Shown: piece by piece, positions 1 to 64,000 of the stretch
Position numbering within the stretch: the stretch's first letter is position 1
How the letters are laid out: every line of letters begins with the position of its first letter
IMG/VR virus record: IMGVR_UViG_3300043469_000509
DNA: 64,000 bases
Source of the DNA: an uncultured virus (IMG/VR IMGVR_UViG_3300043469_000509)
Taxonomy: Duplodnaviria > Heunggongvirae > Uroviricota > Caudoviricetes > Crassvirales
Reading direction: 5' to 3' (one strand)
The notes under the pieces: model-generated
What the model was told of the DNA's origin: nothing
The model's input: only the letters and a program-made list of their open reading frames with translations
Databases searched by the model: none
Made by a program: the position numbers and the translations under genes

Positions 1-1
1 T

Positions 2-376
2 TGTTGCTGTTACAGGTTGACTTTGCTGTAAAGTGTTATCGCGAGTAACAGGTTTTTCTGACTTACTAATAAGATTAAAATCATTAGAAATTATCCTTAA
101 TGCTTCTTGGAAGTTACAATTATATAATTTTTCTACTATATTGAAACAATCAAATATTTCTTTAGTACCAAAATCTTTAGCTGTAAATTTATTTCCATTA
201 TATTTTATTCCAAAACTTGGATTTTTATCCTCTCTAAAAGGACTAGATATTAAGTTACTATACGCTAATTTAATATTAAGATAGTACTCAATAATTTGTT
301 GATCTGATAGCCTACTTAATACAAAATCTTTAGTTATGTAAGAGTCTTCAGATTGTATTTTTGAAAAGTCAAACAT
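2..376 (-). CDS. DNA primase, N-terminal part (runs off the window)
   Basis: Not in the ORF track. Manual translation from ATG at 376 gives MFDFSKIQSEDSYITKDFVLSRLSDQQIIEYYL...ISSPFREDKNPSF...KDFG...DCFNIVEKLYNCNFQEALRII, which resembles the N-terminal domain of crAss-type DnaG primases. It follows the SSB and helicase genes. Confidence 0.8.
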   Translation of the reverse strand, partial: MFDFSKIQSEDSYITKDFVLSRLSDQQIIEYYLNIKLAYSNLISSPFREDKNPSFGIKYNGNKFTAKDFGTKEIFDCFNIVEKLYNCNFQEALRIISNDFNLISKSEKPVTRDNTLQQSQPVTAT

Positions 377-410
377 AACTAAGATTTTATTTATTAATAA
401 TTAATTAAAT

Positions 411-956
411 TTAGAATGGTAAATCATCTGTTACAGTTGCTATAGGTGCATTACCTTCAACAGTAGCTTGATTTACTTTCTTCAAATCATACTCAGAAGC
501 AGGATTATAAGATAGGGTACTCATTTCTTTAGAAGTCGTCATAGCTTCCGCAAAGTTAGGTAAGCCTAGTACAGTTTTAACGTATACTTTACCATCTCTT
601 TGTGAAACATATTCTTCTCCTGTAAATTTCATTCTTAAGTTAGCACCTTTAAGAATAGTATTAACAGCATCTACATTAGTTGCAGAATTGACAATATCTT
701 CAGAAGCAACTTTAGTCATTAGGTGTTTTAGCTTTCTCATTGTGTATTGAGGAGCTCCTCCTTCCATTGACATATCAATAGTTAATTCAGCACCTTCTGG
801 GTTATTAAATACTACTGAGATAATCTTCTTACCATTAGGTGTTTGACCTTCTGATACTCCTGCAATAGTAATGTTCTCACTAACTCCTGGACGGATTACT
901 GCTTTTACTTCTTTTGATGATTGTACTTCTGCAAAATTAAATGTTGTTGCGCTCAT
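411..956 (-). CDS. putative single-stranded DNA-binding protein
   Basis: Acidic C-terminal tail DDLPF; lies between the RecT-like gene and primase. Confidence 0.65.
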   Translation of the reverse strand: MSATTFNFAEVQSSKEVKAVIRPGVSENITIAGVSEGQTPNGKKIISVVFNNPEGAELTIDMSMEGGAPQYTMRKLKHLMTKVASEDIVNSATNVDAVNTILKGANLRMKFTGEEYVSQRDGKVYVKTVLGLPNFAEAMTTSKEMSTLSYNPASEYDLKKVNQATVEGNAPIATVTDDLPF

Positions 957-1027
957 ATGTTTATCGTATTATGTTTGTTTTGGTTAAGGGAATATGTTTA
1001 TAATTTGTAATCTTGTATATAGTAAAG

Positions 1028-1639
1028 TTATTGTACAACAATAGCATCACCATCTTCTGTAATTTCTATCTGAGGGGAATTAGGAGTAAAACTCGATAAT
1101 TCTTCAGTTGTATAAAGGCCATTAATTAAATCAGGGGCAACTCTATTAGCACCTTTAGAATAACATCTCCAATACTGCATAACAGCAGGCTGTTTCTTCC
1201 AATTGTCCTTATTAGTCAATCCTAATCTCTCAGCATCTCTATAGGTATAAGATACATCTTCTTCTATACCATCTCGGTAGAATCTAATAGTTGTAATATA
1301 ATCAACTTTAGCACCCTTCTCATCTAAGATAGGCTCAAAATCTTTTATAGTTTTGGTTCTTACACCTCCCTTTCTGATTAATGAGGCCATACCTTTTGGT
1401 TTTAGTGCTGGTTTACCCATAATCACATCTATGAGCTCAAAAGAAGCCATAGTTTCAAGTCCTAATTCCTTACCTTTCAAAGCTATAACAACAGCTTGTT
1501 CTGGTTTCTTAATTGAACTTGGTAATAACCCACTTGCAATCCATGTTTCAGCTTTTACTAATAAGTCAGCTTGAACTGATTCATCATACTTTTGTAAACT
1601 TACTGAAGCTCCATTTTTCTCTTTTTCTTCTTCTTGCAT
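1028..1639 (-). CDS. RecT/Bet-like single-strand annealing protein
   Basis: Motifs SGLLP, GKELGL, IDVIMGKPAL, AERLGL..KDNWKKQP..M..WR, APDLINGLYTTEEL. Confidence 0.75.
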   Translation of the reverse strand: MQEEEKEKNGASVSLQKYDESVQADLLVKAETWIASGLLPSSIKKPEQAVVIALKGKELGLETMASFELIDVIMGKPALKPKGMASLIRKGGVRTKTIKDFEPILDEKGAKVDYITTIRFYRDGIEEDVSYTYRDAERLGLTNKDNWKKQPAVMQYWRCYSKGANRVAPDLINGLYTTEELSSFTPNSPQIEITEDGDAIVVQ

Positions 1640-1643
1640 CTAG

Positions 1644-2696
1644 TTATTTTAATTTGTTTAAATACTCTTTGTATAGGTCTTCGGTCATTTCGTTAGACTT
1701 AGGTAATTCTATAAATGTACCTGCTTTAGGATTAAAAAGAGTTCCTATTGCTATATTATCTACAGATAATCTGTTTTTAATAATCTTCAACATTACAAAA
1801 TTACTTTTAAAATCATTTAGTTTGTAATTGAGACTCTCTCTCATATCAAGTTTCCAAGGATTTAGAAGTCCTATAACAACATCACTATCGTCATAAGGAT
1901 TCCTAGTATTTTTGAAATCTGATTGTTGCGGAGATAAATCTACACCTTTAAACTTACTCCTTTCTACACTAGATAGTGAGTCATTAAACTGACTAATGTT
2001 AAAGAAACTAATACCAAATTGATTACTTAGTTGTACGCAGTACTCAGACCACTTATCGATATTTTCTTTTACAGAGAAACCCCTTTCAAGACTTAATAAA
2101 GATAAGTGATCTACTACTACTAAACATTGCCAATCTGGATTAGTTGGTTTAAAACCTACAATTTTCCTGTCTTTCTTTCCTTCTGAATTAATGTAATAAT
2201 CATAAATAAATTCACCATGTTTTTCACCGTGTTTCCATAAAGTATAATACATACCTGTTGGATTCTCTGGTTTAAAATAGAAATTTATTTTACTAAACAT
2301 CTCTTCCATATAAGGAATTTCAGCAGTAACTAATCCTAACTCATAAGAACTTAATCTATTTTGACCTAAACCTTTAATCTTCTCAGGAGGAATTGTTATA
2401 CCATACTTATTAAATATAATAGTACTTAACCAGTTACACTGCTTAGTTACTTTATCTATCTCATAAGAATAATAAAATACATCTAGTTCTATATTTTTAG
2501 CTTGTGCATCTTGTATTGCATTACTAACCATATAATCACATAATGTTGTTTTACCTGTACCGCTATTACCACCTATAAGAGTTTTACACTTTCTTTGTAC
2601 ACCAAAAATGTAGTTATTTAGCCTATCAAAGCCATTAGATAATCCCTCATACTTCCCCGCTAAACCTTCTTCTATCCTTGACTTTAAATCACTCAT
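1644..2696 (-). CDS. DnaB-like (SF4) replicative helicase
   Basis: Walker A GNSGTGKT, YSYE, Walker B VVVDH, SQFN, DSDVVIGL and KNR arginine finger. Confidence 0.9.
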   Translation of the reverse strand: MSDLKSRIEEGLAGKYEGLSNGFDRLNNYIFGVQRKCKTLIGGNSGTGKTTLCDYMVSNAIQDAQAKNIELDVFYYSYEIDKVTKQCNWLSTIIFNKYGITIPPEKIKGLGQNRLSSYELGLVTAEIPYMEEMFSKINFYFKPENPTGMYYTLWKHGEKHGEFIYDYYINSEGKKDRKIVGFKPTNPDWQCLVVVDHLSLLSLERGFSVKENIDKWSEYCVQLSNQFGISFFNISQFNDSLSSVERSKFKGVDLSPQQSDFKNTRNPYDDSDVVIGLLNPWKLDMRESLNYKLNDFKSNFVMLKIIKNRLSVDNIAIGTLFNPKAGTFIELPKSNEMTEDLYKEYLNKLK

Positions 2697-2700
2697 CTAA

Positions 2701-3339
2701 CTATATTCCAGTTAATTCATTAGTTGAATAAGTATCTTGATTATTGTTTACACCTTGGACATAGGCTTCACAAGATCCGCTCAACATACTTATCCCATCT
2801 TTATATATAAAATTAGGTGCTAGTTTCATCATTGCGTAATTCTTACTTTTCATATCCTCAATATAGTTCTTGGTGGCTTCAAGAATTATATCTTTGGTAA
2901 ATTCAGAATTATCAAGTAGAAACTTATGCATCTTTTTATCACAATCTTTTATAGAGGTTCTAACATAGTAACCTCCTGACTTAATACCTTTAGGAAATAA
3001 ATCATACCATTCTTCTATCCATAGTACTTTATACTTAGGTAAAATAGATTCATTACTAGGGGTACTAACAGACTCTTTAAAGAATCTGTCAATACCTAAC
3101 TTAGTAATAAATAAATTATCTTTAATAAAATCTGTATATCTACTAGTACCCTCAAGTAGTTGAATTCTAGATAAAAATCCTAGATGAATTAATTTTTGAA
3201 TACCTTGACTACTATCATAGATTTCTATCTTATTATACTCTTCAGCATAAAACTTATCTCCTTGAAATAAACTATATAAAAGAATATATTGAGAAAAATC
3301 TATATCATTATCTACTAGTTTTTTTAAGAGTTCTTTCAT
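2701..3339 (-). CDS. putative replication initiation / helicase-loader-like protein
   Basis: N-terminal winged-helix-like segment and C-terminal EWYDLFP...ILEATKNY...YI-type domain, directly upstream of the helicase. Confidence 0.45.
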   Translation of the reverse strand: MKELLKKLVDNDIDFSQYILLYSLFQGDKFYAEEYNKIEIYDSSQGIQKLIHLGFLSRIQLLEGTSRYTDFIKDNLFITKLGIDRFFKESVSTPSNESILPKYKVLWIEEWYDLFPKGIKSGGYYVRTSIKDCDKKMHKFLLDNSEFTKDIILEATKNYIEDMKSKNYAMMKLAPNFIYKDGISMLSGSCEAYVQGVNNNQDTYSTNELTGI

Positions 3340-4416
3340 TTAGTTAAAACCTTTATAAGATTTTAAAGTATCAAAAGATTCAACACTTATAAGATCATCA
3401 TTTAAAAGATCATTTAACCTATCTTCAGTCAAATTGCTAATATGGTGAGCATTTTGTTCAAAATCAATATATACCCCTTCGTCAAAATTTATATAATCTT
3501 CTTCTATAGGTGAGTCATCATTAAAATCATCCATACTATCAAACTCTCCTAAAATAGTAGGCACAGCATACTTTGAAGTACTATACATATTTTTAGGAGC
3601 ATCATTAGTTTGTATAAACTTATTGAATAAATAAACACGCTCTCTTTTAAAGTTATCAGTATTTTTCTCTATCAAGTTATCAGATAATACTCCACTCTCA
3701 AGCCTATAAATATCATCATTTAACTTTTTAATCTTTTGTTTAAGAAGTTCTAGATTAATAACAGCTTTATTTTTATCATAGACCATTTTATGATACTCTG
3801 GATTAGTTTTAACTAACGTATTTAGACTATCACTTACTTGTTCCATTTCTAAATTAAGAGCTTTGAAGCTATTTAAAATATCTTTTCTCATAGAACTAAA
3901 AACAGCATTAATAGTATCTAATTCTAGATAGATATGGTCTTTATTATAATAAGAATTTATCTGGTCAGAATCTAAGCTTGGTAAATAGAATGATACATAC
4001 ATTCTAATCCCAAACTTTGTTTTAAGAGCTCCGTTAATAATATGACCACTATGATTATATGTAACCATATTTAAATCAGTTATATTAACTATTTTAATAG
4101 GTACTATAATAACATTATTCTTTAAAGCTTCTATAAATGCAGATATAAAGTCTGCATCAATAATAGATTTTTTATATAGTTCCATATTAGTTAGAACTTC
4201 AAAAGGTAATCCACTTTCATTAGTAGATTCCCAAACTGTTTTAAATATTTTACCTAATGCACTACTTTTAAGCTCTTCTTCTTTAGTAGCACTATTATCT
4301 ACTAGTATTGAATCTATTAAGGCTCCTGTAGGAATATAGTTTTTATATGAATTACTCAAAGAAAGATCCATTGAAGCAATCCATTTTCGTGTATCATCAT
4401 GTCTTTTATTACTCAT
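3340..4416 (-). CDS. hypothetical protein with coiled coil and acidic C-terminus
   Basis: 358 aa ORF tightly packed in the operon. Confidence 0.6.
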   Translation of the reverse strand: MSNKRHDDTRKWIASMDLSLSNSYKNYIPTGALIDSILVDNSATKEEELKSSALGKIFKTVWESTNESGLPFEVLTNMELYKKSIIDADFISAFIEALKNNVIIVPIKIVNITDLNMVTYNHSGHIINGALKTKFGIRMYVSFYLPSLDSDQINSYYNKDHIYLELDTINAVFSSMRKDILNSFKALNLEMEQVSDSLNTLVKTNPEYHKMVYDKNKAVINLELLKQKIKKLNDDIYRLESGVLSDNLIEKNTDNFKRERVYLFNKFIQTNDAPKNMYSTSKYAVPTILGEFDSMDDFNDDSPIEEDYINFDEGVYIDFEQNAHHISNLTEDRLNDLLNDDLISVESFDTLKSYKGFN

Positions 4417-4420
4417 ATTT

Positions 4421-4840
4421 TTATCCTCCCATTAATGCAAGATCTCTTGCGTTTATAATATCTAAATATTCTGCTAATTCTGTATTAGTTTCATATACTC
4501 CTATAAAATAGTCATCTTCAATTACAGATGTTAATTTAACTACATTATAAAATAGTTCGGGAGTTTTAGTTACAACTTTATCAATTATAAGCAGCAATTC
4601 TTTTTTAGTTATAGCTTCATAATTTCTACCCATATGATAACTATTAGATAACTCTTGATCCAACTCATCTAATTTTCTGTAATAACTTGGAGATATGTAA
4701 TTTACTACAGGTTTTTCGTCATTATCTTCTATAGAAGTTAAAACTTCTTCAATTGTAAAATCAAAAGAAGTTTTAACTATTTTAAAAACATTTACTTTAA
4801 CTTTTTTATCAACTTCTTTTTTTATTGCTTGTACTACCAT
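4421..4840 (-). CDS. hypothetical protein
   Basis: 139 aa ORF in operon context. Confidence 0.6.
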   Translation of the reverse strand: MVVQAIKKEVDKKVKVNVFKIVKTSFDFTIEEVLTSIEDNDEKPVVNYISPSYYRKLDELDQELSNSYHMGRNYEAITKKELLLIIDKVVTKTPELFYNVVKLTSVIEDDYFIGVYETNTELAEYLDIINARDLALMGG

Positions 4841-4842
4841 AA

Positions 4843-6579
4843 TTAATTCATTATTCTAGATCCATGATTATCAATAAGACTATAAGGCTCGTCAAACAAA
4901 GAGTTTTCAAATGTAACAAGATTTTGTTTTTTAGCAGCTTTAGTATCTAAAATATGCTTTACAAAATTATTATAAAACTCAATTAAAGCTACACCATTAT
5001 AATGCTCTTTAACAAAATTATACATTTTATCTGTAGCAAAACCTTTTGTAGACTTCTCTTTATTAATATTTGTTTCAATACTAAATGTAAGGTTTTTAAG
5101 AGTTTTACTTTTATTTAAAGATATATCAGTTCCAAATCTTTCAACTAGCTTCATATAATCTCTGTAAACAGGAATCATAGAATGTTTAGGTCTAATTTTA
5201 AAATTATTACCAATTTGATCATGAGTTTTAATTAAATACTCAGTATAGTCATTATCTGAAATATCAGATTCTCCTAAAATTATACCTCTTAAATGTACAT
5301 TATCTAAAGTTACTGAACCTACAGTAAATTGAGTATTATTAGGAAATATTAAATTACCTCTAGTTTCTTCCTGTATATTAACAAGTGTAAAATGCTTACA
5401 ATTTTCATTTGTTAATGTAATAGGTAAACTAAAATCAGCTACAATAGCATACTTACTATCTAAAGAAGCATTATCTTTAGATGTAACATTAATAACTTTA
5501 TCTAAAGGTCCTAATTTGAGCTTATTATTTTTATTGTATTTATTATTATAATACGCGCTCTTAGAAGAATTGTTATTTAAAGGTATAACTTTAGTTTCTA
5601 TTTTAGGTAGTTTTAATTCATACTCAAAGCTAGAATTAACTAACTTTCTAACTGAAGCTACTTGTAATTCAGTAATAACTTCAATTTCTTCTTCTACCTT
5701 AGTATCAACACTAGTCCTCTCTAGAAAATCATTATATAATCTCTCATCTTCACTTTCAAAGTTATGATTAGTTTGACGATCTAGTAAATTAAAACCTGTA
5801 TTAATACCACAAAAACTAGGACCTTCAGAGTAACCATTGTCATCATCATCATCGCCATCAAAAACATTTAAAAACTTATTAGTATTTAGATTAAAGTCTG
5901 AGCGTCTAGTAGAACTACCTCCTCTATCTTCAATATAACTTTTGTACCCACTATTAGAGAATAAATATCCTTGGTCATCTATAAAATTACCTAGAATAAT
6001 CATATCTCTATCAGGAAACATAAAACAAACTTTCTCTCCTTGTAATGAAGAGCTTAGTGTTGAATTAGTTGATATAAGTGCATGAGGAGCATTTTTTAGA
6101 GCTTGAATTTGTTTATCTGTTCTAAAATAACTTAATCCCCAATTATAAGTATCACTTAAATTCATATCAAAAGCTTCATACTCATTTCCAGAAAATATAC
6201 CGTTATGAGCAAATACACCTGTTTGAACATCGTCATCATCTACAGTTAACTCAGAAACTACTCCAAAGTTGTTTAGAGTACTCTTTTCTCCTAATATATA
6301 TGGATGTTGATTATATATGGTTTTAGAACCGTTTGTACCCCATCTTAAATGGACTAATACTTCATCTTCAGGTTGAATGTCTTGATTTTTTAACCATTTG
6401 TAAAAATCTTCTTTACTATGATTAAAGTGACCTTTATTCATTCTAAGTATATTGGAGGAGCTTTTTCTTACAGCTCCTCCTATACCATCTCTGTTAGTAA
6501 CAATACCAGATTCAATTGCACTAAGCATGAATTTATGGTCATAAGCTACTCCAGAGGGTTTCATCATTAATAAACACAT
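4843..6579 (-). CDS. class II (Ntn) glutamine amidotransferase with long C-terminal extension
   Basis: N-terminal Met-Cys nucleophile, NRDGIG, HLRWGT, HPY, FAHNG, SDT. Confidence 0.88.
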   Translation of the reverse strand: MCLLMMKPSGVAYDHKFMLSAIESGIVTNRDGIGGAVRKSSSNILRMNKGHFNHSKEDFYKWLKNQDIQPEDEVLVHLRWGTNGSKTIYNQHPYILGEKSTLNNFGVVSELTVDDDDVQTGVFAHNGIFSGNEYEAFDMNLSDTYNWGLSYFRTDKQIQALKNAPHALISTNSTLSSSLQGEKVCFMFPDRDMIILGNFIDDQGYLFSNSGYKSYIEDRGGSSTRRSDFNLNTNKFLNVFDGDDDDDNGYSEGPSFCGINTGFNLLDRQTNHNFESEDERLYNDFLERTSVDTKVEEEIEVITELQVASVRKLVNSSFEYELKLPKIETKVIPLNNNSSKSAYYNNKYNKNNKLKLGPLDKVINVTSKDNASLDSKYAIVADFSLPITLTNENCKHFTLVNIQEETRGNLIFPNNTQFTVGSVTLDNVHLRGIILGESDISDNDYTEYLIKTHDQIGNNFKIRPKHSMIPVYRDYMKLVERFGTDISLNKSKTLKNLTFSIETNINKEKSTKGFATDKMYNFVKEHYNGVALIEFYNNFVKHILDTKAAKKQNLVTFENSLFDEPYSLIDNHGSRIMN

Positions 6580-8393
6580 TATATTAGTTGTTTAAGTTTT
6601 AGATTATCATTAACTTCATTTTCATTTTTAATATCCTCTGTTTCTACATTTTCAAATAAAGCTGTTCTCATATCAATAAATTCATTAATAATTCTATATG
6701 ATTTAGGATATACCTTATTCATAATATTTTTTAATGTTAGAGGTAATACTTCACCTTTTAGAGTTACTGTATTACTCATTATATCACTATGTGAATTTTC
6801 AGCAAAGTTTACTAATGCCATACAAATCTTTAGCCAATTTTTGATTTTGGTAAAATTAGTACTAGCATTAAAACATCTAAATTCAATTGTATAACTTGGA
6901 GGATTAGTCATCCTTGTATTAAATAAAGCTGGAATAAAATTAGCCCAACAATATCTAATATTAGTTTGATCATATTGTACTTTAGCTCCTTTAGGGTGAT
7001 TCTTAGTTTTATTTAATTTATCACTTGGAGGAGAGTCAGCGGCTTTAGTAAAAAGTTCAGTATAGTAGTTATCTACTCTAATTTTCATATCCATAATGGT
7101 AGTACAACCATCAAAATTAAAATCTAAATTAGGTAATCTTCTACAATACTTATTTTCTCTTCTACTTTTAGGTAACATATTAAAGATATCATCTTCTATA
7201 TGTTTTAAGAGCTTATATAACATTACTAGATTAGTATTGTTAAAGTCAGCGGAACCTATATGAGTGTGAATACCACATGTGTGATTCACCTCACCTTTAT
7301 TAGCCAACTCATTACAAAGACTTTGTAAATGAGCCAATCCTTGATCACCTTTTAAGATACCTGTTATAATCTCAGGGCCGTATTTCTCACGTCTAGAGTT
7401 TGTAATACTACCATCTTTCTCAACCATGATATTAAAATCTTGCAGCAGCTTATTATTAAAAGAGCAGTCAGCCATCTCTATCTCTACACCGAAAGTATAC
7501 TTTAAGCCTTCAGTTATTAGATGAGTTGGAGAATCTAAACCCCATCGATAATTAAACTCATTATCATTTGGTTGAAATTTCTTTAGGTTTTTAAACTCAG
7601 GAAAATAATACCCACTTGGATATGCTCGATAACCATCACTCATAATTTGAGATTTTAAGATTATTTGTCCAGATCTAGGGCCTATAACAAACTTGTCAGG
7701 AAAGCTTTTTAGTAATTCCTCACCATTTAACAAATAAATTATTTCAGGGCTGTAAGCCTTACCTAGTATCTTATAGTTACAAGTTAATAAACTTTTTACT
7801 GACTCTTTATTAGCATACTTTGCAGTTGTTTGAAAATAAGGGGCATTATCAGTTAATTTAACTTCATAACAAGCTGCGCGATAGTGAGTAACATAAAGTT
7901 TGTCAGTAATAGCACATTTATAATGAGGTATACTCATTATCTCACTAGTAAGAACCCACGTACCATTATCCTCATTATTATCTAATAAGATTTTAGTACA
8001 CATAGATTTAACTACAAGTTTTTTCTTGACGATAATCATATCTTTTATATACCCTGAATTACCATACGAATCTACTATCAACTTATCTTCTGGAGATTCA
8101 TATATTCTAGGACTATTTTTATGTATGTATTTTTTAATATCTTTTTTGTAGTAAAATGATTTTATTTGACTAGTAGGTATTATAGATCTTCCACTTTTAG
8201 CATTAAGTGCTATTATATGATTTGAAGTTGTAATATCTTCTATCTCAAATTTTAAGGGTTTCCCAGTATCCTCATTTACAGCATTATCAAGTTCAATAAT
8301 ATCATTAACAAAATATTTTTCTTTACCTCTTTGTAGGTATTTAAATCCGTTAACTTCTTTTAAGCTACAAGGGATTCTTTCTTTGTTTTCCAT
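6579..8393 (-). CDS. putative amidoligase (COOH-NH2 ligase / Amidoligase_2-like)
   Basis: TFGVEIE, DGS, EIITGIL, CGIHTHIG, RRENKYC, TIEFR motifs in the C-terminal half. Confidence 0.85.
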   Translation of the reverse strand: MENKERIPCSLKEVNGFKYLQRGKEKYFVNDIIELDNAVNEDTGKPLKFEIEDITTSNHIIALNAKSGRSIIPTSQIKSFYYKKDIKKYIHKNSPRIYESPEDKLIVDSYGNSGYIKDMIIVKKKLVVKSMCTKILLDNNEDNGTWVLTSEIMSIPHYKCAITDKLYVTHYRAACYEVKLTDNAPYFQTTAKYANKESVKSLLTCNYKILGKAYSPEIIYLLNGEELLKSFPDKFVIGPRSGQIILKSQIMSDGYRAYPSGYYFPEFKNLKKFQPNDNEFNYRWGLDSPTHLITEGLKYTFGVEIEMADCSFNNKLLQDFNIMVEKDGSITNSRREKYGPEIITGILKGDQGLAHLQSLCNELANKGEVNHTCGIHTHIGSADFNNTNLVMLYKLLKHIEDDIFNMLPKSRRENKYCRRLPNLDFNFDGCTTIMDMKIRVDNYYTELFTKAADSPPSDKLNKTKNHPKGAKVQYDQTNIRYCWANFIPALFNTRMTNPPSYTIEFRCFNASTNFTKIKNWLKICMALVNFAENSHSDIMSNTVTLKGEVLPLTLKNIMNKVYPKSYRIINEFIDMRTALFENVETEDIKNENEVNDNLKLKQLI

Positions 8394-9937
8394 AATTCAA
8401 CAGTTTTAGCATAAATTTCACATATTTTTTCTTTCATTGAATCAAATTCACCTTGTAAAGCGCGCATTGTTCCTAACTCTATTTCACCTTCATTTTCTTC
8501 TAATAACCCATATAAGTCATCAATAGAAATCATATTATCTTCACATAGATCAAATATTTCAGAAACTGTTTTATTTTCATCAGTAGCTTTAATAATATCA
8601 TCTACTTCTATGTTTTTAAGTAAACTGTTTTCTACCATAAATTGAGCTAAATAGGATTCTTCTACTTTACTATAAGGTTCTGAGTCAATACTAGTATTAT
8701 GACTAGTTGTATTTTCAGGTAATAAAATAATATGTTTAGAATTATCTAGTACATTAGTAAGAGAACGCTCACTAATAATACAAGCTCTAGCATATTCTTT
8801 CTTTATTTCATAATCTAACCCATCTACTAAACTAGTAGCACAAATACAAAGAGCTCCATTAATAGTACTTTCTCTTGGTTTTATATTTACTACATCACCC
8901 TTGAAAAATACAAATTCAGTAGGACTAGCTGTTTTATGAATATCTGTCATTATAACAACTTTAGTATTACTTGTTAACGGATTAATAGGCTCAACTTTTT
9001 GAACATAATAAAACTGTGCAAATGGTATTGTAATAGATACACCAGCAGTATTCTCCACAACTAGTTTTGATTCATGAGCCTTAATTTCTCTTAATAAAAA
9101 CCAATCATTGATTTTATAAGGAATAGGATCACTTCCTAAACTTGCTCTATCTGTTTGTATCCAGCTATTTAAATACTTAGCCCAATAACCAGGAGCAGTG
9201 CCGCTACCAGCATACAAATTAGTACTGTAATTTGAGTGGTTAACAACTTTGGTTTTAACGGGTCTACTGGGTATAGTTACCTCATTAAGTATTCCCCCTT
9301 CGAATATAGTATATAATGTATTTGTACTAAACTCTTCAATGTCTATACACTCAATAGCTTCTAGACTTTCTTTTAAGCTACTAATATACATACCTTCTTC
9401 ACTCATACCATAAAACAAAGGTCTTTGATTATTCAATCTAAAAGCTAGTAAAAAACTATTTTCTTGACCCTTTTTTAATTTAATATTTTTATCAGCTACC
9501 AATAAACTAGCTGTACCATCAATCTCACTAAATATTCTAGCTCCAAAATTACTATCCATAATTTTATGCAGTAACTCTGTATCAGTACCTGGATTAGTAG
9601 TATTATACTTTGCAGCTAATGCTGTTGTATTATCTAAAGTACCATTATGAGCTAATACACAATTATCACCTGCAAAAGGATGAGCTGAAGATACAAAAGT
9701 TTTATAAGCTGAACCAGCTCTAACATGCCCTATTAAAGAGCAATCAGGTACTATCTTAGTAAAATCTTTAGTTAGAAATTTAGCAGCTACATCTACTGAT
9801 TTAACTACACCTGAAGAAGGAGTCCAAAAACCAGTAGCATCTTTACCACGATCTTGATTATACATAAATAAGATTTTAACCTTATTAACATCAAATTTTT
9901 GCCCCTTATGACCACTAAAACCTATTAGTCCACACAT
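8360..9937 (-). CDS. second class II glutamine amidotransferase
   Basis: MCGLIG, RGKDATG, GHVRAG, HPF, AHNGTL, TDTE, RPL. Confidence 0.9.
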   Translation of the reverse strand: MCGLIGFSGHKGQKFDVNKVKILFMYNQDRGKDATGFWTPSSGVVKSVDVAAKFLTKDFTKIVPDCSLIGHVRAGSAYKTFVSSAHPFAGDNCVLAHNGTLDNTTALAAKYNTTNPGTDTELLHKIMDSNFGARIFSEIDGTASLLVADKNIKLKKGQENSFLLAFRLNNQRPLFYGMSEEGMYISSLKESLEAIECIDIEEFSTNTLYTIFEGGILNEVTIPSRPVKTKVVNHSNYSTNLYAGSGTAPGYWAKYLNSWIQTDRASLGSDPIPYKINDWFLLREIKAHESKLVVENTAGVSITIPFAQFYYVQKVEPINPLTSNTKVVIMTDIHKTASPTEFVFFKGDVVNIKPRESTINGALCICATSLVDGLDYEIKKEYARACIISERSLTNVLDNSKHIILLPENTTSHNTSIDSEPYSKVEESYLAQFMVENSLLKNIEVDDIIKATDENKTVSEIFDLCEDNMISIDDLYGLLEENEGEIELGTMRALQGEFDSMKEKICEIYAKTVELWKTKKESLVA

Positions 9938-9948
9938 ATATTATTATT

Positions 9949-10860
9949 TTAGATAGCTTCTTCAACAGAAGCTGATTTTTTAATAGATTTATTTTCTTGT
10001 TTTTCAATAGTATAGTTGATATTATACTTATCACATAGGTATTTAGCTACATCAGAGTCATTGTTATTAACACAATTAATGATAGCTAAGCAGTCATCCA
10101 TATGCTCATCCATAACAAACTTCTCGTTATTAATCTTATCAATAGCTGCAAATGTATTATCAAACACAAATTTAGTGTGCTCTTTACTTTGAAACCAATT
10201 GATACCTAAAGTACGTAACTCAGCTGTAACACTACCAATACGATGCTCACCTGCTTTACCATAAAGTTTTCTACGTAAAGCTCCATTAGGATTCATTATA
10301 ATACTAGGTACAGTTAAATACAAATCTAATACTCTTAATAAGTTTAGATCTGTTTCATAGGTTCTATCTTTATATGAAACATGAAGATGCTTACCTATAG
10401 AGCGTAGATTACTATCAGTAGCTTTAGGAGGCTCATTCATTTCTAGATTCCAGAAATTAAAACTTGGTGAGCATCCAAATAATCTAGCCTCATCAGTATC
10501 TAGCTCCTGATCAGAGAAACTAATAGCATCAGCACTATCATCATTTAAAACCATCAAATCTTTACCTTCTAACTCTTTATTTATTTTATCTAGTATCCAC
10601 TCACAATCATTATACATCTTAATGTATGAATTTGTAGGTGGTAAAGTAAGCTCTAAAGCTACATTATCTTCTTGTACACCATAACCAGCTTTAAGAAATC
10701 TAGGAAGGTCTTTCGACCCTCCTATTAATCCTACAGCACTTTTATGTTCTCCAGTGTTCTTATCTACTATAAAGAATTCTGGGTCACTACCTAATCTAAC
10801 ATTAGTAATTTCTTTTAAATTACTTGGATTTAGTTTTTCTACTGTTATTTTATTACTCAT
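9949..10860 (-). CDS. phiEco32-type COOH-NH2 ligase type 2
   Basis: LGSDPEFF, IGGSK, QEDNVALE, FGCSPSFN, RSIGKHLHV, RRKLYGKAGEHR, ELRTL. Confidence 0.88.
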   Translation of the reverse strand: MSNKITVEKLNPSNLKEITNVRLGSDPEFFIVDKNTGEHKSAVGLIGGSKDLPRFLKAGYGVQEDNVALELTLPPTNSYIKMYNDCEWILDKINKELEGKDLMVLNDDSADAISFSDQELDTDEARLFGCSPSFNFWNLEMNEPPKATDSNLRSIGKHLHVSYKDRTYETDLNLLRVLDLYLTVPSIIMNPNGALRRKLYGKAGEHRIGSVTAELRTLGINWFQSKEHTKFVFDNTFAAIDKINNEKFVMDEHMDDCLAIINCVNNNDSDVAKYLCDKYNINYTIEKQENKSIKKSASVEEAI

Positions 10861-10861
10861 T

Positions 10862-11629
10862 TTAGGCTAATATTGATTTTTCTAACTCGGTTAATTTTTG
10901 TAATCTAGGACTTCTAGCTATTAAACTATCTACTAAAATATCAGAAAAGTCGCAAGAACTTGCTTTTTCTGGATGAAATTGTACACCAATAACAGGAAGT
11001 TTACTATGTGCAAAACCTTCTAAGATGTTATGAACACCATTCATTCTATCCCAAGAAGGAGCTTTCTCCCATAATAAAGGTATTAGATCAGCATTAGCTT
11101 CTAGAGCTTGTTTGCTAACTCCTTGATGATGAAAACTGTTTACACTAATAGAAGGACTTGTACAAGAAGGGTGAATAAATTCTTGCATATACTTATTGTT
11201 TACTACACATTTATTGACTAATTTATCACCATCTCCATCACTAGAATTTCCGTGATATGGTGTTATGTTTTGAATAATAGGTATACCAAAGTATATTGCT
11301 AATTGTTGATATCCTAAACAAATACCGAATACAGGAGTTCCTGCTTCAATATATTTAGGTAAATTATTCTTAAAAAAGTAATCCTTAAAAGGGTCACTTG
11401 AGCCATTCATAAAGCCTGGTACAGCATTATAATGAGTAGTTTGAACATCTTGCCCACCTGGTAATACAACTAAGTCTAGATCTTCTCTAATGTCTTCGTT
11501 TGGTGTAAGCATTTCTACTTGACCAAACTTATTAAAGTATTCAAGATAAGTCTTTTGTACTCCGAATGAATTTTCACCTAGGCTCCAACAAGGGATACCT
11601 ATTACTGGTTTCTTAGTTTTATTTGACAT
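10862..11629 (-). CDS. class I glutamine amidotransferase / peptidase C26 (gamma-glutamyl hydrolase-like)
   Basis: LPGGQDV, GICLGYQ nucleophile elbow, VNSFHHQ, GVQFHPE catalytic His-Glu. Confidence 0.9.
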   Translation of the reverse strand: MSNKTKKPVIGIPCWSLGENSFGVQKTYLEYFNKFGQVEMLTPNEDIREDLDLVVLPGGQDVQTTHYNAVPGFMNGSSDPFKDYFFKNNLPKYIEAGTPVFGICLGYQQLAIYFGIPIIQNITPYHGNSSDGDGDKLVNKCVVNNKYMQEFIHPSCTSPSISVNSFHHQGVSKQALEANADLIPLLWEKAPSWDRMNGVHNILEGFAHSKLPVIGVQFHPEKASSCDFSDILVDSLIARSPRLQKLTELEKSILA

Positions 11630-11634
11630 TTTAA

Positions 11635-12444
11635 TTATTGTAAATTTGTTTTTAAAACACTAATTTTATTCCCATACTCATCAATAGAATTTAAATCTTT
11701 TTGAGCTGATTCTTTTGTAGCATCATAATACCAAACTCTTTTACTAATTGTAGAACATTTAGAAGTTCTAAAACCACTTGGCATACTTATAGGTAATTGA
11801 TTTAATAAAATATCATATACTTGACTTAAAGTACAAGTTGAATAATAGTATCTACAAATCATAAAGATATCTCCAACACTACGTCTTTTACCTGCTGCTG
11901 TCTGAACATCTCTATTATCTACAAAGATAGTATCTTTATTTGTATTATAATCAGTAAAGAAAGCCCTCAAGAAATCTGCTAATGTTTGAGTTTTTCTATT
12001 TTTCAATAAACCTGGTAATCTAATTGGTCTAGGATTAGCAGTAATAATTTTATTTTGAATAGCTAAAAAGAAATTAGCTTTATCTTCATCACTTAAAGTT
12101 GGTTCAGGAATAGGTTCTACATATTTTACAGCATTATTTAAGAATATACTTTCATGGTGTGCAAAAAGATATAAAACTACTAACCCTTTCTGTATACTTA
12201 TATTTACAACTTTTTTACTAATATCTCCAACAATTACCATACTAGTGCCTACTTCAAATTCTTCACCACCAGTTCTTCTAACAGCTTTAATTTCGTAAGT
12301 AGAGCTGCACATAAAATCCATTAGATTTTTAGTATCATCTAAATTATTAGAATTAACGTATAATTCTTGATATGAAGGATTTACATGATATTCTATATTT
12401 GAGTTTCTTGACTTAAATTTTGTAATTAAATAGTTTGTAGACAT
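11635..12444 (-). CDS. hypothetical protein within ligase cluster
   Basis: 269 aa ORF overlapping its upstream neighbour. Confidence 0.6.
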   Translation of the reverse strand: MSTNYLITKFKSRNSNIEYHVNPSYQELYVNSNNLDDTKNLMDFMCSSTYEIKAVRRTGGEEFEVGTSMVIVGDISKKVVNISIQKGLVVLYLFAHHESIFLNNAVKYVEPIPEPTLSDEDKANFFLAIQNKIITANPRPIRLPGLLKNRKTQTLADFLRAFFTDYNTNKDTIFVDNRDVQTAAGKRRSVGDIFMICRYYYSTCTLSQVYDILLNQLPISMPSGFRTSKCSTISKRVWYYDATKESAQKDLNSIDEYGNKISVLKTNLQ

Positions 12445-13385
12445 AATGTTTGTTTTTTAGTTACTTTTTTATTTTTAATAATTAATTTTTCTATATTAGC
12501 CCATAGTTCTTTTTTAGTAGTACTATTAACTAATTTATTGTATTGTTTTTCGTAATCTTCTTTAGTAAATTCTTCGCCTAAAGTAGTAGGAGTTTTTAAT
12601 AAAGCTTTAGTTAACTCACTTTGATTTTTAAAAATCTCTCTATAATTAGTAACATTTAACTTAGGATATAAACGCTGAACTAAAATAGCAGGAGTTTTTT
12701 CACTTAAAGACTTTCTTATAGGTTGAAATATTGAATTACCATGAGCTATTGAATAACCAGTTTCTACATCAGTTATAGCTTGATAAGGAGTTAATCTATA
12801 GGCTACTTGTAATAGTAAGAATAAATCTTTATCTGGAAATAATTCTGCTAATTCTATAAATCTTACAGGAACATGTGAGCAAAAATTAACGTGTAGATTT
12901 CTAATTGCTTGCCAAGTAAACTTTAAAAAAGCTTCTTCATTCCAATCTATCTTAGAATAATCTATAATTATAGATAATTTAGTAGTTGTAATTGATGATA
13001 TTTCACAAACAAATCCTATTTTTTGTAATAATCTAATATATAATTCTATATATTCTAATTTAGAATATGTACCTTTAAAAGGATTAACAAAATCAGTTAG
13101 GCTAATACTCATTTCAGCATAACATTCATTGAAGTTATATTTAACATCATCTAAATTTTTAAAAAATAATCCGAATTTTAGTTGATATTCACCATTAAAA
13201 TATACATTAGAACTTTTTTGAAAATCTACAAATATAGCTTGAGCACAGCCCTTAACAACTTCAACAAGTACTTTTTTAGGTTCTTCTTTATCTAAATGGC
13301 TATATACTTTAACTTTAGCTCTTTCATAATCAAAGAGTGCAGCTGGTTTTAATTGTCTTAGTATAGGTTTAACTTGTTCTTCCAT
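12426..13385 (-). CDS. hypothetical protein within ligase cluster
   Basis: 319 aa ORF overlapping both neighbours. Confidence 0.6.
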   Translation of the reverse strand: MEEQVKPILRQLKPAALFDYERAKVKVYSHLDKEEPKKVLVEVVKGCAQAIFVDFQKSSNVYFNGEYQLKFGLFFKNLDDVKYNFNECYAEMSISLTDFVNPFKGTYSKLEYIELYIRLLQKIGFVCEISSITTTKLSIIIDYSKIDWNEEAFLKFTWQAIRNLHVNFCSHVPVRFIELAELFPDKDLFLLLQVAYRLTPYQAITDVETGYSIAHGNSIFQPIRKSLSEKTPAILVQRLYPKLNVTNYREIFKNQSELTKALLKTPTTLGEEFTKEDYEKQYNKLVNSTTKKELWANIEKLIIKNKKVTKKQTLCLQTI

Positions 13386-14247
13386 TTTTACTATTAATTA
13401 TTTTAGGTATTTCTATTAAATACTTTTGTAATGTGATATCACCAAAACTTGGTGCGCTAGCTGATTCTACAATTAACCAATCTACATCACCTTTTTTATT
13501 AGGTAAAGATACTATAACATCAAATGCGCAAATATCTAATTCTAAAGCTTGTTGAGCTTTAACACAATCTGCTACAATATCATCCCAATTGTTAGGCTTC
13601 TTAAAGCTTGGATTACTTTCTAAAGCCCAAGTAACTACATCATCATGATACTGCCAAGTATTTTCTGGAGCATCACTTTTTAGTAACTTCCTACAAGCAT
13701 AGAAACAACCAAACTTACTGATATGTAATCTATACTCTCTACCAAGTGGTTGAAATTTCTCAAAGATATAATTACTTAATGTTTTACCTTGAATCCAAGA
13801 TTGCAATGCTTGTTGATTGTCTAACTTAGTATTACCAACACCTCTACTACCAAAATGAGATTTAGCTATGATGGGGAAAGGTAAATCACTAATACCTCTA
13901 TCAGCTTCACCTAACGCTATTCCTTTTTCAATCCATCCTCTGCCTCCAATAGAATCATATTTTACAAACCATCTTGCAGTTTTAACACCTGCATTTGTAA
14001 AGCATTGTTTCATCAATAACTTACTAGCACTATTCTTAATACCTTGTACACTATTAACCTCTGTTCTAACTTTACCATGATTTAGTACAGTTGTACTACC
14101 TAACCTTACAACGCTTCTACCTTTACATAACTGTAATTGTTTTCTAAGTGGTGCATGACTAGGATGTCTAGTTAATACTAAAGGTCTAAAAAATGTAAAA
14201 GGCTTTTTAGCTTGTTTTAAGCTACTTTTTTTCTTTTTGAGTATCAT
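13369..14247 (-). CDS. ATP-grasp peptide ligase (RimK/YheCD-like)
   Basis: N...SASKLLMK, FPIIAK..GSRGVG, IFEKF, EYRLH, ICAFDV, IVESASAPS. Confidence 0.85.
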   Translation of the reverse strand: MILKKKKSSLKQAKKPFTFFRPLVLTRHPSHAPLRKQLQLCKGRSVVRLGSTTVLNHGKVRTEVNSVQGIKNSASKLLMKQCFTNAGVKTARWFVKYDSIGGRGWIEKGIALGEADRGISDLPFPIIAKSHFGSRGVGNTKLDNQQALQSWIQGKTLSNYIFEKFQPLGREYRLHISKFGCFYACRKLLKSDAPENTWQYHDDVVTWALESNPSFKKPNNWDDIVADCVKAQQALELDICAFDVIVSLPNKKGDVDWLIVESASAPSFGDITLQKYLIEIPKIINSKNGRTS

Positions 14248-14981
14248 ATTGCTTTTTCTACTTTTAATGACGGGTAATCTAATTTATAGGATACTATTCC
14301 TAAGTTATGAGTACTTGTATCACCTTTTAACCGACTAAAATCTTGAGGTAATGGCCCATATTTAATAATATCCTTTAATTTAGGTAAAGAATTTCTAATT
14401 AAGCTGATATCAGGTTGATAACATTTATTATCTTCTAAAAATTTAAATGGATCTACACTTGTATCATTATAAGTTTGACCTGCTCTTAATAGTAAACTAT
14501 ATAGACTTATCATATAAGTGCTTTCAGTCCATATTAAAGGTACTTCAACCAAATATAAGTTATCTTCTATTTCACTAATTATTGTATTAGATTTAATATC
14601 AATATTAAGCAGTTCCTCAAAATAATTAATAAAGTATTCTAAATGTTTGTGATATTTAGATAAGTTTTCTTTTTCCTCTATAAATTCTTTCTCATTATAA
14701 TTATGCTTATATTTATATGGACATATAGCTATTGCTAAATATGCCCATTTTGTATTATCAAATAGCCCTTGTTTATCTTTTAAATGTAATCCGTGAGCGC
14801 TGATACTTAAACCAGTTCTTTCGTTATATATCACATCATTTAGATAATCTTTACAAGGGCTAATTGGTTGTATTGTTTCATAATCATCTCCATTAGTATT
14901 ATTACAAAAAGCAAATCCCATATTGTTAGATCTACCTTCTGATAAAATATTTCTGTCTTGGTTATTTATAATTTTTATCAT
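14244..14981 (-). CDS. putative accessory protein of phage amidoligase clusters
   Basis: FAF...PCKDYLND and W....MISLYSLLLR motifs; coupled to the ATP-grasp gene by an ATGA overlap. Confidence 0.5.
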   Translation of the reverse strand: MIKIINNQDRNILSEGRSNNMGFAFCNNTNGDDYETIQPISPCKDYLNDVIYNERTGLSISAHGLHLKDKQGLFDNTKWAYLAIAICPYKYKHNYNEKEFIEEKENLSKYHKHLEYFINYFEELLNIDIKSNTIISEIEDNLYLVEVPLIWTESTYMISLYSLLLRAGQTYNDTSVDPFKFLEDNKCYQPDISLIRNSLPKLKDIIKYGPLPQDFSRLKGDTSTHNLGIVSYKLDYPSLKVEKAI

Positions 14982-15473
14982 TTAACATTTTATTTTTTTA
15001 ACATTTTTCATATAAGTAGGTTGTATTCTATTTGTCTGTAAATTTTGTAAATACACTACATCAAGAGGGCTATTTAAACTATTTTTAATAGTATATTTGT
15101 TATTAATACTTGAACTTATACTAACAACTTTACATCTAGCATTTTTTTCAAATGGTAATTTCTTGTTATTAACTAATCTAACTATATCATCAACACATAC
15201 TGTTGAAGAATAATTAGCTAAGTAGTTATCAGGTAATAATGTTAAATTAGTAACTCCATTAATAAATAGATTATCTTCAGTTCCATCTGTAACCCAGCCG
15301 TATGAATATCCTAATGTATTAAAAGGAGCAGCACCGTTTTTTATGTTTTGGCAGATATAATAATTACCGTCTTCATATTGAATTGCAGCATCTCCAATAT
15401 ACTGACCTTCTATATAACAAGTTACTTTTTTACCTACCCATTGTTCTGTTAATATTATTTTATTTTCATCCAT
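14982..15473 (-). CDS. hypothetical protein
   Basis: 163 aa ORF in operon context. Confidence 0.6.
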   Translation of the reverse strand: MDENKIILTEQWVGKKVTCYIEGQYIGDAAIQYEDGNYYICQNIKNGAAPFNTLGYSYGWVTDGTEDNLFINGVTNLTLLPDNYLANYSSTVCVDDIVRLVNNKKLPFEKNARCKVVSISSSINNKYTIKNSLNSPLDVVYLQNLQTNRIQPTYMKNVKKIKC

Positions 15474-15479
15474 TTTTAG

Positions 15480-16070
15480 TTATTTTATCCATTCTTTTGT
15501 TATTGTAGTATCTACCTTCATTTGAACTTTAGATACATATTTATTACCTGCGTTTATCATTATATCTTCCATTTCTTTTGCAAATTGAATAGCTAGATCT
15601 TCTCTAACTTCTACATCAATAGCATCATGAACTGTACATATAAGATAAGCTACATCTTCTTTATAAGTATTATTATAAGTAATAATTAACTCTCTAACAC
15701 CTATTAAAGCTTCTTTAGTAATATCAGCACCTGAACCTTGAATTGGACTGTTCATAGAATTTCTTTGAACTTGTCCTTCAGTTTGAAGTATCTGTTTCCA
15801 TAGAGTTTTACTCTCAGGAGAACCTTTAACAACATACTTAGCTTCTTCTCTTAACTTAGGTATAATTTCTATTTCAGGATAAAATCTTTTCCTCTTACAA
15901 GGAGCAAATGTTTCACTGTAACCTCTTGTTACACCTAGTTTAGCTTGAGTATCTAACCACTTATTTAGTTTAGGGAAAGCTATTCCATATTCTTTAAACA
16001 ATGTTTCAGCTTCTTCTATACTAATTTGTAAAGTATCAGCTAGTTTGTTAGGGCCCATACCATACGGTTT
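15480..16070 (-). CDS. polA: DNA polymerase family A, exon 2
   Basis: Begins KPYGMG, completing motif B; NSPIQGSGAD; motif C TVHDAI. Confidence 0.92.
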   Translation of the reverse strand, partial: KPYGMGPNKLADTLQISIEEAETLFKEYGIAFPKLNKWLDTQAKLGVTRGYSETFAPCKRKRFYPEIEIIPKLREEAKYVVKGSPESKTLWKQILQTEGQVQRNSMNSPIQGSGADITKEALIGVRELIITYNNTYKEDVAYLICTVHDAIDVEVREDLAIQFAKEMEDIMINAGNKYVSKVQMKVDTTITKEWIK

Positions 16071-16610
16071 CACTAACCCCTAATTTTCATTAGGGAGTGG
16101 ACTATACCTTTGCATATTTTCCATTTATATCTCTAGTTTCATGATGTCTTTGATGACATTTTTTACATAATATTTCAAAATTAGAAATATCATTGTTAGT
16201 TCTATCATGATCTATATGATGTGCTACTAGATTTTCTATATTATTACACCTATTACAAATATTAGGGAGTAATTTCATAGCTTTTTTACAAGCTACTTTT
16301 GCAGAAGAATCTTTTATATCTTTTGTTTGATTATTACCTGAGCCTACCCCAGGTTTTTGTATAAATTTCTTATTAATTCTGTATTTTAAAGAATTAAAAG
16401 CATTTCTACATTTAATAGAACAAAATTTAGCACTTTTATATTTGGTTTGTGGTACTTCGTTACCACATTTAATACACACCCCACGTCTAGTCTCTACACA
16501 CGCCTTATTAGAACTGTCTAATATGCTTGGCTCGGTATTATCATCAGCATTACCTGTTAAGACTTCACCGACTTTGAAGGGTTTTGTTTCGGCAAACTTA
16601 GTTTTCATAT
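16071..16610 (-). mobile_element. group I self-splicing intron (540 nt) in polA
   Basis: 5' splice site follows UUCGGU, which pairs with intron GCCGAA (U-G wobble, P1). Core elements are AAAGUCGGUGAA, AAUACCGAGCCAAGC, GUAGAGACUAGAC and AAGGUAUAGUCC, with P7 GACUA/UAGUC. P9 hairpin is CUCCCUAAU-GAAA-AUUAGGGG and the terminal G is at 16071. Splicing restores in-frame INFG|KPYG. Confidence 0.93.
16102..16608 (-). CDS. intron-encoded HNH homing endonuclease
   Basis: CxxC...FCSIKC zinc finger and CNRC...HHIDHDRTNN...N..ILCKKCHQRHH HNH motif. Confidence 0.88.
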   Translation of the reverse strand: MKTKFAETKPFKVGEVLTGNADDNTEPSILDSSNKACVETRRGVCIKCGNEVPQTKYKSAKFCSIKCRNAFNSLKYRINKKFIQKPGVGSGNNQTKDIKDSSAKVACKKAMKLLPNICNRCNNIENLVAHHIDHDRTNNDISNFEILCKKCHQRHHETRDINGKYAKV

Positions 16611-17933
16611 ACCGAAATTAATAGTTTTAGCTTTGTTTCTAAGGTCTTTATCAGCTTTAGTTATAGTCTTTTTAAACATTAGAGAACCTGCATAACAATG
16701 CAAATCTTCACCTCTGTTTAATACATCTATAAAACCTTCTTCACCAGAACCATCAGCCATTAAGTTTAACTCTTGACCACTATAGTCAATAGATACCCAT
16801 AAATAACCTGGTCTAGCTTCAAAACAATTTCTAAAGATATTTTTAGCTGGAATGTTTTGTAAGTTAGGAGCATTATCATCTTTAGAACCAGAGCTAACAC
16901 GGCCAGTATTAAGCACTTGCCAGAAACTAGTATGAACTCTATTAGTATGAGGATTAATATAATCTAAGAAACCTTCTCCATAAGTAGATATTATTTTAGC
17001 TTTCTCTCTGTAATCTTGTAGTACTTTAAAGAATTCATGCTTATCAGCTAATTTAGTTAACTCTCTGTCATTTGTACTATCAATGTCATATCCTAGAGTA
17101 TTACAAATATCTTTAATTTGCAATGGTGAAGCATAATTTATCTTTAGTATTCTCTCAGGTTCATCAAATAAATTGCTCTGAATATATTTAGGTACAAACT
17201 TTTGTAATAGAGGTTCATCAGTTATTACTTTATCTAAGTGAATTTCTAAATCATCTAACTCTTGTTTAAAAGTACTAGTATTACTTAACCACTTTTCCCT
17301 ATTTAAAGTCATACCATTATATTCTATATCTGCTAAAGATTTAAATACATCATTTTCTAGGTTAACACAATATTCTAAATCATACTTTCGTACTCTCTCA
17401 TATTGTAGATTAGCTATTCTATGTAAATATTTAACATCTCTAGCAGCGTATAAAATTTGGTCAGTGTTAAAAGGTTCTGCATTTAATCTAAAGAAATCAG
17501 CTCTTGTACTTTTATCTAAAGTTATGTCTAGATATCTTTGTGCAAGCTTATCTAAACCATAACCCCACTTATCATAACCACAATATAGGACACATTCTGT
17601 AAGCATAGTATCATAACAATTATTTAATGTTATTCCTGCATGCTTTAAGAACTTATAATCAAATTTAAGATTATGGCCTATTATTATTTTACTCTCTATG
17701 AGGTCTTTAAAGTTTAAGATATTTATTTTACGTATATCAATAACCCATTGATTATCTGAATCACCTAATTGTAAAGATAATAAAGCTTTGCTATGAGCAT
17801 CTTTACCTTTAGTCTCAGTATCTAGTTGAATACTCTTGTGGTTACTAAAATAGCTTAAACAATGTTCTACAGTACTTTCTTTATACTCATCATCTTCAAA
17901 TAACCTATCCCAACAACCTATTGTGTATATCAT
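16611..17933 (-). CDS. polA: DNA polymerase family A, exon 1 (3'-5' exonuclease and polymerase motif A)
   Basis: LDTET, GHNLKFD, YAARD exonuclease motifs; TGRVSS, PNLQNIP, DYSGQEL, DLH, RNKAKTINFG. Confidence 0.93.
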
Positions 17934-17946
17934 TTATATTTATTAT

Positions 17947-18216
17947 TTAACCTATTTTTGATGTATAAATTGAATAATTTGATACTTCTATTTTATCTGA
18001 ATTATATTTACTTTTTAAAAGCTGTATATATTCTTCTTTATTATAATAAACATCTCCTTCTTTAAACTCATTTATTTTAAAATCATGTTCTACTATTTTA
18101 TAACCAGAATCTTTTAAATATATTTTAAATTTTGTACCGTCTGGTTTATTTGTTTTTAGATTTGCAGTTATTAATAAAACTAAAAATGCGATTATTATTG
18201 TACCTATTATTTCCAT
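17947..18216 (-). CDS. small hypothetical membrane-anchored protein
   Basis: N-terminal hydrophobic helix. Confidence 0.5.
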   Translation of the reverse strand: MEIIGTIIIAFLVLLITANLKTNKPDGTKFKIYLKDSGYKIVEHDFKINEFKEGDVYYNKEEYIQLLKSKYNSDKIEVSNYSIYTSKIG

Positions 18217-18279
18217 CTTCCTAAACTATTATTAATAATACCTCCATTCTCATCAAATGTATTTCTAAGTTTTTTTATT

Positions 18280-18534
18280 TTATTTATTATTTAAATACTC
18301 ATTATATAACCAATCAATAGGGTGATGATTTATATCATTATTAAAGCAAATCATACCTAATTCTTTAATTTTACTAGATATAGTATTAGGTGACCATTTT
18401 TTATATGTAGCTAATTTATTAAGAATTAACCAATATTCTAAACTATGTTGTATTTTTAGTTTTTTAGCTAAAAACATAACTCTACTTTGTTGATTACTTG
18501 TCATCTTCTTTTTTATCAGCCATTTTAGTTGCAA
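18280..18534 (-). CDS. hypothetical protein (true start may be the internal MTSNQ)
   Basis: ORF in operon context. Confidence 0.5.
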   Translation of the reverse strand: MQLKWLIKKKMTSNQQSRVMFLAKKLKIQHSLEYWLILNKLATYKKWSPNTISSKIKELGMICFNNDINHHPIDWLYNEYLNNK

Positions 18535-18772
18535 ACTCTTCTTGTGCTTTTTGCATCAATTGAGGTCTATAAGTATCATATAAAGCTTGTTTATCTGTTC
18601 TAGATAACTTTACCTTACCTTCATAAACATCTTTTGCTAGAGAGTCTAATTCTTCGTAAGGAAGCTTAGAATACTCTTCTTTTAATTTAAAATATCTATT
18701 AACTATCTTTGTTTGAGTAGAATTAGATTTAGCCTGCATTAAACTTCTATTATAGTTTCTTGCTTGACTCAT
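18494..18772 (-). CDS. hypothetical protein
   Basis: ORF in operon context. Confidence 0.6.
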   Translation of the reverse strand: MSQARNYNRSLMQAKSNSTQTKIVNRYFKLKEEYSKLPYEELDSLAKDVYEGKVKLSRTDKQALYDTYRPQLMQKAQEEFATKMADKKEDDK

Positions 18773-18774
18773 AA

Positions 18775-19056
18775 CTATTTATTATGAATATCTATTAAGT
18801 ACTCCATAATAGCGTCTTTACTTTCATTTTTAATTGCTTTATCTGTAGCATTATTATTAAAGTATTCTACTGTGTCTTCTCTTTTAAATGCAGCCCACAT
18901 ATTAGTATATGGATTTTTGTGCCACAAGTAATCTTGTAAAAAGTCTAAATTTATTGCTTTTCCCATATTTTTTCTTTTAATTAGTTTATCTTTAGCTACT
19001 CCTATAAATATAAGAATAGAAATTATTAATATTGCTGGTAATATATGACCTATCAT
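18775..19056 (-). CDS. hypothetical protein with N-terminal TM helix
   Basis: ORF coupled to upstream gene by ATGA overlap. Confidence 0.55.
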   Translation of the reverse strand: MIGHILPAILIISILIFIGVAKDKLIKRKNMGKAINLDFLQDYLWHKNPYTNMWAAFKREDTVEYFNNNATDKAIKNESKDAIMEYLIDIHNK

Positions 19057-19301
19057 GTGTGTAAATTAAAATATTCTAAACTTTCTTTAATTTTACCATC
19101 ATCTATCATAAGATATAAATCTGATAATATTTGTTGATTTTGTTTTATAGTTTTATCAGCAAAAGCATCAAAAACTCTATCTAAATTAGTAAATTGCAAC
19201 TCAGGTCTAAATTTAAATGTACTATAAAAATTCATAATACAAGCTAAACAAGATTGTCTAGTATAACAATTAGTTTTGATGTAATTTATTATGTGACTCA
19301 T
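19053..19301 (-). CDS. hypothetical protein
   Basis: ORF with ATGA coupling. Confidence 0.55.
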   Translation of the reverse strand: MSHIINYIKTNCYTRQSCLACIMNFYSTFKFRPELQFTNLDRVFDAFADKTIKQNQQILSDLYLMIDDGKIKESLEYFNLHT

Positions 19302-19546
19302 TTATGAATTTCTTTATAAATTTTTATTTTTCTATTTAATTCAATTTTAACTAATTCTTTAGCTTTAAGTACTTCTTCAGATGTGTAATTATAACTGAAT
19401 GTTTTACTTGCTAAAATTTTATTGTAATACCGACCATATACTACATTTCTTGAGAAATCAATTTCTATTCTTTTACCTATAGTATCTCTAAAAAACTTAT
19501 ACATTAGATAGGCTGTAATTATTACTGCTATAATTATTATTATCAT
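19298..19546 (-). CDS. hypothetical protein with N-terminal TM helix
   Basis: ORF in operon context. Confidence 0.55.
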   Translation of the reverse strand: MIIIIIAVIITAYLMYKFFRDTIGKRIEIDFSRNVVYGRYYNKILASKTFSYNYTSEEVLKAKELVKIELNRKIKIYKEIHK

Positions 19547-19554
19547 TTATATTA

Positions 19555-19809
19555 TTATAAAACATCATCTACATCATCTAAATATATACAAGGATTATCA
19601 AAGCTAATTACAGCTGCATAACTAAATGTATTTCCTTTATATTTTAAATTTATTTTTTCCATTAATTGCTCTAATTCTTCAAAAGATTTTAATTCTATTT
19701 CATAAAAGTTATATTCTTTATTAGTATCATTTAATGTAGCTCCTATAAATTCATAGAATGATTTTGTATCATTTTTATCTTCTCTGTTAAATCCTATTTC
19801 AAATATCAT
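19555..19809 (-). CDS. hypothetical protein
   Basis: ORF in operon context. Confidence 0.55.
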   Translation of the reverse strand: MIFEIGFNREDKNDTKSFYEFIGATLNDTNKEYNFYEIELKSFEELEQLMEKINLKYKGNTFSYAAVISFDNPCIYLDDVDDVL

Positions 19810-19810
19810 A

Positions 19811-20155
19811 TTATTTTTTATTTATAGCAATCCAGTCTTTTAACATCTTACTAGCAGAATCTTCCCAGTAAGTTTGAAAAGTATATTCAGCAAAATCAAT
19901 CATATCTTTTTTAGTAAATTTCTTATAATTAGTTAATTTCTCAACTACTTTAGGTTTTTTAACATCTCTATCTAAAGATATGTTTTTACAAAATCTAATT
20001 TCTTTATTGTTTAATGTCCAGATCTCTCCATTATCCATAGCACAAGTAAATAGTAAGTTATGCTCTTGGCTATAATCTATAACCAAAAAAGCATAACCTT
20101 CCATATTATCTGATACTCTAAATATAGGTATCATTGGGTTAAGTTGTGTAATCAT
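19811..20155 (-). CDS. hypothetical phage protein
   Basis: QLNP.IP...G.A..VIDY..EH.L...D.GEIW motif typical of small phage proteins. Confidence 0.6.
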   Translation of the reverse strand: MITQLNPMIPIFRVSDNMEGYAFLVIDYSQEHNLLFTCAMDNGEIWTLNNKEIRFCKNISLDRDVKKPKVVEKLTNYKKFTKKDMIDFAEYTFQTYWEDSASKMLKDWIAINKK

Positions 20156-21013
20156 TTAAAATATATATCTTATTGTATTCCAAGGGATTATGTCATTGTG
20201 TAAGTTAACCCATTCTTTAATATACTTAGATTTAATATTATGTTTGTACCTAATATTATCTCCACCATATTGAGATATTTTAGATTCTTGAATATCTGGA
20301 TTCCACAACAACTCTTCTCCTTGTAAATTGTTACTTAAATTGTAATAATGTTTATTCTCATTATGAGTAAGAAATATAACTTCACATTTAACTACATCTT
20401 TATAATTAACATAGTCATTAACCATGTGAAATAACTCTTCGTATTCTTGTAACCAATTATCATAAACAATTACAGGACTAAAGTTAATATGTACATCATA
20501 ACCTGCATCTATAAAAGCATCAATAGCTTTAATTCTATCTATTATAGGGCTAGTGTTTGGTTCTAGCTTATCTGAATAGATTTGAGGCATTAAACTAAAT
20601 CTAATCCTTATTTTACTTTCAGGATTAAATACAGTTAAATCAGGATTTACATATTTAGTAGCAAAACTACCCATTGCTATTGGATGCTCTCTAAAAAACT
20701 CAAATATTCTTTGCCAATCATGATATTTAGCATGCAGAGCAAAGTCTTCATTACAAGATATATCATAAGTAACATAATCAGCATGAGTTTGATTAGGTTT
20801 ATCTACTACACTAAAAAATGAATGATTATTAATTTCCGTTAAGATATCACCTGTATTTTTAGATATGTCTAATCCAACTGATTTATGTCTTTTCATATAA
20901 CAATAAGAACAGTTATATAAACAGCCATAACCAAAGCTAGGACTAATAAAATCTGTACTACGACCACTTGGCCGTATTAACATAGACTTTCTATTGATTT
21001 TCTTTATCACCAT
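20156..21013 (-). CDS. spore photoproduct lyase-like radical SAM protein
   Basis: GCLYNCSYCY radical SAM motif, FATK, RIRFSL, E..T..I.DRI.A, GY.VH.NFSP. Likely start is the ATG at 21013 (MVIKK) overlapping the thyX end; the ORF track start is 21052. Confidence 0.82.
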   Translation of the reverse strand: MVIKKINRKSMLIRPSGRSTDFISPSFGYGCLYNCSYCYMKRHKSVGLDISKNTGDILTEINNHSFFSVVDKPNQTHADYVTYDISCNEDFALHAKYHDWQRIFEFFREHPIAMGSFATKYVNPDLTVFNPESKIRIRFSLMPQIYSDKLEPNTSPIIDRIKAIDAFIDAGYDVHINFSPVIVYDNWLQEYEELFHMVNDYVNYKDVVKCEVIFLTHNENKHYYNLSNNLQGEELLWNPDIQESKISQYGGDNIRYKHNIKSKYIKEWVNLHNDIIPWNTIRYIF

Positions 21014-21686
21014 TAAATGCGTTAATAGTATGTTTAAATGGATTACCCTCAATGTTTTGAACTAACTCTAACATTTGTTGTGCAATTTCTCTAATCTCTA
21101 ATTGTGCATGCTCACTATTCCTAAGCTTTAGGAAGTTAGCAAAGCTACGCATATTAAACATTACATCAGCTTGTATTTGAGAGTTATAAGTCTTAAAGAA
21201 CCTAGCAGATTCTTTAGCTCTTTTTCTACCAAGAATAGGAGTTAAGTCTTCAAGACATTGATGATAAAGGTTATTACCTAATTCCGTATAATCATCTAAT
21301 ATAGTTGTCCAATCACACCATTTAGGTTCATAACAATTCCCATCATAATCAAAATATATTCGTTTAGATATTTTTTTACCTTTCCAATCATCAGGTAAAT
21401 AATACTTATCTTCCTTTAACTCTTTATACCTAGCTGATTCTGCATTAATAGAAGCTATTCTATGCTTTAATAGATGTATATGTGAAGCTATGTCACAGTT
21501 AATTAAGAAATGCACTGTAGCCTTCTCAAATGGTGTTTCATGACCATTCTTCCATAACATATCTATCAATGCTGGTATTCTAGTTTTTTTATCATCTGTT
21601 AATTCTCTAGATGTACTTGTCCATGCTGAACAAGCTATTACTTCATCACTACCATAATAACCTAATAGTTCTACTGTATTGTTCAT
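20991..21686 (-). CDS. thyX: flavin-dependent thymidylate synthase
   Basis: GHETPFE, KHRIASINAESARY (ThyX motif), ESAR, N.RS..NFLKLR..HAQLEIR. Confidence 0.92.
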   Translation of the reverse strand: MNNTVELLGYYGSDEVIACSAWTSTSRELTDDKKTRIPALIDMLWKNGHETPFEKATVHFLINCDIASHIHLLKHRIASINAESARYKELKEDKYYLPDDWKGKKISKRIYFDYDGNCYEPKWCDWTTILDDYTELGNNLYHQCLEDLTPILGRKRAKESARFFKTYNSQIQADVMFNMRSFANFLKLRNSEHAQLEIREIAQQMLELVQNIEGNPFKHTINAFNGDKENQ

Positions 21687-21687
21687 T

Positions 21688-21876
21688 TTAGTTTTGTTTT
21701 TCTAATTTAATAATTTCGTTTATAGGAACACAAAGTGTTATAGCACTAATCCAAAATACTACAAATGCAAATCTTACATTTTGAGCCCATTGTGATGGAT
21801 TACACTGCCACATTATAAATGAAAAGCAAAAATACACTAATAAAGTTGCAATTATAAATGGTGTTATTTTTTTCAT
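21688..21876 (-). CDS. small two-TM membrane protein
   Basis: Two hydrophobic helices. Confidence 0.55.
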   Translation of the reverse strand: MKKITPFIIATLLVYFCFSFIMWQCNPSQWAQNVRFAFVVFWISAITLCVPINEIIKLEKQN

Positions 21877-22130
21877 ATTGTTTCTTTATAAGTTTCGTTG
21901 TAGTATTGTTCTGCATTTGCTTTTTGATCTTCATCATTCCACCCATTATTAGAATAAGCATCTATTATCTGCTCCTTTTCCATTGCTAACAGTTCGGTGC
22001 TGATGTCATCATTAACACTAACTAATGCTTTTCGATACTCTACTTGAAAAGGGTTTGATGTAAATTCAAGTTTATCAATTATTTCTTGATTTCGATCAAA
22101 TAAAATCTGCATTGCTGTTTGTTTGCTCAT
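21873..22130 (-). CDS. small hypothetical phage protein
   Basis: KQTA...AMEKEQIIDAY...AEQYYNETY module. Confidence 0.6.
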   Translation of the reverse strand: MSKQTAMQILFDRNQEIIDKLEFTSNPFQVEYRKALVSVNDDISTELLAMEKEQIIDAYSNNGWNDEDQKANAEQYYNETYKETI

Positions 22131-22131
22131 A

Positions 22132-23025
22132 TTATTTCTTTTTAAATTGTTCCAACATTTTAATTGTAAAGTCTTTTATTCTTGTATATGGAATTTTAAC
22201 TTCATCATTTATAGTTCTTTGAATCAGCATACCTTTTTCACAAGAAAGTTTAATTATTTCTTTTACTTCTTCCTCACTATACATTCTTTCTTGTTGCCAT
22301 TTAGAAAATAAAATATGACTTTCTACAATTGCTTCTTTACTTGCATAAATGTCGGGATATGTTTTATCTCCACTAATTTGTTTAGAAAATCTATTGTTTA
22401 CAAATATTTCAGCAGCTTCTTCAAGTGTTTCTTTTTTATCAAATACAGAAGTTGGTAAAAAACCATTGACTAATTCAATTTCTTGTTTAGGTTCTAATGG
22501 TTTAAACTCTTCCACAGTTCCTCCATTTTTAAAGTGTTGAATAAAATGTGCTTTGCCTTCAATAGATTTTTTTAAACCTTCTTTTATTTTTGAATAGTCT
22601 TGTTTAGGTTCTTCTTGTGGAATGATGATTTTGTAACATTCTTGATAAGGGAAATCTTCTGTTTTATTGTATTCTTTATTCATAATAACAACCTCAACAA
22701 ACTCACAACTTGGATTCGTAACAAACCATTCTAAAAAATCATCGTCAATAGCTTGTACACCATCTAAATCTTGGTCTGTTGTTAGGATTATTTTTTTATA
22801 ATCACCTTTAGGTTCTTCACCTATGTGTTTATGTATTGGTCTATCTAATGAACCAAATTCTGCTATATAATAGTCACCTTCTTTAATTTCTTCCATATCA
22901 GAAGTGATGTAGATGTTTTGATAATCTTTAGGTGTGATTAATTGCCCCATTTCTAAGTGTAGATTACCTGCCAAATAAAATATCCTACTTGGTTTTTCTG
23001 TTGGTAATATGTGTATGTTTTTCAT
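22132..23025 (-). CDS. mosaic hypothetical protein
   Basis: Modules KIILTTDQDL, YKIIIPQEEPKQ, ETLEEAAE, WQQERMYSEEEV. Confidence 0.65.
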   Translation of the reverse strand: MKNIHILPTEKPSRIFYLAGNLHLEMGQLITPKDYQNIYITSDMEEIKEGDYYIAEFGSLDRPIHKHIGEEPKGDYKKIILTTDQDLDGVQAIDDDFLEWFVTNPSCEFVEVVIMNKEYNKTEDFPYQECYKIIIPQEEPKQDYSKIKEGLKKSIEGKAHFIQHFKNGGTVEEFKPLEPKQEIELVNGFLPTSVFDKKETLEEAAEIFVNNRFSKQISGDKTYPDIYASKEAIVESHILFSKWQQERMYSEEEVKEIIKLSCEKGMLIQRTINDEVKIPYTRIKDFTIKMLEQFKKK

Positions 23026-23404
23026 ATTATTTTATGTTTTCTAAATTCCGAACTGCACGCACATAGGATGCGTTGTCCTTACTGCTGTAGTAGGCATCCT
23101 CAGAGTTGAAAGAGAAGTACCACGCGAAGCCTTCGTTGCCGTACTCCGTACTACTCCAATAGCCTTTACTATTATTATTTATTAATTTATTTTTATAAAT
23201 CATAAAGAATTCTTCAATAGTTGGTAATCTCCAACCATTTCCTAATTTCTCAACTGCTTTAATAGCTTCATCCCAAGTCATTTTTCCTAAATCATCTGGG
23301 TGTAATTCAAAGTGATAATGTTTATTAACTATTTGAGATTGTTTAATTACAGGTGTATATTCTACACCGTCTATTATTATGTTTTTCATATTATTTTATG
23401 TTTT
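23014..23404. repeat. perfect 27-bp direct repeat (23014-23040 and 23378-23404) bracketing the DUF1566-like gene
   Basis: TATGTTTTTCATATTATTTTATGTTTT occurs at both positions; a 17-bp partial copy is near 23633-23649. Confidence 0.9.
23027..23389 (-). CDS. DUF1566/Lcl-like C-type-lectin-fold protein with DGR-type variable region
   Basis: MTWDEA...GWRLPTIEE...YWSSTE...AW...F......K....YVRAVR; the 3' third is GC-rich with NNC codons. Confidence 0.82.
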   Translation of the reverse strand: MKNIIIDGVEYTPVIKQSQIVNKHYHFELHPDDLGKMTWDEAIKAVEKLGNGWRLPTIEEFFMIYKNKLINNNSKGYWSSTEYGNEGFAWYFSFNSEDAYYSSKDNASYVRAVRNLENIK

Positions 23405-23639
23405 TTAATGGATAAGCGTTTAGTATTGATTTTTTATTTTCTTCAGTTGTACATACAAACCCATTAGAATCTCTAAAATATGCTTTTCTACTAGCAGCTT
23501 TTAATGCTTCTGTTACGTGTAGTTTAGCAAATTCTCTTAATGCTACAATATCTCTATATCTACAAGAACAACCTTCTGATTTAGAATGATCGTGACCGTT
23601 ATATTTTTTTAAGAACTCTTCAGCTGTTGGTATTTTCAT
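23391..23639 (-). CDS. small hypothetical protein, paralog of 23641..23859
   Basis: PTAEE...EFAKLHV...AYPL.NIK. Confidence 0.65.
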   Translation of the reverse strand: MKIPTAEEFLKKYNGHDHSKSEGCSCRYRDIVALREFAKLHVTEALKAASRKAYFRDSNGFVCTTEENKKSILNAYPLKNIK

Positions 23640-23640
23640 A

Positions 23641-23859
23641 TTATTTTATATTAGTTAGTGGATAAGCTTCATCATAACCTTCTTCAAGTTGTCCGTATTT
23701 ATCTATATAAATTTCTTGAGCTTTTTTACACGCTTCTACATGTAGTTTAGCAAATTCAATCATTAATTCAACTAAATGTTTAACATCATCAGAAAATAAA
23801 TCTAAATTAGGATTAATTTTTGTATCTTTATATAACTCTTCAGCGGTTGGTACATTCAT
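23641..23859 (-). CDS. small hypothetical protein, paralog of 23391..23639
   Basis: PTAEE...EFAKLHV...AYPL.NIK. Confidence 0.65.
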   Translation of the reverse strand: MNVPTAEELYKDTKINPNLDLFSDDVKHLVELMIEFAKLHVEACKKAQEIYIDKYGQLEEGYDEAYPLTNIK

Positions 23860-23860
23860 C

Positions 23861-24286
23861 TTATTTGTTTTTTACTATTTCTATAAGTTTAGATAAACAA
23901 GCTTGTTCTGCTTCTTCATAAGTGTTGTAATATTTTTCAAAGTAACCATCTTCTTTTTTACCAATAATAGTAATCCATTCTTCATCTATTGAATAAGTAA
24001 AACCATTGGGTATTAAATTTGTTGGTTCTCCATGAGTATAGTTCCATACATTATGATATAAGTTATACTTCTCTCTAAACCATCTAAATGCTTGTTGGTA
24101 AAGTGGTACACCTAACACACCATCTAATTTAAGTTCTGTATTAGTATAACCTCCTTTTATAATAGCAAATCCTCTTTGTGAAAATAATTGTAAACCGCAA
24201 ATAGTTTGCATAGCTAAACATATTTCATCAAAACCTAATTCTTTCAAAGCCAATGCTTGTTCGTAAGGTATAAATTCTTTATTCAT
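23861..24286 (-). CDS. hypothetical phage protein
   Basis: EFIPYEQALALKELGFDE...PLYQQAFRWFREKY...TYEEAE module. Confidence 0.65.
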   Translation of the reverse strand: MNKEFIPYEQALALKELGFDEICLAMQTICGLQLFSQRGFAIIKGGYTNTELKLDGVLGVPLYQQAFRWFREKYNLYHNVWNYTHGEPTNLIPNGFTYSIDEEWITIIGKKEDGYFEKYYNTYEEAEQACLSKLIEIVKNK

Positions 24287-24288
24287 TG

Positions 24289-24492
24289 TTATTTAAGTAT
24301 TTCGATTTTAGTTATAATAGTTTGTCTGATTGGATAATAAGCAACCACTACAGACCCTACATCTGCATTTTTGTTATAGAACTCATATAGTCCAGCTGAG
24401 CTGTAATTCATACCACTGCAATCAATAATTGTTTGATAAGTGGAGTCTGAGTCGTTATAGTATCCAAGTACTGTTATGTGATATCTTTTCAT
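24289..24492 (-). CDS. hypothetical protein
   Basis: ORF in operon context. Confidence 0.5.
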   Translation of the reverse strand: MKRYHITVLGYYNDSDSTYQTIIDCSGMNYSSAGLYEFYNKNADVGSVVVAYYPIRQTIITKIEILK

Positions 24493-24512
24493 ATTATTTG
24501 TTTTTTAGTTAG

Positions 24513-24599
24513 TGGTCAGGACAGGATTCGAACCTGTATGAATAAGCGTACCACGTTAGCAGTTATTCTCTTTAGCGTCTACCATTCCGCCACCTGACC
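24513..24599 (-). tRNA. tRNA-like gene with aberrant anticodon arm (identity undetermined; possibly pseudo-tRNA)
   Basis: Acceptor GGTCAGG/CCTGACC plus discriminator A; D arm GCG-GAATGGTAGA-CGC; T arm ACAGG-TTCGAAT-CCTGT. The middle is a GAATAA/TTATTC stem with a 17-nt loop. Confidence 0.7.
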
Positions 24600-24604
24600 A
24601 TATT

Positions 24605-24793
24605 TTAATTTGTTATTATATATACTTTATTATTACTAATAAAATAAAAGAAACTTTTATAGCTAGGTATATCACCTACTATTTTAAGCATTACCTTTGC
24701 TTCTAGGGTATTATCTTGTATTAACTGATGTATATTAGTACCTTGTAAAGTACTATTACTATACCACGTCATAGGCTCGTATTTACTAGTCAT
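24605..24793 (-). CDS. hypothetical protein
   Basis: 62 aa ORF. Confidence 0.4.
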   Translation of the reverse strand: MTSKYEPMTWYSNSTLQGTNIHQLIQDNTLEAKVMLKIVGDIPSYKSFFYFISNNKVYIITN

Positions 24794-24822
24794 ATTACCT
24801 CATATTAATTGCTATTAAATTT

Positions 24823-24866
24823 AAAAATAGTATAGGAGAGAAATTCCCAGAACTCTCCTAATACTA
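24823..24866 (-). terminator. putative intrinsic terminator
   Basis: TAGGAGAG...CTCTCCTA stem followed by TACTATTTTT on the minus strand, downstream of 24915..25547. Confidence 0.5.
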
Positions 24867-24914
24867 TTGATACTACTACTTGTTAATAGGTGTAATAGAC
24901 CCTTTAATCTTTAG

Positions 24915-25547
24915 TTATGCTAAAGCATCAACTTCAGCTTGTAACTTACTAATTACTTCAGCATTTTTAGCAGCAGCTTCAGCTTTAGTACTAACAGTTG
25001 CAGCTTTAGCTACTCTAATATCAATATCACCGAAGATATTAATACCAACTTCATTGCTACCTTTGTGGTTACTAAAGTCATTAACATAAAATCCTTGTGA
25101 GTATTGTACTGGTTGTACAATTTCTCCAGCTGAATTTCTAATAACTAAAGACTCTGCAAATTGAGCTGCAGTTCTTTGACCTGCTGATATTGAATACTTT
25201 TGCTCGTCTGTTAAGACATCAAGTAGTTTATTAGAATACTTTTTGCAAATACGTGCATTTGGTTTAGTACCTAATAGTTGTGCTACTTGTTCAGCTGTTG
25301 TACCTTCTGGTACATTAATCCAGCCTACTCGTGTTGATTCATATGATTCACCAAGTTCTAATTTGAAATCTTCGATTGCAAATAAACTATCTTGCATACT
25401 ATTATCTACTCTCTTACTAGGGTAAGTTGTTGTAACAGTTTGTCTGATTTGTGCTTGGTAAATACCTTCTTTGTACTCTGATGCTGTAACTTTATCTACT
25501 GATAATACTGCAAATTCTTTTGTGATTCCGTTTAATGATTGTTTCAT
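24915..25547 (-). CDS. hypothetical early protein
   Basis: 210 aa ORF with A-rich leader and downstream hairpin. Confidence 0.7.
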   Translation of the reverse strand: MKQSLNGITKEFAVLSVDKVTASEYKEGIYQAQIRQTVTTTYPSKRVDNSMQDSLFAIEDFKLELGESYESTRVGWINVPEGTTAEQVAQLLGTKPNARICKKYSNKLLDVLTDEQKYSISAGQRTAAQFAESLVIRNSAGEIVQPVQYSQGFYVNDFSNHKGSNEVGINIFGDIDIRVAKAATVSTKAEAAAKNAEVISKLQAEVDALA

Positions 25548-25629
25548 GTTTGTTTTGTTTTAAATTGTAATTAATTATTTATTTGTTTGTTTTAAGCTAG
25601 TATTTTAAATGTTCTCTCAACTTATGTGT

Positions 25630-26004
25630 CTAGCCATTATTTTTATGTTGGAGAATTTCTTGTACAGCTTGTATGTGTACTTTTCTAAACTTTGGAAATA
25701 TAGTAGCTAATAAACTATCAGCTAATTCATTTCTTTGGTTTATTTCAGTTTTAAGAGCTTGTATCCATTCATTAGCTGAATGACCATTAAATCTTAATTC
25801 TGAAGGTTTTAGGCTACTTAAAATAGATCTTAAATGGTTAAATTCAAGATTCTTTAGTTTAACAGAGCCATATTTATTCATCCATAACCAATCAGATGAT
25901 TGATTATACTTTCTACCAATACCTTTAACTATAGTATTAGAGTTTAACTTCTCAATCCTCTCTCTCGGAGTTTGAGTCTTCTGCAATAAAATTGTTGAGT
26001 TCAT
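25630..26004 (-). CDS. hypothetical protein
   Basis: 124 aa ORF. Confidence 0.55.
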   Translation of the reverse strand: MNSTILLQKTQTPRERIEKLNSNTIVKGIGRKYNQSSDWLWMNKYGSVKLKNLEFNHLRSILSSLKPSELRFNGHSANEWIQALKTEINQRNELADSLLATIFPKFRKVHIQAVQEILQHKNNG

Positions 26005-26224
26005 TTTGTTTTAAATTTTCTATATTAATAAATTCTCTTTCTTTAATTCCTCTATTAATCTTGTCTATTTCATAAGACCTTGTTTTTTGTATTTTTATGT
26101 TACCTGTTGTAACACCTATAGGTAAGTATAGAACTTTATCTACACTTACACCTTGTTGTTTTAACTCCTCCCACGTATTACATTTCTTTGTGAGAGGAGT
26201 ATCAATATCTTTAGGCGCTTTCAT
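25952..26224 (-). CDS. hypothetical protein
   Basis: 90 aa ORF coupled to upstream stop. Confidence 0.55.
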   Translation of the reverse strand: MKAPKDIDTPLTKKCNTWEELKQQGVSVDKVLYLPIGVTTGNIKIQKTRSYEIDKINRGIKEREFINIENLKQNELNNFIAEDSNSERED

Positions 26225-26478
26225 TAAGCAGCTTGTTTATGTAGCTTCTTAACTTTCTTTAGTTCTACTCTTTCAGCATCTGTTAGTTTTTCTCTAACAA
26301 TTACTCTTCTAACAGGAGGCCTTAAATCTTTGGCTACCATTTCAAAGTCATTAGAGCAATCTACAGCATCTGCTTGTAGATATTTATCACGCTCTTCTCT
26401 GATAAGTTTTTTAGGCATATCACTGTTTCTAGAAGCTAAATCATTAACTTTAGAAAGATTTTTGTTTTTTAAGTTCAT
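26224..26478 (-). CDS. basic hypothetical protein
   Basis: 84 aa ORF. Confidence 0.55.
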   Translation of the reverse strand: MNLKNKNLSKVNDLASRNSDMPKKLIREERDKYLQADAVDCSNDFEMVAKDLRPPVRRVIVREKLTDAERVELKKVKKLHKQAA

Positions 26479-26532
26479 TTTATTTGTTTTTTAGGGGTTA
26501 ATAACCATTCTAAGTATTCTTCTTCACTTATA

Positions 26533-26757
26533 TTATCTACCATCTTCTATTATATTATAAGTTTTATAAGCTATTCTTTTGTTCTTATAAGTAATTTTAT
26601 ACGTATAAGATTTAACTTTGTAAGTTGTAATTGATTCACAATAAGCTACATTATACTCTTTTTCTGATATTAATTGATTGCTTTCAATAATAAAATAATC
26701 TTTAGTATATTGCAATATGCAAATAATAATTAGTAAACTGATTAGTGCTATAGCCAT
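26533..26757 (-). CDS. small protein with N-terminal TM helix
   Basis: ORF in operon context. Confidence 0.45.
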   Translation of the reverse strand: MAIALISLLIIICILQYTKDYFIIESNQLISEKEYNVAYCESITTYKVKSYTYKITYKNKRIAYKTYNIIEDGR

Positions 26758-26951
26758 TGTATAAATTGATTTAGTGATTGAATAATTGATCTTGTGCTTA
26801 ATAATATTACTATAATACTTAGAAAAATACTGATTTTATTTATTACAATTATATCATAATCATAAAATGGATCACATTTTTTAATATTATTAATAAGTTC
26901 AGGTAATTCATAACATACCCAAATTAGAATAAGTATATCTATAAGTATCAT
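26748..26951 (-). CDS. small membrane protein
   Basis: Two hydrophobic segments. Confidence 0.45.
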   Translation of the reverse strand: MILIDILILIWVCYELPELINNIKKCDPFYDYDIIVINKISIFLSIIVILLSTRSIIQSLNQFIQWL

Positions 26952-27133
26952 TGGTTTTCTTTAGCTTTATAGATTATTACTGGAGTCTTAACATTAGGTA
27001 ATGGATATTTAATCCATAAGACTTTTAATTGAGCTACAAGAGCTTTATTCTCTAATGTAATAGTATCTCTATAACTAGCTGTACTATCACAATTACTGGT
27101 GAATAACGAGGTAATTAATAATAATTTAATCAT
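26948..27133 (-). CDS. small hypothetical protein, possibly secreted or lipoprotein
   Basis: Signal-like N-terminus followed by Cys. Confidence 0.45.
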   Translation of the reverse strand: MIKLLLITSLFTSNCDSTASYRDTITLENKALVAQLKVLWIKYPLPNVKTPVIIYKAKENQ

Positions 27134-27232
27134 TTGTTTGTTTTTTAGTGAATAATTAGTTTAAAATATAAGCATCATCTCAACTCCGCTAGTTGTTAAG
27201 GGACTCAATACCCAAAGATGATGCCTTTTAAT

Positions 27233-27412
27233 TTAAGATATTACTATTAAATCTAGTTTAATTGCAATAGCTCTAAATAACATTGTCATTTCTAATAATA
27301 ATCCTAATAATAGAAGTACAAAAGAATGTCTGTCTTCATCGTAATATGCATAAAAAGCAGCATATGTTGTTGCTACTATTAAAGCTACTAGTATCAATAT
27401 TATTACTACCAT
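27233..27412 (-). CDS. small membrane protein (59 aa, not in ORF track)
   Basis: MVVIILILVALIVATTYAAFYAYYDEDRHSFVLLLLGLLLE...; the ATG overlaps the end of the upstream gene. Confidence 0.45.
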   Translation of the reverse strand: MVVIILILVALIVATTYAAFYAYYDEDRHSFVLLLLGLLLEMTMLFRAIAIKLDLIVIS

Positions 27413-27618
27413 AAGATATCTTGTAAATGTTTTTCATAATATTCATGTAAAGAAGCTATAACTAACCACCAATGTACTACAATAAAATATGTTACAAACC
27501 AATTTGAATTACTTATTATACTCTTATAATCAGTAAAGAATAAGCCAAATGCTGATAGTGCTAGATAATAAGCAGCAGTCAGTATAAGATAGAGAAAAAT
27601 GTAAATTATTACTTTCAT
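27406..27618 (-). CDS. small two-TM membrane protein
   Basis: Hydrophobic ORF preceded by ACAAATTCCT. Confidence 0.55.
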   Translation of the reverse strand: MKVIIYIFLYLILTAAYYLALSAFGLFFTDYKSIISNSNWFVTYFIVVHWWLVIASLHEYYEKHLQDILW

Positions 27619-27653
27619 AGGAATTTGTTTTTAATTGTTTTTGTTTATAATTT

Positions 27654-27884
27654 TTAGTAAGTATTTATTTCAGTAGCATCGCATTCATCATATTCATCAG
27701 AATGGTAATTATTATTAAAATCATTGGCCATATCACCATTGAGTTTAAATTCAGTTCTCTTTTTATGTTTGTTACTATTGTTCACAATCATTTTAAGAGT
27801 ATTACGAAGGTGATTAATATCCATATCATCTATAGATATTAATACACCATTACGTTGTTTCCAGTAAACTATTTTATTGCTCAT
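27654..27884 (-). CDS. hypothetical phage protein
   Basis: W..RNG..I.IDDM...HL.N.LKM motif. Confidence 0.65.
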   Translation of the reverse strand: MSNKIVYWKQRNGVLISIDDMDINHLRNTLKMIVNNSNKHKKRTEFKLNGDMANDFNNNYHSDEYDECDATEINTY

Positions 27885-28089
27885 TTGATTGATCTTCTAA
27901 AATAAGTTTTTGTGTAACTAAATCTTCTTCCATTTGTTCATCAGTATATTTAGGGTATCGAGACAATAATTCTTTAGTGGCTCCTTCAATAGTAGTATGC
28001 CAATTTGTTTTAGCATGTACTAACCCTGTAAAAGATTCTTCTGTTTGGTATCTATAAATATTCATTTTGTGTGTGTAATTAATTAACAT
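27874..28089 (-). CDS. hypothetical protein
   Basis: ORF in operon context. Confidence 0.5.
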   Translation of the reverse strand: MLINYTHKMNIYRYQTEESFTGLVHAKTNWHTTIEGATKELLSRYPKYTDEQMEEDLVTQKLILEDQSNEQ

Positions 28090-28601
28090 TCATTAAATTG
28101 ATTTTCTAAATCATTAAGCTTACATTCGTTTTGTAAATCTTCATAATATTGCACCATTAAAGTAGAATGAGAATTACAAAGAATTTTACAATCATCTAAA
28201 TTATATGGATAAACTAATTTATCAAAATCTTCTAAATAATAAACTGTTCCACCACTAAGTACAGTATTTACATTTGGGTTATTTGTAAATAAATTAGCAA
28301 ATCCATTATCTTCACAATATTCATTTGCACAATCTAAAGCATTTTTTAGATTATTATATGAAATACAACTATGTGAACCATAACTATGAATTACAACTTT
28401 ATAGATATAACTATCAGGTATTATATCTCCAATGTGTAATTTAATTTGCTCTTTTTCCCAATTATTTAAAGGTAAAGATAAATCTAATTCAACACTTATT
28501 ACTGATTTTGTTGTTTCATTATAGGCTGAAACAAATACTCGATTATCTATAAATAGATAAGAATTGCCATTTGGATGTTGTACTATCATTTTGTTTTGCA
28601 T
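28083..28601 (-). CDS. hypothetical protein
   Basis: 172 aa ORF. Confidence 0.6.
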   Translation of the reverse strand: MQNKMIVQHPNGNSYLFIDNRVFVSAYNETTKSVISVELDLSLPLNNWEKEQIKLHIGDIIPDSYIYKVVIHSYGSHSCISYNNLKNALDCANEYCEDNGFANLFTNNPNVNTVLSGGTVYYLEDFDKLVYPYNLDDCKILCNSHSTLMVQYYEDLQNECKLNDLENQFNEC

Positions 28602-28649
28602 ATTCTTACAACTTGCCAGTTGCTTTTTAAATTGTTAGTAAATAAATGT

Positions 28650-29190
28650 TTTTATCATTCTTGTTAGGTTTCTTACAGCCTCTACACCCTTTCGAAGGTA
28701 GCTAAGTGGATTTAATGTATTATTCCAAGGTTCACTCTAATGATTTGTCTGGTTTAATGTAAGTCTTACATCAATTGTTGCCTATAACCAGATAAAATAG
28801 GGCTTTTTGTAATTTTGTGTTTTCATAAAGCAGTCTTAATTTATTACACGCAAGCTACTAGCGTGAGCAATAAGAACCTTCTAGTAAAGAATACAGTTGT
28901 CTAATCTGTCATATTACCCGTTAGTGATAACTAGAATTTAATTTTACACCTAAAACTTTACTGTCATACAAGTTCCCAAATTTTTTTCAGTTTGGTCTGT
29001 ATTGTATTAATGCCATTAGTCAGTAAAGAATTAGGCGCTTAATAATTAAAATTGAGCATTGCAACCTTCGGATTAGCTAATGGGTTTCAGTGCATTATAC
29101 TACATATTGACCCTCTTATAGGTTGTTATCAGTGTAGTCAAGTCTTGCTCAAATTTAATAATAAACTCCCAACTGTTAAGTCAGGAGTTT
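28650..29190 (-). ncRNA. candidate structured non-coding region (series of hairpins)
   Basis: About 590 bp without an ORF of 60 aa or more. Stems include AAACTCCTGAC/GTTGGGAGTTT, GCGCCTAA..CTTTACTG/CAGTAAAG..TTAGGTGT, TTATTGC..CACGC/GCGTGTAATAA and TCTGGTT/AACCAGA. G-U pairs mostly favour the minus strand. Confidence 0.5.
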
Positions 29191-29195
29191 AAGGT

Positions 29196-29624
29196 TTACA
29201 AAGAGAAGTGTGAAGCACTAATCCATTTTGTTGTTCTATCAAATTCTCCTTTTCTATTAGGAACTTGATATTCAACAAGAACTTCTTCATCTCTATACTG
29301 ATTAGTTTCTAATACAGTAACTTCATTAACATTACCATGGCAAGAATTATTGTCTTCAATTGATTTAGGAGTCCAATAACCATAAACACTAAAAGGTTTA
29401 ACTTTATAAGTTTCACCAGCATTAACATTTATTTCTTTTTGAAAACCATTCATTGCAGACACAATTTTACCTAGCATTGTTTTATCATGAGACATACTTC
29501 TACCAATAATTTGTTCTACAACAGTATCAGCATTAGCTGAATCTTCTTTAAACATAGAACGTAATTGTGAGGCAACAGCATCAACTTCAATTGTAATTTG
29601 GATTTGTTCGTTAAATTTCTTCAT
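29196..29624 (-). CDS. hypothetical early protein
   Basis: 142 aa ORF preceded by ACAAATTCCTA. Confidence 0.7.
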   Translation of the reverse strand: MKKFNEQIQITIEVDAVASQLRSMFKEDSANADTVVEQIIGRSMSHDKTMLGKIVSAMNGFQKEINVNAGETYKVKPFSVYGYWTPKSIEDNNSCHGNVNEVTVLETNQYRDEEVLVEYQVPNRKGEFDRTTKWISASHFSL

Positions 29625-29639
29625 TAGGAATTTGTATTG

Positions 29640-29968
29640 TGCTTTTACTAAACTATCTTATGATAGAACCTAGAAGCAATTGGTTTATTGAGGACTTGCA
29701 ATCTTTGGCAGATTACTTTCTAGCTTGAATTTGGGCTAGACTTACGCAGTTAGATAAGAAACTGTATTCACACACTTTACCAGATGTGTTAAAAGAAACT
29801 TGCAGTTCCTACAGTTAATCGAATTCTATATCATAGATATATTATTCCATAGTTCAGTATTCCACTACTGAGCAAGTACCAATGGGATGGAATTTGTATC
29901 CATTGAGATAATAGTTTTAAACAAGCTTTTTAGCTTTAAACTACAACTAGTTCTCACACTAATTGTTA
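29640..29968 (-). ncRNA. candidate hairpin-array leader RNA downstream of the ribozyme
   Basis: About eight consecutive hairpins, e.g. ACAATTAGT/ACTAGTTGT, TCAGTA/TACTGA, TCTAGC/GCTAGA, CTATC/GATAG. Confidence 0.5.
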
Positions 29969-29972
29969 AAGT

Positions 29973-30125
29973 TCCTGATTTTTAAGTCTGCACTAACTCA
30001 AGATTACACTCTTCTAAAGTGTTAGATATTATGCTTATTCCAATTAGGATTAGAGATTAGAAGTCTCTGCATAAAATCTTGTAGTAGCCCCACAGGATTA
30101 TCAAGGTTTATCAACCTTAAAGAAA
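29973..30125 (-). ncRNA. hatchet self-cleaving ribozyme
   Basis: P1 UUAAGGUU/AACCUUGA, linker UAA, P2 UCCUG/CAGGA, conserved UGGGGCU, P4 CAAGAUU/AAUCUUG, conserved UAGUGCAGAC and UUAAAAAU. Order and spacing match the hatchet consensus as I recall it (UGGGGCU...UAGUGCAGACGUUAAAAC). Confidence 0.85.
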
Positions 30126-30177
30126 CATAGTAGGACAGAGCTCACGAAGAGATGTCCTTTAAACTATGCACAACATT

Positions 30178-30390
30178 TTAGAATATGCTAGGAATAGCAA
30201 TCCATTGTAAAGTATTCTGTCTATATTGTTTATCAACAATAACATATTGTATTGTATCACCTCTTAATAACTTGTTAAAGTTTTTAGTAGTAATAAAATA
30301 CGTTTCGTGTTTGTTGTTAAAAGAGAAACATACAGAAGCTTTGTTAATACTAATCAATTTGATTTGAGTGATAGATAATGTGTTAAGCAT
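30178..30390 (-). CDS. hypothetical early protein
   Basis: 70 aa ORF preceded by ACAAATTCCT. Confidence 0.55.
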   Translation of the reverse strand: MLNTLSITQIKLISINKASVCFSFNNKHETYFITTKNFNKLLRGDTIQYVIVDKQYRQNTLQWIAIPSIF

Positions 30391-30477
30391 AGGAATTTGT
30401 ATTTGTTTGTTTATAAATTGTTAATAATAAGCTATTTAATTAGATGAGAACAAAAAAGGAGACACTTGTAGATAGAC

Positions 30478-30499
30478 AAAAAGGGGTGGTGAGCCCCTT
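30478..30499 (-). terminator. putative intrinsic terminator
   Basis: AAGGGG-CTCACCA-CCCCTT plus T run on the minus strand, just after the stop of 30504..30797. Confidence 0.6.
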
Positions 30500-30503
30500 A
30501 TTA

Positions 30504-30797
30504 CTACCTAACAGTTGCAATTTCCCACTTGCCTGTAGGGTTTTCAGCTGTTATTAAGGTTGCTTTAGCCCCTGATATGATAAGTATCAGTCCTTGTAAT
30601 GCCGCAGGATTTGCACCTTGCCCTAAATAAATGCGAGTATTTGGTAACTGAAAGTACCAACGCTTTTTATCATCTTGTATCATAGCCCCTAGTAAAGGCA
30701 ATGCAATACTACCAAAAAGCTCTTCTTTAATGTTACTAACAATACCCCTAGTTTGTAATGCTTGCTGTAATTGTTCTAATGTTGCAAAATTTGTCAT
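30504..30797 (-). CDS. first gene of the leftward arm, hypothetical
   Basis: 97 aa ORF followed by a terminator. Confidence 0.6.
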   Translation of the reverse strand: MTNFATLEQLQQALQTRGIVSNIKEELFGSIALPLLGAMIQDDKKRWYFQLPNTRIYLGQGANPAALQGLILIISGAKATLITAENPTGKWEIATVR

Positions 30798-30968
30798 TGT
30801 AATTTAGTTTAATATTATATAGCCTACTCTTTAGTGCGGGGTAGGTTTGCCGCAATATATCAGGTGGGTGTGCTTAGCTAGAGGAGCTACTCGTTCACAT
30901 ACCCTCACTAAATTTTTCTAAAAAATTTTAAAAATTTTATTTTTTTATATGATTTAACATTATTTGGC

Positions 30969-30996
30969 TTGACAAGTATAATTTAATTGTTATATT
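30969..30996 (+). promoter_or_regulatory. putative rightward promoter
   Basis: TTGACA-N16-TATATT with an AT-rich upstream tract, placed just before the structured region at 31004. Confidence 0.45.
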
Positions 30997-31003
30997 GTAT
31001 ATC

Positions 31004-31312
31004 GTAACACAGCCAGTAAGATGACAGCTTACGAGTTAGTATCGGGGAATACTCTTAAAGAGTAGGAACCTAGAAGTTGGGTAGTAAGAGTAGACAATTG
31101 ATAATCAATTAGTTGAAATGAGGTTTCTCCAATAGTTACACAATAGTTAATTTAAAGTAAGGTGTGTTACTCAAGGGTAAAAAATAACAAGATCTTGGAT
31201 TTATTCAAGGCTCCCTAATGGTCATGATTGAGTAAGTAGGCTAAAAACGGACACCTGAAATAAAATTTTAACTAGAATATAGCGAAGTGATTTAGTTCAC
31301 TAGGGGATTCTA
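31004..31312 (+). ncRNA. candidate ~310-nt structured RNA or leader at the start of the rightward arm
   Basis: GTAAC/GTTAC and TATCGGGGAA/TTCTCCAATA close a multibranch domain with TACTCT/AGAGTA and GTAAG/CTTAC hairpins. A second domain is closed by TAGTTAA/TTAACTA and GGTGT/ACACC. No ORF. Confidence 0.5.
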
Positions 31313-31366
31313 TTCTCTAATATGAACAAAAGCTATATTAAATAGAAAGAATTAAACAATTTAGGG

Positions 31367-31750
31367 ATGATAGAGATAAAGATTGATAATTCTAAATCTA
31401 AGGTTATAGAGCAATACTATACTTTAGTTAACCCTTTACTAGGGAAAAATAAACTAGGCCCAGTACAATTGAAGGTACTCGCAAAGATGGCTCTAGTATA
31501 CAATAATTACATACATCTTGGAGAAGACGTAGCTAATATGCTACTGTTTAGGAAGGAAGCAAGTGCTCAAATTAGAGATGCTGTATCTAAGGATCTAGGT
31601 ACAAGCTTTAATTCTGGTGCTTACTCTCATATCTTATTTGGTTTAAGGGGAAGAGGTTTTATTACTAAGACTAAGATTCTTTACCTTCCTCCTATTAAGG
31701 ATAAGAAGATTGAGATTAATATTAGACTTACTATTGTAGAAGATGAGTAA
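31367..31750 (+). CDS. hypothetical protein, possibly winged-helix
   Basis: 127 aa ORF, first of the rightward arm. Confidence 0.6.
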   Translation: MIEIKIDNSKSKVIEQYYTLVNPLLGKNKLGPVQLKVLAKMALVYNNYIHLGEDVANMLLFRKEASAQIRDAVSKDLGTSFNSGAYSHILFGLRGRGFITKTKILYLPPIKDKKIEINIRLTIVEDE

Positions 31751-32000
31751 TAGCAAGTTTATAGATCCAATACTTAGAGAGGTAGCTAAGGAACAAGATT
31801 TACCTCTTTATGTAATACAAGAAATATATGAATCTCCTTTTAAGTTTATGAGGGAAGATACTAAGATAGTCGGTAATTGGAAGACTTATCTTATTCAAGG
31901 GTTAGGTAAGTTTAGACCTGTTGTACCCATACTAAGAAAGATTAAGAACGGGGAAGAAATTAATAACTTTGTTAAAAAGAGTAAAGATGAATCAAAATAA
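31743..32000 (+). CDS. HU/IHF-like DNA-binding protein
   Basis: I..EVAKE..L...I.EIY..F...IQGLGKF pattern. Confidence 0.6.
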   Translation: MSNSKFIDPILREVAKEQDLPLYVIQEIYESPFKFMREDTKIVGNWKTYLIQGLGKFRPVVPILRKIKNGEEINNFVKKSKDESK

Positions 32001-32430
32001 ATCTAAGAGTGTTGAGGTTATAGAACTTGATGGTAGAACAGAAATATCTGTTTACCCTAGATTCTTAAAAGGAGAGAAGCCTACTAAGTATACTCCAAGT
32101 ATAATAATCCTAGAAGGAGATAGAATGACTATTAAATTAGATTTAGATCTAAATATAAAGATAGATGAGGAAGATGATACTTTAGGTATTAACCTTTCAA
32201 GTGAAAAGAATTTCTCTTTAAATGGTATCTGGCATACTAAGAAACAATACATAGCTTCCTTATCAAGTAAGGTAGATAAGTTTGTAGATGATGATGATGA
32301 GGATAAGTTTGAGTTTGAGTATATAGTTACAATAGCAGGTATTAGTGACAATTGGGGTATTAGAACTAAAGATGAGAAAGCTCAAGAAGAGTTACTAGAT
32401 ATTTTAACTAAGTGGTTTTACAATGAGTAG
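31969..32430 (+). CDS. hypothetical protein
   Basis: ORF; likely start MNQNK. Confidence 0.55.
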   Translation: MLKRVKMNQNKSKSVEVIELDGRTEISVYPRFLKGEKPTKYTPSIIILEGDRMTIKLDLDLNIKIDEEDDTLGINLSSEKNFSLNGIWHTKKQYIASLSSKVDKFVDDDDEDKFEFEYIVTIAGISDNWGIRTKDEKAQEELLDILTKWFYNE

Positions 32431-32743
32431 TACTTATACTGAGATTGTTAATGGTTGGAGGAATGTTGTCTTCCCTAATAAGAAGGTAGAATATATTGCT
32501 AAAGCAAGAGCTTTAATATGTGCTGAGTGTCCTTTAAATGTATTAGGGATATGTAGCCCATTAAAGAAGGGTAAGGTTGTTAGAGACTTTGTATATAAGA
32601 GTAAGGTAAGAAAAGAGGGAGAGGAATATGCTGGATGTGGCTGTCCCCTTGAAGCTAAGACTAGAAGCTTAGAAAGTAAGTGTCCTCTAGGTAAGTTCCT
32701 AGAAGCTACTCCAGAAGAAATTGAAGAAAGTAAAAACAAATAA
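32423..32743 (+). CDS. Cys-rich (zinc-binding-like) protein
   Basis: R..ICAECP...C...GCGCPL.AKTR....CPLGKF. Confidence 0.65.
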   Translation: MSSTYTEIVNGWRNVVFPNKKVEYIAKARALICAECPLNVLGICSPLKKGKVVRDFVYKSKVRKEGEEYAGCGCPLEAKTRSLESKCPLGKFLEATPEEIEESKNK

Positions 32744-32752
32744 ATAAATTAT

Positions 32753-33094
32753 ATGACTAACGAGCAAGGGTTAAACGGGATTAAATTATTCAACAGACAA
32801 TTAATTGTAGAAGTACCTCAAACAACAGTAAGCGGTATTATCTTATCAGGAGGATCAGTAACAGTAGATAACAAACCTTTAAAGGTTGTAGCTGTTGCAG
32901 ATGACGTAACTAAGTTTAAAGTAGGTGACTATGTATTAGGAGCTGGGGCTATTATGCCTCTAACAGTAACTGATATGGATGGTAAGATTAATGAGTATAT
33001 CTTAATCTATGAGTCTAGTGTTTATGTAGTAGTAGATAAGGAAGTAGTTAAAGATGCTTACTTTGGTACAATTAATAAGGGTCATAACGATTAA
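32753..33094 (+). CDS. groES: GroES-like co-chaperonin
   Basis: LFNRQLIVE, mobile loop TTVSGIIL, VVAVAD....KVGDYVL, EYILIYESSV. Confidence 0.75.
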   Translation: MTNEQGLNGIKLFNRQLIVEVPQTTVSGIILSGGSVTVDNKPLKVVAVADDVTKFKVGDYVLGAGAIMPLTVTDMDGKINEYILIYESSVYVVVDKEVVKDAYFGTINKGHND

Positions 33095-33615
33095 TGAAGG
33101 TATTCCAACAAAAGGATAATAATGTAATTGTTTCTCCAGAGATACTAACTATACCAGAGTTTAGTGCTATTTGGAAAGCTGATAAAACTAAAGATAAAGT
33201 AGAGGCCTATAAAGCCTTTACTTTTATCTACCATTTTGTAGATTATAATTCTCCTTACTCTAGTTACCCTAGGGATAAGAAAGAAGCTACTATTAAGCAA
33301 GATATGTTAGGTGATGCTAAGTTTAAAGTATCCCAACCTATCTCAGATGCTTTAACTAAGTATAAAGAGTTACAAGAAACTCCTCTACAAAGGTTGTTAC
33401 AAGCTGCTAGAAATAAGATAGATGATATTGCAAGCTACTTAGAAAATACTAGCGTAGATGATGAGTCTATCAAGTTAATTCTAGAAGTATATAAGAATAT
33501 ATCAACTGCTGTTGGTAACTTTGATAAGTTACAACAAGCTGTAGAGAAAGAGACTGAGAAACAAACTTCTAGGAATAGGGGTGATATTAATGTTAATAGT
33601 AAGTATAACGAGTAA
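33094..33615 (+). CDS. putative terminase small subunit
   Basis: Helical 173 aa protein coupled directly to TerL. Confidence 0.45.
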   Translation: MKVFQQKDNNVIVSPEILTIPEFSAIWKADKTKDKVEAYKAFTFIYHFVDYNSPYSSYPRDKKEATIKQDMLGDAKFKVSQPISDALTKYKELQETPLQRLLQAARNKIDDIASYLENTSVDDESIKLILEVYKNISTAVGNFDKLQQAVEKETEKQTSRNRGDINVNSKYNE

Positions 33616-35573
33616 TGATGCTAATAGGAACTAATCAATTTTTAGAAACTAGAGAGCACTTTGAAAAGACAGGTAGCTATACTAAAGCTTTAGTAGGGAC
33701 TTACCAATATGATGAGTTTTGGGATGAACAAGTAAGACGTTGTATGGACGGGTATTCTGTAGGTAATCTATGGATACCTGGTACATACTATTTTTATTTA
33801 AACTTCTTCCCTATCCTAGGTAAAGATAATATTACTGGTAGAAAGAAAAAGATATTCCCTAGATTTACTGATGTGGATTTAGAATATTTTTTAATACTAG
33901 ACAGAGCTAGAAAAGAGAAGAAGGGAGTTATTATGACTAAGCCTCGTAGAACTGGATTCTCTTATAAGAATGCTGGTGTAGTAGTACATGAATATAACTT
34001 CTATAGAGATGCTAAGTGTGTTATTGGGGCTTATGAAAAGAAGTTATCTGAGAACACAATGAATATGTCTTTAGAAGGATTAAACTTTCTAAATAAGAAT
34101 ACTGTATGGGCTAAGCCACGTAATCCTGATACAAGGGAGCATGTTATGGCTAGACATCAGAAAGTAGTAGAAGGGGTTCCTCAATGGGTAGGATATAACT
34201 CAGAAATTAAAAGATTAACCTTCCAAGATAATGCCTTTGCTTCAATTGGTCTAACAGCCAATATATTCCTATTTGAAGAAGCAGGTCTATTTGCTAATAT
34301 TAAAGAGTCTTACAATATCTCTGAACCTACATGGAAAGATGGGGATTCAATGGTAGGACTTCCAATTCTATTTGGTACTGCTGGAGATATGGACAAAGGT
34401 TCATTGCAGTTTGCTGAGATGTTCTATAATCCTGAGAAGTTTAACTTACTATCATTTGATAATATTTGGGATAAGGAGAAAGTAGGTTCTCAATGTGGAT
34501 GGTTTTTACCAGCTTCAAGACAACGCTTTGGAGATTACCCAGATCCAGATAATGATAATAAATTAACTCCTCTAGTAGATGCTGATGGTAACTCTAATGA
34601 GAAGCTAGCTCTACTTTCTATTATGAAGTTTAGAGAAACTAAGAAGGGTGATATGAAAGCATTTAGAGATGCTATTACCCAGTACCCTTTAAACACAATG
34701 GAGGCTTTCTTAGTAAAAGGTAATAATATCTTTCCTACTGAGTTAGCACAAGATAGAAAAGCTGAACTAGAAGGAAGTAAACTTATCACAGATAGTTACT
34801 GGAATGCGGACTTAAGGCAAACACAAACGGGTATAGAGTTTAAGTTATCTGATAGGTTACCTATAGTTAAGTTTCCATTACAAGCTGATGATGATAAAGA
34901 GGGTTGTGTACAAATCTTTGAACAACCTTATGCAGATAACCCTACACATGGGACTTATATAGCTGGTATTGACCCTTATGATGATGATCAATCAACTACA
35001 GACTCATTAGGTTGTATATTTATTATGCATGCATTAACAGGTAGAATAGTAGCTGAATATACAGGCAGACCTCAGACAGCTAAAGAGTTTTATGAGATAT
35101 GTAGAAAATTAATATCTTACTATAATGCAATTTGTAATTATGAGAATAATAAAAAGGGATTATTTGCTTACTTTGAGCAAAAAAATTGTTTACACTTATT
35201 ATGTAACACTCCCAAGATTCTTAGAGATCAGCAGATTATATCTGTAATACGAGAATCAGGTAATACCTCTAAAGGTACTAATGCTTCTAAAGAGGTTAAT
35301 AAGTATGCTAGGATGTTAATTAGAGAGTATATGTTAGACCAGGCTTATAATCAAGAAGTAGGCTTAACAAATACCCATACTATACCAAGTGTTCCATTAT
35401 TAAGTGAGATTATCTATTGGAATGAAGATGGTAACTTTGATAGGGTAAGTGCTTTAGGTATGCTACTTATTCTTAGACAAGATAGAATAAAAATAGTAAT
35501 AGAAGAAGACGAAGAAGAAAAAGATAGCTTTAACGAATTTTTTGATAGATACTACCGAGGAAAAGCTATATAA
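33615..35573 (+). CDS. terL: terminase large subunit
   Basis: KPRRTGFSY Walker A, FEEAG Walker B, FGTAG, GIDPYDDD nuclease motif, YENN, GNFDRVSA. Confidence 0.93.
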   Translation: MMLIGTNQFLETREHFEKTGSYTKALVGTYQYDEFWDEQVRRCMDGYSVGNLWIPGTYYFYLNFFPILGKDNITGRKKKIFPRFTDVDLEYFLILDRARKEKKGVIMTKPRRTGFSYKNAGVVVHEYNFYRDAKCVIGAYEKKLSENTMNMSLEGLNFLNKNTVWAKPRNPDTREHVMARHQKVVEGVPQWVGYNSEIKRLTFQDNAFASIGLTANIFLFEEAGLFANIKESYNISEPTWKDGDSMVGLPILFGTAGDMDKGSLQFAEMFYNPEKFNLLSFDNIWDKEKVGSQCGWFLPASRQRFGDYPDPDNDNKLTPLVDADGNSNEKLALLSIMKFRETKKGDMKAFRDAITQYPLNTMEAFLVKGNNIFPTELAQDRKAELEGSKLITDSYWNADLRQTQTGIEFKLSDRLPIVKFPLQADDDKEGCVQIFEQPYADNPTHGTYIAGIDPYDDDQSTTDSLGCIFIMHALTGRIVAEYTGRPQTAKEFYEICRKLISYYNAICNYENNKKGLFAYFEQKNCLHLLCNTPKILRDQQIISVIRESGNTSKGTNASKEVNKYARMLIREYMLDQAYNQEVGLTNTHTIPSVPLLSEIIYWNEDGNFDRVSALGMLLILRQDRIKIVIEEDEEEKDSFNEFFDRYYRGKAI

Positions 35574-35624
35574 TCACAGAATTTATTTTTAGCTAATTAT
35601 AGATTTATACGTTACTTACTATAT
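35563..35624 (+). promoter_or_regulatory. late-gene upstream motif, copy 1
   Basis: AAGCTATATAATCACAGAATTTATTTT-N27-TACTATAT before portal. Confidence 0.6.
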
Positions 35625-35638
35625 AATAGTACATACAC

Positions 35639-38170
35639 ATGCAAAAATTTAACCAAAACATAACATTTCCTAATCAAAAAGTATCTGATACTGCTAAGAA
35701 TGACGCTTGGGGTAAAGATAATGTAGATGCTGCAGAGAGTCTTATATTGAATCAGAATCAATTTACAAGAAACTCTAGGTATTCTAAATTGGTTAACTAT
35801 GATTTATATGCAGGTAAGCTACATCCTAGTGATATGGAGCTTATTATGAATCCATTAGGATTAAAAGACATACATTTTCCATCAAAACCTCTAAATCACC
35901 CACTTATTAACCCTTATATTAAGGCTTTAATAGGTGAGGAGATTAAACGTAGGTTTGATTATCACTTAAAAGTGAATAATGAGGACGCAATTAGTGAAAA
36001 AGAAGTAGCTAAACGCGATTTAATGCAACAAACTATAGAACAAATTCTATTAGAGGGTATAGAACAACCTCCAGAAGGAGATCAAGAAGCGCAAGCTAGG
36101 TTTGAGCAAGAAATTGAGAAAAGACTTAGACAAAAAAAGGATTATTTAAACTATGAGTGGCAAGATGTTAGAGAATTATCTGGAAATAGGTTACTAAAAC
36201 ACTACACTCAGAAAAATAAACTGTCTGAAATATTTACTAAAGGTTTTGAAGACTCTTTAATATGTGCTGAAGAGATATATAGAGTAGATATTATTAACAA
36301 TGAGCCTATAGTACACAAATGTAACCCACTAAACACATATTTTTTATTACCTCCTGACTCTAATAAGGTTGAGGATTGTGATATTATTATAGAAGAGGAT
36401 TATGTTCCTATTAGTAAGATTATTGATGACTATTATGACTATCTTAAACCTTCAGAAATTGATTGGTTAGGAGAAAAAACTATGTACAAAGCTAAAGGTA
36501 CTTATGGTGGGCCAGTAGGTTACGAATTACAAGACCCTACGTTTGCTGTACCATTTGGATTAACTGGAAGTGTTAACATTAATCAGATTAATACAAGTGC
36601 TAATAGTTATTTGTCTTTCGATTCACAAAATAATGTTAGAAGAGTTAAAGTAGTTTGGAGAAGTCTTAGAAAAGTCGGAGTATTAACTTACTTAGATGAA
36701 CAAGGGCAAGCTCAAGAAACTATGGTTAGCGAATTCTACAAAGCTAATAAGGATTTAGGAGAAACAGTTAAATGGCTATGGATTGGAGAATGGTGGGAAG
36801 GTACTAAGATAGCTAATGAGATCTATGTAAAGATTCAACCAAGGCCTATTCAATTTAGAAGTTTAAATAATATCTCAACATGTGCTAGTGGTTATATAGG
36901 AACTATCTATAAAACAAATAGTAGTCAACCTGTAAGCTTAGTAGACTTAATGAAGTCTAGTCAATACATGTATAATGTAATCTATCATAGAACCCAATTA
37001 GCTTTTGCTAAAAACATTGGTAAGGTAGCTAATTTAGATTTAGCTAAGATACCTGCTGGATGGGAGCCTGATAAGTGGTTATATTATATGCGAGAAATGA
37101 ATCTTGCTGTAACTGATAGTTTTAGAGAAGCTAATAAAGGAGCTGCTACTGGTAAACTTGCTGGTAACATGAATAGTAATCAAGCTGTATTAGATATGGA
37201 TATGGGTAACTATATTCAACAGCATATACAGATGCTTGAGTACATTAAAGGAGAGCTAGATTTAATCACAGGTATTACTGCAGAAAGAAGAGGCCAAAGA
37301 ACTACAAGTGATCAAGGCTTAGGAGTAACACAAGAAAATAAATTAGCTAGTTCTAATATTACTGAGTGGTATTTTAAAATCCATGACAATACAAAAGTAA
37401 GAGTTTTAAGTGTTTTATTAGAAACAGCTAAGTACTGTTTAAGAAATGATAATAAAACTATTCAATATGTAGAAGATGATTATACTACACAAATCTTTAA
37501 AGTAGATGGTGAGTTAATTAATGAGTGTGAATATGACTTATTCATTAGAGATGCTATGGAAGATCAAAGAGCTATTGATATGCTAAGACAAGCTACAGAG
37601 ATTGGTTTACAAACTGGTCAAGTAAGTCTTATCCAATTAATGGATATCTATTCTAATCAATCTCTAGCTTCTATTAGAAGAAAGATAGAAAAGTCTATAG
37701 CTCAAGCTAAAGATGAAGCTAGCCAACAACAACAAGCTGAATACGAAGCTAATCAAAAACAAGTACAAGCTACATTACAAGCTAAGCAAGAAGAGATGCA
37801 AGCTAAGATGGATTTAGAGTACGCTAAGCTAGACCAAGAAGCTTTAGATAATCAACTAGACCGCGAGGTTAAAATACAAGTTGAAACTATGAAGGCTTAC
37901 AGTTTAGATGAAGGTCCTAACCCATTAGATATAGCAGCTGTTGGAGAACAAGCTTTAAAACAGCAAGAAATGTATTCTAAAGAGTCTATTAAAAGACATG
38001 AGGTAGCAGCTAAAGAAAGAATTGAGCAATCTAAACTATCTCTAGAAAGAGAAAAACTCAAAACTGAAAAAGAGATGAAGCAGAAAGAGATAAAAAGAGA
38101 TTACGATAATATGATTAATGATGAGAAGATTGCTCGTATAAATTTGAAAGGTAGATCTAAAGCCAAATAA
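35639..38170 (+). CDS. portal protein
   Basis: 843 aa after TerL; NYDLY.G, WIGEWWEGTKI, SLVDLMK..QY.YN, ITGIT..R.G and a C-terminal coiled coil, as in crAss-type portals. Confidence 0.9.
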   Translation: MQKFNQNITFPNQKVSDTAKNDAWGKDNVDAAESLILNQNQFTRNSRYSKLVNYDLYAGKLHPSDMELIMNPLGLKDIHFPSKPLNHPLINPYIKALIGEEIKRRFDYHLKVNNEDAISEKEVAKRDLMQQTIEQILLEGIEQPPEGDQEAQARFEQEIEKRLRQKKDYLNYEWQDVRELSGNRLLKHYTQKNKLSEIFTKGFEDSLICAEEIYRVDIINNEPIVHKCNPLNTYFLLPPDSNKVEDCDIIIEEDYVPISKIIDDYYDYLKPSEIDWLGEKTMYKAKGTYGGPVGYELQDPTFAVPFGLTGSVNINQINTSANSYLSFDSQNNVRRVKVVWRSLRKVGVLTYLDEQGQAQETMVSEFYKANKDLGETVKWLWIGEWWEGTKIANEIYVKIQPRPIQFRSLNNISTCASGYIGTIYKTNSSQPVSLVDLMKSSQYMYNVIYHRTQLAFAKNIGKVANLDLAKIPAGWEPDKWLYYMREMNLAVTDSFREANKGAATGKLAGNMNSNQAVLDMDMGNYIQQHIQMLEYIKGELDLITGITAERRGQRTTSDQGLGVTQENKLASSNITEWYFKIHDNTKVRVLSVLLETAKYCLRNDNKTIQYVEDDYTTQIFKVDGELINECEYDLFIRDAMEDQRAIDMLRQATEIGLQTGQVSLIQLMDIYSNQSLASIRRKIEKSIAQAKDEASQQQQAEYEANQKQVQATLQAKQEEMQAKMDLEYAKLDQEALDNQLDREVKIQVETMKAYSLDEGPNPLDIAAVGEQALKQQEMYSKESIKRHEVAAKERIEQSKLSLEREKLKTEKEMKQKEIKRDYDNMINDEKIARINLKGRSKAK

Positions 38171-38172
38171 AA

Positions 38173-38460
38173 ATGATTACTCAATATACAATATTTGGAC
38201 AAGTTATACAAATCCTACCTAAAAAGAAACTTTATAAAAAAGGATCTATAGGATTATGGAAACCTAATCAAAATGTTATATATTATCAGAAGGCTATACC
38301 AGAATATAAAATGAGTCCCGACAATATTGATCAAACCATATGTCACGAAATAATACATTCTTGGTTAGATAAAATAGGTTACGAAAACTTATCAGAAGAT
38401 GAGAAACTTGTAGATTTACTAGGGTCTTGTTTAAATGAATTTATAACAAGTAAAAAGTAA
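38173..38460 (+). CDS. small zincin-like metallopeptidase (HExxH)
   Basis: TICHEIIH...DEKLVD. Confidence 0.65.
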   Translation: MITQYTIFGQVIQILPKKKLYKKGSIGLWKPNQNVIYYQKAIPEYKMSPDNIDQTICHEIIHSWLDKIGYENLSEDEKLVDLLGSCLNEFITSKK

Positions 38461-38465
38461 TACTT

Positions 38466-38528
38466 AAGCTATAGAATTACTAAACTTATTTTTAGTAATA
38501 ATAAAAAATTAACAATAAACTAATATAT
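38466..38528 (+). promoter_or_regulatory. late-gene upstream motif, copy 2
   Basis: AAGCTATAGAATTACTAAACTTATTTT-N28-TAATATAT before the scaffold-like and capsid genes. Confidence 0.6.
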
Positions 38529-38536
38529 TAACTACA

Positions 38537-39682
38537 ATGAGTGAAGAAAAAAACGATTTATTTGAAGGGTTAGGGTCCTTTCTTGTTAATCAAGATGCTG
38601 TTAGTGTAGATTCTTTAGAGAAAGAAACTAGCAAAAAACCTGAAGAAGAAGAAGTAGAAGAAGACAAAGATAAACCTGCTGATAATGGTGCAATATCTTT
38701 AGATGAATTAGAAAAAGAATTATCAGAAACTAACATTGAAGATGAAGATGATTCTTCTAACTTAGAAGAAGATGCTAGTAATCCTGAGAAATCTAAAGAT
38801 GGATCTAATATCTACAGAACATTATCAGAGCTTTTAAAAGAAGAAGGTATTGTTGAAGATACGTTTGAAGATAAAGAAGCCTTGTTTAACTACTTTAAAT
38901 CAGTAGCTGATAACAATGTTAAAGAATGGGTAGATAGTCTTCCTAAAGAGATTTCTGATCTAATTACTAACTACGAAGAAGGTGTTCCTTTTGATGAGTT
39001 GCTACAAATTAAGTCAGATCAAATTAGATTAAACTCTATTACTGATGAATCACTAGAAGATAACATTGATCTTCAGAAAAACTTAGTAAGAAACTTTTAC
39101 AGAGAAAAAGGATTTACTGAGTCTAAGATTGAAAAGATGGTTAGTAAGTCTGAAGATCTTGATGAACTTGAAGATGAGGCTAAAGAAGCTTTAGCTGAAT
39201 TAAAAGAATCTGAAAATAAAAGATTAGAAAGTATTCAGGTAGAAACAAAAAGAAAAGCGTTAGAAAATCAAAAAGCTTATGTTGAAAGTGTTAATAAATT
39301 AAATAGCACTATTAATGAAGTTAAAGAAATCATACCTGGTGTAAAGATTGATGAAAAAACTAAGAAAGAGTTATTCAACATGATTACTAAACCAGCAGAA
39401 ACTAGAGATGGAGTATCTTACTCAGAGATAATGTTATTAAGAGAAAAGAATCCACTAGATTTTGAATTAAAATTAAATTACTACGCAAAGATGGGGCTAT
39501 TTGATGAGAACCCTAAGTTTGATGTAATAATGAAGAAGAGTGAAACTAAAGTCTTAAATAAATTAGAAAGGCAATTAGAAGAAGATTTAAAGAATAGAAT
39601 CAATAAATCTAACTCTAGTTCTAGATCATCTGAAGAAAACACAGATATCTTTGATGCATTAAAGACTGTATATAAAAAATAA
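38537..39682 (+). CDS. acidic scaffold-like protein upstream of the major capsid gene
   Basis: Highly acidic, coiled coil; conserved crAss position before MCP. Confidence 0.7.
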   Translation: MSEEKNDLFEGLGSFLVNQDAVSVDSLEKETSKKPEEEEVEEDKDKPADNGAISLDELEKELSETNIEDEDDSSNLEEDASNPEKSKDGSNIYRTLSELLKEEGIVEDTFEDKEALFNYFKSVADNNVKEWVDSLPKEISDLITNYEEGVPFDELLQIKSDQIRLNSITDESLEDNIDLQKNLVRNFYREKGFTESKIEKMVSKSEDLDELEDEAKEALAELKESENKRLESIQVETKRKALENQKAYVESVNKLNSTINEVKEIIPGVKIDEKTKKELFNMITKPAETRDGVSYSEIMLLREKNPLDFELKLNYYAKMGLFDENPKFDVIMKKSETKVLNKLERQLEEDLKNRINKSNSSSRSSEENTDIFDALKTVYKK

Positions 39683-39712
39683 ATTAACCTTAACAATATA
39701 AAATAAAATTTA

Positions 39713-41200
39713 ATGAGTCAAATTATTAGTCCTTTACAAAAATTTTCTCCTAAAGATTGGAGTGGTCTTACCACTAAGAATCACATTGGAGCTATGTATG
39801 GTGAACAACCGCTTATGGTGTCTGAATTAATCTCTAATATCTACGATGTAAACCTTGGTTTAGATTTTGATAGATTTATGGAACAATTTGATACTATGGA
39901 AATTGAGCGTGATGCTCCTTTTGAGTGGATGTTAAATTCACAATCACCATTTAAGAACATTCCATTGTTGCAATACTACACAGATGTTGCTTTAACTGCA
40001 CAAGGTGCTACACCAGGTGTAGGTAACACAAGTTTCTACTTGGAATTTCCTGATAGAATTTTCGAATTCTCTGATGTGATTGCTCCAGCTAGCTACGCTA
40101 AAGAAACTTATCAAATGCGTGTAATGTCTGATCCTAGACCTAATGGTGCTAACTGGTGCTATGAAGTATCTTTGGTATCAGGTGATTCTAACTTGTATGT
40201 ACCAGTTGCTGAATTAGCTAATGGTGTACGTTTTGTTAAAATGTATGCTCTTGCTGGTCAAACCTTATCACAAAGAGGTTCTAGTTCATTAACATTTAGT
40301 TCTCCATTCAGGATGCAAAACAGATGTTCATTCATGCGTTCAGAGTACATGGTACCTGGAGATATGATTGATCAAAAAGAAAATGCTCCACTTGGATTCT
40401 TCTTTGTTGATGCACAAGGTAAACGTCATACTACTTGGTTAGGTAAATTAGATTACGACTTCATGGTATCATGGAAACGTATGAAATCAATGGCTCAATT
40501 GTATGGTAAATCTTTGAAGAATTCTCAAGGAGCTTACAATATGAAAGATGAGTCAGGTTACGAAATTAAAGCAGGTTATGGTTTGCTAGATCAAATCTCT
40601 CCATCTAATATTCACTACTACACTACATTTGATATAGATGTATTAAGTGAAATCTTAATGAGCTTATCTGTTGGTAAATTACCAGAAGATCAAAGACGTT
40701 TTGTATTAGGTACAGGTGAGTATGGTATGCGTCAATTCCATAAGACTCTTGAAACTAAAGCAGTAACATTTGCTCCATCTAGAGAAGAAATTCGTATTGG
40801 TGGAACTTTAAATAACATGAGTTATGGAGGTCAATTCAAGAAATATTCATTTATCAATGGTATTGAAATTGAATTAATGCACATTCCATTCTTAGATGAT
40901 CCAAGTTTGTGTTCTATTCAACACCCTGATGGTGGTATCTTAAGTTCATATGAATATATGATTTTAGATTTCGGTACTTCTCAAGGTAAACCTAATATCC
41001 AAAAAGTAACTGTAAAAGGTTCTCAAGACATTTACAAGTACATCCCAGGATTACGTGACCCGTTCTCTCCGAACAATGGTGGTACTAAACCAGGTATGAC
41101 TGTAAGTAAAGTTGATGGATACGAAGTGGTACGTGCTTGTACCCTAGGTATGAAAGTACATAATCCAATGAGATTAGCTCGTTTCATTCCTAATTTATAA
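39713..41200 (+). CDS. major capsid protein
   Basis: 495 aa; WSGLTTKNH N-terminus, G.GL..QI, TGEYG..QFH, YIPGLRDPF, typical of crAss MCPs; highly biased codons; followed by a terminator. Confidence 0.92.
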   Translation: MSQIISPLQKFSPKDWSGLTTKNHIGAMYGEQPLMVSELISNIYDVNLGLDFDRFMEQFDTMEIERDAPFEWMLNSQSPFKNIPLLQYYTDVALTAQGATPGVGNTSFYLEFPDRIFEFSDVIAPASYAKETYQMRVMSDPRPNGANWCYEVSLVSGDSNLYVPVAELANGVRFVKMYALAGQTLSQRGSSSLTFSSPFRMQNRCSFMRSEYMVPGDMIDQKENAPLGFFFVDAQGKRHTTWLGKLDYDFMVSWKRMKSMAQLYGKSLKNSQGAYNMKDESGYEIKAGYGLLDQISPSNIHYYTTFDIDVLSEILMSLSVGKLPEDQRRFVLGTGEYGMRQFHKTLETKAVTFAPSREEIRIGGTLNNMSYGGQFKKYSFINGIEIELMHIPFLDDPSLCSIQHPDGGILSSYEYMILDFGTSQGKPNIQKVTVKGSQDIYKYIPGLRDPFSPNNGGTKPGMTVSKVDGYEVVRACTLGMKVHNPMRLARFIPNL

Positions 41201-41208
41201 TCAAATTA

Positions 41209-41247
41209 AAACCTAGGGAGTCCTAAAAAGCTCTCTAGGTTTATTTT
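41209..41247 (+). terminator. intrinsic terminator after MCP
   Basis: AACCTAGGGAG...CTCTCTAGGTT then TATTTT. Confidence 0.75.
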
Positions 41248-41279
41248 AAATATTAAACAAATAAATATATATACAAACT

Positions 41280-42131
41280 ATGGGGATAGTAGAAAAAGAA
41301 CCTCTCACAATTGAGAGTATTTTAAAGAATAAAAAAATTATAGTAAAACCAATTTTTAGAAACAATGGTAATTTTCCCAAAGGGCACGATGGGGAGTTTA
41401 TGTTTACAGACACTGTATGGTCAACTGATTTAAGACCAGAACCAGGTACTAACAGATACAAAGCAATCCTTACTGAAGAAGAAAGACTTGTATTTGAAAA
41501 GACTTTAAACCTAGAACCAGGCAGTATGAGTTTCTATAAAAAAACAGGGTTTTGGCCCAAGTTTAGAGCTAAACTAACGAAAGAAGGTAAAACTTTAAAT
41601 CTTAGCGAGCCGTTAGATTACTTAGAATATTTAGTACTATTAGCTGACCGTAGAATAGCTCCTAATTGGAATGCTAAATATGATAGTGGTGAGTATAAGT
41701 TTGCTTTAGTAGATGATGAAGAAATTATTAAAGATAATAATAATAAGAGTGATTTAAATAAGAAAGCTTACAAGTACTTAGGTAAAATTGAAGACTCTGT
41801 TGAAGATATGACAATGGTAATTAGATTAGTTTCTAATCAAATTGTTAAATCAAAAGATTTAGGATTCTTACAATCTGAGATACAAAAAATTCTTGATAAT
41901 AACATTAAAGGATTTGTTGAAGTAATGGAAGATAAGTCTTTTGGGACTAAAGCATTTATTAACAAAGCTCTAGATGCTAAAGCATTAGATAGAACGGTTA
42001 AAGGCGGATATGCTTTAAAAGGTGGAGATGAGATTGGTAGAACACTTAGTGAAACTGTAGAGTTTTTAGAGTCTAACAAAAACCAAGATATCTTCTTAAA
42101 GCTAAAAGCTCAGATAGATAATAAAAAGTAA
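41280..42131 (+). CDS. conserved crAss-type protein downstream of MCP
   Basis: FW...........LNLS.P.DY..Y.VL motif and synteny. Confidence 0.65.
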   Translation: MGIVEKEPLTIESILKNKKIIVKPIFRNNGNFPKGHDGEFMFTDTVWSTDLRPEPGTNRYKAILTEEERLVFEKTLNLEPGSMSFYKKTGFWPKFRAKLTKEGKTLNLSEPLDYLEYLVLLADRRIAPNWNAKYDSGEYKFALVDDEEIIKDNNNKSDLNKKAYKYLGKIEDSVEDMTMVIRLVSNQIVKSKDLGFLQSEIQKILDNNIKGFVEVMEDKSFGTKAFINKALDAKALDRTVKGGYALKGGDEIGRTLSETVEFLESNKNQDIFLKLKAQIDNKK

Positions 42132-42199
42132 ATTAGTATTAATACACTTAGGAGTGAAACATAAAATGACCCTAAGTTAATATATAATTATAAAGTAAC

Positions 42200-42919
42200 A
42201 TGACAAAACAAGAGTTCTTGAACAACTTTTACTTGCAGATGGATAAAGTAGCCTCTTTGGCTCTACCTGGTTATGAACCAGCTGAAATCGCTGCAATGGC
42301 TACAGAGGCTCAAGAGCTCTTGGTTGTTACTTATTATACAGGTAATAACTCAAGTAGATCTTCATTTGAAGAAACTGAGAAGAGGATTGAAGATTTAGGA
42401 GAACTTGTAGCAACAGGTATTTTAACTCCAGCAACTTACAACCCTTTACTAAATATGCCTAATGGTGTATTTGTAACTTTACCTAATACACTAATAACAA
42501 GTGGTCCTACTGATTATTCAGATGTAGCTTGGTTTACAATTTATGAGGAAGTTTTAACTACTGATAAATGTAATCCTAGAAAATACGTAGTTGAAATAAA
42601 TCATAGTGAGTACAATATAGCTAGATCAGATCCTTATAACAAACCTAGTAAAAGTAAGGTTTGGAGAATGCGTACTGAAGGTAGAAAGCATGAATTAATA
42701 ACTAATGGTGCTTATACTATAACTAGTTACATATTTAGATACATTAAGAAACCAACTCCTATTGACTTAACAACTAACTTAACTGCAAGTGTAAGTCAAT
42801 TATCTGACCATGTTCATAGAGAGCTTGTTAGAAAAACAGTAGAAATAGCTAGTAAGGATATAGAAGCTTATAATAGAATGCAAGCTGAACAAGCTACAAA
42901 TAATACTTATAGAGAATAA
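42200..42919 (+). CDS. putative ring / head-tail connector protein
   Basis: PGYEPAEI...AQE, FEETEKR..DL..LV, Y..RYIKKP.PI, H.E.V..V. Confidence 0.65.
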   Translation: MTKQEFLNNFYLQMDKVASLALPGYEPAEIAAMATEAQELLVVTYYTGNNSSRSSFEETEKRIEDLGELVATGILTPATYNPLLNMPNGVFVTLPNTLITSGPTDYSDVAWFTIYEEVLTTDKCNPRKYVVEINHSEYNIARSDPYNKPSKSKVWRMRTEGRKHELITNGAYTITSYIFRYIKKPTPIDLTTNLTASVSQLSDHVHRELVRKTVEIASKDIEAYNRMQAEQATNNTYRE

Positions 42920-42980
42920 GCTATAGAATTGCTATATTTATTTTAAAAAAAACTTGGAAATAAACTATTTATTAATATAT
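42918..42980 (+). promoter_or_regulatory. late-gene upstream motif, copy 3
   Basis: AAGCTATAGAATTGCTATATTTATTTT-N28-TAATATAT before 42999. Confidence 0.6.
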
Positions 42981-42998
42981 TAAAACAAAACAAAAGAA

Positions 42999-43436
42999 AT
43001 GTCTTTAAACAAAATAACAGGAGCTAACAGAAATTCAGTTAGAACATCCTTAGATAATGCACAAACAGCTGTAGGAGGCGATGTAAATCCTATCATAGAT
43101 TTCGTGAATAGTATATCTTCTGAATCTACATCAGTTAATACAGTTACTACAACTGGAACTACTGCTCAAACTGGTACTTTAAATGCAATTAGCGGTACTA
43201 TTACTTCAGCTACTCTTACTAATACTGTAAGTACTGCAACAAGTATTACTATTACAAACGCATATTGTACTACAACTAGCACAATATTATGTCAATTCAG
43301 TGCAGCTACTGTTGGTACTGGTGGTATATTTATACAAAGTGTAGTAGCTTCTAATGGGTCTTTTGTAATTAACCTTTATAATCCAATCGCTCTTACAGGA
43401 ACTGCAAGTGTAAAAATCAAATTTATCATACTATAA
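42999..43436 (+). CDS. putative capsid decoration / head fibre protein
   Basis: Thr/Ser-rich beta-structured protein in the structural module. Confidence 0.5.
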   Translation: MSLNKITGANRNSVRTSLDNAQTAVGGDVNPIIDFVNSISSESTSVNTVTTTGTTAQTGTLNAISGTITSATLTNTVSTATSITITNAYCTTTSTILCQFSAATVGTGGIFIQSVVASNGSFVINLYNPIALTGTASVKIKFIIL

Positions 43437-43470
43437 TCAATTTATTTATAAACATTAAACAAATTAAACA

Positions 43471-44781
43471 ATGTCATTACAAAATGTAAGTAATCATAAA
43501 CAATTACTAATAGGGAAAAACAACCCAACCTACCCAACTACTGGAGTAGCCACACCTTCAACTATTGCTGATGGGGTTATTGCTGTAACAACTGTAGATG
43601 GGGCTATACTAGATTCTACTGCAGCAGGTAATTTATCTGATACTGCTCAAGTAGTATTTGTACAAGGTCAAGGTTCTACAAAACCATTAATTAAAACTGC
43701 GCCTTTTTCTAAGAAGGATGTGCTTGTAGCTAAAGGTAAACTTTATGCTGTAGCTAATCAACAAGCTTCTTATATAGGTTTTGCTCCTGGTAAAGCTGGG
43801 AGAACAACTGCTGGAACAACTGGTAGTATTGAATTACCTGGTGCAGGAACTTCAGTTATTTTACGTAACACTTTTAAAACAAACTTCTATCAATTTAGTG
43901 ATAAATTAATGGAGTCTATTGTAGGTTATAGAGTAACTACTTCTACTACTACTAGTATTTTAGTAGATTATTTAGCTAAATATGCAATTCAAGATATTCA
44001 GAAATATGTAAATATTCCTTATTCTGTAGAGCGTGTAAATAGTTCAACAAGTACTTCTAATGCTTCAGCTGCAACAACTGCTGTAGTACAAGGTTCTGCT
44101 GTAATTACAACTGCTACCCCACATGCAAGTTGGGCAGTAGGTGATTATCTTAGAATTGGCGGTACATCTGTAGATTACCCTTTATATAAGATTACCGCTA
44201 AAACTGCAACAACTGTAACATTAGACACTGCTTATCAAGGTGATACTGCTACAATTGCTATTGGTAGTGTTATTGAAGTAGCTCCTGTAACAACTTCTGG
44301 TATAGATGGTACTGGTTGGGGTATTCGTTTTACAGGTAGACCTCAAACTAAATTTGGTCCAAATATTTTCCGTTATGAAACTTCTAAGTTTGTAACTACA
44401 GCTCAAAACTTTGGTGCTACAACTGTTAAAAATGCTTTCAGTACTGGTACTGGTACTTTAGACAATGGTGTTCCAACTGAAGGTTCTGGTGTTTACGAAC
44501 AAATTGCTGAAGAAGAATTCTTCTTCCAATTAGGAGAAGGTATGCATGATAATGCTCTTATCCAGGTTCCTCCTGTAACTATGCGTTCTAACGTAGAATT
44601 AACTGGAACTTACTCAATCTTAGATTTTGAAGTTAATACACAATCTGGAACAATGAGTTTTATCAACAACCCAATTGCACGTAAACAAATCAGACTTGCT
44701 GTTAACTCTTCTACAAGAGCTAATCAGTTAGATACAATAGCTGATATTGTTGATGCTTGGTTAGGTACAACTATCATTTAA
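43471..44781 (+). CDS. putative auxiliary capsid / structural protein
   Basis: Thr/Ala-rich, biased codon usage, GSG.YEQI...E motif; followed by a terminator. Confidence 0.55.
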   Translation: MSLQNVSNHKQLLIGKNNPTYPTTGVATPSTIADGVIAVTTVDGAILDSTAAGNLSDTAQVVFVQGQGSTKPLIKTAPFSKKDVLVAKGKLYAVANQQASYIGFAPGKAGRTTAGTTGSIELPGAGTSVILRNTFKTNFYQFSDKLMESIVGYRVTTSTTTSILVDYLAKYAIQDIQKYVNIPYSVERVNSSTSTSNASAATTAVVQGSAVITTATPHASWAVGDYLRIGGTSVDYPLYKITAKTATTVTLDTAYQGDTATIAIGSVIEVAPVTTSGIDGTGWGIRFTGRPQTKFGPNIFRYETSKFVTTAQNFGATTVKNAFSTGTGTLDNGVPTEGSGVYEQIAEEEFFFQLGEGMHDNALIQVPPVTMRSNVELTGTYSILDFEVNTQSGTMSFINNPIARKQIRLAVNSSTRANQLDTIADIVDAWLGTTII

Positions 44782-44807
44782 TAATTAATAACTTTACTTA
44801 ATAACTT

Positions 44808-44843
44808 AAAAGGCTATAGCTAGAAATAGCTGTAGCCTTTTTT
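44808..44843 (+). terminator. intrinsic terminator
   Basis: AAGGCTATAGC-TAGAAATA-GCTGTAGCCTT plus T run. Confidence 0.8.
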
Positions 44844-44854
44844 AATTCTACAAA

Positions 44855-45424
44855 ATGGCTTTACAACTTAATGCACAAATACAAGAGTATACTAATCAAG
44901 AATGGCTAACTTTTAAAGAGCTTACTGGATTATATTCTTTAGCTAATTTAACAGGTTGGGAAACACCCAATCCTGCTGTAGGTTCAGCTACAACAGCTAC
45001 TTTAGAAATGCAAGATATTAATGGTACTACTTTAGGAACTGTTGATTTATTTACTTACTTTCCAACTAGCTCTACTACATTTGAATTAAATGTATTAGCT
45101 ACTGAATTTAGCTCTACAACAACAAAGTTTGCTGATGGGGTTTATCAATTTATATATAGAGTACAAACACCAAGTGGTAACTATGAAAAGCGTATTTGGG
45201 TACTATTTAAATGTGCTGCTGAATGTGCTATGGATAAGTTCTTATTAAGACTTATACAAGACTTTTGTGATACTTGTGAGGAAACTGATTCTGAGAAAAG
45301 ATATATGCAAGCTAGAATGCTATTAGACGCTGCTGAAGCTGCTGCTCAATGTGGAGATATTATTAGAGCTACTGCTTTAATAGATATGTTCAATAGATTG
45401 AAAATTGAAACTTGCTGCGATTAA
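44855..45424 (+). CDS. putative tail ring / hub protein
   Basis: DGVY.F.Y motif; Cys-rich C-terminus (CDTC, AAQCG, TCCD). Confidence 0.55.
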   Translation: MALQLNAQIQEYTNQEWLTFKELTGLYSLANLTGWETPNPAVGSATTATLEMQDINGTTLGTVDLFTYFPTSSTTFELNVLATEFSSTTTKFADGVYQFIYRVQTPSGNYEKRIWVLFKCAAECAMDKFLLRLIQDFCDTCEETDSEKRYMQARMLLDAAEAAAQCGDIIRATALIDMFNRLKIETCCD

Positions 45425-45452
45425 TTATTAACTTAATAAAATATTTAAACAA

Positions 45453-46541
45453 ATGTGTATAAATTGCGATGAAATTATACAAGTTGGAAATTCAGGAACC
45501 AATGGTTGGACACCTATTCTAGCTTTATATGAAGGTGAATGTGATGGAGATGCTGTGACAGTACATCAGCTAATTAGCTGGGATGGTGGATCAGGTACTC
45601 GTCCTTCTTATTCAGGAAATATTATGACTGACCAATGGCTTATTGATCATCCTATTTATTTAGGAAGCGATGGGTTTGTAACTGATATATGTGAAGCTAT
45701 TCCACTTAATGGTGGAGCTGGTAGTGCAGGAGCAGCGGGTGCGACAGGTCCAGAAGGCCCAGAAGGCCCAGCTGGTTGTACTCCTATTGCAGATTTAAAC
45801 TTTGAGTTTACTAATAATGGGGAGTTATTAGAACCTCCTGTAGATTTTGAAGTAGTTATTGATGATACTGAGCCTTGTAATCCTATATATGATGTATCTA
45901 TTGATGCTCTAAATTTATTTACTAATGATGGTTTAATTACTGCTCTTTTAGATACAGACACTTTTCAAACTTATATTACTAATCTTGTATCTGCTTCAAT
46001 AGGAGGGGTAAATGGTATGAATAATGGGGTAACAATGAGTAAAACAAGTATTACTGATATATTTTATTATAATGCAGTAGATCCTGGATATGGAGTGCAA
46101 ACATTAGAGTTAGTAGGTGATGATAATTTTTTTAAGTGGAATATTTTAGGTAATAGAATGACTCTTGACTTTTTATTTAATATTCAAACTGATACTGTTA
46201 ATAGCGTGTTCGATTGGTTATTTGAACTAAAAATTCCTGCAAGTAAAACTGTAAGTTCTGAAGAGTACCCAGAATCAAATGCTGTTGCTGTTACTATAGC
46301 AGATACTAGAGATTTTCCACAATCTTATTTATCTAGAAACGAGTTCTTACAAGGAACTCCTGTAATAACCACATATCGAGCTACTCAAGGTTCTAGTTAT
46401 TTACTTTTAGGTGTAGCTCCAAATGTAGAGCCAAGTGCAGGTAGGCCTAGTGATCAATTAGCTGGATTTAATTTTCAAGCTGTATCATCAGGATATGCTT
46501 ACAGAATACAAGGTCAATTAACATTTACAATAAATACATAA
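45453..46541 (+). CDS. tail fibre-associated protein with short collagen-like segment
   Basis: GWTPILA and GAAGATGPEGPEGPAG repeats. Confidence 0.6.
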   Translation: MCINCDEIIQVGNSGTNGWTPILALYEGECDGDAVTVHQLISWDGGSGTRPSYSGNIMTDQWLIDHPIYLGSDGFVTDICEAIPLNGGAGSAGAAGATGPEGPEGPAGCTPIADLNFEFTNNGELLEPPVDFEVVIDDTEPCNPIYDVSIDALNLFTNDGLITALLDTDTFQTYITNLVSASIGGVNGMNNGVTMSKTSITDIFYYNAVDPGYGVQTLELVGDDNFFKWNILGNRMTLDFLFNIQTDTVNSVFDWLFELKIPASKTVSSEEYPESNAVAVTIADTRDFPQSYLSRNEFLQGTPVITTYRATQGSSYLLLGVAPNVEPSAGRPSDQLAGFNFQAVSSGYAYRIQGQLTFTINT

Positions 46542-46543
46542 AT

Positions 46544-47470
46544 ATGAGAATTATAAATATAAATTTTTCAGGAGGTACTGAAACATTAGCAATACAAAAT
46601 CATACAAGTTTAATACAAGGTAGTGGTACATTAGCTTCTAATTATACAATTAATTCTTCAGGCACTCCACGCATAGGTACAACTTTTATATTTTTCTTTA
46701 AAGGTAATGTAAACAGAGCTTCTTATAATTTTAATATATTAGGTACTAATTTAACTGAAACTCAATTAACTAGAGATTCTACAATAGAAGCTGTATTTAA
46801 TGGTACTAGTTGGGAGTTAAATGTATATATTAATACAGTTAGCGATGACTGGGTAGAAGGATCAATTGCTGGTACTTGGCAAAATATACCTTACGATAAT
46901 GGGGATGTTATTAATGCTCCTTCAGCTTCAGGTACTTACACAAATACTGCTGGTACTGAAGGTACTAATTATTTAGGTCAATGGAGAGCTTACAAAGGTA
47001 CTGCTACTGATTACTCAGCTGCAACACCTTCTAATAGGAGGTTAAAATATAGAAGAAATTTAGATGGTACTGTACAAATTATGGGGCATTTAAGAAAACA
47101 ATTTGCTGTACCTTCAGCTACTACTAGTGTTAAACTAGATGACGCTGATTATGCTAACCAAATTGTATCTCCTATACAAGCTGTAATTATGAGTACAGAA
47201 GTATTGTGGTACTACGAATTTGCTTCTTCAATACCTGAGTTAGGAACTAATTTAATACAAGTTTTACCTTGTGATTTATATGTAGAAGATACTACTGATG
47301 ATAATAATGATTTGTTTAGTACTAATGTTAAAATATGGGTAGGCCAAGGTACATTAATGGTTTTTAATACATTCATGAGTTTATATTCAGCTGACACAAT
47401 AACAGGATTAACAGCTAGCAGAAATTACACATTATCAGCTTTTATTAACACATCTTATATAGATTTATAA
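46544..47470 (+). CDS. putative tail fibre / structural protein
   Basis: Beta-rich; LKYRR..DGTVQI.G fibre-tip-like motif. Confidence 0.5.
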   Translation: MRIININFSGGTETLAIQNHTSLIQGSGTLASNYTINSSGTPRIGTTFIFFFKGNVNRASYNFNILGTNLTETQLTRDSTIEAVFNGTSWELNVYINTVSDDWVEGSIAGTWQNIPYDNGDVINAPSASGTYTNTAGTEGTNYLGQWRAYKGTATDYSAATPSNRRLKYRRNLDGTVQIMGHLRKQFAVPSATTSVKLDDADYANQIVSPIQAVIMSTEVLWYYEFASSIPELGTNLIQVLPCDLYVEDTTDDNNDLFSTNVKIWVGQGTLMVFNTFMSLYSADTITGLTASRNYTLSAFINTSYIDL

Positions 47471-47471
47471 C

Positions 47472-49862
47472 ATGCAAAGAATTAACTTCACAGAAACAAC
47501 TTTAACTACATTAACAAGGAATGCAAGATGCTCCTTTGCTAATGCTGTATACAAACTTACTATGAAGGCTCAACAAGGCCTTAAATGTGATGATTTGTTC
47601 AAGAAGTCTGTGCTTATGAATGAAGTTAATAAACTTCTTTGTAAGTATAAACTAGATGAGTGTATATCATTCCACCCTTATCAAGAAGCTGGAATTAGCA
47701 CTTGGACTTTTGGTGTAGGAGATATTTCACCCTATATATGGGAGATTTATCTAACTATCAATGATGTTGTAACTTTAATAGGTGAAGGTACAGATCTAGC
47801 TGAGATAGCTATTGATATAAATGCTAATACTGAAACAACTGGAGTATCAGCAGAATTATCTGAAGATGGTGATTACATGACTGTTTATAGTCCTCCTGGA
47901 TGCTTTGTCAAAGCAGATTTAATTAGAAGTGCAACTAGACCTGGCGCTGTGCCTATGTCACTAATAACTTTTCTAGCAGGTAAATGCCCTCAAGTAGAAA
48001 CTTGTGTAGATTATACAGAAGAAGAATTAAACTGTATTGCTCCACAAGATTTACAATTAATATTTGAGTTTACTCATAGATATAAAGAAACTTTAGCTAA
48101 GTCTACTAAAAGAGTTACAAGCCCTTCTACTAGTTCATCAAGTTCTAGTGCAAGTGATTGTTGTAATTGGGGAAGTATTGGAGGAAGTATAGGTAATCAA
48201 TCTGACTTAGTAGCTTACTTAAATACTATTGAGAAAAACTTAATAAGTGTTTATGATGAAACTACTGAGATAACTGGAGATTTAAAAAGTTTAAAATTCT
48301 TAGGAGCTGGCGTTACTGCTACAAACTCTGGGGGTAATGTAAGTGTTACTATACCAGGTGGTGGTGGAGGTGGGCCAACAATGATTGAATTGACTAATGC
48401 AGAGTTACTAGCAGAAATAACTGCAGGAACAATTGTAAAGGGAGTTATATATAGAGTAATGGATGCTATTAATGGAATAGTGCAAGTTATAGGCAGAGGA
48501 ACTAATAGCATTAATAAAGCTGCTTACATAGAAGGAAAAGTAGATTTTACATTAGTGCAAAAGATTGGTATTTATGGTACTTATGATTTATATACAAATA
48601 CATTTACTGAGCAAGGAAGAATAGCTACGCAACCTACAGTTAATGAAGACTTTGGGCATGGTTATTATGTAGGACAAGAATTAAAAACTTTAGATACTGG
48701 ATTAACTTATGTATGTACTGACAATACTAATGCAAATGCTGTTTGGACCTTAGTCCCAGGTGGTGGAGGGGGAGGAAGTTCCTATACTGTTAATAATGGT
48801 TTAACTGAAGATCCTGCTAATAACTTTAAATTAGGAGGAACTTTAATAGAAGATACTACTATTAGTCAAGATGGATATTTAATGCGTTTTGAAGGTAGTG
48901 CTGCTGCTAAATTAGACTATTTAGTAACTATAGATAAAATAGGTGGGTTAGGTAGTGGTTTATTTGTTAATTCTGATAGATTAGGTGTTTTAATAGACAG
49001 TGTTGGAACTGGATTAAGTATAACAAGCGATAGTTCTCCTTTAGCAGGTAATGGTACTCTTGGTAGTAGTTTAACCTGTACTAATAATCTTTCTAATTCA
49101 CAAGTAAGTATATTAAATTTATATAAATCTATAAATACAACAAGTGCTGTTAATAGTGGGATATATATTAGTATGATTCCAGGTGCAGATAGCGGCTCAA
49201 GTGGTATACAACCAAGTGATATAAGTTGTTTAGTTGTAAATGCTACTCAACCAAATGTTCAAAGTAAACTTGTACTTAAACCTCAAGGAACAAGTGCTGG
49301 TTTATATGGCTCTGCTTTAGAAGCTTATGGAAGCGGTAAATTACAATTACCTGCTTATGGTAAAAAACCTTCTAATTTTCCAGGTACTCCGAACTATCTT
49401 TTAGGTGTAGATGGTAATGGAGATGTTATTGAAATACCGTCTAATACTTTTACTTTTAAACAAGTTATATCTTCAGCTGATATAAAAAATGGAACAGCAG
49501 TAAATCTTATAACTGCTCCTGGTGCAGGTAAAGCAATATGTATTACTGAAGCGTCTATTCAACTTACGGGAACAACAGCATATGCTGGGACTACTGGTGT
49601 ATTTGCTATTTATAATTCTACATCAGGTACTTTATTAAAAAGTATGTTTAATTCAGGCACTAACACTTTTTTTCAAACTAATACAGGTTCAACAACAGAG
49701 CTTTATAAACTTATAGATACTAGTACAAATGCTGGAAATTTAAGTAAAAATATGGTTGCTAATGAAGGTGTAGATGCAAAAGTGTTTTGGACAATAGGCC
49801 CAATGTCATCAGGAAATGTTGGTGTTACAGTTTATGGATCATACAGAATAATAGATTTATAA
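47472..49862 (+). CDS. putative tail fibre protein
   Basis: WGSIGGSIGNQSDL, poly-Gly hinges, NGLT....KLGG.L, LGVDGNGDVIE modules. Confidence 0.65.
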   Translation: MQRINFTETTLTTLTRNARCSFANAVYKLTMKAQQGLKCDDLFKKSVLMNEVNKLLCKYKLDECISFHPYQEAGISTWTFGVGDISPYIWEIYLTINDVVTLIGEGTDLAEIAIDINANTETTGVSAELSEDGDYMTVYSPPGCFVKADLIRSATRPGAVPMSLITFLAGKCPQVETCVDYTEEELNCIAPQDLQLIFEFTHRYKETLAKSTKRVTSPSTSSSSSSASDCCNWGSIGGSIGNQSDLVAYLNTIEKNLISVYDETTEITGDLKSLKFLGAGVTATNSGGNVSVTIPGGGGGGPTMIELTNAELLAEITAGTIVKGVIYRVMDAINGIVQVIGRGTNSINKAAYIEGKVDFTLVQKIGIYGTYDLYTNTFTEQGRIATQPTVNEDFGHGYYVGQELKTLDTGLTYVCTDNTNANAVWTLVPGGGGGGSSYTVNNGLTEDPANNFKLGGTLIEDTTISQDGYLMRFEGSAAAKLDYLVTIDKIGGLGSGLFVNSDRLGVLIDSVGTGLSITSDSSPLAGNGTLGSSLTCTNNLSNSQVSILNLYKSINTTSAVNSGIYISMIPGADSGSSGIQPSDISCLVVNATQPNVQSKLVLKPQGTSAGLYGSALEAYGSGKLQLPAYGKKPSNFPGTPNYLLGVDGNGDVIEIPSNTFTFKQVISSADIKNGTAVNLITAPGAGKAICITEASIQLTGTTAYAGTTGVFAIYNSTSGTLLKSMFNSGTNTFFQTNTGSTTELYKLIDTSTNAGNLSKNMVANEGVDAKVFWTIGPMSSGNVGVTVYGSYRIIDL

Positions 49863-49863
49863 T

Positions 49864-50175
49864 ATGACTAATGATACATTATTAAACATAAAAAAGTTAT
49901 TAGATTATCCTCAAGCTTGTGGTAATCAAACAATATTATTAGGTACTGGATATGTATCTGTACTAACTCCGCCAGAAAATGCTAATTATGCAATTATGAC
50001 GATAGATAGTGGAGAAGGTAGAGTATGGTGGACTGGTGCTACCCCTACTGCAACTAATGGGTTATCTTTACAAGCATTTGATCTCACAGGTAGACAGAAT
50101 CTACTTAACTTTAGAGCTATTGGTACAATAGGTACACCTTTATTAAATATTCAATATTTTTACTTACAAGCATGA
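49864..50175 (+). CDS. small structural protein
   Basis: RVWWTGATPTATNG motif. Confidence 0.5.
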   Translation: MTNDTLLNIKKLLDYPQACGNQTILLGTGYVSVLTPPENANYAIMTIDSGEGRVWWTGATPTATNGLSLQAFDLTGRQNLLNFRAIGTIGTPLLNIQYFYLQA

Positions 50176-51671
50176 CATTCTTTAATAAAAAATCTACATT
50201 TGTACCTTATATTAGAGGTAGAGAGATTACAGTAGTATCTAATTATAGTGCTTTACCTGATCCTACAACTGTAGGAGATAAGTTTTATTGGTGTGAAAAT
50301 AGTCAAGGAACTGCTTGGTTACCTGGATCATTAGGAGGTACTTACTATCCTAGAGGATTGTATTATTCCAATGGTACTACTTGGGAGTATATGGAAACAC
50401 CTATTCAAGCTACTCAAGCTGAAGTTGATGCTGGTATTATTGATGATAGATTTGTTAGTCCTAATACTTTATATAATGCTGATCAATGGAATAGTGTTAA
50501 GGTAAAACTTTATACTAATGGGGCTTTTAATGATGACCAAAATAAATTAAATCTTGTAGAAGGTTCTAATATGACCATCACAGATGATGGCGCAGGAAAT
50601 ATTACATTTGATGCTACAGGTGGTGGTGGTGGCGATATGCTTAAATCTACCTATGACATTAATGATAATGGTATAGTTGATAAGGCGCAATCAATGGTTA
50701 CGCGGGGTAGAAATTCAACTGGCTCAACATTATACAAGGGTACAATAATTTATTTAAATGGTGCTACAGGTCAATTACCTAATTTTGTTAAAGCACGCGC
50801 AGATATAGAGGCAACTTCAGCAGGTACATTTGGTGTTGTAATCGCTGATATAGCGAATAACTCCAATGGTTGGGTAAATACTATAGGCTTATTAGATGGT
50901 ATTGATACTCGTACAAGTGCTACACACCCATTTACTGATGCTACATTAGCTGTAGGTCAAACTATTTATTTACACCCTACTATTGCAGGTTACGTTACTA
51001 ATGTTAAACCCTCTGCACCAGACCATATAGTTTATATTGGGAAAGTTATAAATGTAGGTCCTGCTTCACAAGGAGCAATAGTTTATCGTATACAGAATGG
51101 TTATGAGTTAGAAGAATTGCATAATGTAAAGATTAGTAGCGAAACAAATAATCAGGTATTAAGTTATGATTCTACTCAGAATGTTTGGGTTAACAGAACA
51201 TTATCTACTGATGCTTTAACGGTAGTAGGTAATGGTGTTATTGTTACTGGAACATCAGATAATACATTTTCAAAAGCTTTATTAGTTCCAGCAAATTCAT
51301 ATGTAGTTAATGATGCTCCAGAAGTAATTGTTAGAGTTAATAGAACTGGTTTAATGGTTGCAAGTTTTATTACAAGATTATACTGGAATGTAACACCAGA
51401 TATTAGTGGTACACCTATTTTAATATCAACGCTTCAAACAACTGGCGGTGGTAATAGGTTTAATCAGTTTACAAGAACATTAAGTATAGAAAATGCAACG
51501 TCATCAACATTTAGTACAGGTAGTACAAATCCGACTGACTTTGGATTCGTAACACCAACACAAGTCTCTTTAGCAATAGATTGGACACAAAACGGATACT
51601 TGGTGGTATCCATAAGCGCGACAAGTTCAGGAGATGCTCAATGTTGTAATTTAATAAAAATAAGAAAATAA
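50172..51671 (+). CDS. putative tail fibre protein
   Basis: ATQAEVDAG...VSP, GDMLKSTYD.NDNGIVD.A, NGYELEELHNV.I...NNQVL.YD...WVN. Confidence 0.65.
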   Translation: MTFFNKKSTFVPYIRGREITVVSNYSALPDPTTVGDKFYWCENSQGTAWLPGSLGGTYYPRGLYYSNGTTWEYMETPIQATQAEVDAGIIDDRFVSPNTLYNADQWNSVKVKLYTNGAFNDDQNKLNLVEGSNMTITDDGAGNITFDATGGGGGDMLKSTYDINDNGIVDKAQSMVTRGRNSTGSTLYKGTIIYLNGATGQLPNFVKARADIEATSAGTFGVVIADIANNSNGWVNTIGLLDGIDTRTSATHPFTDATLAVGQTIYLHPTIAGYVTNVKPSAPDHIVYIGKVINVGPASQGAIVYRIQNGYELEELHNVKISSETNNQVLSYDSTQNVWVNRTLSTDALTVVGNGVIVTGTSDNTFSKALLVPANSYVVNDAPEVIVRVNRTGLMVASFITRLYWNVTPDISGTPILISTLQTTGGGNRFNQFTRTLSIENATSSTFSTGSTNPTDFGFVTPTQVSLAIDWTQNGYLVVSISATSSGDAQCCNLIKIRK

Positions 51672-51672
51672 A

Positions 51673-51843
51673 ATGATAATTAACGGATTCAATGTAACAA
51701 GCCACTTTTTTGAGTATGTAGATGAGACAATGTGTCATCTAGAATTAGACTATTGCATAAGATTAGTACATTTGCATGATACAGAATATAGTACAATAGA
51801 AGAATTACAAACAGCCGTAGAAACATTAATATTTGAAAGTTAA
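51673..51843 (+). CDS. small hypothetical protein (56 aa, not in ORF track)
   Basis: MIINGFNVTSHFFEYVDE...; fills the gap right after the fibre gene. Confidence 0.5.
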   Translation: MIINGFNVTSHFFEYVDETMCHLELDYCIRLVHLHDTEYSTIEELQTAVETLIFES

Positions 51844-51852
51844 GTATATTAT

Positions 51853-52035
51853 ATGACTAATCAAGAGATAGCAGCACTTAAACCATTTCTACTAGTATTA
51901 ACTATCTTATTAGTGTATTTAAGTTTTATGGTATATCAATACAGGGAAATTGTAAAGAGTGTAGTAAAACTTTTTAAAGGTGGTGTAATAGCAGTATTAG
52001 TTATGTTTGGTATTATGGAGAGTAATGAAGAATAA
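51853..52035 (+). CDS. small membrane protein
   Basis: Two hydrophobic segments. Confidence 0.5.
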   Translation: MTNQEIAALKPFLLVLTILLVYLSFMVYQYREIVKSVVKLFKGGVIAVLVMFGIMESNEE

Positions 52036-52062
52036 ATAATCATTTAATAAAATATATAAATT

Positions 52063-52245
52063 ATGAAAGAGAATAAAACATCAAATGGAGGAGTATTAAG
52101 AATAGCATTATCTAGCTTTGTTTTAGGCTACTTAGTAGAATATAATAAGACTAATGGTTTTGAATGGCCTTTCTTATTTGCTTATGCTATTGTATTAGGC
52201 ACAGGTGTAGCTAGTTATATGTTCTTGAGAAAAGGATATAAGTAG
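52063..52245 (+). CDS. small membrane protein
   Basis: Two hydrophobic segments. Confidence 0.5.
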   Translation: MKENKTSNGGVLRIALSSFVLGYLVEYNKTNGFEWPFLFAYAIVLGTGVASYMFLRKGYK

Positions 52246-52247
52246 TT

Positions 52248-52463
52248 GTGAATGATATATTAATACTAATAATAGCTTCTATTTTAGCTGTAATATTAGG
52301 AGCTTGGGCAGCTAGTAAACAATTAGAAAAATCTTTATATGAAACTTTTAAACAAATTGGAATTAAAGCACTTAGTATTATTGGGATTATCAATATATTT
52401 ACTATTGGGAGTGAGCAGCTGTTTGAGGACGAAGATAGCTCAGATGAGCAGGAAACAAATTAG
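52248..52463 (+). CDS. small membrane protein
   Basis: Hydrophobic N-terminus, acidic tail. Confidence 0.45.
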   Translation: MNDILILIIASILAVILGAWAASKQLEKSLYETFKQIGIKALSIIGIINIFTIGSEQLFEDEDSSDEQETN

Positions 52464-52483
52464 AAACACTATAAAATGTAAAA

Positions 52484-52984
52484 ATGGAAGCACTGGTAAT
52501 AATAACATTGAGTTGGATACTTTACATAATAATATCAGCTATTAAAGGAATATTAGATGCTTACATATGGCACTATTGGTTAGAAAGCTGGTTTAAAAAG
52601 ATTATGAAGTATCCTAATGCTTTAAAAGATATGCAAATAGAAGGTAAGTACATACACATGATAGGTTCTATTATTGTAGCTTCACCTCTATTGTTAATAC
52701 TTGTAACATCATTATTTGGTATAAGACCATTAGCTGTGTTATTCTTAGGTATTAGCTTATCTTCAATTAACCCATTGTTTCATCTAGGGTATATGTTTAA
52801 GACTAGAAATAAATTAAGTCCTAAGGTTTACACTGAAGGCTTTAAAGACACTAGTGTAATTTCAGATGGTAACACAGACAAATTTAAAAAACTAACAAAC
52901 AAACTATTTAATACTTATAAAAAAAGAGTTATCTTTGCAATAATTAGTATTGTATTCTTAATATTAACTATTATATTTAAATAA
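52484..52984 (+). CDS. multi-TM membrane protein
   Basis: About four hydrophobic helices. Confidence 0.55.
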   Translation: MEALVIITLSWILYIIISAIKGILDAYIWHYWLESWFKKIMKYPNALKDMQIEGKYIHMIGSIIVASPLLLILVTSLFGIRPLAVLFLGISLSSINPLFHLGYMFKTRNKLSPKVYTEGFKDTSVISDGNTDKFKKLTNKLFNTYKKRVIFAIISIVFLILTIIFK

Positions 52985-52987
52985 AAA

Positions 52988-53317
52988 ATGATCCATCACT
53001 ATCAAGAAGAATTAAACACATTTATAGAAAGAGCAGCAGAGTTTTTTGGTTTAACATCAGTTGGAATTTACGGGCAATTTATAGTAATGCTTGGAACAAT
53101 AAGTTTTCTAAAATTCGGAGAATCAAACACATTGTTTATTATACCAGATTATGATTGGTTAACAGTAGCTGGTGTTGTATTAGGAATTACAGCTAAATTC
53201 TTTACAACTTGTGTAGGAGCAATAGCAACTATAAAGTTTGTAACTGGAGTTTGGAAAAATATTAAAAACAAACTTAATAAGAGAAAAGATGCTAACAACA
53301 CCACAGATAATAAGTAA
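52988..53317 (+). CDS. putative holin
   Basis: TM helices, basic C-terminus; overlaps the endolysin start. Confidence 0.55.
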   Translation: MIHHYQEELNTFIERAAEFFGLTSVGIYGQFIVMLGTISFLKFGESNTLFIIPDYDWLTVAGVVLGITAKFFTTCVGAIATIKFVTGVWKNIKNKLNKRKDANNTTDNK

Positions 53318-53756
53318 ATATGGTAAGCCAACACAGAATGGCTCTCCTTATTTAGTGTCTATAAAATTACCCTATCCTATGAGATTAGCCTGGGATAAAA
53401 ATACTAAAGTAACTACTATGAGATGTCATAAACTAGTAGCTGATAAATTCTTAGCTGTGTTTAATGATATTTTAAAAGCTTATGGTTATGCTAAAATAGT
53501 AGAACTGGGAATTGATTTATTTGGAGGATGCTTTAATTTTAGAGCTATGAGAGGAGGATCTGATTATTCAACTCACTCTTGGGGAATCTCGATTGATCTA
53601 GACCCAGAAAGAAATCTTCTACATGAAACTAAAGCTACTGCTAGATTTGCTAGACCTGAGTATAAACCAATGCTAGAAGCTTTTTATAAAAATGGATTTA
53701 TAGGATTAGGGCCTGAAAAAAATTATGATTGGATGCACTTTCAAATAAAAGAATAA
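53289..53756 (+). CDS. endolysin, peptidase M15 family
   Basis: FNFRAMRGG...STHSWGISID...DWMHFQ. Confidence 0.88.
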   Translation: MLTTPQIISKYGKPTQNGSPYLVSIKLPYPMRLAWDKNTKVTTMRCHKLVADKFLAVFNDILKAYGYAKIVELGIDLFGGCFNFRAMRGGSDYSTHSWGISIDLDPERNLLHETKATARFARPEYKPMLEAFYKNGFIGLGPEKNYDWMHFQIKE

Positions 53757-53987
53757 ATGAGATATAAAAACTTAAACACTTACGAGAAATTTAAACTCCT
53801 TGGATTAATAATTAAAGCTGTTTTTGGTTCAATAGGAGGAGCTGTAATATTAGAACAGAATCATCCTTACTTAGCTTTGCTTATATTAGCAATAGGAGCA
53901 GGGGCCAATGAATGGGTATCCTTTTTAAAAGACAGAGAAATGAATAACATAACTAATAAACCAGAACATGAAACTACCTTCATATAA
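53757..53987 (+). CDS. small two-TM protein (holin/antiholin-like)
   Basis: Two TM helices within the lysis cassette. Confidence 0.45.
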   Translation: MRYKNLNTYEKFKLLGLIIKAVFGSIGGAVILEQNHPYLALLILAIGAGANEWVSFLKDREMNNITNKPEHETTFI

Positions 53988-54525
53988 ACGAGTTATAATT
54001 GTAATCTATATATTACTAACACTTGTAGCTTTAGGTGCTTGTAATGGATCTAAAAGAGCTACTAGAAAGTTTGAGAAAGCTGTTAACAAGTTCGGACAGA
54101 AAGAAGCTGCTAATTATGTAATATCTAACTATCCTGAATACTTTAAAACTATAACTAAAGCAGATACTGTTTTTAGCGTAGATACTATTTACATTGCTGA
54201 GAAAGATGGAGTTATTATAGATCCTATTATTATGCATGACACTATCTATATTAAGACTAAAGACTTTAGTGCTAATATAAATAAAACTACTGGTAAGGGT
54301 ACATACAAGATTCCTGCTGATACTATTATAAAGCATGACACAATACCCTTTATAGTTAAAGTTCCTTGCCCTGATGCTGATGTATTAGCTTTAAAATCTA
54401 GTAAAGAAGCTGAATTAGAAGTATCTAAAGCTAAACAAACTACTAACTTTTATAAGTTACTAAGTTTTATACTAGGGCTAGTAATAGGATTTATTGGTTA
54501 TATCCATTACAAAAAGGATAAATAA
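53968..54525 (+). CDS. lipoprotein, putative unimolecular spanin
   Basis: Lipobox LGAC after a hydrophobic signal, beta-rich DT-repeat middle and a C-terminal TM helix. Confidence 0.6.
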   Translation: MKLPSYKRVIIVIYILLTLVALGACNGSKRATRKFEKAVNKFGQKEAANYVISNYPEYFKTITKADTVFSVDTIYIAEKDGVIIDPIIMHDTIYIKTKDFSANINKTTGKGTYKIPADTIIKHDTIPFIVKVPCPDADVLALKSSKEAELEVSKAKQTTNFYKLLSFILGLVIGFIGYIHYKKDK

Positions 54526-54578
54526 TTATTTAAGTTATAACAATTAGATGTATTCAAATAACACTAATATACTATATA

Positions 54579-54761
54579 TTGAATACTTATAACCATATTA
54601 AAATGAAAGAAGAAGTAAAACAATCATTAGAGTTAATTATAAGAGGTTTAGAATCTCTAAGATTAACTAGAGAAGAAAGAGCTATTTTTGATAATGCCTT
54701 TAAAATTTTAACACAAGAATTAACCACTTCAGTAGAAGTTACAGAAGAAAAATCAGCTTAA
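54579..54761 (+). CDS. small hypothetical protein (likely start MKEEV)
   Basis: ORF followed by a terminator. Confidence 0.5.
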   Translation: MNTYNHIKMKEEVKQSLELIIRGLESLRLTREERAIFDNAFKILTQELTTSVEVTEEKSA

Positions 54762-54792
54762 TCGTATTAAGTTTATTATTAATCAACCTACT

Positions 54793-54822
54793 AGGCTCTT
54801 ACTAAGGTAGGAGCCTTTTTTT
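54793..54822 (+). terminator. intrinsic terminator
   Basis: AGGCTCTTAC-TAAG-GTAGGAGCCT plus T run. Confidence 0.8.
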
Positions 54823-54832
54823 ATTTTATACA

Positions 54833-55537
54833 ATGGCTACAACAACATCATTAAATCATATAACATATCTGATTCTTAATCAGCTTAGAGGTAGATCTGT
54901 GGTAACAGATACTATTACTACAGACCAAGTAGAGCAGATTATAGTTAATTTAAGATCGCAACTTATTAAACAAGATGCTAATAAGGGCTATTCAGCTGAT
55001 CCTTACATCATACAAGACCTAGGTTGTGTAGAATTAGAGGAAGTAGATGCTGGAGAATCTTGTATTATTGAGGCAGGTTGTACATTATTAAGAAGTGTTA
55101 AGCCTATTCCTAGCACTATTGAGCTTCATAACTCACAATTATTTACTAGAGTAGGCCCTATTAATAAGGGGTTACCTGGTTATGATTATGTACATTACGA
55201 AAGAATTCCTTACGTGCTTAATAACAAGTACTCTAGAGATAGAGTTAAATACTACATGCAGAATACAGATGGCTATTTGTATCTTGTAGTTCCTACTAAT
55301 ATATTACAAGTACTTAGATTTATTAATGTACAAGGAGTATTTGAAGACCCTAGAGATGCTTATAACTTTGAAGACTGTAGTGGAACACCTTGTTATACAG
55401 ATGATTCACCATTCCCAGTTAAAAATTGGATGGTTAATACAATAGTTAAAATGACTGTAGAGCTATTCTTAAATCAAGAATCACAAGCACCTTCAGATAA
55501 TACTAATAACAGTAAGAATGACTACAGCCAAAGCTAA
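54833..55537 (+). CDS. tail ring protein (crAss-type)
   Basis: QDLGCVELEEVD...C, YLY, GVFEDP, D..FP, DN.NNS. Confidence 0.7.
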   Translation: MATTTSLNHITYLILNQLRGRSVVTDTITTDQVEQIIVNLRSQLIKQDANKGYSADPYIIQDLGCVELEEVDAGESCIIEAGCTLLRSVKPIPSTIELHNSQLFTRVGPINKGLPGYDYVHYERIPYVLNNKYSRDRVKYYMQNTDGYLYLVVPTNILQVLRFINVQGVFEDPRDAYNFEDCSGTPCYTDDSPFPVKNWMVNTIVKMTVELFLNQESQAPSDNTNNSKNDYSQS

Positions 55538-56117
55538 TTTAAGTAACACAGATTTAGGTATTAAAGAAAGGGGTAAAAGTAAGTATCCTAATGATTATGC
55601 TATCGGTGACTACTATAAGTATTACAAAGATAACATAAGTACTAAGGAACTACCTTTAGGTACTCCTGTTAGTAACTTATCTTATAATATCTCAGCTAAA
55701 AAGTATAGAGCTGTATTACTAGCTATCTTTAGAAAGGCTAGAGAGAAAATGATTTTAAACAATTTAGAATATGTCTTACCTTGTAAGATGGGTAAAATAA
55801 CTATTTGTAAGTTTAAAAAGAAGATTAAATTAGATGAAAAAGGTAATCTAATAGCAAGATTAGCTGTTGATTACAGAGCTACAAGAGAATTATGGGCTAC
55901 TGATGAGCAATCAAAACTAGCTAAAAAAGTTGTATTTCATTTAAACAATCATACAGAAGGTTACACTTTTAAGATTGCTTGGATTAAAAATAACTGTACA
56001 ATGTACAAAAAGAAATTTTATAAACTAATACCTATTAGAGAATTTAAAAGAGAGCTTCCTAAATTAATGGGTCAAAACCCTAATTTAGATTTTTATACTT
56101 TTAAAAATTCTGATTAA
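55518..56117 (+). CDS. crAss-type IHF-like protein of the tail module
   Basis: LP..MG.I.I.K, VDY..T..LW, N.HTEGY.F...W. Confidence 0.7.
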   Translation: MTTAKANLSNTDLGIKERGKSKYPNDYAIGDYYKYYKDNISTKELPLGTPVSNLSYNISAKKYRAVLLAIFRKAREKMILNNLEYVLPCKMGKITICKFKKKIKLDEKGNLIARLAVDYRATRELWATDEQSKLAKKVVFHLNNHTEGYTFKIAWIKNNCTMYKKKFYKLIPIREFKRELPKLMGQNPNLDFYTFKNSD

Positions 56118-56130
56118 TAATATATACTAA

Positions 56131-56982
56131 ATGGCTTTAAACGGTAAACTCGTCTCTGTTAAAGAGGTTGTTAATAATGTACTTAGAGATAATCAATACA
56201 AAACTCAAGACTTTGAGGTTGGTAGTATGATTGAATGGTCTGCTGAAGCTTGCGACTTAATAGGTGTTCCTTATAATCTTATTAATGACTATGCTATAAT
56301 TTCTATAGAAGACCATAAAGGGTTTATACCTTGTAATTTACACACACAATTACAAGCTATGGTCCTAACAACTGCTGGTGTAGTCTTACCTATGCGTGAG
56401 AGTACTTCAACTACTAGCCCTTATAGTGTTAATAATGTAAATGATTATCCTTTAGTTAATCCAGTAGACCCAGTAGGATTTGATGTAAATGGTAATCCTA
56501 TTATGACCTTTAATAATTATGATAGTGCTATCTCAGCTGGATTAATAAATAACTTACCTTACTCTTTAAGAGATATTACATATAGTACAAGAGGTAATTA
56601 TATCTTCACATCTTTTAAAGATGGTGCAAGTGTAATTATGTTTTATAAAGCTTTCCCTGTAGATGAAGAAGGTTACCCACTTATACCTGATGATACTAGT
56701 TACAAAATAGCTGTTCAATCTTACATTAGAATGAAGTTAGACTTCCTTTTATGGAGAAAGAATGTTATAGCTAGAGATGTATTTGAGTATGCTGAAAGAG
56801 AGTGGATGTGGTATGTAGGTCAAGCTAAAACTAAAGCCTTAACTCCTACTTATGATATGATGGAGTCATGGAAGAATAACTGGTTAACTTTAATGCCTAA
56901 GATTAATGAACAAGCTAGAAACTTTGAAGGTATTGGACAATCTCAATATATTAACTTTGGTATGAAAAACTATAGATTCTAA
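56131..56982 (+). CDS. tail tubular / ring protein
   Basis: IEW..EA, Y.AFPVDEEGYPLIPDD.SY..A..YI, W.WYVGQA. Confidence 0.75.
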   Translation: MALNGKLVSVKEVVNNVLRDNQYKTQDFEVGSMIEWSAEACDLIGVPYNLINDYAIISIEDHKGFIPCNLHTQLQAMVLTTAGVVLPMRESTSTTSPYSVNNVNDYPLVNPVDPVGFDVNGNPIMTFNNYDSAISAGLINNLPYSLRDITYSTRGNYIFTSFKDGASVIMFYKAFPVDEEGYPLIPDDTSYKIAVQSYIRMKLDFLLWRKNVIARDVFEYAEREWMWYVGQAKTKALTPTYDMMESWKNNWLTLMPKINEQARNFEGIGQSQYINFGMKNYRF

Positions 56983-59900
56983 TGGCAGCAGAAAATCAAA
57001 GAGGTTCTCAAAACATGCAATCAACTAATGCTAGTATTAATACTTTTAGTAAAGGTATTAATCAAGATCTAGCTAAAACTGTATATAAGGAAGGTAATTA
57101 TTTAGACGCTCTAAATATTACCTTACTTACTGATAGTGGGTTAAGTACAGCTGTAATACAAAATAAGAAAGGTAATAAACTTCAAATTCAGTTTCCTACA
57201 ACTATACCAGCTGCTACTTATGAATTTAATGGGGAGTATCCTCAAGTTGTACCTGCTCAAGAAAATTTAAAAGCTCTTGAAGGTATAGCAGTAACTGAGG
57301 GGAACGGTACACAAGTTTTATTCTTTTTTACAAAGAGTAATGCTGTTGGAAATCTTAGTGACAATGGTTATGGCCAAATATGGAGATGTAATTTCTTAGG
57401 TACTACTGATGATATATCAGGAGCTATTAATGGTTATGAACTAACTGTTAATGGTCATATGATGTATAATAGAAATCTTAACTTTAAATTTGTAGAAAGA
57501 ATTAAAGCTATTTGCAAATATGAGAATCAAAATTTTTCTAGAATTTATTGGACTGATGGAGGACTTAATCCAGTAAGAAGCATTAACACTGTAGGCCCAC
57601 TAACAACTGTAATACAAACACCTGTTAGAAGTTTAAATATAGTATCTGATGCTAATTTAAATAGCCCTGTTGTTAAAAGATTAATTAAAGGTGGATTACC
57701 TGAAGGTAGATATCAATTATCTTATAGATTACTAAGTAAAAATGGAGATTTAACTAACTTTAGTACTTGTAGCAATCTTATAGATGTAATTGAAGGTTAT
57801 GAGTTTAACTCAGAATTTGATTACCCTATATCAGATACTATTGGTGTTACTACTGATGTTATGGCTACCACAGATACTATGGAAGTTATGGACTCTCAAA
57901 AAGGTATAGAGTTTTATATACCTAATATTGATAAGGATTATCAAATGATTCAATATGCTTTAATATATTATAATCAGCCTGACTTACCTGAAATATTTAT
58001 ATATCCTTATAAAGAAATATCATTATATACTAATCAGAATGAAAGTTTTACTGATTTATATAGTGATACTTCAATTCTTACAACAGAAGAGTTTAATATA
58101 ATGTATGCTCCTTTTGAAAAGGCTAGAACTATTGAAGTTAAAGATAACATATTATTCGCAGCTAACACTACAAATGATATGTTTAAAGTTAATGTAGATT
58201 ACAGAGCTTACAGATACAATGCTGTTGGTGTTGCTACTACATATGAATTAGATGGGACTACTAATACCTTTAATACTAACTATCCTAATAACGATTTATT
58301 AGATGTTATAAATCCTTATAATGATGAGAGTGGTAAAGTTTTTGGGTTAATTCCTAATGGGAATACAACCAATTGGTTTAATAACCAACAATATAAGTTT
58401 CAACAAAATGGTGTAACTCTAGGTGGACAAGGTCCAAATATTAAATATACTTTTGGTACAACTAGTATGGTTATGGATCATCAAGCTCAGCTAGTTTCTA
58501 ATAAACCTCCTTTTATTAAAACAAAAGTAGATAATAGTAATGTTCTTATAGGTGTACCTAATCATGTTACTAATAACAATGGGAGTTTTAGTTCATTAAA
58601 ATCTCCTTATAAATCTAGTTGTCAAGTATCTTGGCAGCGTGGAGAAGTATATAGATTTGGTATTACTTTTTATAATAAGAAAGGACAAGCTTCTTATGTT
58701 AATTGGGTAGGAGATATTAAGATGCCTGACTTTAATGAAGTAGCTAATAATCCTATGTCTTTGTTATCAAGTTATGATGATGGTACTGGCGCATTAACAA
58801 TGTACTCTACTTATATAGATTTTGATGTTAATATACCTCAAGATCTAGCTGAAGAAATTAGTGGGTTTAAAATAGTATATGTTGAAAGACAAGAGAATGA
58901 TAAGACTAGATTTGGTACAGGTATTACTGGTGGATTAAATGAACATATAAGAATTAATATAGAAGGCCGCCCAAAATTTGAAATTATTAATATTATTGTA
59001 ACAGTATTTTGTCATATAGTAGATCAATTTCTTGATGATATTGGGGGCCCTGAAGATGTTTTTAAGATTAAAGAAAATATTAAAGGACAGGTAATAACTA
59101 ATCTAGCTTTAGCTTTATATAGAAAGTTATATACTTTAGATATTCCAATAAATAAATTTACAAATATTAATGATCTTTCTGATTTTGTAGAAACAGTTCT
59201 TGATGGGGCTGTTAATACTCAAGGAGGTTTTTTTAGTGGTACCTCATTAGTAAAAGTACTTTTTGCTAAAACAATAGATAGAATTAAAGAGACTGTTAAA
59301 GATAAGTTTAGAAAAACACTAGCTAAAAAAGTAGCAGGGATACATGAAAATGTACTAAGTCTTGGACAAAGAGGTTTTTCTGAGAGTGTTATTAGTTCGC
59401 CACAAGGAAAAGGTAACGTAGGATATGTAATATCGCCTACTGTAGATTTTAATAAATACACTTTTAAACAAGGGGATTATTTAAAACCTATTAATATGTT
59501 TGAACAAAATGGTAAAATTATAAATGAGATACATAGAGATACAAGTGTAGGGCTTTATAATATACTAGACGCCTCAGCATATTTAAAAAAATGGTATCGA
59601 GGTAAAACTATAAATTGGAACAGAGTTGCTGATTCTGATTTAAGAAGGATTTATATTAAAACTGAAAAAGTATTACAACCTGGTGAATTATTAGGTACTG
59701 GAATTGATTCTTTATTTACAGGAAGTGCAGGTGATAATGGTTCTGAAGTAGGTTTTGTACTTTCAAATAGTTATATATCTTCTATACCGCAATCTAATCA
59801 ATTAGGACAAATAATACAAAGTACTGTTGTAGATGACAATATTACGGAATATTTAGAATCAGCTCGTGAAAAATATAATGATGCACCTCCGCCTAATGGG

Positions 59901-61931
59901 CCTGATCCTATGCCTCAACCAATTAATACCCTCACTTCAGACTTAATACAAAAATTAACAAGACCTCATATGACTTTAGGTATTGGCGATAAAAAACATT
60001 TTATTGTTACAGATTCTAGATTTGGAGGTATTAATGATAATGTTGAAGCAGTACCTGTTTCAATAACACAGTTTCCAGATACTAATTATCTTAGTACTTT
60101 TGAAATTTATGGCGATAATGAATCTTATTTAAGCCTGTTGTTTTATGGTCAAGATACACCAACAGATGAAAATAAAGAAACTATTAGAAAAGTAGATTAT
60201 AGTGGTGATTATACAGTAAGTTATAATAGAGAAATTAGTGTTAATCAATATGGTGGAGTAGGTTATACTAGCAGAGCTAATAATGAGTATATACCTGCTA
60301 GTGAATTTTATTCATTTACAACAAGAGTTGGTGATAGAACTTATAATATCAAAGCTAATTTAGGTGATACTTACTTAGGAGTTTATGATGCTGTAGATTA
60401 TGCTTATTATTTTAACCAAATAAGACCTGCTGGATATCAAGATCCTATTAGAACTAAAAAAGGAATGTATCATATATTTCCTTGTGAAGCTAGTTTTAAC
60501 TTTACTCTAAGAGAAGGTGAGCATCCTATTATTAGTTTATCTTTAGATGATTTAAATGAATACTCTGATTTAAAAACAGATGCTGAACCAGTAACTAAAA
60601 AAAGTAATGTATTTAAAATAGCTAAAACTGCCGCTAAAGTTGTAAGATATTGGTCAATATATGCAACTGGGGGTCTTAGTTTATTAGCAACAAAAAGAAC
60701 TGTTAATAAAAGGATGATCAATGATGGTCCTGATACTGCTAATCTAGTATTAAGAACAAGTAGATTCTTATTATCTGAATTTAGATACAATGATGTATTC
60801 CATCAAAAATATAATATTCAAAAGTATTTTCCACCTAGTATGTTTTTTGCTAATGAGGTAGATCAATATACTAATAGAATATGGCACTCTAAACCTAAGA
60901 TAGATGGTGAAGTAATTGATAGTTGGAGAGATTTTCAATTTGTAGATTATCTAGATGTTGAAGGTACACAAGGGCCTATTGTAGAATTAGTTGTTAATAA
61001 GAATAAGATATTCTTTTATCAAACTAATGGGATAGGTATTGCTAGTAGTAATGAAAGAGGTGCTGTTCAAGGAGCTGATGGTAGTATAGTTTTAAGTAAT
61101 AATAAAGTATTGCTTAGATATGATTACATTACTAAAGAAACTGGTACAATACATCAGTATAGTGTTATTAATACTAATAGTTCAATATACCATTATGATG
61201 ATAGTATTAAAAAGATATTTAAAGTAGGAGAAGGATTAGAATGTATATCTGATAACTTAGGTTTGTTTAGTAAATTACAAAGTGTAAACAATAACATTAA
61301 TAAATTATTTAATGGTGTTCACGGTGTATATGATACAGAATATCAAACAATATATTATACATTCTTAGATAGAGTTAATCCTGAAAATAGTTTTACTTTA
61401 GGTTACAATGAGAAGATGCAAGCATTTGAAAGCTTCTATAGTTTTAAACCTAAAATATACTTTAAATTAAATACTAGAGTGTTTAGTAGTTTAGGAGATA
61501 ATAAATGTTACTGGCATAACAAAGGTAATTATGGACAATTCTATGATACTTATTTTCCAAGTAAATTAAAGTTCTTAACTAATGAGAATCCATTGCAAAC
61601 TAAAGTTTGGGATAATCAACAATATCAAACTGAAGTATATGATACTAATGGTGTATTGCAAAATTTAATTACTATTGATTCAATACAACATAGAACTGAA
61701 AATCAAGCTACTAATCTTATTACATTAATCCCACAAGATAATATTAATAAGGTAGAAAGAGATTGGAAATTACAAATAGAAAGAGATGTTGCTAATGCTA
61801 CTTATTCTACTTTATCTAAACCTAGATTAAGAGATATGTATTTACAAACAGAACTTAGTTTTGTTAATAAAGATAATCAAAGATTAATTGTTCATCCAAT
61901 TATAACATTTTATAGACAATCAATACATTAA
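56982..61931 (+). CDS. tail stabilization / muzzle protein
   Basis: 1649 aa; NTF.KG.N.D, Y.DALN, IYWTDG.N, RGEVYRFGI, GDTY, RIW.S..K..GE..DSW..F, YNE....F.SFYS, R.RD.Y. Confidence 0.85.
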   Translation: MAAENQRGSQNMQSTNASINTFSKGINQDLAKTVYKEGNYLDALNITLLTDSGLSTAVIQNKKGNKLQIQFPTTIPAATYEFNGEYPQVVPAQENLKALEGIAVTEGNGTQVLFFFTKSNAVGNLSDNGYGQIWRCNFLGTTDDISGAINGYELTVNGHMMYNRNLNFKFVERIKAICKYENQNFSRIYWTDGGLNPVRSINTVGPLTTVIQTPVRSLNIVSDANLNSPVVKRLIKGGLPEGRYQLSYRLLSKNGDLTNFSTCSNLIDVIEGYEFNSEFDYPISDTIGVTTDVMATTDTMEVMDSQKGIEFYIPNIDKDYQMIQYALIYYNQPDLPEIFIYPYKEISLYTNQNESFTDLYSDTSILTTEEFNIMYAPFEKARTIEVKDNILFAANTTNDMFKVNVDYRAYRYNAVGVATTYELDGTTNTFNTNYPNNDLLDVINPYNDESGKVFGLIPNGNTTNWFNNQQYKFQQNGVTLGGQGPNIKYTFGTTSMVMDHQAQLVSNKPPFIKTKVDNSNVLIGVPNHVTNNNGSFSSLKSPYKSSCQVSWQRGEVYRFGITFYNKKGQASYVNWVGDIKMPDFNEVANNPMSLLSSYDDGTGALTMYSTYIDFDVNIPQDLAEEISGFKIVYVERQENDKTRFGTGITGGLNEHIRINIEGRPKFEIINIIVTVFCHIVDQFLDDIGGPEDVFKIKENIKGQVITNLALALYRKLYTLDIPINKFTNINDLSDFVETVLDGAVNTQGGFFSGTSLVKVLFAKTIDRIKETVKDKFRKTLAKKVAGIHENVLSLGQRGFSESVISSPQGKGNVGYVISPTVDFNKYTFKQGDYLKPINMFEQNGKIINEIHRDTSVGLYNILDASAYLKKWYRGKTINWNRVADSDLRRIYIKTEKVLQPGELLGTGIDSLFTGSAGDNGSEVGFVLSNSYISSIPQSNQLGQIIQSTVVDDNITEYLESAREKYNDAPPPNGPDPMPQPINTLTSDLIQKLTRPHMTLGIGDKKHFIVTDSRFGGINDNVEAVPVSITQFPDTNYLSTFEIYGDNESYLSLLFYGQDTPTDENKETIRKVDYSGDYTVSYNREISVNQYGGVGYTSRANNEYIPASEFYSFTTRVGDRTYNIKANLGDTYLGVYDAVDYAYYFNQIRPAGYQDPIRTKKGMYHIFPCEASFNFTLREGEHPIISLSLDDLNEYSDLKTDAEPVTKKSNVFKIAKTAAKVVRYWSIYATGGLSLLATKRTVNKRMINDGPDTANLVLRTSRFLLSEFRYNDVFHQKYNIQKYFPPSMFFANEVDQYTNRIWHSKPKIDGEVIDSWRDFQFVDYLDVEGTQGPIVELVVNKNKIFFYQTNGIGIASSNERGAVQGADGSIVLSNNKVLLRYDYITKETGTIHQYSVINTNSSIYHYDDSIKKIFKVGEGLECISDNLGLFSKLQSVNNNINKLFNGVHGVYDTEYQTIYYTFLDRVNPENSFTLGYNEKMQAFESFYSFKPKIYFKLNTRVFSSLGDNKCYWHNKGNYGQFYDTYFPSKLKFLTNENPLQTKVWDNQQYQTEVYDTNGVLQNLITIDSIQHRTENQATNLITLIPQDNINKVERDWKLQIERDVANATYSTLSKPRLRDMYLQTELSFVNKDNQRLIVHPIITFYRQSIH

Positions 61932-61934
61932 GAT

Positions 61935-64000
61935 ATGCCTGAAAATAAAAAACAAAAAGTAGCTCCATATAAACCTAAAACAAAGGAAGAGGAAATATTT
62001 AGAAAGCAAATGTATGCTGATAGTTTAGAATTAGCTAAAGAATCTAGAAAAAAAGAGTCGGGATTTGTTTATCCAAATAACCCAAATATTTCTAAAAATA
62101 CTTATGATAGTCTATTCTCTCAAGAATTAAAATATCCTCATTATTTGTTTTCAGAAGATTCATATAAAGCAGATAAAAAAAATAATAATCTTAATAAAGA
62201 TTTTAAATTTGATGATTATATATATAATGCAAATGATACTATTTATAAAAGTGTAACAGGTAAAGATTTACCTAAACAAAAAAAAAGTGATGATGAGTTT
62301 TATAAAAAATTTGAGAGCAGTTGGAAAACGTATATAGATAAAAAAGGGAATAGTGTAGAAGAAAATACCCATACTGGTGAAAAATATACAACTGATTCTA
62401 GAACTAATATTACTAGAAGCAGTTTTACTTATCCTGGTGATCTTACTTATAGTACAATAATGAGTAGCCCATATATAAAACCTGATTCTGTTGTTTATAA
62501 AGGAAGTACTAATAAACTCATAGAGTCTGAACTTAATCCTAGTACTACTAAAGGTTCTTCTATAAATAATGAACCTATAAAATGGGGTAAAAAATCTACA
62601 AATTCATATAAAAATTATACACACCAGGCTGAAGAAAGAGAATATTACCCATTTCCAAAGCAAAAAATTTTAAATGCTGATAAAGATGCTCCAAAAGGAG
62701 AAAAAATGACTGTAAATAATTACAATCAAATGGGGTGGAAAACTGAAAATACTTCTGAAAAACCTAAAGTAGAAACTGCTAAACCTTTAGGTATTAAACC
62801 TATGGGTACTTCTGTAGAACCTAAATTAGCTGGAAATGTAACAATACCAGAGATACCTAGTTCTAAAAATAATATACAAAACTACACAGGAAGTAAAGCA
62901 TTACAAATACAAGGTAAGCCAAGTGGGTATATTAATAAGGGTAATAATACTGGTAGACAAGAGTTTAGAAAAGGCGGATGGTTAGATGGATTAGATAATA
63001 ATAAATATGTATCTGAAAAAGATGCTACGTCAACTGTAAAGACACCAGCTATTGCTACTAACAATAATGCTTTTAAAGAAAAAGTATATAATCCAGATAA
63101 AGCATATAAATATGCAATAGATGCTGCAGGTACAGTTTTTTATCCTGCAAGTTTAGCAGGTTCTGCTATAGATTTTTATCAAGGTGATAATGTTGGAGGA
63201 GTTGCAGGATTAATTCCATTTGGAAAAGGGTATAAATTTTTAAAAAATGCTAAAGCCATTGCAGCAGGAGCTGGTGCAAGTAAATCTGCAAAAAAATTTA
63301 CTAGTGGTGTAAATAAAATAATGGGTGCTCATATAGGAACTCAAGTATATGATGCAAAATCAGATTTAATTGATCCTCTAATGAAAGATAAAAAGAAATT
63401 TGGAGGTTCAATTGATGGATTGGATGGGGATAAAACTGAACAAGCTCCAGATGTTACTAATGCTACAGAGTATGTAAAAGGTTGGTATAACTCGCCTATG
63501 TATGATAACATATTAAGAAATCAAATTGCAGATGCTGGTATAAAAAGTCCTAGACGTACAGAAAGAATTGTAAAAAGATATAACAATTATTTTAATAAAG
63601 ATCTTAATAATTCATTTTATGATATCACTCCTAACTTAGTAAATGATCCTACTCATTATGGGAAAGGTATTCTTGATTATAAAGGAGGTAGAAAAATAGA
63701 ATTAAATAAGAATTTTGTAGAAAATAGTCCTAAATTAGTCAATAGTTTATATGCACATGAATTAACTCATGATAATTTAATGACTTTTAAAGATAGAGAG
63801 TATATAAATAAAAATACTCCAGAGTATAATCCTGCATTACATAAAGAAGACACATATAATAAGCTTACAGATCCTGAAGAGGTAAGATCTCAAATACATT
63901 CTATTAGACAGCTAAGTGGAGAAAATAAAATCTATGACCCACTTACCCAGCCTTTTAAAAAAGAGTATTTAGATAAGGTAAATAAATCCTATAATCAAGG
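61935..64000 (+). CDS. large multidomain protein with zincin (HExxH) domain, partial; probable virion cargo / polyvalent protein
   Basis: Open from ATG 61935 to the window end. Contains AHELTH (63753-63770) followed by DPEEVRS, and repeated linkers FRKGGWLDGLD and KKFGGSIDGLD. Confidence 0.7.
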   Translation, partial: MPENKKQKVAPYKPKTKEEEIFRKQMYADSLELAKESRKKESGFVYPNNPNISKNTYDSLFSQELKYPHYLFSEDSYKADKKNNNLNKDFKFDDYIYNANDTIYKSVTGKDLPKQKKSDDEFYKKFESSWKTYIDKKGNSVEENTHTGEKYTTDSRTNITRSSFTYPGDLTYSTIMSSPYIKPDSVVYKGSTNKLIESELNPSTTKGSSINNEPIKWGKKSTNSYKNYTHQAEEREYYPFPKQKILNADKDAPKGEKMTVNNYNQMGWKTENTSEKPKVETAKPLGIKPMGTSVEPKLAGNVTIPEIPSSKNNIQNYTGSKALQIQGKPSGYINKGNNTGRQEFRKGGWLDGLDNNKYVSEKDATSTVKTPAIATNNNAFKEKVYNPDKAYKYAIDAAGTVFYPASLAGSAIDFYQGDNVGGVAGLIPFGKGYKFLKNAKAIAAGAGASKSAKKFTSGVNKIMGAHIGTQVYDAKSDLIDPLMKDKKKFGGSIDGLDGDKTEQAPDVTNATEYVKGWYNSPMYDNILRNQIADAGIKSPRRTERIVKRYNNYFNKDLNNSFYDITPNLVNDPTHYGKGILDYKGGRKIELNKNFVENSPKLVNSLYAHELTHDNLMTFKDREYINKNTPEYNPALHKEDTYNKLTDPEEVRSQIHSIRQLSGENKIYDPLTQPFKKEYLDKVNKSYNQ

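Follow-up and report, generated by a model that had tools for sequence, protein, structure and literature searches.

What might a crAss-like phage make with a run of ligases and glutamine amidotransferases set among its replication genes, and is such a run peculiar to it? The question is raised by positions 4843-14981 of the window (the whole stretch of DNA that was analysed, 64,000 nucleotides from an uncultured virus), which in the ORF listing are filled exactly by nine consecutive open reading frames (ORFs) on the minus strand:

14244-14981, minus strand: X0, orphan, 245 aa
13369-14247, minus strand: RimK-like ATP-grasp ligase (predicted), 292 aa
12426-13385, minus strand: X1, orphan, 319 aa
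11635-12444, minus strand: X2, orphan, 269 aa
10862-11629, minus strand: class I glutamine amidotransferase / peptidase C26-type hydrolase (predicted), 255 aa
9949-10860, minus strand: phiEco32-type COOH-NH2 ligase type 2 (GS/GCS2-like; predicted), 303 aa
8360-9937, minus strand: GAT2a, canonical class II (Ntn) glutamine amidotransferase (predicted), 525 aa
6579-8393, minus strand: AmL, Amidoligase_2 (GS-like) enzyme (predicted), 604 aa
4843-6579, minus strand: GAT2b, divergent class II (Ntn) amidotransferase-like protein (putative), 578 aa

By their coordinates, neighboring ORFs overlap by 4, 17, 19, 34 or 1 nt or are separated by 5, 1 or 11 nt. The cluster sits between a polA gene split in two pieces (15480-16073 and 16605-17933) and, on the other flank, a DnaB-like helicase gene (1644-2696), as identified with Pfam. 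Judging from its terminase, portal and capsid PHROGs, which are crAss-like, and from a TerL that shares no more than 37% identity with any of 151 crAss-type records, this is a distant crAss-like phage. An earlier note, made from the letters alone, had described a tightly packed nine-gene cluster of these families between the polA and helicase genes of a crAss-like phage, and that description holds. The GC content of the cluster (0.26-0.31) equals that of its flanks, which argues against a recent insertion. The cluster forms a co-directional block among replication genes and is probably co-transcribed, although scans of the region for promoters and terminators found no more sites than in shuffled sequence. 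A ThyX gene (an ordinary thymidylate synthase family match, Pfam 5.5e-35) and an SPL-family radical SAM gene lie 5-6 kb away, and downstream of the cluster a small ORF (4421-4840) ends in Gly-Gly in the window, while its homologues end in MEG, YEQ, YDY and WYE.

Ligases and amidotransferases

The ATP-grasp protein matches PHROG 2599 (2e-21) and, below the cut-off, NCBIfam rimK_fam (8e-08). Its profile (A4, 14 sequences) matches an alpha-L-glutamate ligase (7qyr, 5.4e-11) and RimK (5zct, 2.5e-9) in the PDB, as well as cyanophycin synthetase and D-Ala-D-Ala ligase, and E171, R173, H175, K187, D243 and E261 are invariant; on these matches it is classed as a RimK-like ATP-grasp amino-acid or peptide ligase. 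The COOH-NH2 ligase is recognized by Pfam PF14395 (6.4e-08) and PHROG 3815 (5.2e-53), and D26, E28, H158, H160, E214 and R216 are invariant among 15 sequences. AmL matches PF12224 (3e-20) over residues 323-421 of its 604 and PHROG 2443 (6.3e-29); a region of about 290 aa without an assigned fold precedes its Amidoligase_2 catalytic domain, and its invariant residues are E304, E306, H376, H378, E504 and R506. Sequence searches against solved structures returned no relative of either the COOH-NH2 ligase or AmL.

Both putative Ntn enzymes begin with Met-Cys in their translations. GAT2a matches GATase_6 (3.6e-10) and GATase_7 (5.1e-07) in Pfam, and its profile (A6) matches PurF (2e-12) and GlmS N-domains in the PDB over the N-terminal part only; its Ntn domain covers roughly residues 1-230 (invariant C2, R73, N98-G99 and D119) and is followed by a lineage-specific C-terminal region of about 290 aa without an assigned fold. 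GAT2b has no direct match by sequence in Pfam, PHROG or PDB, and its assignment is indirect. Its N-domain (residues 1-225 or so, ahead of a C-terminal region of about 350 aa without an assigned fold) aligns with that of GAT2a (hhalign probability 82%, E 1e-5), and two relatives consisting of the N-domain alone (241 and 307 aa) match GATase_4 at 2.1e-3 and 2.7e-4, below the Pfam cut-off. Among 15 homologues R79, N90, H92-P93, H125-N126-G127 and S142-D143 are invariant and C2 is kept in 90% of rows or more; in all loci that extend upstream of GAT2b, the amidoligase gene comes immediately before it. The two class II enzymes with Met-Cys starts of the earlier note are thus recovered, GAT2b as a putative divergent class II (Ntn) amidotransferase-like protein. 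Both enzymes retain the Arg, Asn-Gly and Asp positions by which PurF and GlmS hold the glutamyl moiety.

The class I protein matches Peptidase_C26 (3.5e-19) and GATase (5.3e-16) in Pfam, and its translation shows GICLG and HPE motifs, which presumably hold its catalytic residues. In the PDB it matches TrpG (4.3e-07) and also the CarA small chain; its NCBIfam matches are all below cut-off, with PabA/TrpG-type best, followed by gamma-glutamyl-CDP-amidate hydrolase (7.4e-06) and PuuD (1.9e-04).

The three orphan proteins

X0, X1 and X2 have no convincing match in Pfam, PHROG or NCBIfam, where only noise-level rows appeared (for X0, CedB in NCBIfam at 0.004 and 15.8 bits against a cut-off of 700; for X2, DUF1360 at 0.11 and 12.9 bits). 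The X0 family comprises at least 150 clusters, and the AlphaFold2 model of X0 (40 sequences) reached a pLDDT of 95.1 and a pTM of 0.92. Foldseek found no match to this model in the PDB at E <= 0.001. With VIA-align (48,161 chains), the best 14 rows were all Dop, GshF/GCL (gamma-glutamylcysteine ligase), PafA, glutamine synthetase (GS) I/III, YbdK, GmaS or GS homologues, ahead of all other folds, with 147-177 of the 245 residues aligned at rmsd 4.1-6.1 and Z 6.2-4.3, the best of which is lower than the 7-8 that VIA-align typically reports as best Z for models without clear matches; the next row was an unrelated fold at Z 3.7. X0 is far smaller than these enzymes, and its first long strand reads GFAFC, with no acidic residue, whereas the COOH-NH2 ligase and AmL have DPE or EIE in the strand that is presumably equivalent. 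X0 lies in or near the cassette in 15/15 loci checked. It is probably a minimal protein of the glutamine-synthetase fold (carboxylate-amine ligase superfamily), as its model suggests.

X1 shows a similar but weaker enrichment. Among 1.84 billion representatives only 10 matched it at E <= 0.001; X1 is confined to this crAss-like group, in which it is present in 8/8 loci reaching its position. Its AlphaFold2 model (pLDDT 78.5, pTM 0.83) had no significant Foldseek match; in VIA-align, 13 of the first 26 rows had a GS or guanidino-kinase fold (McsB, Dop, PafA, GCL, arginine kinase and others), at a Z of only 4.3-2.7 that likewise starts below the typical best value and with other folds interspersed. 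X1 is possibly another, very divergent GS-fold protein. Sequence profiles link neither X0 nor X1 to the canonical ligases. For X2 the only leads came from the ESM Atlas (0.85); it was found only in the window and in two other contigs (L003 and L013), is missing between X1 and the C26 gene in L014-L018, and on this distribution is a variable member of the cluster. The three ligases that the earlier note counted are all there, but the count is probably too low: since X0 and X1 resemble the GS fold in their models, the cassette may hold four GS-fold proteins plus the ATP-grasp enzyme.

The cassette in other phages

A phage amidoligase cassette was reportedly predicted from genomes by Iyer, Abhiman, Burroughs and Aravind in 2009 (Mol Biosyst 5:1636). 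In its phiEco32, LUZ24-PaP3-UFV-P2 and PA11-TC6 types it combines a COOH-NH2_lig (PF14395) and an Amidoligase_2 (PF12224) enzyme with a class II amidotransferase and a RimK-like ATP-grasp protein. These four core families occur together in 19/25 sources, the window included (the other six being cut by a contig or record end), and phiEco32, UFV-P2, 7-11, CVT22, TC6, IME234, RHph_N3_19, cr108_1 and Lbo-JY46 all have them, so that both the phiEco32-like neighborhood proposed from the letters and its conservation in relatives are borne out. Like the phiEco32/LUZ24-type cassettes, that of the window has all four families with intact motifs, co-directional and tightly linked, beside primase/helicase and DNA polymerase genes; 8/10 annotated phage records fetched have an annotated primase/helicase or DNA polymerase gene within a few kb, and 7-11 and LAh_8 have none annotated in the stretch fetched.

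The crAss version departs from these cassettes in several ways. A GGACT/GGCT (gamma-glutamyl cyclotransferase) gene accompanies the cassette in 9/25 sources (L033 and L034 have one too) but is missing from all nine crAss-type loci; a gp85-like protein of about 200 aa is present in 8/8 annotated loci outside the crAss group, but in none of the crAss-type loci and none of the contigs L019-L024. What the crAss version adds is a C26/class I enzyme (common to CVT22, TC6, IME234, RHph_N3_19 and Lbo-JY46), a second, divergent Ntn enzyme, the orphans X0, X1 and X2, and long extra regions on the amidoligase and class II amidotransferase proteins. The order X0, ATP-grasp, X1, (X2), C26, ligase, GAT2a, AmL, GAT2b recurs in at least seven other crAss-like contigs (L003 and L013-L018), in which GAT2b is 34-77% identical. 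Rhizobium phage RHph_N3_19 and contigs L020-L024 likewise carry two class II enzymes and a C26 enzyme, and Leptolyngbya phage Lbo-JY46 has one class II and two class I/C26 enzymes. To call the window's version "unusually complete", as the earlier note did, is therefore an overstatement, given this recurrence and the lack of GGCT and the gp85-like protein. By family content the cassette is the known phiEco32/LUZ24-type, and its crAss-lineage gene order is not unique to the window.

The closest annotated parallel is cr108_1 (MT774385; Crassvirales, Steigviridae), in which gp_22626-gp_22632 follow the window's order: ATP-grasp, two unassigned ORFs, class I amidotransferase, COOH-NH2 ligase, class II amidotransferase, amidoligase. 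Its COOH-NH2 ligase is the best match of the window's ligase in the phage collection (36.6% identity), and AmL is 26% identical to a 486-aa "hypothetical protein," as the amidoligase is annotated there. The two unassigned ORFs, of 329 and 300 aa, are mutual paralogues, with an hhalign probability against X1 of 14% (E 0.002). X0 and GAT2b are missing from cr108_1, and its cassette adjoins primase and UDG genes, that of the window polA.

Possible products of the cassette

From the genes present, their conserved catalytic motifs, the synteny and the resemblance of the X0 model to the GS fold, we infer a crAss-lineage, enlarged form of the phiEco32/LUZ24-type amidoligase cassette that would build and trim an amide-linked product, a reading that we hold with slightly more belief than doubt. 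The COOH-NH2 ligase and AmL would turn a carboxylate into an acyl-phosphate at the expense of ATP and then join it to an amine, and the RimK-like enzyme would extend a free carboxylate by at least one amino acid, most likely glutamate. The Ntn pair would either pass ammonia from glutamine to a ligase, so that a carboxylate is amidated, or hydrolyze gamma-glutamyl amides, and the class I/C26 enzyme would do one of the same two jobs; all of these could be plain glutaminases instead of gamma-glutamyl hydrolases, activities between which sequence does not discriminate. X0, and probably X1, would be GS-fold proteins without the usual acidic active-site strand; as non-canonical partners, either subunits that hold the substrate or Dop-like amidases, they would stand in for the gp85-like protein and GGCT of the classical cassette. 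Acting jointly inside the infected cell, the enzymes would assemble and trim a cytoplasmic product derived from glutamine or a gamma-glutamyl group, at best guess a small molecule or short peptide conjugate rather than DNA. The GGCT of classical cassettes is the strongest pointer to gamma-glutamyl amides, yet it is missing from the crAss-type loci. The product had been called unknown, and we likewise found no functional study of the cassette in the openly accessible literature.

Other targets have to be weighed against this. Protein tagging has models in RimK, which acts on ribosomal protein S6, and in PafA, which works with Pup, a tag that Dop removes; here a protein of the host or the phage would receive glutamate or a short peptide from the ligases, with the Ntn, C26 and X0 proteins preparing or removing the tag. 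RimK and alpha-L-glutamate ligases are the nearest relatives of the ATP-grasp enzyme, the best structural matches of X0 include Dop and PafA (Z 6.2 and 6.0), which X1 matches at Z 4.1 and 4.0, and Burroughs et al. (2015; PMC4431377) make the case that host proteins may be modified by peptide ligases of phages. Even so, we consider tagging unlikely: the cluster has no conserved candidate tag or target gene (the Gly-Gly end of ORF 4421-4840 is not kept in homologues), Dop and PafA are not separable from GCL and GS among the X0 matches because the Z values lie within 1, and X0 lacks the acidic pair that the two canonical ligases of the cassette have in that strand. Amidation or extension of cytoplasmic precursors of peptidoglycan or another envelope component, changing the surface and excluding superinfecting phage, has a bacterial parallel in the ligase and glutaminase pair MurT/GatD, which amidates peptidoglycan precursors, and the ATP-grasp profile does match D-Ala-D-Ala ligases. 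This is also the proposal of Iyer et al. (2009) as paraphrased in PMC10580990, but it seems improbable, since the amidoligase and amidotransferase pair occurs in viruses of hosts with very different envelopes (Poseidoniales archaea, according to PMC11706807; a mycobacteriophage, as cited in PMC10580990), and the cassette holds no Mur-ligase, transpeptidase or membrane protein and lies among replication genes rather than among those for lysis or late functions. The reversible glutamyl tagging for exclusion or anti-defense that the earlier note put forward is itself largely the 2009 speculation as PMC10580990 and PMC11706807 paraphrase it.

A third target would be DNA, with glutamate, glutamine or an amine placed on a modified base or nucleotide to shield phage DNA from host nucleases. 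According to Lee et al. (2021; PMC8989533), some viral contigs have amidoligase and amidotransferase genes next to those for thymidine hypermodification (5-HMUDK/aGPT-Pplase), and a DNA target therefore has to be kept in view; the polymerase or primase/helicase genes near the cassette in 8/10 annotated records and the window's ThyX and radical SAM genes point the same way. We nevertheless find it rather improbable, as Pfam shows no DNA-base kinase, glycosylase-like aGPT-Pplase, hydroxymethylase or TET/JBP enzyme among the ORFs of the minus-strand arm, and ThyX belongs to the ordinary family. That the genes are unrelated auxiliary metabolic genes, merely co-located in a dense early region and sharing no pathway, would fit the uninformative promoter and terminator scans, and close packing is weak evidence for a shared pathway because the whole minus-strand arm is dense; it is hard to credit when the four families co-occur in 19/25 sources from very different phage groups, with their order shuffled and their linkage kept.

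The preferred reading, a cassette that builds and trims an amide-linked product, has analogues in pathways that add and remove gamma-glutamyl groups: PuuA/PuuD (putrescine), GmaS with N-methylglutamate synthase, EgtA/EgtC (ergothioneine) and BtrJ/BtrG (butirosin). There, a GS-fold or ATP-grasp ligase has as its partner an enzyme of the C26, Ntn or GGCT type, by which the gamma-glutamyl group is later taken off or passed on, and by analogy the enzyme types of the cassette would match this pairing. The individual similarities (PuuD at 1.9e-04; for X0, the GmaS structure at Z 4.9) are far below family thresholds, and the phage cassette has no gene for an oxidase, a PLP enzyme or a carrier protein from which the substrate could be told.

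What this analysis adds to the known cassette is thus a confidently modeled fold for X0 with GS-like matches, a weaker likeness of the same kind for X1, and the linkage of X0 to the amidoligase cassette.

Gene content and setting of the cluster

The earlier note had described a tight cluster between polA and the helicase of a crAss-like phage, and both the ORF listing and the family matches confirm it: positions 4843-14981 are fully occupied by nine successive minus-strand ORFs, six of which are assignable to known families, one of them putatively. By their coordinates the ORFs either overlap (by 4, 17, 19, 34, and 1 nt) or leave very short gaps (5, 1, and 11 nt), and the GC content (0.26-0.31) is equal within the cluster and in its flanks. 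Promoter and terminator scans gave counts at or under the shuffled expectation, so that it is only the packing of the ORFs that suggests co-transcription.

Genes of the cluster and flanking replication genes
16605-17933 and 15480-16073, minus: family A DNA polymerase in two ORFs, upstream of the cluster
14244-14981, minus: orphan X0 (245 aa)
13369-14247, minus: RimK-like ATP-grasp ligase (PHROG 2599, 2e-21; NCBIfam rimK_fam, 8e-08, under cut-off)
12426-13385, minus: orphan X1 (319 aa)
11635-12444, minus: orphan X2 (269 aa)
10862-11629, minus: class I/C26 enzyme (Peptidase_C26, 3.5e-19)
9949-10860, minus: COOH-NH2 ligase type 2 (PF14395, 6.4e-08, 32.6 bits against a 25-bit cut-off; PHROG 3815, 5.2e-53)
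8360-9937, minus: GAT2a, class II amidotransferase domain with a Met-Cys start (MCG) (GATase_6, 3.6e-10, 40.4 bits against a cut-off of 27)
6579-8393, minus: AmL, Amidoligase_2 in the C-terminal half (PF12224, 3e-20, 73.6 bits against a cut-off of 22)
4843-6579, minus: GAT2b, Met-Cys start, putatively class II by indirect results
1644-2696: DnaB-like helicase, downstream of the cluster

Downstream genes also encode a RecT-like protein and a primase zinc ribbon. The cluster, between polA and the DnaB-like helicase, is on the replication arm; the terminase, portal, and capsid genes make up the opposite arm, where the crAss-type terminase, portal, and major head protein match PHROGs at E values of 1e-128, 2e-126, and 5e-87, respectively. 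Identity of the terminase to 151 crAss-type records of GenBank phages does not exceed 37%, and the phage therefore belongs to a distant crAss-like lineage. At the DNA level, megablast matched the cluster as a whole to no GenBank phage.

Several other features of the window were recorded. The first polymerase piece (16605-17933) carries the exonuclease and Pfam profile positions 31-217 and the second (15480-16073) carries positions 219-380, with a 168-aa ORF between them (16102-16608) that matches HNH_3 weakly (E 0.0078). The gene seems to have been split by a homing endonuclease, a situation also annotated in UFV-P2 and LUZ24. At 20156-21686 (minus strand), a radical SAM gene of the spore-photoproduct-lyase family (TIGR03886, 2.3e-91, under cut-off) overlaps the end of ThyX (PF02511, 5.5e-35), a pairing that is unusual for a phage replication arm. 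Between the two divergent phage arms, the intergenic zone holds a full-length match to the Hatchet ribozyme (29973-30124, minus strand; Rfam RF02678) that covers all 133 model positions and scores 79.6 bits (gathering score 51; E 8.5e-15). An 87-nt element at 24513-24599 (minus strand) matches the Rfam tRNA model at 42.3 bits (gathering score 29) with no call by ARAGORN; it could be a tRNA-like element or else a tRNA whose arm is long or which carries an insert.

The three ligases, the class II enzyme GAT2a, and the C26 enzyme named in the earlier note were all assigned by PHROG, Pfam, or profile matches. The ATP-grasp protein as a single sequence falls under the Pfam and NCBIfam cut-offs; a profile of 14 sequences finds structures of alpha-L-glutamate ligase and of RimK (5e-11 to 3e-9), as well as cyanophycin synthetase and D-Ala-D-Ala ligase. 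The COOH-NH2 ligase has six invariant residues among 15 sequences (D26, E28, H158, H160, E214, and R216), and AmL, whose gene lies 1.6 kb away, has an invariant set too (E304, E306, H376, H378, E504, and R506), with about 290 residues lying N-terminal to the Amidoligase_2 domain. PDB sequence-profile searches with these two ligases gave no meaningful matches. The GAT2a profile matches PurF at 2e-12, with C2, R73, N98-G99, and D119 invariant and about 290 lineage-specific residues following the domain, and the translated C26 enzyme shows GICLG and HPE motifs. When the extra regions of GAT2a, AmL, and GAT2b were compared for a common targeting domain, no similarity was detectable.

The claim of two Met-Cys class II enzymes held directly, by Pfam, for GAT2a; for GAT2b the Met-Cys start and the conserved positions stood, and the protein had no direct match in Pfam, PHROGs, or the PDB, nor its profile in Pfam or the PDB. 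Among 15 GAT2b sequences, C2 is present in at least 90% of rows, and R79, N126-G127, and D143 are invariant; the Arg, Asn-Gly, and Asp positions we take to be binders of the glutamyl moiety, by their roles in PurF and GlmS. GATase_4 matched two of the 15 family members (best 0.066) and, still under cut-off, short relatives in other phages that consist of the N-domain only (2.7e-4 and 2.1e-3), and hhalign aligned the N-domains of GAT2b and GAT2a with a probability of 82% (E 1e-5). Because of the conserved positions, the alignment to GAT2a, and the GATase_4 matches of the short relatives, we accept GAT2b as a putative, divergent Ntn amidotransferase-like domain.

The cassette in other phages

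A phage amidoligase cassette was reportedly predicted by comparative genomics in 2009. The cluster is a member of this known cassette, and its accessory set is what sets the variant apart. The phiEco32-type neighborhood recognized in the earlier note is present in all of its core: a COOH-NH2 ligase, an Amidoligase_2 protein, a class II enzyme with an N-terminal Cys, and a RimK-like ATP-grasp ligase, located in the early/replication arm of a tailed phage. The crAss-type accessory set differs from the classical one, however, in being without the GGCT (GGACT/AIG2) and the gp85-like protein and in having the C26 enzyme, the second Ntn enzyme, X0, and X1; a GGCT-profile scan, which for the window covered the first 23 kb, found no match there and none in the other crAss-type loci. 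The crAss-like phage cr108_1, in which the cassette is partly annotated, keeps the window order but lacks X0 and GAT2b; its two orphan ORFs are mutual paralogues. Among GenBank phages, 309 records match the COOH-NH2 ligase, mostly those of Pseudomonas and Escherichia phages, of which an organism tally can name at most 3 as “uncultured,” compared with 57 such records among those matching the terminase; among the crAss-like phages described, the cassette is therefore uncommon.

Synteny was surveyed in ten annotated phage stretches together with IMG/VR loci gathered with X1, GAT2b, and X0 as queries, all scanned with profiles built for this analysis. The genes do co-occur across relatives: the four core families are found together in 19 of the 25 first sources (window included), and each of the remaining six is truncated at a contig or record end. 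C26/class I enzymes occur in 18 of the 25; GGCT, in 9 of the 25 and in no crAss-type locus, is therefore a frequent rather than universal member. In all eight annotated phages that are not crAss-like, the gene next after the COOH-NH2 ligase encodes a gp85-like protein (about 200 aa), which is absent from the crAss-type loci and from L019-L024. The complete order of the window is repeated in L003 and L013 and, minus X2 (absent in five of eight related loci), in L016-L018, while L014 and L015 follow it from X1 onward, the contig start cutting the rest.

Counts for GAT2b and X0 are biased because loci were retrieved with those queries (L011-L024 via GAT2b, L026-L034 via X0). GAT2b, full-length or as the N-domain only, immediately follows the amidoligase gene in every locus that reaches upstream of it. 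The 15 loci checked for X0 all have it within or near the cassette: flanked by, or next to, the COOH-NH2 ligase and C26 genes (L022, L024, L032, and L033), beside C26 (L031), or at the cassette end (Leptolyngbya phage Lbo-JY46), with a weak match 8 kb from the cassette in L020/L021 and the C26 gene 4.6 kb away in L034. The most frequent neighbors of X0 are the genes for the C26 enzyme and the COOH-NH2 ligase. Eight of the ten annotated records have an annotated primase/helicase or DNA polymerase gene within a few kb of the cassette; the stretches fetched for 7-11 and LAh_8 had no such replication gene.

Individual loci showed peculiarities of their own. In L020 (6439-10029), a distant relative, an ORF for a LAGLIDADG endonuclease (PF14528, 5.3e-13) and a 572-aa ORF stand between the class II amidotransferase and a shortened amidoligase of 225 aa, which suggests that a homing endonuclease invaded the cassette. 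The C26 gene of the crAss-like contig L016 (4602-4934) spans only 110 aa, with a gap of 700 nt after it, as against 251 aa in the near-identical L017 and L018, and may be either a broken gene or an assembly error. Two phages have, upstream of the cassette, genes annotated as PRPP synthetase and nicotinamide/nicotinate phosphoribosyltransferase, immediately so in Lbo-JY46 (L025, 1-3175) and at about 5 kb in Salmonella phage 7-11 (L008, 993-3556); this may be a coincidence of early regions. In the window, the last cassette gene is directly followed by a small conserved ORF (4421-4840, minus strand) with homologues in L003, L011, L013, L014, L016, and L017. Its product ends in Gly-Gly, and the idea of a Gly-Gly-ended tag was dropped because the C-terminus is not conserved, the tails of its relatives being aromatic or acidic (MEG, YEQ, YDY, and WYE).

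The orphan proteins X0, X1, and X2

Searches of Pfam, PHROGs, and NCBIfam with the three orphans returned noise-level rows and no convincing match, and PDB sequence-profile searches with X0, X1, and GAT2b gave no meaningful matches. The structure checks proposed in the earlier note were informative in part: the X0 model is confident and glutamine synthetase (GS) folds lead its alignments, although Foldseek found no match for it in the PDB and the Z scores reach only 6.2 for X0 and 4.3 for X1. X0 belongs to a family of at least 150 sequence clusters, and its AlphaFold2 model, from a 40-sequence alignment, has a pLDDT of 95.1 and a pTM of 0.92. In an exhaustive VIA-align comparison with 48,161 chains, all of the top 14 rows came from one superfamily, the carboxylate-amine ligase/GS fold (Z 6.2-4.3; 147-177 of 245 residues aligned), ahead of the first unrelated row at Z 3.7; they include Dop, PafA, the GCL half of GshF, E. 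coli GCL, type III and type I glutamine synthetases, YbdK, Francisella GshA, GmaS, 1-naphthylamine GS, and a GS homologue. Fourteen successive rows from one small superfamily are hard to get by chance; all values nevertheless lie below the caution line of the method (Z = 8), which makes the GS fold of X0 probable rather than proven.

The cassette's own ligases have an acidic pair (DPE or EIE), for metal and ATP binding, on the first strand, whereas the first long strand of X0 (residues 20-28, NMGFAFCNN), which we take to be equivalent, has no acidic residue, and their HxH and ExR motifs are likewise missing from X0. Its invariant residues are others (L13, E15, C43, K44, D45, Y46, G64, S159, R166, and G228), and on both grounds the model is read as that of a putative non-canonical or non-catalytic GS-fold protein. 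A BFVD search with the model found one uncharacterized phage protein at 1.3e-8; the rows for GAP52 K4F9T7 (E 0.13) and a 300-aa protein of cr108_1 (E 0.76) were too weak to use, and the ESM Atlas returned nothing for X0.

The X1 family is narrow: 1.84 billion proteins yielded only 10 representatives. Its model is fair (pLDDT 78.5, pTM 0.83). GS or guanidino-kinase folds (McsB, Dop, PafA, GCLs, arginine kinases, and GS) make up 13 of its first 26 VIA-align rows; with a best Z of only 4.3 and other folds interleaved, this enrichment is no more than suggestive of a GS fold. Sequence profiles detected no relation of X0 or X1 to the canonical cassette ligases. The ESM Atlas leads for X2 (0.85 level; primase and helix-bundle clusters) were not usable. 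BLASTP and hhalign comparisons with the positionally equivalent ORFs of cr108_1, phiEco32, UFV-P2, LAh_8, 7-11, TC6, and RHph_N3_19 gave nothing for X0 and, for X1 and X2, a single weak row (X1 against the cr108_1 ORF pair, hhalign probability 14%).

Possible chemistry and targets

From the enzyme types in the cluster we infer a multi-step, ATP-driven amide-bond pathway centered on glutamine and glutamate. The two canonical GS-fold ligases and the RimK-like ATP-grasp ligase would form amide bonds via acyl-phosphates, and the two Ntn enzymes and the class I/C26 enzyme would either feed glutamine ammonia to the ligases or hydrolyse gamma-glutamyl amides; the frequent GGCT of other versions points to gamma-glutamyl intermediates. 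PuuA/PuuD, GmaS, EgtA/EgtC, and BtrJ/BtrG are known gamma-glutamyl protect-and-release pathways, and the proposed logic of the cassette resembles theirs. A small molecule or a short peptide conjugate is the favored target.

Searches of the open-access literature brought up no experiment on any version of the cassette, and papers that mention it (PMC10580990 and PMC11706807 among them) only repeat suggestions made in 2009. Modification of DNA or a nucleotide remains a rival to the small-molecule or peptide target, in that Lee et al. found amidoligase and amidotransferase genes beside 5-HMUDK/aGPT-Pplase genes elsewhere (PMC8989533); against it, no gene for a 5-hmU kinase, an aGPT-Pplase-like protein, a hydroxymethylase, or TET/JBP was detected among the window ORFs scanned, and the thymidine hypermodification pair (5-HMUDK and aGPT-Pplase) had no Pfam match in ORFs at 2-33615, although Pfam may not model both families. 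Modification of an envelope precursor likewise remains, but an amidoligase and amidotransferase pair is described in archaeal viruses (PMC11706807) and mycobacterial viruses (PMC10580990).

The tagging of proteins remains as well. A more novel reading, in which X0 (with its invariant Cys-Lys-Asp-Tyr) and X1 would be two further, non-canonical GS-fold enzymes and the cassette a pupylation-like system of conjugation and deconjugation, we consider improbable. It is hardly more than a long shot that four GS-fold proteins, the ATP-grasp ligase, and three cysteine amidohydrolases would form a self-contained analogue of PafA/Dop, and we would give little credence to a glutamyl-linked tag being written and erased on host or phage macromolecules during replication.

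What this analysis newly adds is the probable GS fold of X0 together with the constant cassette linkage of that protein; X1 contributes a weaker hint, and GAT2b is tied at the profile level to class II amidotransferases. The gain is incremental; the nine-gene set is nonetheless a compact group of defined proteins for reconstitution, with a testable idea of which are catalysts and which helpers. At least one widespread orphan family, that of X0, is suggested to be a stripped-down GS-fold protein, and the crAss-type variant indicates that the four core enzymes tolerate a swap of accessory proteins, with GGCT and the gp85-like protein out and the C26 enzyme, the second Ntn enzyme, X0, and X1 in.

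Follow-up and report, generated by a model that had tools for sequence, protein, structure and literature searches.

For CsrA and RsmA, a short word at translation starts is shown again in the hairpin loops of the decoy RNAs CsrB and RsmZ. In cluster K mycobacteriophages, start-associated sequences abut the start codons of some genes, and T4-like phages carry promoter-early stem-loops, repeated boundary sequences at the exchange points of gene cassettes. Structured RNAs associated with ribozymes were reportedly described by Weinberg et al. in 2015, and we know of no biological role for Hatchet ribozymes. According to the parts of PMC3014915 used here, the T4 translational repressor RegA and the endoribonuclease RegB target short sequences within many early-mRNA start regions, and the RNA ends left by RegB are 5'-OH and cyclic phosphate, like those of a Hatchet cut. 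The crAss-like phage phi14:2 makes long early non-coding RNAs that are abundant early transcripts, as given in the sections of the preprint used here (bioRxiv 10.1101/2020.03.07.982082).

The DNA analysed was a 64 kb window (the whole stretch) of a lake crAss-like phage of Bacteroidota type, for which the initial annotation had proposed a CsrA/CsrB-like circuit: a word before early start codons would be displayed again in two loops of an RNA released by a Hatchet ribozyme. Comparisons were made with the nearest relative of this phage (G001, 37.9 kb examined) and with relatives bearing the RNA (the G002–G004 lineage and L245; 95.9, 17.4, 16.8 and 3.5 kb examined). G002–G004 belong to a crAss-like lineage far from the window phage, sharing 56% identity with it in the terminase and 39% in the major capsid protein. 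Absences in relatives are no proof, because every relative's record is incomplete (CheckV 17–59%). A blastn search with 27300–30600 against GenBank phages gave no match, and further joints in the early region were visible in DNA runs.

The Hatchet ribozyme and the RNA behind it

The following features lie in the RNA module.

30132..30158, minus strand: P0-type hairpin AGGACA...UGUCCU just 5' of the Hatchet, read from the sequence
29973..30124, minus strand: Hatchet self-cleaving ribozyme (RF02678, E 8.5e-15, model positions 1-133 of 133)
29688..29972, minus strand: conserved structured RNA directly 3' of the Hatchet, with no Rfam family
29879..29906, minus strand: hairpin 1, 7-bp stem and 14-nt loop AUACAAAUUCCAUC
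29854..29871, minus strand: next hairpin, UCAGUA-GUGGAA-UACUGA (RNAalifold pairs 125-130/137-142, invariant)
29719..29740, minus strand: hairpin 2, 6-bp stem and loop CCAAAUUCAA, with the shape conserved and the loop not

The Hatchet proved genuine, scoring 79.6 bits where the gathering score is 51, with the conserved core present (CCUGUGGGGC and GUGCAGAC..AAAAUCAGG) and a covarying P1 (AAGG/CCUU in the window, AGAG/CUCU in L171 and L245). P0 occurs in about 90% of Hatchets according to the part of PMC4604424 consulted, and the same source, together with the RF02678 model alignment, places the predicted cut after C30122, aligned to the consensus C at -1. A link between Hatchets and tRNAs was dropped, a tRNA being nearby at only 5 of 118 Hatchet loci. 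Among 4227 Rfam covariance models, only Hatchet scored above threshold; the remaining hits gave E values of at least 0.21 and fell well short of their gathering scores.

The structured RNA was matched by an nhmmer profile over 29672-29991, and ribozyme and RNA together were 78% identical over 454 nt to L168/L171/L201, with conserved blocks nearly identical. RNAalifold gave 79 pairs for the structured RNA, 5 of them with both sides changed. In G002–G004 the Hatchet and the ~300-nt RNA form the syntenic head of the leftward arm, and a fourth variant of the RNA was found in a metatranscriptome contig. A 362-nt RNA-library contig covers 30103..29760; evidence from RNA libraries consists of contigs, which cannot show RNA ends. 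In RNA-library run X24, most ORF parts of the stretch had no cover; these gaps are uninformative on expression of the window phage, because the X24 phage belongs to another lineage. A second anchor from the RNA returned nothing new in IMG/VR and nothing in GTDB genomes, and nhmmer with a three-sequence profile found no further homologue among all collected loci. One match from the metagenome scan (L246) was rejected as chance, with no alignment beyond the 20-mer. On comparative sequence grounds, the Hatchet and its ~300-nt RNA are a conserved module and an uncatalogued phage RNA, and constitute the solid novelty of the locus. This RNA is almost unchanged between phages with core proteins only 35–56% identical, and the module, which heads an early operon and is covered by RNA-library contigs, offers a concrete system in which to examine the product released by a phage ribozyme.

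Both hairpins to which loop copies of the word had been assigned were recovered. Copy 1 (ACAAAUUCC, 29897-29889) lies inside the loop of hairpin 1, which was the minimum-energy fold in three lineages, each folded alone (the window and two others). Pair 29902-29883 is U-A, C-G or G-C, pair 29901-29884 is G-C or A-U, and a DNA-run variant has U-A in place of the closing U.G. This covariation was read directly, MAFFT placing the extra base of L245 in the stem and fixed columns being unable to hold both registers. Within the loop, only the core AAAUUCCA is invariant across all four variants, an RNA-run contig carrying ACAAAAAUUCC. When the window was folded in a 348-nt context, a competing 5-bp stem paired the UCC of the loop word. 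GUGGAAU, in the loop next to hairpin 1, is complementary to AUUCCAU of loop 1, with a predicted duplex energy of -7.8 kcal/mol, and a kissing contact between the two loops is possible.

Copy 2 (CCAAAUUCAA, 29734-29725) is the loop of hairpin 2, which is stable (z -3.4; 0 of 200 shuffles as good). Its place is taken in relatives by AUAAGG-GGGAUAAAAACGAA-CCUUAU, and the loop word was missing from both other lineages spanning that part of the RNA, so that the window genome has two loop copies and the relatives one.

The start-site word and its genes

The word and the genes that follow it are arranged as listed here.

30388..30411, minus strand: leader cassette AACAAACAAATACAAATTCCT with the ATG of ORF70
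30178..30390, minus strand: ORF70, small early protein, the first gene after a terminator at 30481-30499
29626..29635, minus strand: motif copy before ORF142, one extra A to the ATG
29196..29624, minus strand: ORF142, three N-terminal helices and a small SH3/Tudor/KOW-like barrel (AF2 model)
29164..29189, minus strand: terminator-like hairpin AACUCC...GGGAGUU, then UAUUAUU, after ORF142, read from the sequence
27619..27628, minus strand: motif copy of ORF 27406..27618, within the 35-nt gap that follows ORF 27654..27884
27406..27618, minus strand: ORF for a hydrophobic 70-aa protein, motif copy directly upstream

As first reported, the motif precedes three early ATGs, with ACAAATTCCT at minus-strand positions 30391-30400, 29626-29635 and 27619-27628; it directly abuts the ATG of ORFs 30178..30390 and 27406..27618, and one extra A intervenes before ORF 29196..29624. 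A genome-wide count against expectation had been named as a check. The exact word was in excess (3 copies in 64 kb against 0.37 expected; 3 reached in 1 of 100 shuffles) and the word with one mismatch allowed was at background (8 found, 9.62 expected). The 7-mer CAAATTC occurred 21 times against 12.95 expected (21 reached in 3 of 100 shuffles), and five of its nine minus-strand copies fall in 27621-30399.

The word is the 3' end of an untranslated, A/C-rich leader of ~24 nt (AACAAACAAAUACAAAUUCCU). An identical 24-nt leader stands before ORF70 in the window and before both ORF70 and ORF142 in G001, where the 24-nt cassette of the ORF142 homologue lacks the extra A; the copy before ORF 27406..27618 is likewise identical in G001. 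Searches of IMG/VR with the 18-mer of the leader returned G001 and one intragenic match (L122), rejected as chance because it lies inside an ORF with otherwise no similarity. The start-site word is confined to the window phage and G001: it was not found before the ORF70 homologue of L263 (77% identical), which has a different leader, and among ORF142-family loci it was present in one of nine (G001) and missing from the 8 further homologues.

Nearly all genes of the window phage have an A-rich leader and no Shine-Dalgarno sequence, and 20 of 85 genes have ACAAA in the 25 nt upstream. Half of the start-site word is generic, and UUCCU sets the three genes apart; only seven genes have no more than one A between -6 and -1, and the three word-bearing genes are among them. 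The word ACAAAUUCCU contains no GGA, and the three genes lack a Shine-Dalgarno sequence. As an observation in its own right, the leader word is an example of start regions moving with gene cassettes in the mosaic phage genomes of non-Shine-Dalgarno hosts.

ORF70 has four homologues at 76–93% identity, no family in PHROGs or Pfam, and an AF2 model (pLDDT 70) with no Foldseek match at E of 0.001 or better. ORF142 has 26 homologues and a model of higher confidence (pLDDT 86.7), again with no Foldseek match at that cutoff; its best fold matches by VIA-align (Z 5–6.5, residues 61–142) were generic small barrels, which indicate no function. The early ORFs matched nothing in PHROGs or Pfam. Searches of 73 proteins against PHROGs and of 23 early and neighbouring proteins against Pfam turned up no RNA-binding family, CsrA-like and RegA-like ones included, and fold searches with the ORF70 and ORF142 models gave no clear match to a known RNA binder. 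ORF142 is a mobile cassette, at 2702-3121 in G001 against 29196..29624 in the window, and this movement between sites was counted, like the further joints in DNA runs, in favour of the leader as a copied cassette. The hairpin after ORF142 is kept in G001; it had been left unflagged by the scan because its loop exceeds the allowed length. No ribozyme-linked RNA was found at any of the nine ORF142-family loci, nor a Hatchet at the eight other than G001.

Loop and leader: independent elements or a shared reader

Loop 1 has 11 nt (ATACAAATTCC) in common with the two leaders on either side of the RNA module. Three copies of this 11-mer are present against 0.07 expected, none of 100 shuffles gave three, and 42 of 5000 permutations of the loop came equally close to a leader; the identity is unusual and unlikely by chance, though it was noticed post hoc. 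In relatives, leaders and RNA come apart. G001 has all three leaders; a Hatchet was absent from its first 12 kb and the loop copy from its 37.9 kb, and the ribozyme and RNA were not found at the syntenic place. G002–G004 and L245 keep the RNA and its loop, with no such leader in the sequence examined; ACAAATTCC occurs in the G002–G004 records in the loop only, and in G003 all 15 ORFs that follow the RNA lack the word. CAAAUUC stands in a second loop only in the window genome, which alone has both leaders and RNA. The conservation that the initial annotation had proposed to examine in relatives thus held for the loop core of hairpin 1 and failed for the loop word of hairpin 2 and for the start-site word, and the comparison speaks mostly against the decoy reading.

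The reading that we favour, at a probability of roughly 0.55, is that two independent elements, leader and ribozyme RNA, happen to share an A/C-rich word. The leader would be a variant of the usual A-rich leader of this phage, copied among small early-gene cassettes during recombination shuffling, and would act as a translation start region made atypical by its pyrimidine 3' end. Since the leaders are identical over 24 nt, copying is suggested rather than selection on a site of 7–10 nt. The Hatchet and structured RNA would head the leftward early operon as a conserved module, and self-cleavage after C30122 of a presumed common transcript would separate the ORF70 message from a 5'-OH RNA that runs from the ribozyme through the structured RNA and ORF142 to the hairpin at 29164-29189. 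Hairpin 1 would belong to the RNA's own architecture, AAAUUCCA being kept for a role within the module, such as contact with the neighbouring GUGGAAU loop or with a partner of the RNA itself, and not for mimicry of the leaders. The module was taken as independent of the leaders because in G002–G004 it is syntenic, with near-identical blocks and covarying stems, and has the word only in the loop. Several observations fit this reading less well: the 11-nt identity with flanking leaders, the second-loop copy in the sole genome with leaders and RNA, the unusual context before the three AUGs, which would suit special regulation, the incompleteness of all relatives, and the candidate kissing contact, both sides of which are invariant and hence give it no covariation.

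Some of the same observations would be explained if a shared reader, a phage or host RNA-binding protein or nuclease, recognised AAAUUCC in hairpin 1 and in the three leaders, with the ribozyme-matured RNA as competitor, which is possible though unlikely. The window/G001 lineage would then have put the word on three start regions, whose genes would be repressed or cut. The excess of ATACAAATTCC and the permutation result argue for such a reader, as do the invariant loop core on a covarying stem, the second-loop CAAAUUC found only where leaders also occur, the UUCCU context with the common sequence overlapping the start regions of the three early mRNAs 0–1 nt before the AUG, and the precedent of RegA and RegB at early mRNA start regions in the parts of PMC3014915 used here. 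Against it stand relatives with the RNA and no leaders, or leaders and no RNA, the 24-nt identity of the leaders, the single conserved site, and the empty searches for an RNA-binding family in the 73 and 23 proteins scanned and for a clear RNA-binder match to the ORF70 and ORF142 models. The CsrA/CsrB-like proposal is favoured by the ribozyme, both hairpins, the conservation of hairpin 1 and the 11 nt common to loop and flanking leaders, and is weakened by the separation of leaders and RNA in relatives and by the lack of a CsrA-like protein among those scanned. The repressor-and-decoy circuit is unproven but possible, and keeps a small share of probability because the relatives are incomplete and the reader could be host-encoded. 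In the form of a RegA/Csr-like circuit run by a phage of a host lacking Shine-Dalgarno sequences, with an AAAUUCC reader at three starts and the Hatchet-freed RNA as a competitor timing early translation, it is doubtful. If loop and leaders did share a reader, the RNA would be the first ribozyme-matured competitor RNA, and the finding would open a way into translational control in phages of Bacteroidota.

It is improbable that the start-site word is instead a DNA signal for promoter or initiation, read for example by an injected virion RNA polymerase, with nearly leaderless early mRNAs and unrelated loop copies. The fixed distance between word and ATG (0–1 nt, with a longer conserved stretch upstream) would then reflect the transcription start, and in the sections of the phi14:2 preprint used here early transcripts have no common upstream motif and crAss-like early promoters are undefined (bioRxiv 10.1101/2020.03.07.982082). 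However, an operon-like gene row holds two of the three copies in its short gaps, and a sigma-70-type scan was empty at the leaders and gave 31 hits overall against 27.4 expected; a sigma-70-type promoter at the leaders was dropped, the scan being at background. RNA–RNA control, in which the GUGGAAU loop (29865-29859) would pair with AUUCC of the three leaders and block initiation while hairpin 1 served as an internal competitor, is very improbable: GGAAU, the complement of AUUCC, does occur twice in the RNA (29863 and 29848), but pairing is limited to 5–7 bp, a longer complement (GGRRUUUG) is absent from the transcribed strand nearby, and the three genes rank 8, 38 and 39 of 51 minus-strand start regions by duplex prediction. 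An antisense partner was likewise dropped, none being found by complement search nearby or by duplex prediction over the 51 minus-strand start regions.

Comparison with known systems

The locus resembles Csr/Rsm systems in that a start-site word is displayed also in a hairpin loop of a non-coding RNA. It differs in that the word has no GGA, no CsrA-family protein was found in the PHROGs and Pfam scans, the host belongs to a type that lacks Shine-Dalgarno sequences, and RNA and supposed targets do not co-occur in relatives; Csr/Rsm sponges offer many sites, whereas the window RNA has two, of which one is conserved. With T4 RegA and RegB it has in common a short sequence shared by start regions of early mRNAs, but no homologue of either was detected in the window phage by PHROGs and Pfam searches, and, unlike the action of RegB, the predicted cut would be made by a ribozyme at a single site away from the motif. 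We know of no decoy RNA for RegA or RegB. Cluster K mycobacteriophages and T4-like phages are similar in having a conserved short sequence at starts or cassette boundaries, and differ from the window leader in hosts and sequences.

In layout, the window is like phi14:2, also a crAss-like phage, as far as the sections of the preprint used here describe it, in that the early region opens with one small gene between two long intergenic regions; the likeness is one of layout, expression here being suggested by contigs of one RNA library. The ribozyme is a regular member of the Hatchet class RF02678 as described in the part of PMC4604424 consulted (Li et al. 2015), showing P0, a covarying P1 and the conserved core. 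Other ribozyme-linked motifs likewise have a conserved RNA; the one here differs in matching no Rfam family and in being much better conserved than the ribozyme's own variable stem.

Exact copies of the leader word and their genomic setting

The word ACAAATTCCT was recovered in exact form before the start codons of the three early genes named by the initial annotation, with one additional base at the second:

30391-30400, minus strand: exact ACAAATTCCT, with the ATG of ORF 30178..30390 (ORF70) directly after
29626-29635, minus strand: exact ACAAATTCCT, one extra A, then the ATG of ORF 29196..29624 (ORF142)
27619-27628, minus strand: exact ACAAATTCCT, with the ATG of ORF 27406..27618 directly after

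Counted over the window, the exact word exceeded expectation (3 copies vs 0.37; 3 reached in 1 of 100 shuffles), whereas with one mismatch permitted it stayed at background (8 vs 9.62). A longer cassette, AACAAACAAATACAAATTCCTATG, terminates in the word and is identical upstream of ORF70 and of the ORF70 and ORF142 homologues of G001, the nearest relative. Its first half is generic, ACAAA lying upstream of 20 of 85 genes; UUCCU distinguishes the three genes, which are among only seven with at most one A at positions -6 to -1.

The AT-rich sequence (G+C ~30%) is organized in two divergent arms, with small unassigned ORFs and then replication genes on the minus strand (1..30800), and virion genes, among them those for terminase, portal and major capsid protein, on the plus strand from 31367. 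The capsid protein was at most 32.5% identical to those of crAss-like phages of Bacteroides, Flavobacterium and Cellulophaga, and below 60% in every one of 144 records compared. Window genes have no Shine-Dalgarno sequence and follow A-rich upstream regions (52% A over -25 to -1, 85 ORFs), which fits a host of Bacteroidota type; public sequencing runs containing the stretch are lake-water metagenomes. Within the replication arm, DNA polymerase is encoded by two ORFs (16605-17933 and 15480-16058, minus; region 15480-17933) interrupted by an HNH endonuclease ORF (16102-16608), and amidoligase, COOH-NH2 ligase, glutamine amidotransferase and RimK-like (S6 glutaminyl transferase) genes cluster at 6579-14247 (minus). 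Rfam called a tRNA at 24513-24599 (minus; 42.3 bits, 87 nt, with a 25-nt insertion in the region of the anticodon arm), whereas ARAGORN found zero tRNAs in the window; either a tRNA-like RNA or a tRNA with an intron may lie here.

Distribution of the word among relatives

In G001 (37.9 kb; virion proteins mostly 94-100% identical), the word precedes the same three genes within a mosaic early region, in which ORF142 stands at another place, ORF172 is missing and an additional ORF lies before ORF70. No Hatchet ribozyme was found in its first 12 kb, and no loop copy of the word across the entire 37.9 kb. The ORF70 homologue of L263/G005 (77% identical) has another leader and no Hatchet. Among nine ORF142-family loci in IMG/VR, only that of G001 carries the word; the other eight encode proteins 28-56% identical, have A-rich but different leaders, and lack Hatchet, and the RNA that follows the ribozyme in the window is absent from all nine. 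A search of IMG/VR with the 18-mer leader returned nothing beyond the window and G001 except one match, rejected as chance because it is situated inside a gene. From this distribution in G001, L263, the ORF142 family and IMG/VR, the start-site word is judged to be young, confined to one lineage and propagated by copying.

Immediately after ORF70, G001 (~5300-5320, minus) and L263 (~2220-2240, plus), both without Hatchet, retain only a hairpin, AGGUUGGUAAACCU, closely similar to P1 of the window's ribozyme, AAGGUUGAUAAACCUU, and possibly left over from a ribozyme module since lost. ORF172 (28083-28601, minus) varies in presence, being missing from G001, and contigs from DNA runs join across its region (27901/28587, 28061/28586, 28141/28587; another 27874/28090). 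Beyond ORF142, a second long stretch without genes (28602-29195, minus) has 28586-28828 retained in G001, is covered at 28704-28865 and 29043-29152 by contigs of the RNA-library run X24, had no Rfam match, and may hold a second conserved RNA. At 28602-28641 (minus), an element of ~40-60 nt (TTACTAACAATTTAAAAAGCAACTGGCAAGTTGTAAGAAT plus a small hairpin, CAACU-GGCA-AGUUG) is common to the window, G001 and L263, directly upstream of a different ORF in each; it possibly marks a cassette boundary as a promoter or regulatory leader.

The Hatchet ribozyme and the RNA behind it

30158-30132, minus strand: P0-type hairpin, 5' of Hatchet
29973-30124, minus strand: Hatchet ribozyme, full-length (Rfam)
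29906-29879, minus strand: hairpin 1, 7-bp stem, loop AUACAAAUUCCAUC
29740-29719, minus strand: hairpin 2, stable by itself (z -3.4)
29189-29164, minus strand: terminator-like hairpin downstream of ORF142, read from sequence

The ribozyme claimed initially is an ordinary Hatchet (79.6 bits; gathering score 51), for which P0 and a C at -1 are described in passages of PMC4604424; the cut is predicted from alignment after C30122. Since a terminator scan flagged none between ribozyme and ORF142, and a terminator-like hairpin follows ORF142, the released RNA probably runs into that gene. A Hatchet-core scan gave at least 118 loci (L123-L240). In 48 distinct full-flank loci among the matches listed, the median distance from the preceding ORF to the ribozyme is 78 nt, and the median non-coding stretch from the ribozyme to the next ORF of at least 50 aa is 251 nt, so that many Hatchets may have a non-coding tail. 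Many host contigs of the listed loci measure 95-100 kb, the crAss-like genome range.

Three of the listed matches (L168, L171 and L201), mutually identical in the aligned part, align to 30125..29688 with 78% identity over 454 nt; a 20-mer anchor from the RNA recovered the same contigs plus L245 from JGI metagenomes, and an X24 metatranscriptome contig (362 nt, depth 22.1), spanning 30103..29760, supplied a fourth variant. The comparison uses three full sequences and one partial, with contigs as the RNA-level evidence. The three matches lie in G002-G004, which form a crAss-like lineage far from the window (identity 55.6% for terminase, 35.2% for portal, 39.1% for capsid), and there too the module opens the leftward arm. 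The ribozyme's variable stem is far less conserved than the RNA behind it, which matched no Rfam family and for which RNAalifold gave 79 pairs, both sides changed in 5.

Both loop-bearing hairpins fold as initially proposed; the loop core is conserved only in hairpin 1. Its structure is well supported by covariation (29902-29883 as U-A, C-G or G-C; 29901-29884 as G-C or A-U; closing U.G replaced by U-A in one DNA-run variant), with a rival 5-bp stem pairing part of the word in a 348-nt context fold. Its loop is AUACAAAUUCCA in three lineages, and with two bases changed in the X24 variant the invariant core is only AAAUUCCA. Hairpin 2 keeps position and shape in relatives, but there its stem sequence is entirely different and its loop is GGGAUAAAAACGAA. 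Predicted pairing of loop 1 with the next hairpin's loop (AUUCCAU with GUGGAAU, -7.8 kcal/mol) would explain loop conservation inside the RNA.

Readings of the shared word and known systems

Leader word and ribozyme-linked RNA are best read as independent elements sharing a word (probability roughly 0.55). The expected joint conservation of start-site copies and RNA failed in relatives: ACAAATTCC is confined to the loop in G002 (95.9 kb), G003 (17.4 kb), G004 (16.8 kb) and L245 (3.5 kb), the 15 ORFs that follow the RNA in G003 all have different leaders, and G001 is the opposite case, with leaders and no RNA found. All these records are incomplete (17-59% by CheckV), so absence in them is not proof, although the G001 syntenic place and 6.3 kb downstream of the RNA in G003 are covered.

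A shared reader binding the word, with the RNA as competitor, would account for ATACAAATTCC occurring three times (loop 1 and the two module-flanking leaders; 0.07 expected), but those leaders are mutual copies and count as one event. With the 14-nt loop permuted, a common substring of at least 11 with any of 85 leaders arose in 42 of 5000 trials, roughly 1 in 100 by chance for a match singled out post hoc. By a rough estimate, chance alone would give some other loop of the RNA a 7-nt match to loop 1 in ~9% of cases, and the hairpin 2 copy is therefore weak evidence. No RNA-binding family was found among 73 proteins compared with PHROGs or 23 with Pfam. ORF142 (26 homologues; AF2 pLDDT 86.7) is modelled as three helices plus a small SH3/Tudor/KOW-like barrel, and its fold matches are no better than middling (Z 5-6.5); the ORF70 model (pLDDT 70) had none. 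Such a reader is unlikely.

The position of the word would also suit a promoter signal, which is improbable given a sigma-70-type scan at background level. The region's two best sigma-70-like matches (TTAACA-17-TATAAT and TTGACA-16-TATATT with TG; 30954-30996, plus) lie in the divergent gap, pointing toward the structural arm. Antisense pairing of the RNA with the leaders can be given hardly any weight: no long complement of the word occurs on the transcribed strand nearby, and in duplex predictions the three genes rank 8, 38 and 39 of 51.

Four tested features that define Csr systems are lacking in the proposed circuit, and likeness to T4 RegA and RegB, as described in passages of PMC3014915, is limited to a word common to early start regions. 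Literature on Hatchet in phages and self-cleaving noncoding RNAs, including passages of PMC5737381 and PMC6765202, yielded neither a Hatchet-tied RNA nor a ribozyme-made sponge, and that on crAss-like non-coding RNA, ribozymes and intergenic regions nothing relevant. The nearest described situation, in passages of bioRxiv 10.1101/2020.03.07.982082, is that of phage phi14:2, whose early promoters have no motif and in which two long intergenic regions of the early genome part yield abundant RNAs without assigned function.

Follow-up and report, generated by a model that had tools for sequence, protein, structure and literature searches.

The stretch of DNA analysed here, called the window throughout, is 64,000 nucleotides (64 kb) long. 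From about position 31367 onwards, its plus-strand arm encodes a TerL, a portal and a major capsid protein that match crAss-like families. A search with TerL found 161 phage records, all below 60% identity, and the best relatives are human-gut crAss-like phages (about 35%), together with Flavobacterium and Cellulophaga phages. On the basis of these protein comparisons, the carrier is a distant crAss-like phage. Among public sequencing runs, 18 DNA runs contain the stretch, with shares of 0.21-0.97; they are metagenomes of lake water. A hatchet self-cleaving ribozyme is located some 1 kb into the opposite, non-structural arm, among small ORFs that have no PHROG match in the surroundings of the ribozyme. 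It is held in a gene-free gap of 553 nt (29625-30177) between two small ORFs, 29196-29624 (ORF142) and 30178-30390 (ORF70). Three such gene-free gaps are present, each 550-600 nt long, and the one with the ribozyme is in the middle. It contains no ORF of at least 40 aa, and the MFE z-score of 29625-30160 is -4.13 in comparison to shuffles.

The two gaps that flank the ribozyme region on the minus strand, 28602-29195 (594 nt) and 30798-31366 (569 nt), have fold z-scores of -2.6 and -2.0, respectively, and are without Rfam match. Parts of them are 97-98% identical in G001, and they could hold further unclassified RNAs. G001 is the nearest record to the window, being 98% identical in adjoining DNA, with the pieces reordered and without the hatchet. 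Compared with 28000-32000, it (L001-L009) is a mosaic in which a leader, some 60 nt in length, recurs 4 times; a DNA search gave no match to ORF 28083-28601 in it. Near-identical DNA for 28000-32000 was not found in GenBank phages. Elsewhere on the minus strand, adjoining ORFs at 6579-9937 have matches in the PHROG families of amidoligase and glutamine amidotransferase, a pair that may belong to a nucleotide or DNA modification pathway.

As in the window, structured RNAs occur in the gene-poor stretches of other crAss-like phages. A short BLAST match led to the RefSeq crAss-like phages cr53_1 (NC_055889) and cr115_1 (NC_055898), which carry 3 and 2 hatchets, and to the GenBank phages MT835839 and MT839950. 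With Rfam, the four phage stretches give 7 hatchets of 69.6-103.5 bits, as well as RAGATH-6, -7 and -14 and tRNA, all of them sitting in unannotated gaps of the same arm. The RAGATH RNA of cr53_1 is RAGATH-14; at 1695-4652 of this genome (L010), three hatchets and this RNA are found within 3 kb, unannotated in the record. According to a passing remark in a preprint (10.64898/2026.03.07.710320), hatchets are for the most part restricted to the genomes of Crassvirales. Since hatchets lie in the gene-poor arm stretches of RefSeq crAss-like phages, a hatchet in a crAss-like phage is, taken alone, expected. In the gut crAss-like phages, a tRNA-Leu lies a few hundred nt behind the hatchets. The window has a tRNA-like gene of 87 nt at 24513-24599 on the minus strand, the only non-Hatchet Rfam match in the 64 kb (tRNA, 42.3 bits). 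It has a 25-nt stretch in place of the anticodon and variable arms, and ARAGORN reports nothing with default settings and a doubtful tRNA-Ser(gct) with the intron option.

Infernal cmscan with Rfam 15 over the whole 64-kb window returns one match to the Hatchet family (RF02678), at 29973-30124 on the minus strand. It reaches 79.6 bits (E 8.5e-15), the Rfam gathering cut-off for this family being 51 bits, and covers model positions 1-133 of 133 without truncation. A re-scan of 27500-32000 with permissive filters gives the identical match at E 6e-16; no other Rfam family reaches E 0.5 there, and the sole further row is mir-87 at E 0.55, which is chance level. Riboswitch families are not matched in 27500-32000, HDV-family matches are absent both from the 64 kb and from 27500-32000, and no ribozyme family other than Hatchet is found in the 64 kb. 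The original prediction had recognized a hatchet from its hallmark elements, and the Infernal comparison with the Rfam model is clearly positive. The elements that it listed, GUUUCU, P1, P2, UGGGGCU, UAGUGCAGAC and the A run, are all found in this order. It had placed the ribozyme at 29973-30125, which is the right locus and extends one base beyond the Rfam match. The elements of the core are the following, with crystal numbering according to Zheng 2019:

29973-30124, minus strand: hatchet ribozyme, full Rfam match (RF02678, 79.6 bits)
30097-30093 / 29977-29973, minus strand: P2, UCCUG/CAGGA, 5 bp (Rfam alignment)
30092-30086, minus strand: UGGGGCU strand (Rfam alignment, sequence)
30092-30089, minus strand: conserved U28, G29, G30 and G31 (crystal numbering)
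30088-30086, minus strand: 5' strand of P3, starting with G32, followed by C and U (Rfam alignment)
29973-29998, minus strand: 3' core with the 3' strand of P3, the A run and the 3' strand of P2 (Rfam alignment)
29995-29986, minus strand: hallmark core strand UAGUGCAGAC (sequence)
29991-29988, minus strand: G63, C64, A65 and G66 (crystal numbering)
29983-29979, minus strand: A run (Rfam alignment)

P0, a P1 of 6 bp, P2, P3 and P4 are all present. In the Rfam alignment, the 5-bp P2 closes the ribozyme core, and P3 comprises G31-C64 (G30089-C29990) and a G32-U62 wobble (G30088-U29992). The highly conserved core of hatchets consists of C20, A21 and A22, U28-G31, G63, C64, A65 and G66, and A73-A75 (Zheng 2019, PMC6561176). 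Of these 14 bases, 13 are present; the exception is C20, which is a U (30100) in the window. For comparison, a scan for members of the same subfamily gave 28 loci, which together with the window amount to 23 distinct ribozymes. The three P3 pairs that were checked are invariant in these 23 relatives and thus speak neither for nor against pairing. A chance resemblance to a hatchet would have a single point in its favour, the AT-rich composition of the match (33% G+C). Set against an E value of 8.5e-15 across the full model, and against compensatory changes in P1 and P4 among homologues in related phages, this explanation has a negligible probability. The element at 29973-30124 is a genuine member of the hatchet class, Rfam RF02678, by sequence as well as by predicted structure.

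At its 5' end, the ribozyme has the hairpin and the helix that frame the cleavage site:

30125-30169, minus strand: P0 hairpin, GCAUAGU/ACUAUGU, enclosing GGACA/UGUCC and CUC/GAG (MFE fold)
30120-30115 / 30106-30101, minus strand: P1, UUAAGG/CCUUGA, 6 bp, with loop UUGAUAAA (Rfam alignment, fold)
30120-30121, minus strand: predicted scissile bond between U30121 (position -1) and U30120 (position +1, the first base of P1) (Rfam alignment onto crystal numbering)

P0 folds with -16.7 kcal/mol (MFE fold of 30175-30121) and ends 4 nt ahead of the cut, the spacer being UUCU. A hairpin of this kind, whose sequence is not conserved, accompanies about 90% of hatchets (Li 2015, PMC4604424); it is dispensable in vitro. 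The relatives L139 and L141 have different sequences in the P0 region that are, as judged by eye, also capable of forming a hairpin. The length of P1 in hatchets is either 3 or 6 bp (PMC4604424). Across the 23 relatives, 91% of the P1 cells are paired and three of the six pairs have changes on both sides. In hatchets, pairing in P1 begins with U1, and the cut is made directly on its 5' side (PMC4604424; PMC6561176); the partner of U1 is A19 in crystal numbering (PMC6561176). A cut at about 30121, at the 5' base of P1, had been predicted, and this agrees with the cleavage site of the literature, which falls here between U30121 and U30120. The base at -1 is a U in the window and a C in the studied constructs, and a C(-1)U mutant was shown to cleave like the wild type (PMC6561176).

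The most elaborate part of the ribozyme is the extension of P4:

30081-30075 / 30005-29999, minus strand: P4, CAAGAUU/AAUCUUG, 7 bp, enclosing a domain of 69 nt (30074-30006) (fold)
30029-30074, minus strand: stem UUAUGC/GCAUAA (30074-30069 / 30034-30029) around hairpins A and B (fold)
30052-30068, minus strand: hairpin A, AGAGA/UCUCU, with loop CUUCUAA at 30063-30057 (fold)
30039-30049, minus strand: hairpin B, UCCuaauuGGA, an extra small hairpin (fold)
30006-30022, minus strand: hairpin C, ACACU/AGUGU, with loop UUAGAAG at 30017-30011 (fold)

P4 is paired in 100% of the cells across the 23 relatives, with changes on both sides in four of the seven pairs, and the helix is needed for activity, as indicated by mutants M3 and M4 (Li 2015, PMC4604424). 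The insert between the P4 strands had been described as 69 nt long and as a UUAUGC/GCAUAA stem around two hairpins followed by ACACU/AGUGU; its length is exactly this, and the same structure is obtained when the insert is folded alone. Its size is unexceptional, a long P4 insert being the rule for the class. About 47 positions of the P4 loop are unpaired in the Rfam Hatchet consensus, 11 other hatchet matches are 107-149 nt long as compared with 152 in the window, and in the Ht-1 construct 44 natural nt were swapped for UUCG (PMC4604424). Hairpin B lies in 17 nt that L139, L141 and L143 lack, which makes this hairpin a window-specific elaboration in comparison to the nearest kin. The insert is swapped among strains: at 29998-30082, contigs of runs X2 and X21 have 69 other letters for 83 nt of the P4 domain, while the flanks of the insert are conserved.

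A feature overlooked in the original prediction is that loop A (CUUCUAA) is the exact reverse complement of loop C (UUAGAAG), so that the two could form a kissing pair of 7 bp. Loop complementarity is widespread in the subfamily: among the 23 distinct ribozymes, it extends over at least 7 letters in 20, over 6 letters in one and over 5 letters in two. The matches of at least 7 letters use 8 different words, and the 6-letter match is a ninth. One of the 5-letter cases is L183, which also has a CAU instead of a CAA linker and thus a changed A22. In a broader sample, at least 7 complementary loop letters are found in 13 of 29 ribozymes as compared with 142 of 2900 mononucleotide shuffles, and matches between the loops of different ribozymes are rare outside close kin. 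In a MAFFT alignment of 11 subfamily rows, 86.8% of the cells of the loop-loop helix are paired. Shuffles give 65.4 +/- 3.4%, with none of 500 reaching the observed value, and sliding the partners gives 40-53%. Five of the seven loop-loop pairs have changes on both sides in these 11 rows. This count leaves out 12 rows with the word CTGCAAA, the loop of which MAFFT put one column off; if all 23 rows are taken with the misplaced ones, the helix is 63.8% paired, and all 12 of these rows keep a 7-letter loop match. The stems of the two hairpins covary separately over the 23 relatives, with changes on both sides in five of five pairs for A and three of five for C. Covariation thus supports, at the level of the alignments, P1, P4, both hairpins and the kissing pair.

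The same complementarity could, in principle, serve pairing in trans, that is, dimerization, or an alternative fold rather than kissing in cis. Loops that are complementary can pair in trans no less readily than in cis, and a hatchet has been crystallized as a domain-swapped dimer; this crystal dimer, however, is dispensable for activity (Zheng 2019, PMC6561176). Moreover, the independent covariation of the stems (5/5 pairs for A, 3/5 for C) and the fact that the complementarity in the window ends exactly at the loop borders, where A-A and U-U adjoin, are what is expected of two closed hairpins, and pairing in trans or in an alternative fold seems improbable. The insert is most likely a three-way-junction domain that is shut by a 7-bp kissing interaction in cis. 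Kissing or loop-loop pairing in hatchets is not described in the consulted parts of the literature checked, which includes PMC8495972 and PMC6154101. The discovery paper, Weinberg et al. 2015, lies outside the scope of this search, and features of P4 may be shown in its figures or supplements.

Directly 3' of the ribozyme lies a second structured region:

29685-29972, minus strand: non-coding hairpin array, conserved in G002, L141 and L143 (3' half also in L187)
29716-29698, minus strand: invariant hairpin GUAAUCUgccaaAGAUUGC of the array (conservation)

Ribozyme and array, the latter of about 290 nt, together show 72% identity over 446 nt to G002/L139. The same unit is present in L141 and L143, and the 3' half of the array recurs in L187. 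RNAalifold predicts 37 pairs in the array, 15 of them with a compensatory change, in a sample of four sequences only; thin as this sample is, the conservation of the pairs is suggestive of a structured RNA. RAGATH and the other Rfam families give no match to the array at E values up to 1. As to the searches by which relatives were collected, the pattern GAGTAGTGGAATACT gave 31 loci, of which the G002 contig is the only related one, a hairpin pattern scan gave 5 loci, two of them in unrelated G+C-rich contigs, and a scan of a single metagenome added nothing except duplicates of G002 and L141.

The surroundings of this unit are not conserved. The P0 region upstream and everything beyond 29685 differ between the relatives, and G002 has other ORFs on both flanks. 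Homologues of ORF142 and ORF70 were not found in the fetched flanks of the contigs that carry the unit; they occur in G001 only, at 76% and 87% identity. Ribozyme and array thus travel, as far as these comparisons go, as a cassette and not as the leader of a particular gene. This cassette is dispensable, since the closest relative, G001, does without it.

The original prediction had the released RNA continue through the hairpins into ORF 29196-29624, and it is tempting to regard the ribozyme as the 5' leader of the message of this ORF, with the P4 domain as a regulatory sensor that tunes the gene. The order on the minus strand (ribozyme, hairpin array, ORF142) would fit, and a simple scan detects no terminator-like site between ribozyme and ORF142. 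The combination is not conserved, however: ORF142 homologues are missing from the fetched flanks of contigs with ribozyme and array, and G001 has ORF142 at 76% identity without a hatchet. The claimed continuation is therefore not upheld, since the unit recurs beside different genes and the ribozyme is not tied to this ORF. A role as sensor is further at variance with the free variation of the P4 domain, with its 8 kissing words of at least 7 letters, and with zero matches to riboswitch families in 27500-32000; because the sequence of the domain is so variable, a structural clamp fits better than a ligand pocket. Altogether, a leader or sensor function for ORF142 is rather unlikely. Signals for transcription do not link the ribozyme to the ORFs either: a sigma-70 scan is uninformative (20 sites as compared with 14.6 expected), no promoter or terminator assignment of this kind was found, and among direct repeats in 22000-31400 there is no shared promoter or leader bearing on the ribozyme. 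A terminator-like hairpin followed by a T run is present at 30481-30499 on the minus strand, directly after ORF 30504-30797, and ORF 30178-30390 and the ribozyme may, given this hairpin, start a separate transcript.

Membership in the class does not settle whether this particular copy is catalytically competent, since one of the conserved core bases has changed:

30098-30100, minus strand: P1-P2 linker UAA in place of C20-A21-A22, U30100 being position 20 (Rfam alignment)

This deviation from the conserved CAA had been overlooked in the original prediction. C20 is among the bases that are conserved in at least 97% of hatchets, and its partner, in a trans pair next to the scissile phosphate, is G30 (Zheng 2019, PMC6561176). 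It is kept in all 22 other distinct ribozymes of the subfamily, U20 being unique among the 23. For a sample that is unbiased in this respect, viral contigs were scanned with a core pattern that leaves base 20 free. By eye, this general pattern gave mostly chance matches, so a filter was applied that demands the linker, the P2 complement and the A run. The filtered sample comprises 28 distinct ribozymes, 26 with C20 and two with U20; the latter are the window and L177, which came from a later scan targeted at U, so that C20 is found in 26 of the 26 other hatchets sampled regardless of position 20. The U20-targeted scan of viral DNA gave three loci, of which one (L177, 67 bits) is a true hatchet, and among 11 loci from the corresponding scan of species genomes there is none.

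The ribozyme may then be a hatchet by descent that is catalytically dead or crippled, the C20U change disturbing the trans pair with G30 by the scissile phosphate, and that is either kept merely as a folded RNA or decaying. The uniqueness of U20 among 23 subfamily ribozymes and its absence from 26 of 26 unbiased hatchets fit such a loss, as do the mutants. The nearest one to the single change in the window, C20U/G30A, is slower and has a lower yield, and C20G/G30C is inactive (PMC6561176). The closest relative, G001, lost or never had the cassette, which points in the same direction. On the other hand, all other conserved bases, the helices and the kissing pair are intact, which would not be expected after long decay; G30, the carrier of the proposed catalytic groups, is likewise unaltered; and a DNA contig from another lake sample, about 97.5% alike, retains the whole element without a gap. 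In addition, U20 also occurs in L177, and since this hatchet is unrelated the variant must have arisen at least twice. Loss of activity is thus possible but rather doubtful, and the hatchet of the window is, as judged from its sequence, quite probably competent.

Sequencing runs give a further view of the locus. Contigs of two DNA runs and of two RNA runs, the latter from two lake metatranscriptome studies, were placed on 28500-31400. The DNA runs cover this region broadly, and an X3 DNA contig, about 97.5% alike, is gap-free over 29854-30653, straight through the ribozyme. The RNA contigs are short (165-377 nt, 90-95% alike) and lie on about 29740-30121; the sole RNA match outside this interval is one of 32 nt at 28834-28865. 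The cassette is thus present in RNA libraries, just as it is conserved in DNA with changing neighbours. The cleavage-side ends of four of four RNA contigs are at or before the cut, with none extending upstream: a 326-nt contig of run X21 stops within 1 nt of the predicted site (30121), two contigs end at 30105 and 30110, and one begins inside P1 of an L143-like variant. As these data are assembled contigs of relatives that are 90-95% alike and not raw reads, they cannot prove RNA ends, and RNA contigs bounded by the predicted cut are a weak hint of cleavage in nature. Likewise, no absence of RNA can be concluded from the missing contigs on the flanking ORFs, for the relatives may have other neighbours. 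The variant itself, L143:1507-1638 on the minus strand (equal to contig L205), is a hatchet with a hairpin of about 20 nt in the P1 loop (Rfam, 60.6 bits), and an RNA contig of run X21 apparently matches it.

The structure of hatchets has been solved and their mechanism studied; to our knowledge, their biological role is not known. The best explanation for the element described here, with a probability of roughly 0.6, seems to be that of an end-forming punctuation element that forms a cassette with the array and is held by a kissing clamp in P4. Upon transcription of the arm, the RNA would fold into P1-P4, and the 2'-OH of U30121 would attack its 3' phosphate in the presence of Mg2+, so that the U20 copy would cut between U30121 and U30120. 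If ORF 30178-30390 is transcribed together with the ribozyme, the upstream message would be left with the P0 hairpin and a 3' end carrying a 2',3'-cyclic phosphate. The downstream RNA would begin with a 5'-OH, enclosed by the compact fold of the hatchet, and would continue with the conserved hairpins over about 290 nt. The ribozyme could in this way separate neighbouring RNAs of a long phage transcript and provide both products with protected ends. The kissing pair may hold together the P4 strands, which are 69 nt apart, and stiffen the 5' end of the product. Such a role would be in line with the suggestion of a 2019 review that self-cleaving ribozymes of bacteria may serve in the processing of polycistronic transcripts and may be of importance in phages (PMC6765202).

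A cassette and a short RNA unit bounded by the cut point to the formation of the end of a stable non-coding RNA and not to the control of one gene. More tentatively, it could be imagined that the hatchet serves as the inherent 5' end of a discrete and stable phage RNA, non-coding and about 380-440 nt long (ribozyme and hairpin array), which accumulates in lake communities, and that the kissing domain in P4 is an undescribed tertiary module on which natural hatchets depend for folding or for survival in cells, in analogy to the loop-loop contact of natural hammerheads. If true, this would be the first concrete biological handle on the purpose of hatchets. The part of P4 that has been deleted from every in vitro construct carries the covarying kissing pair in many natural members, and minimal constructs may therefore miss a physiologically relevant element. 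By means of the natural C20U variant, it can readily be tested how strictly the C20-G30 pair is required.

In comparison to the hatchet class as a whole (Li 2015, PMC4604424; Zheng 2019, PMC6561176), the window shares the architecture P0-P1-linker-P2-L2-P3-L3-P4. It also shares a P1 of 6 bp, core strands with UGGG, GCAG and AAA, a cleavage site, here predicted, at the very 5' end and a long P4 insert. It differs in having a U instead of a C at position 20, a loop L1 of 8 nt (UUGAUAAA) instead of the 7 nt of the consensus, and ACUU in L2 where the class has an ACGU palindrome, which is not needed for activity (PMC6561176). Its P4 insert forms a junction domain, and the covarying kissing pair of this domain is absent from the structure line of Rfam Hatchet. 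In cr53_1, cr115_1, MT835839 and MT839950, members of the same class lie in long gene-free gaps opposite the structural genes. These four phages come from the gut and have several hatchets in each region, whereas the lake phage of the window has one in 64 kb. A tRNA of type-II size is close to the hatchets in cr53_1, cr115_1 and MT835839. RAGATH RNAs are structured RNAs near ribozyme-associated genes, and cr53_1, MT835839 and MT839950 carry them; like the array of the window, they are orphan structured RNAs that adjoin self-cleaving ribozymes in phage DNA, with the difference that the 290-nt array itself matches none of them at E values up to 1, nor any other Rfam family.

Two other classes of self-cleaving ribozymes show partial likeness. 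HDV-like ribozymes are likewise cut at their extreme 5' end, so that the 3' product, with its 5'-OH, retains the complete ribozyme, a comparison already drawn for hatchets by Zheng 2019 (PMC6561176); fold and catalytic residues are, however, unrelated. Loop-loop tertiary contacts of natural hammerheads are mentioned by Li 2015 (PMC4604424). Like the kissing pair in P4, these contacts are peripheral, variable in sequence and removed from minimal in vitro constructs. The hammerhead contact joins two different core stems and speeds up cleavage at low Mg2+, whereas in the window both kissing loops belong to the extension of one and the same stem.
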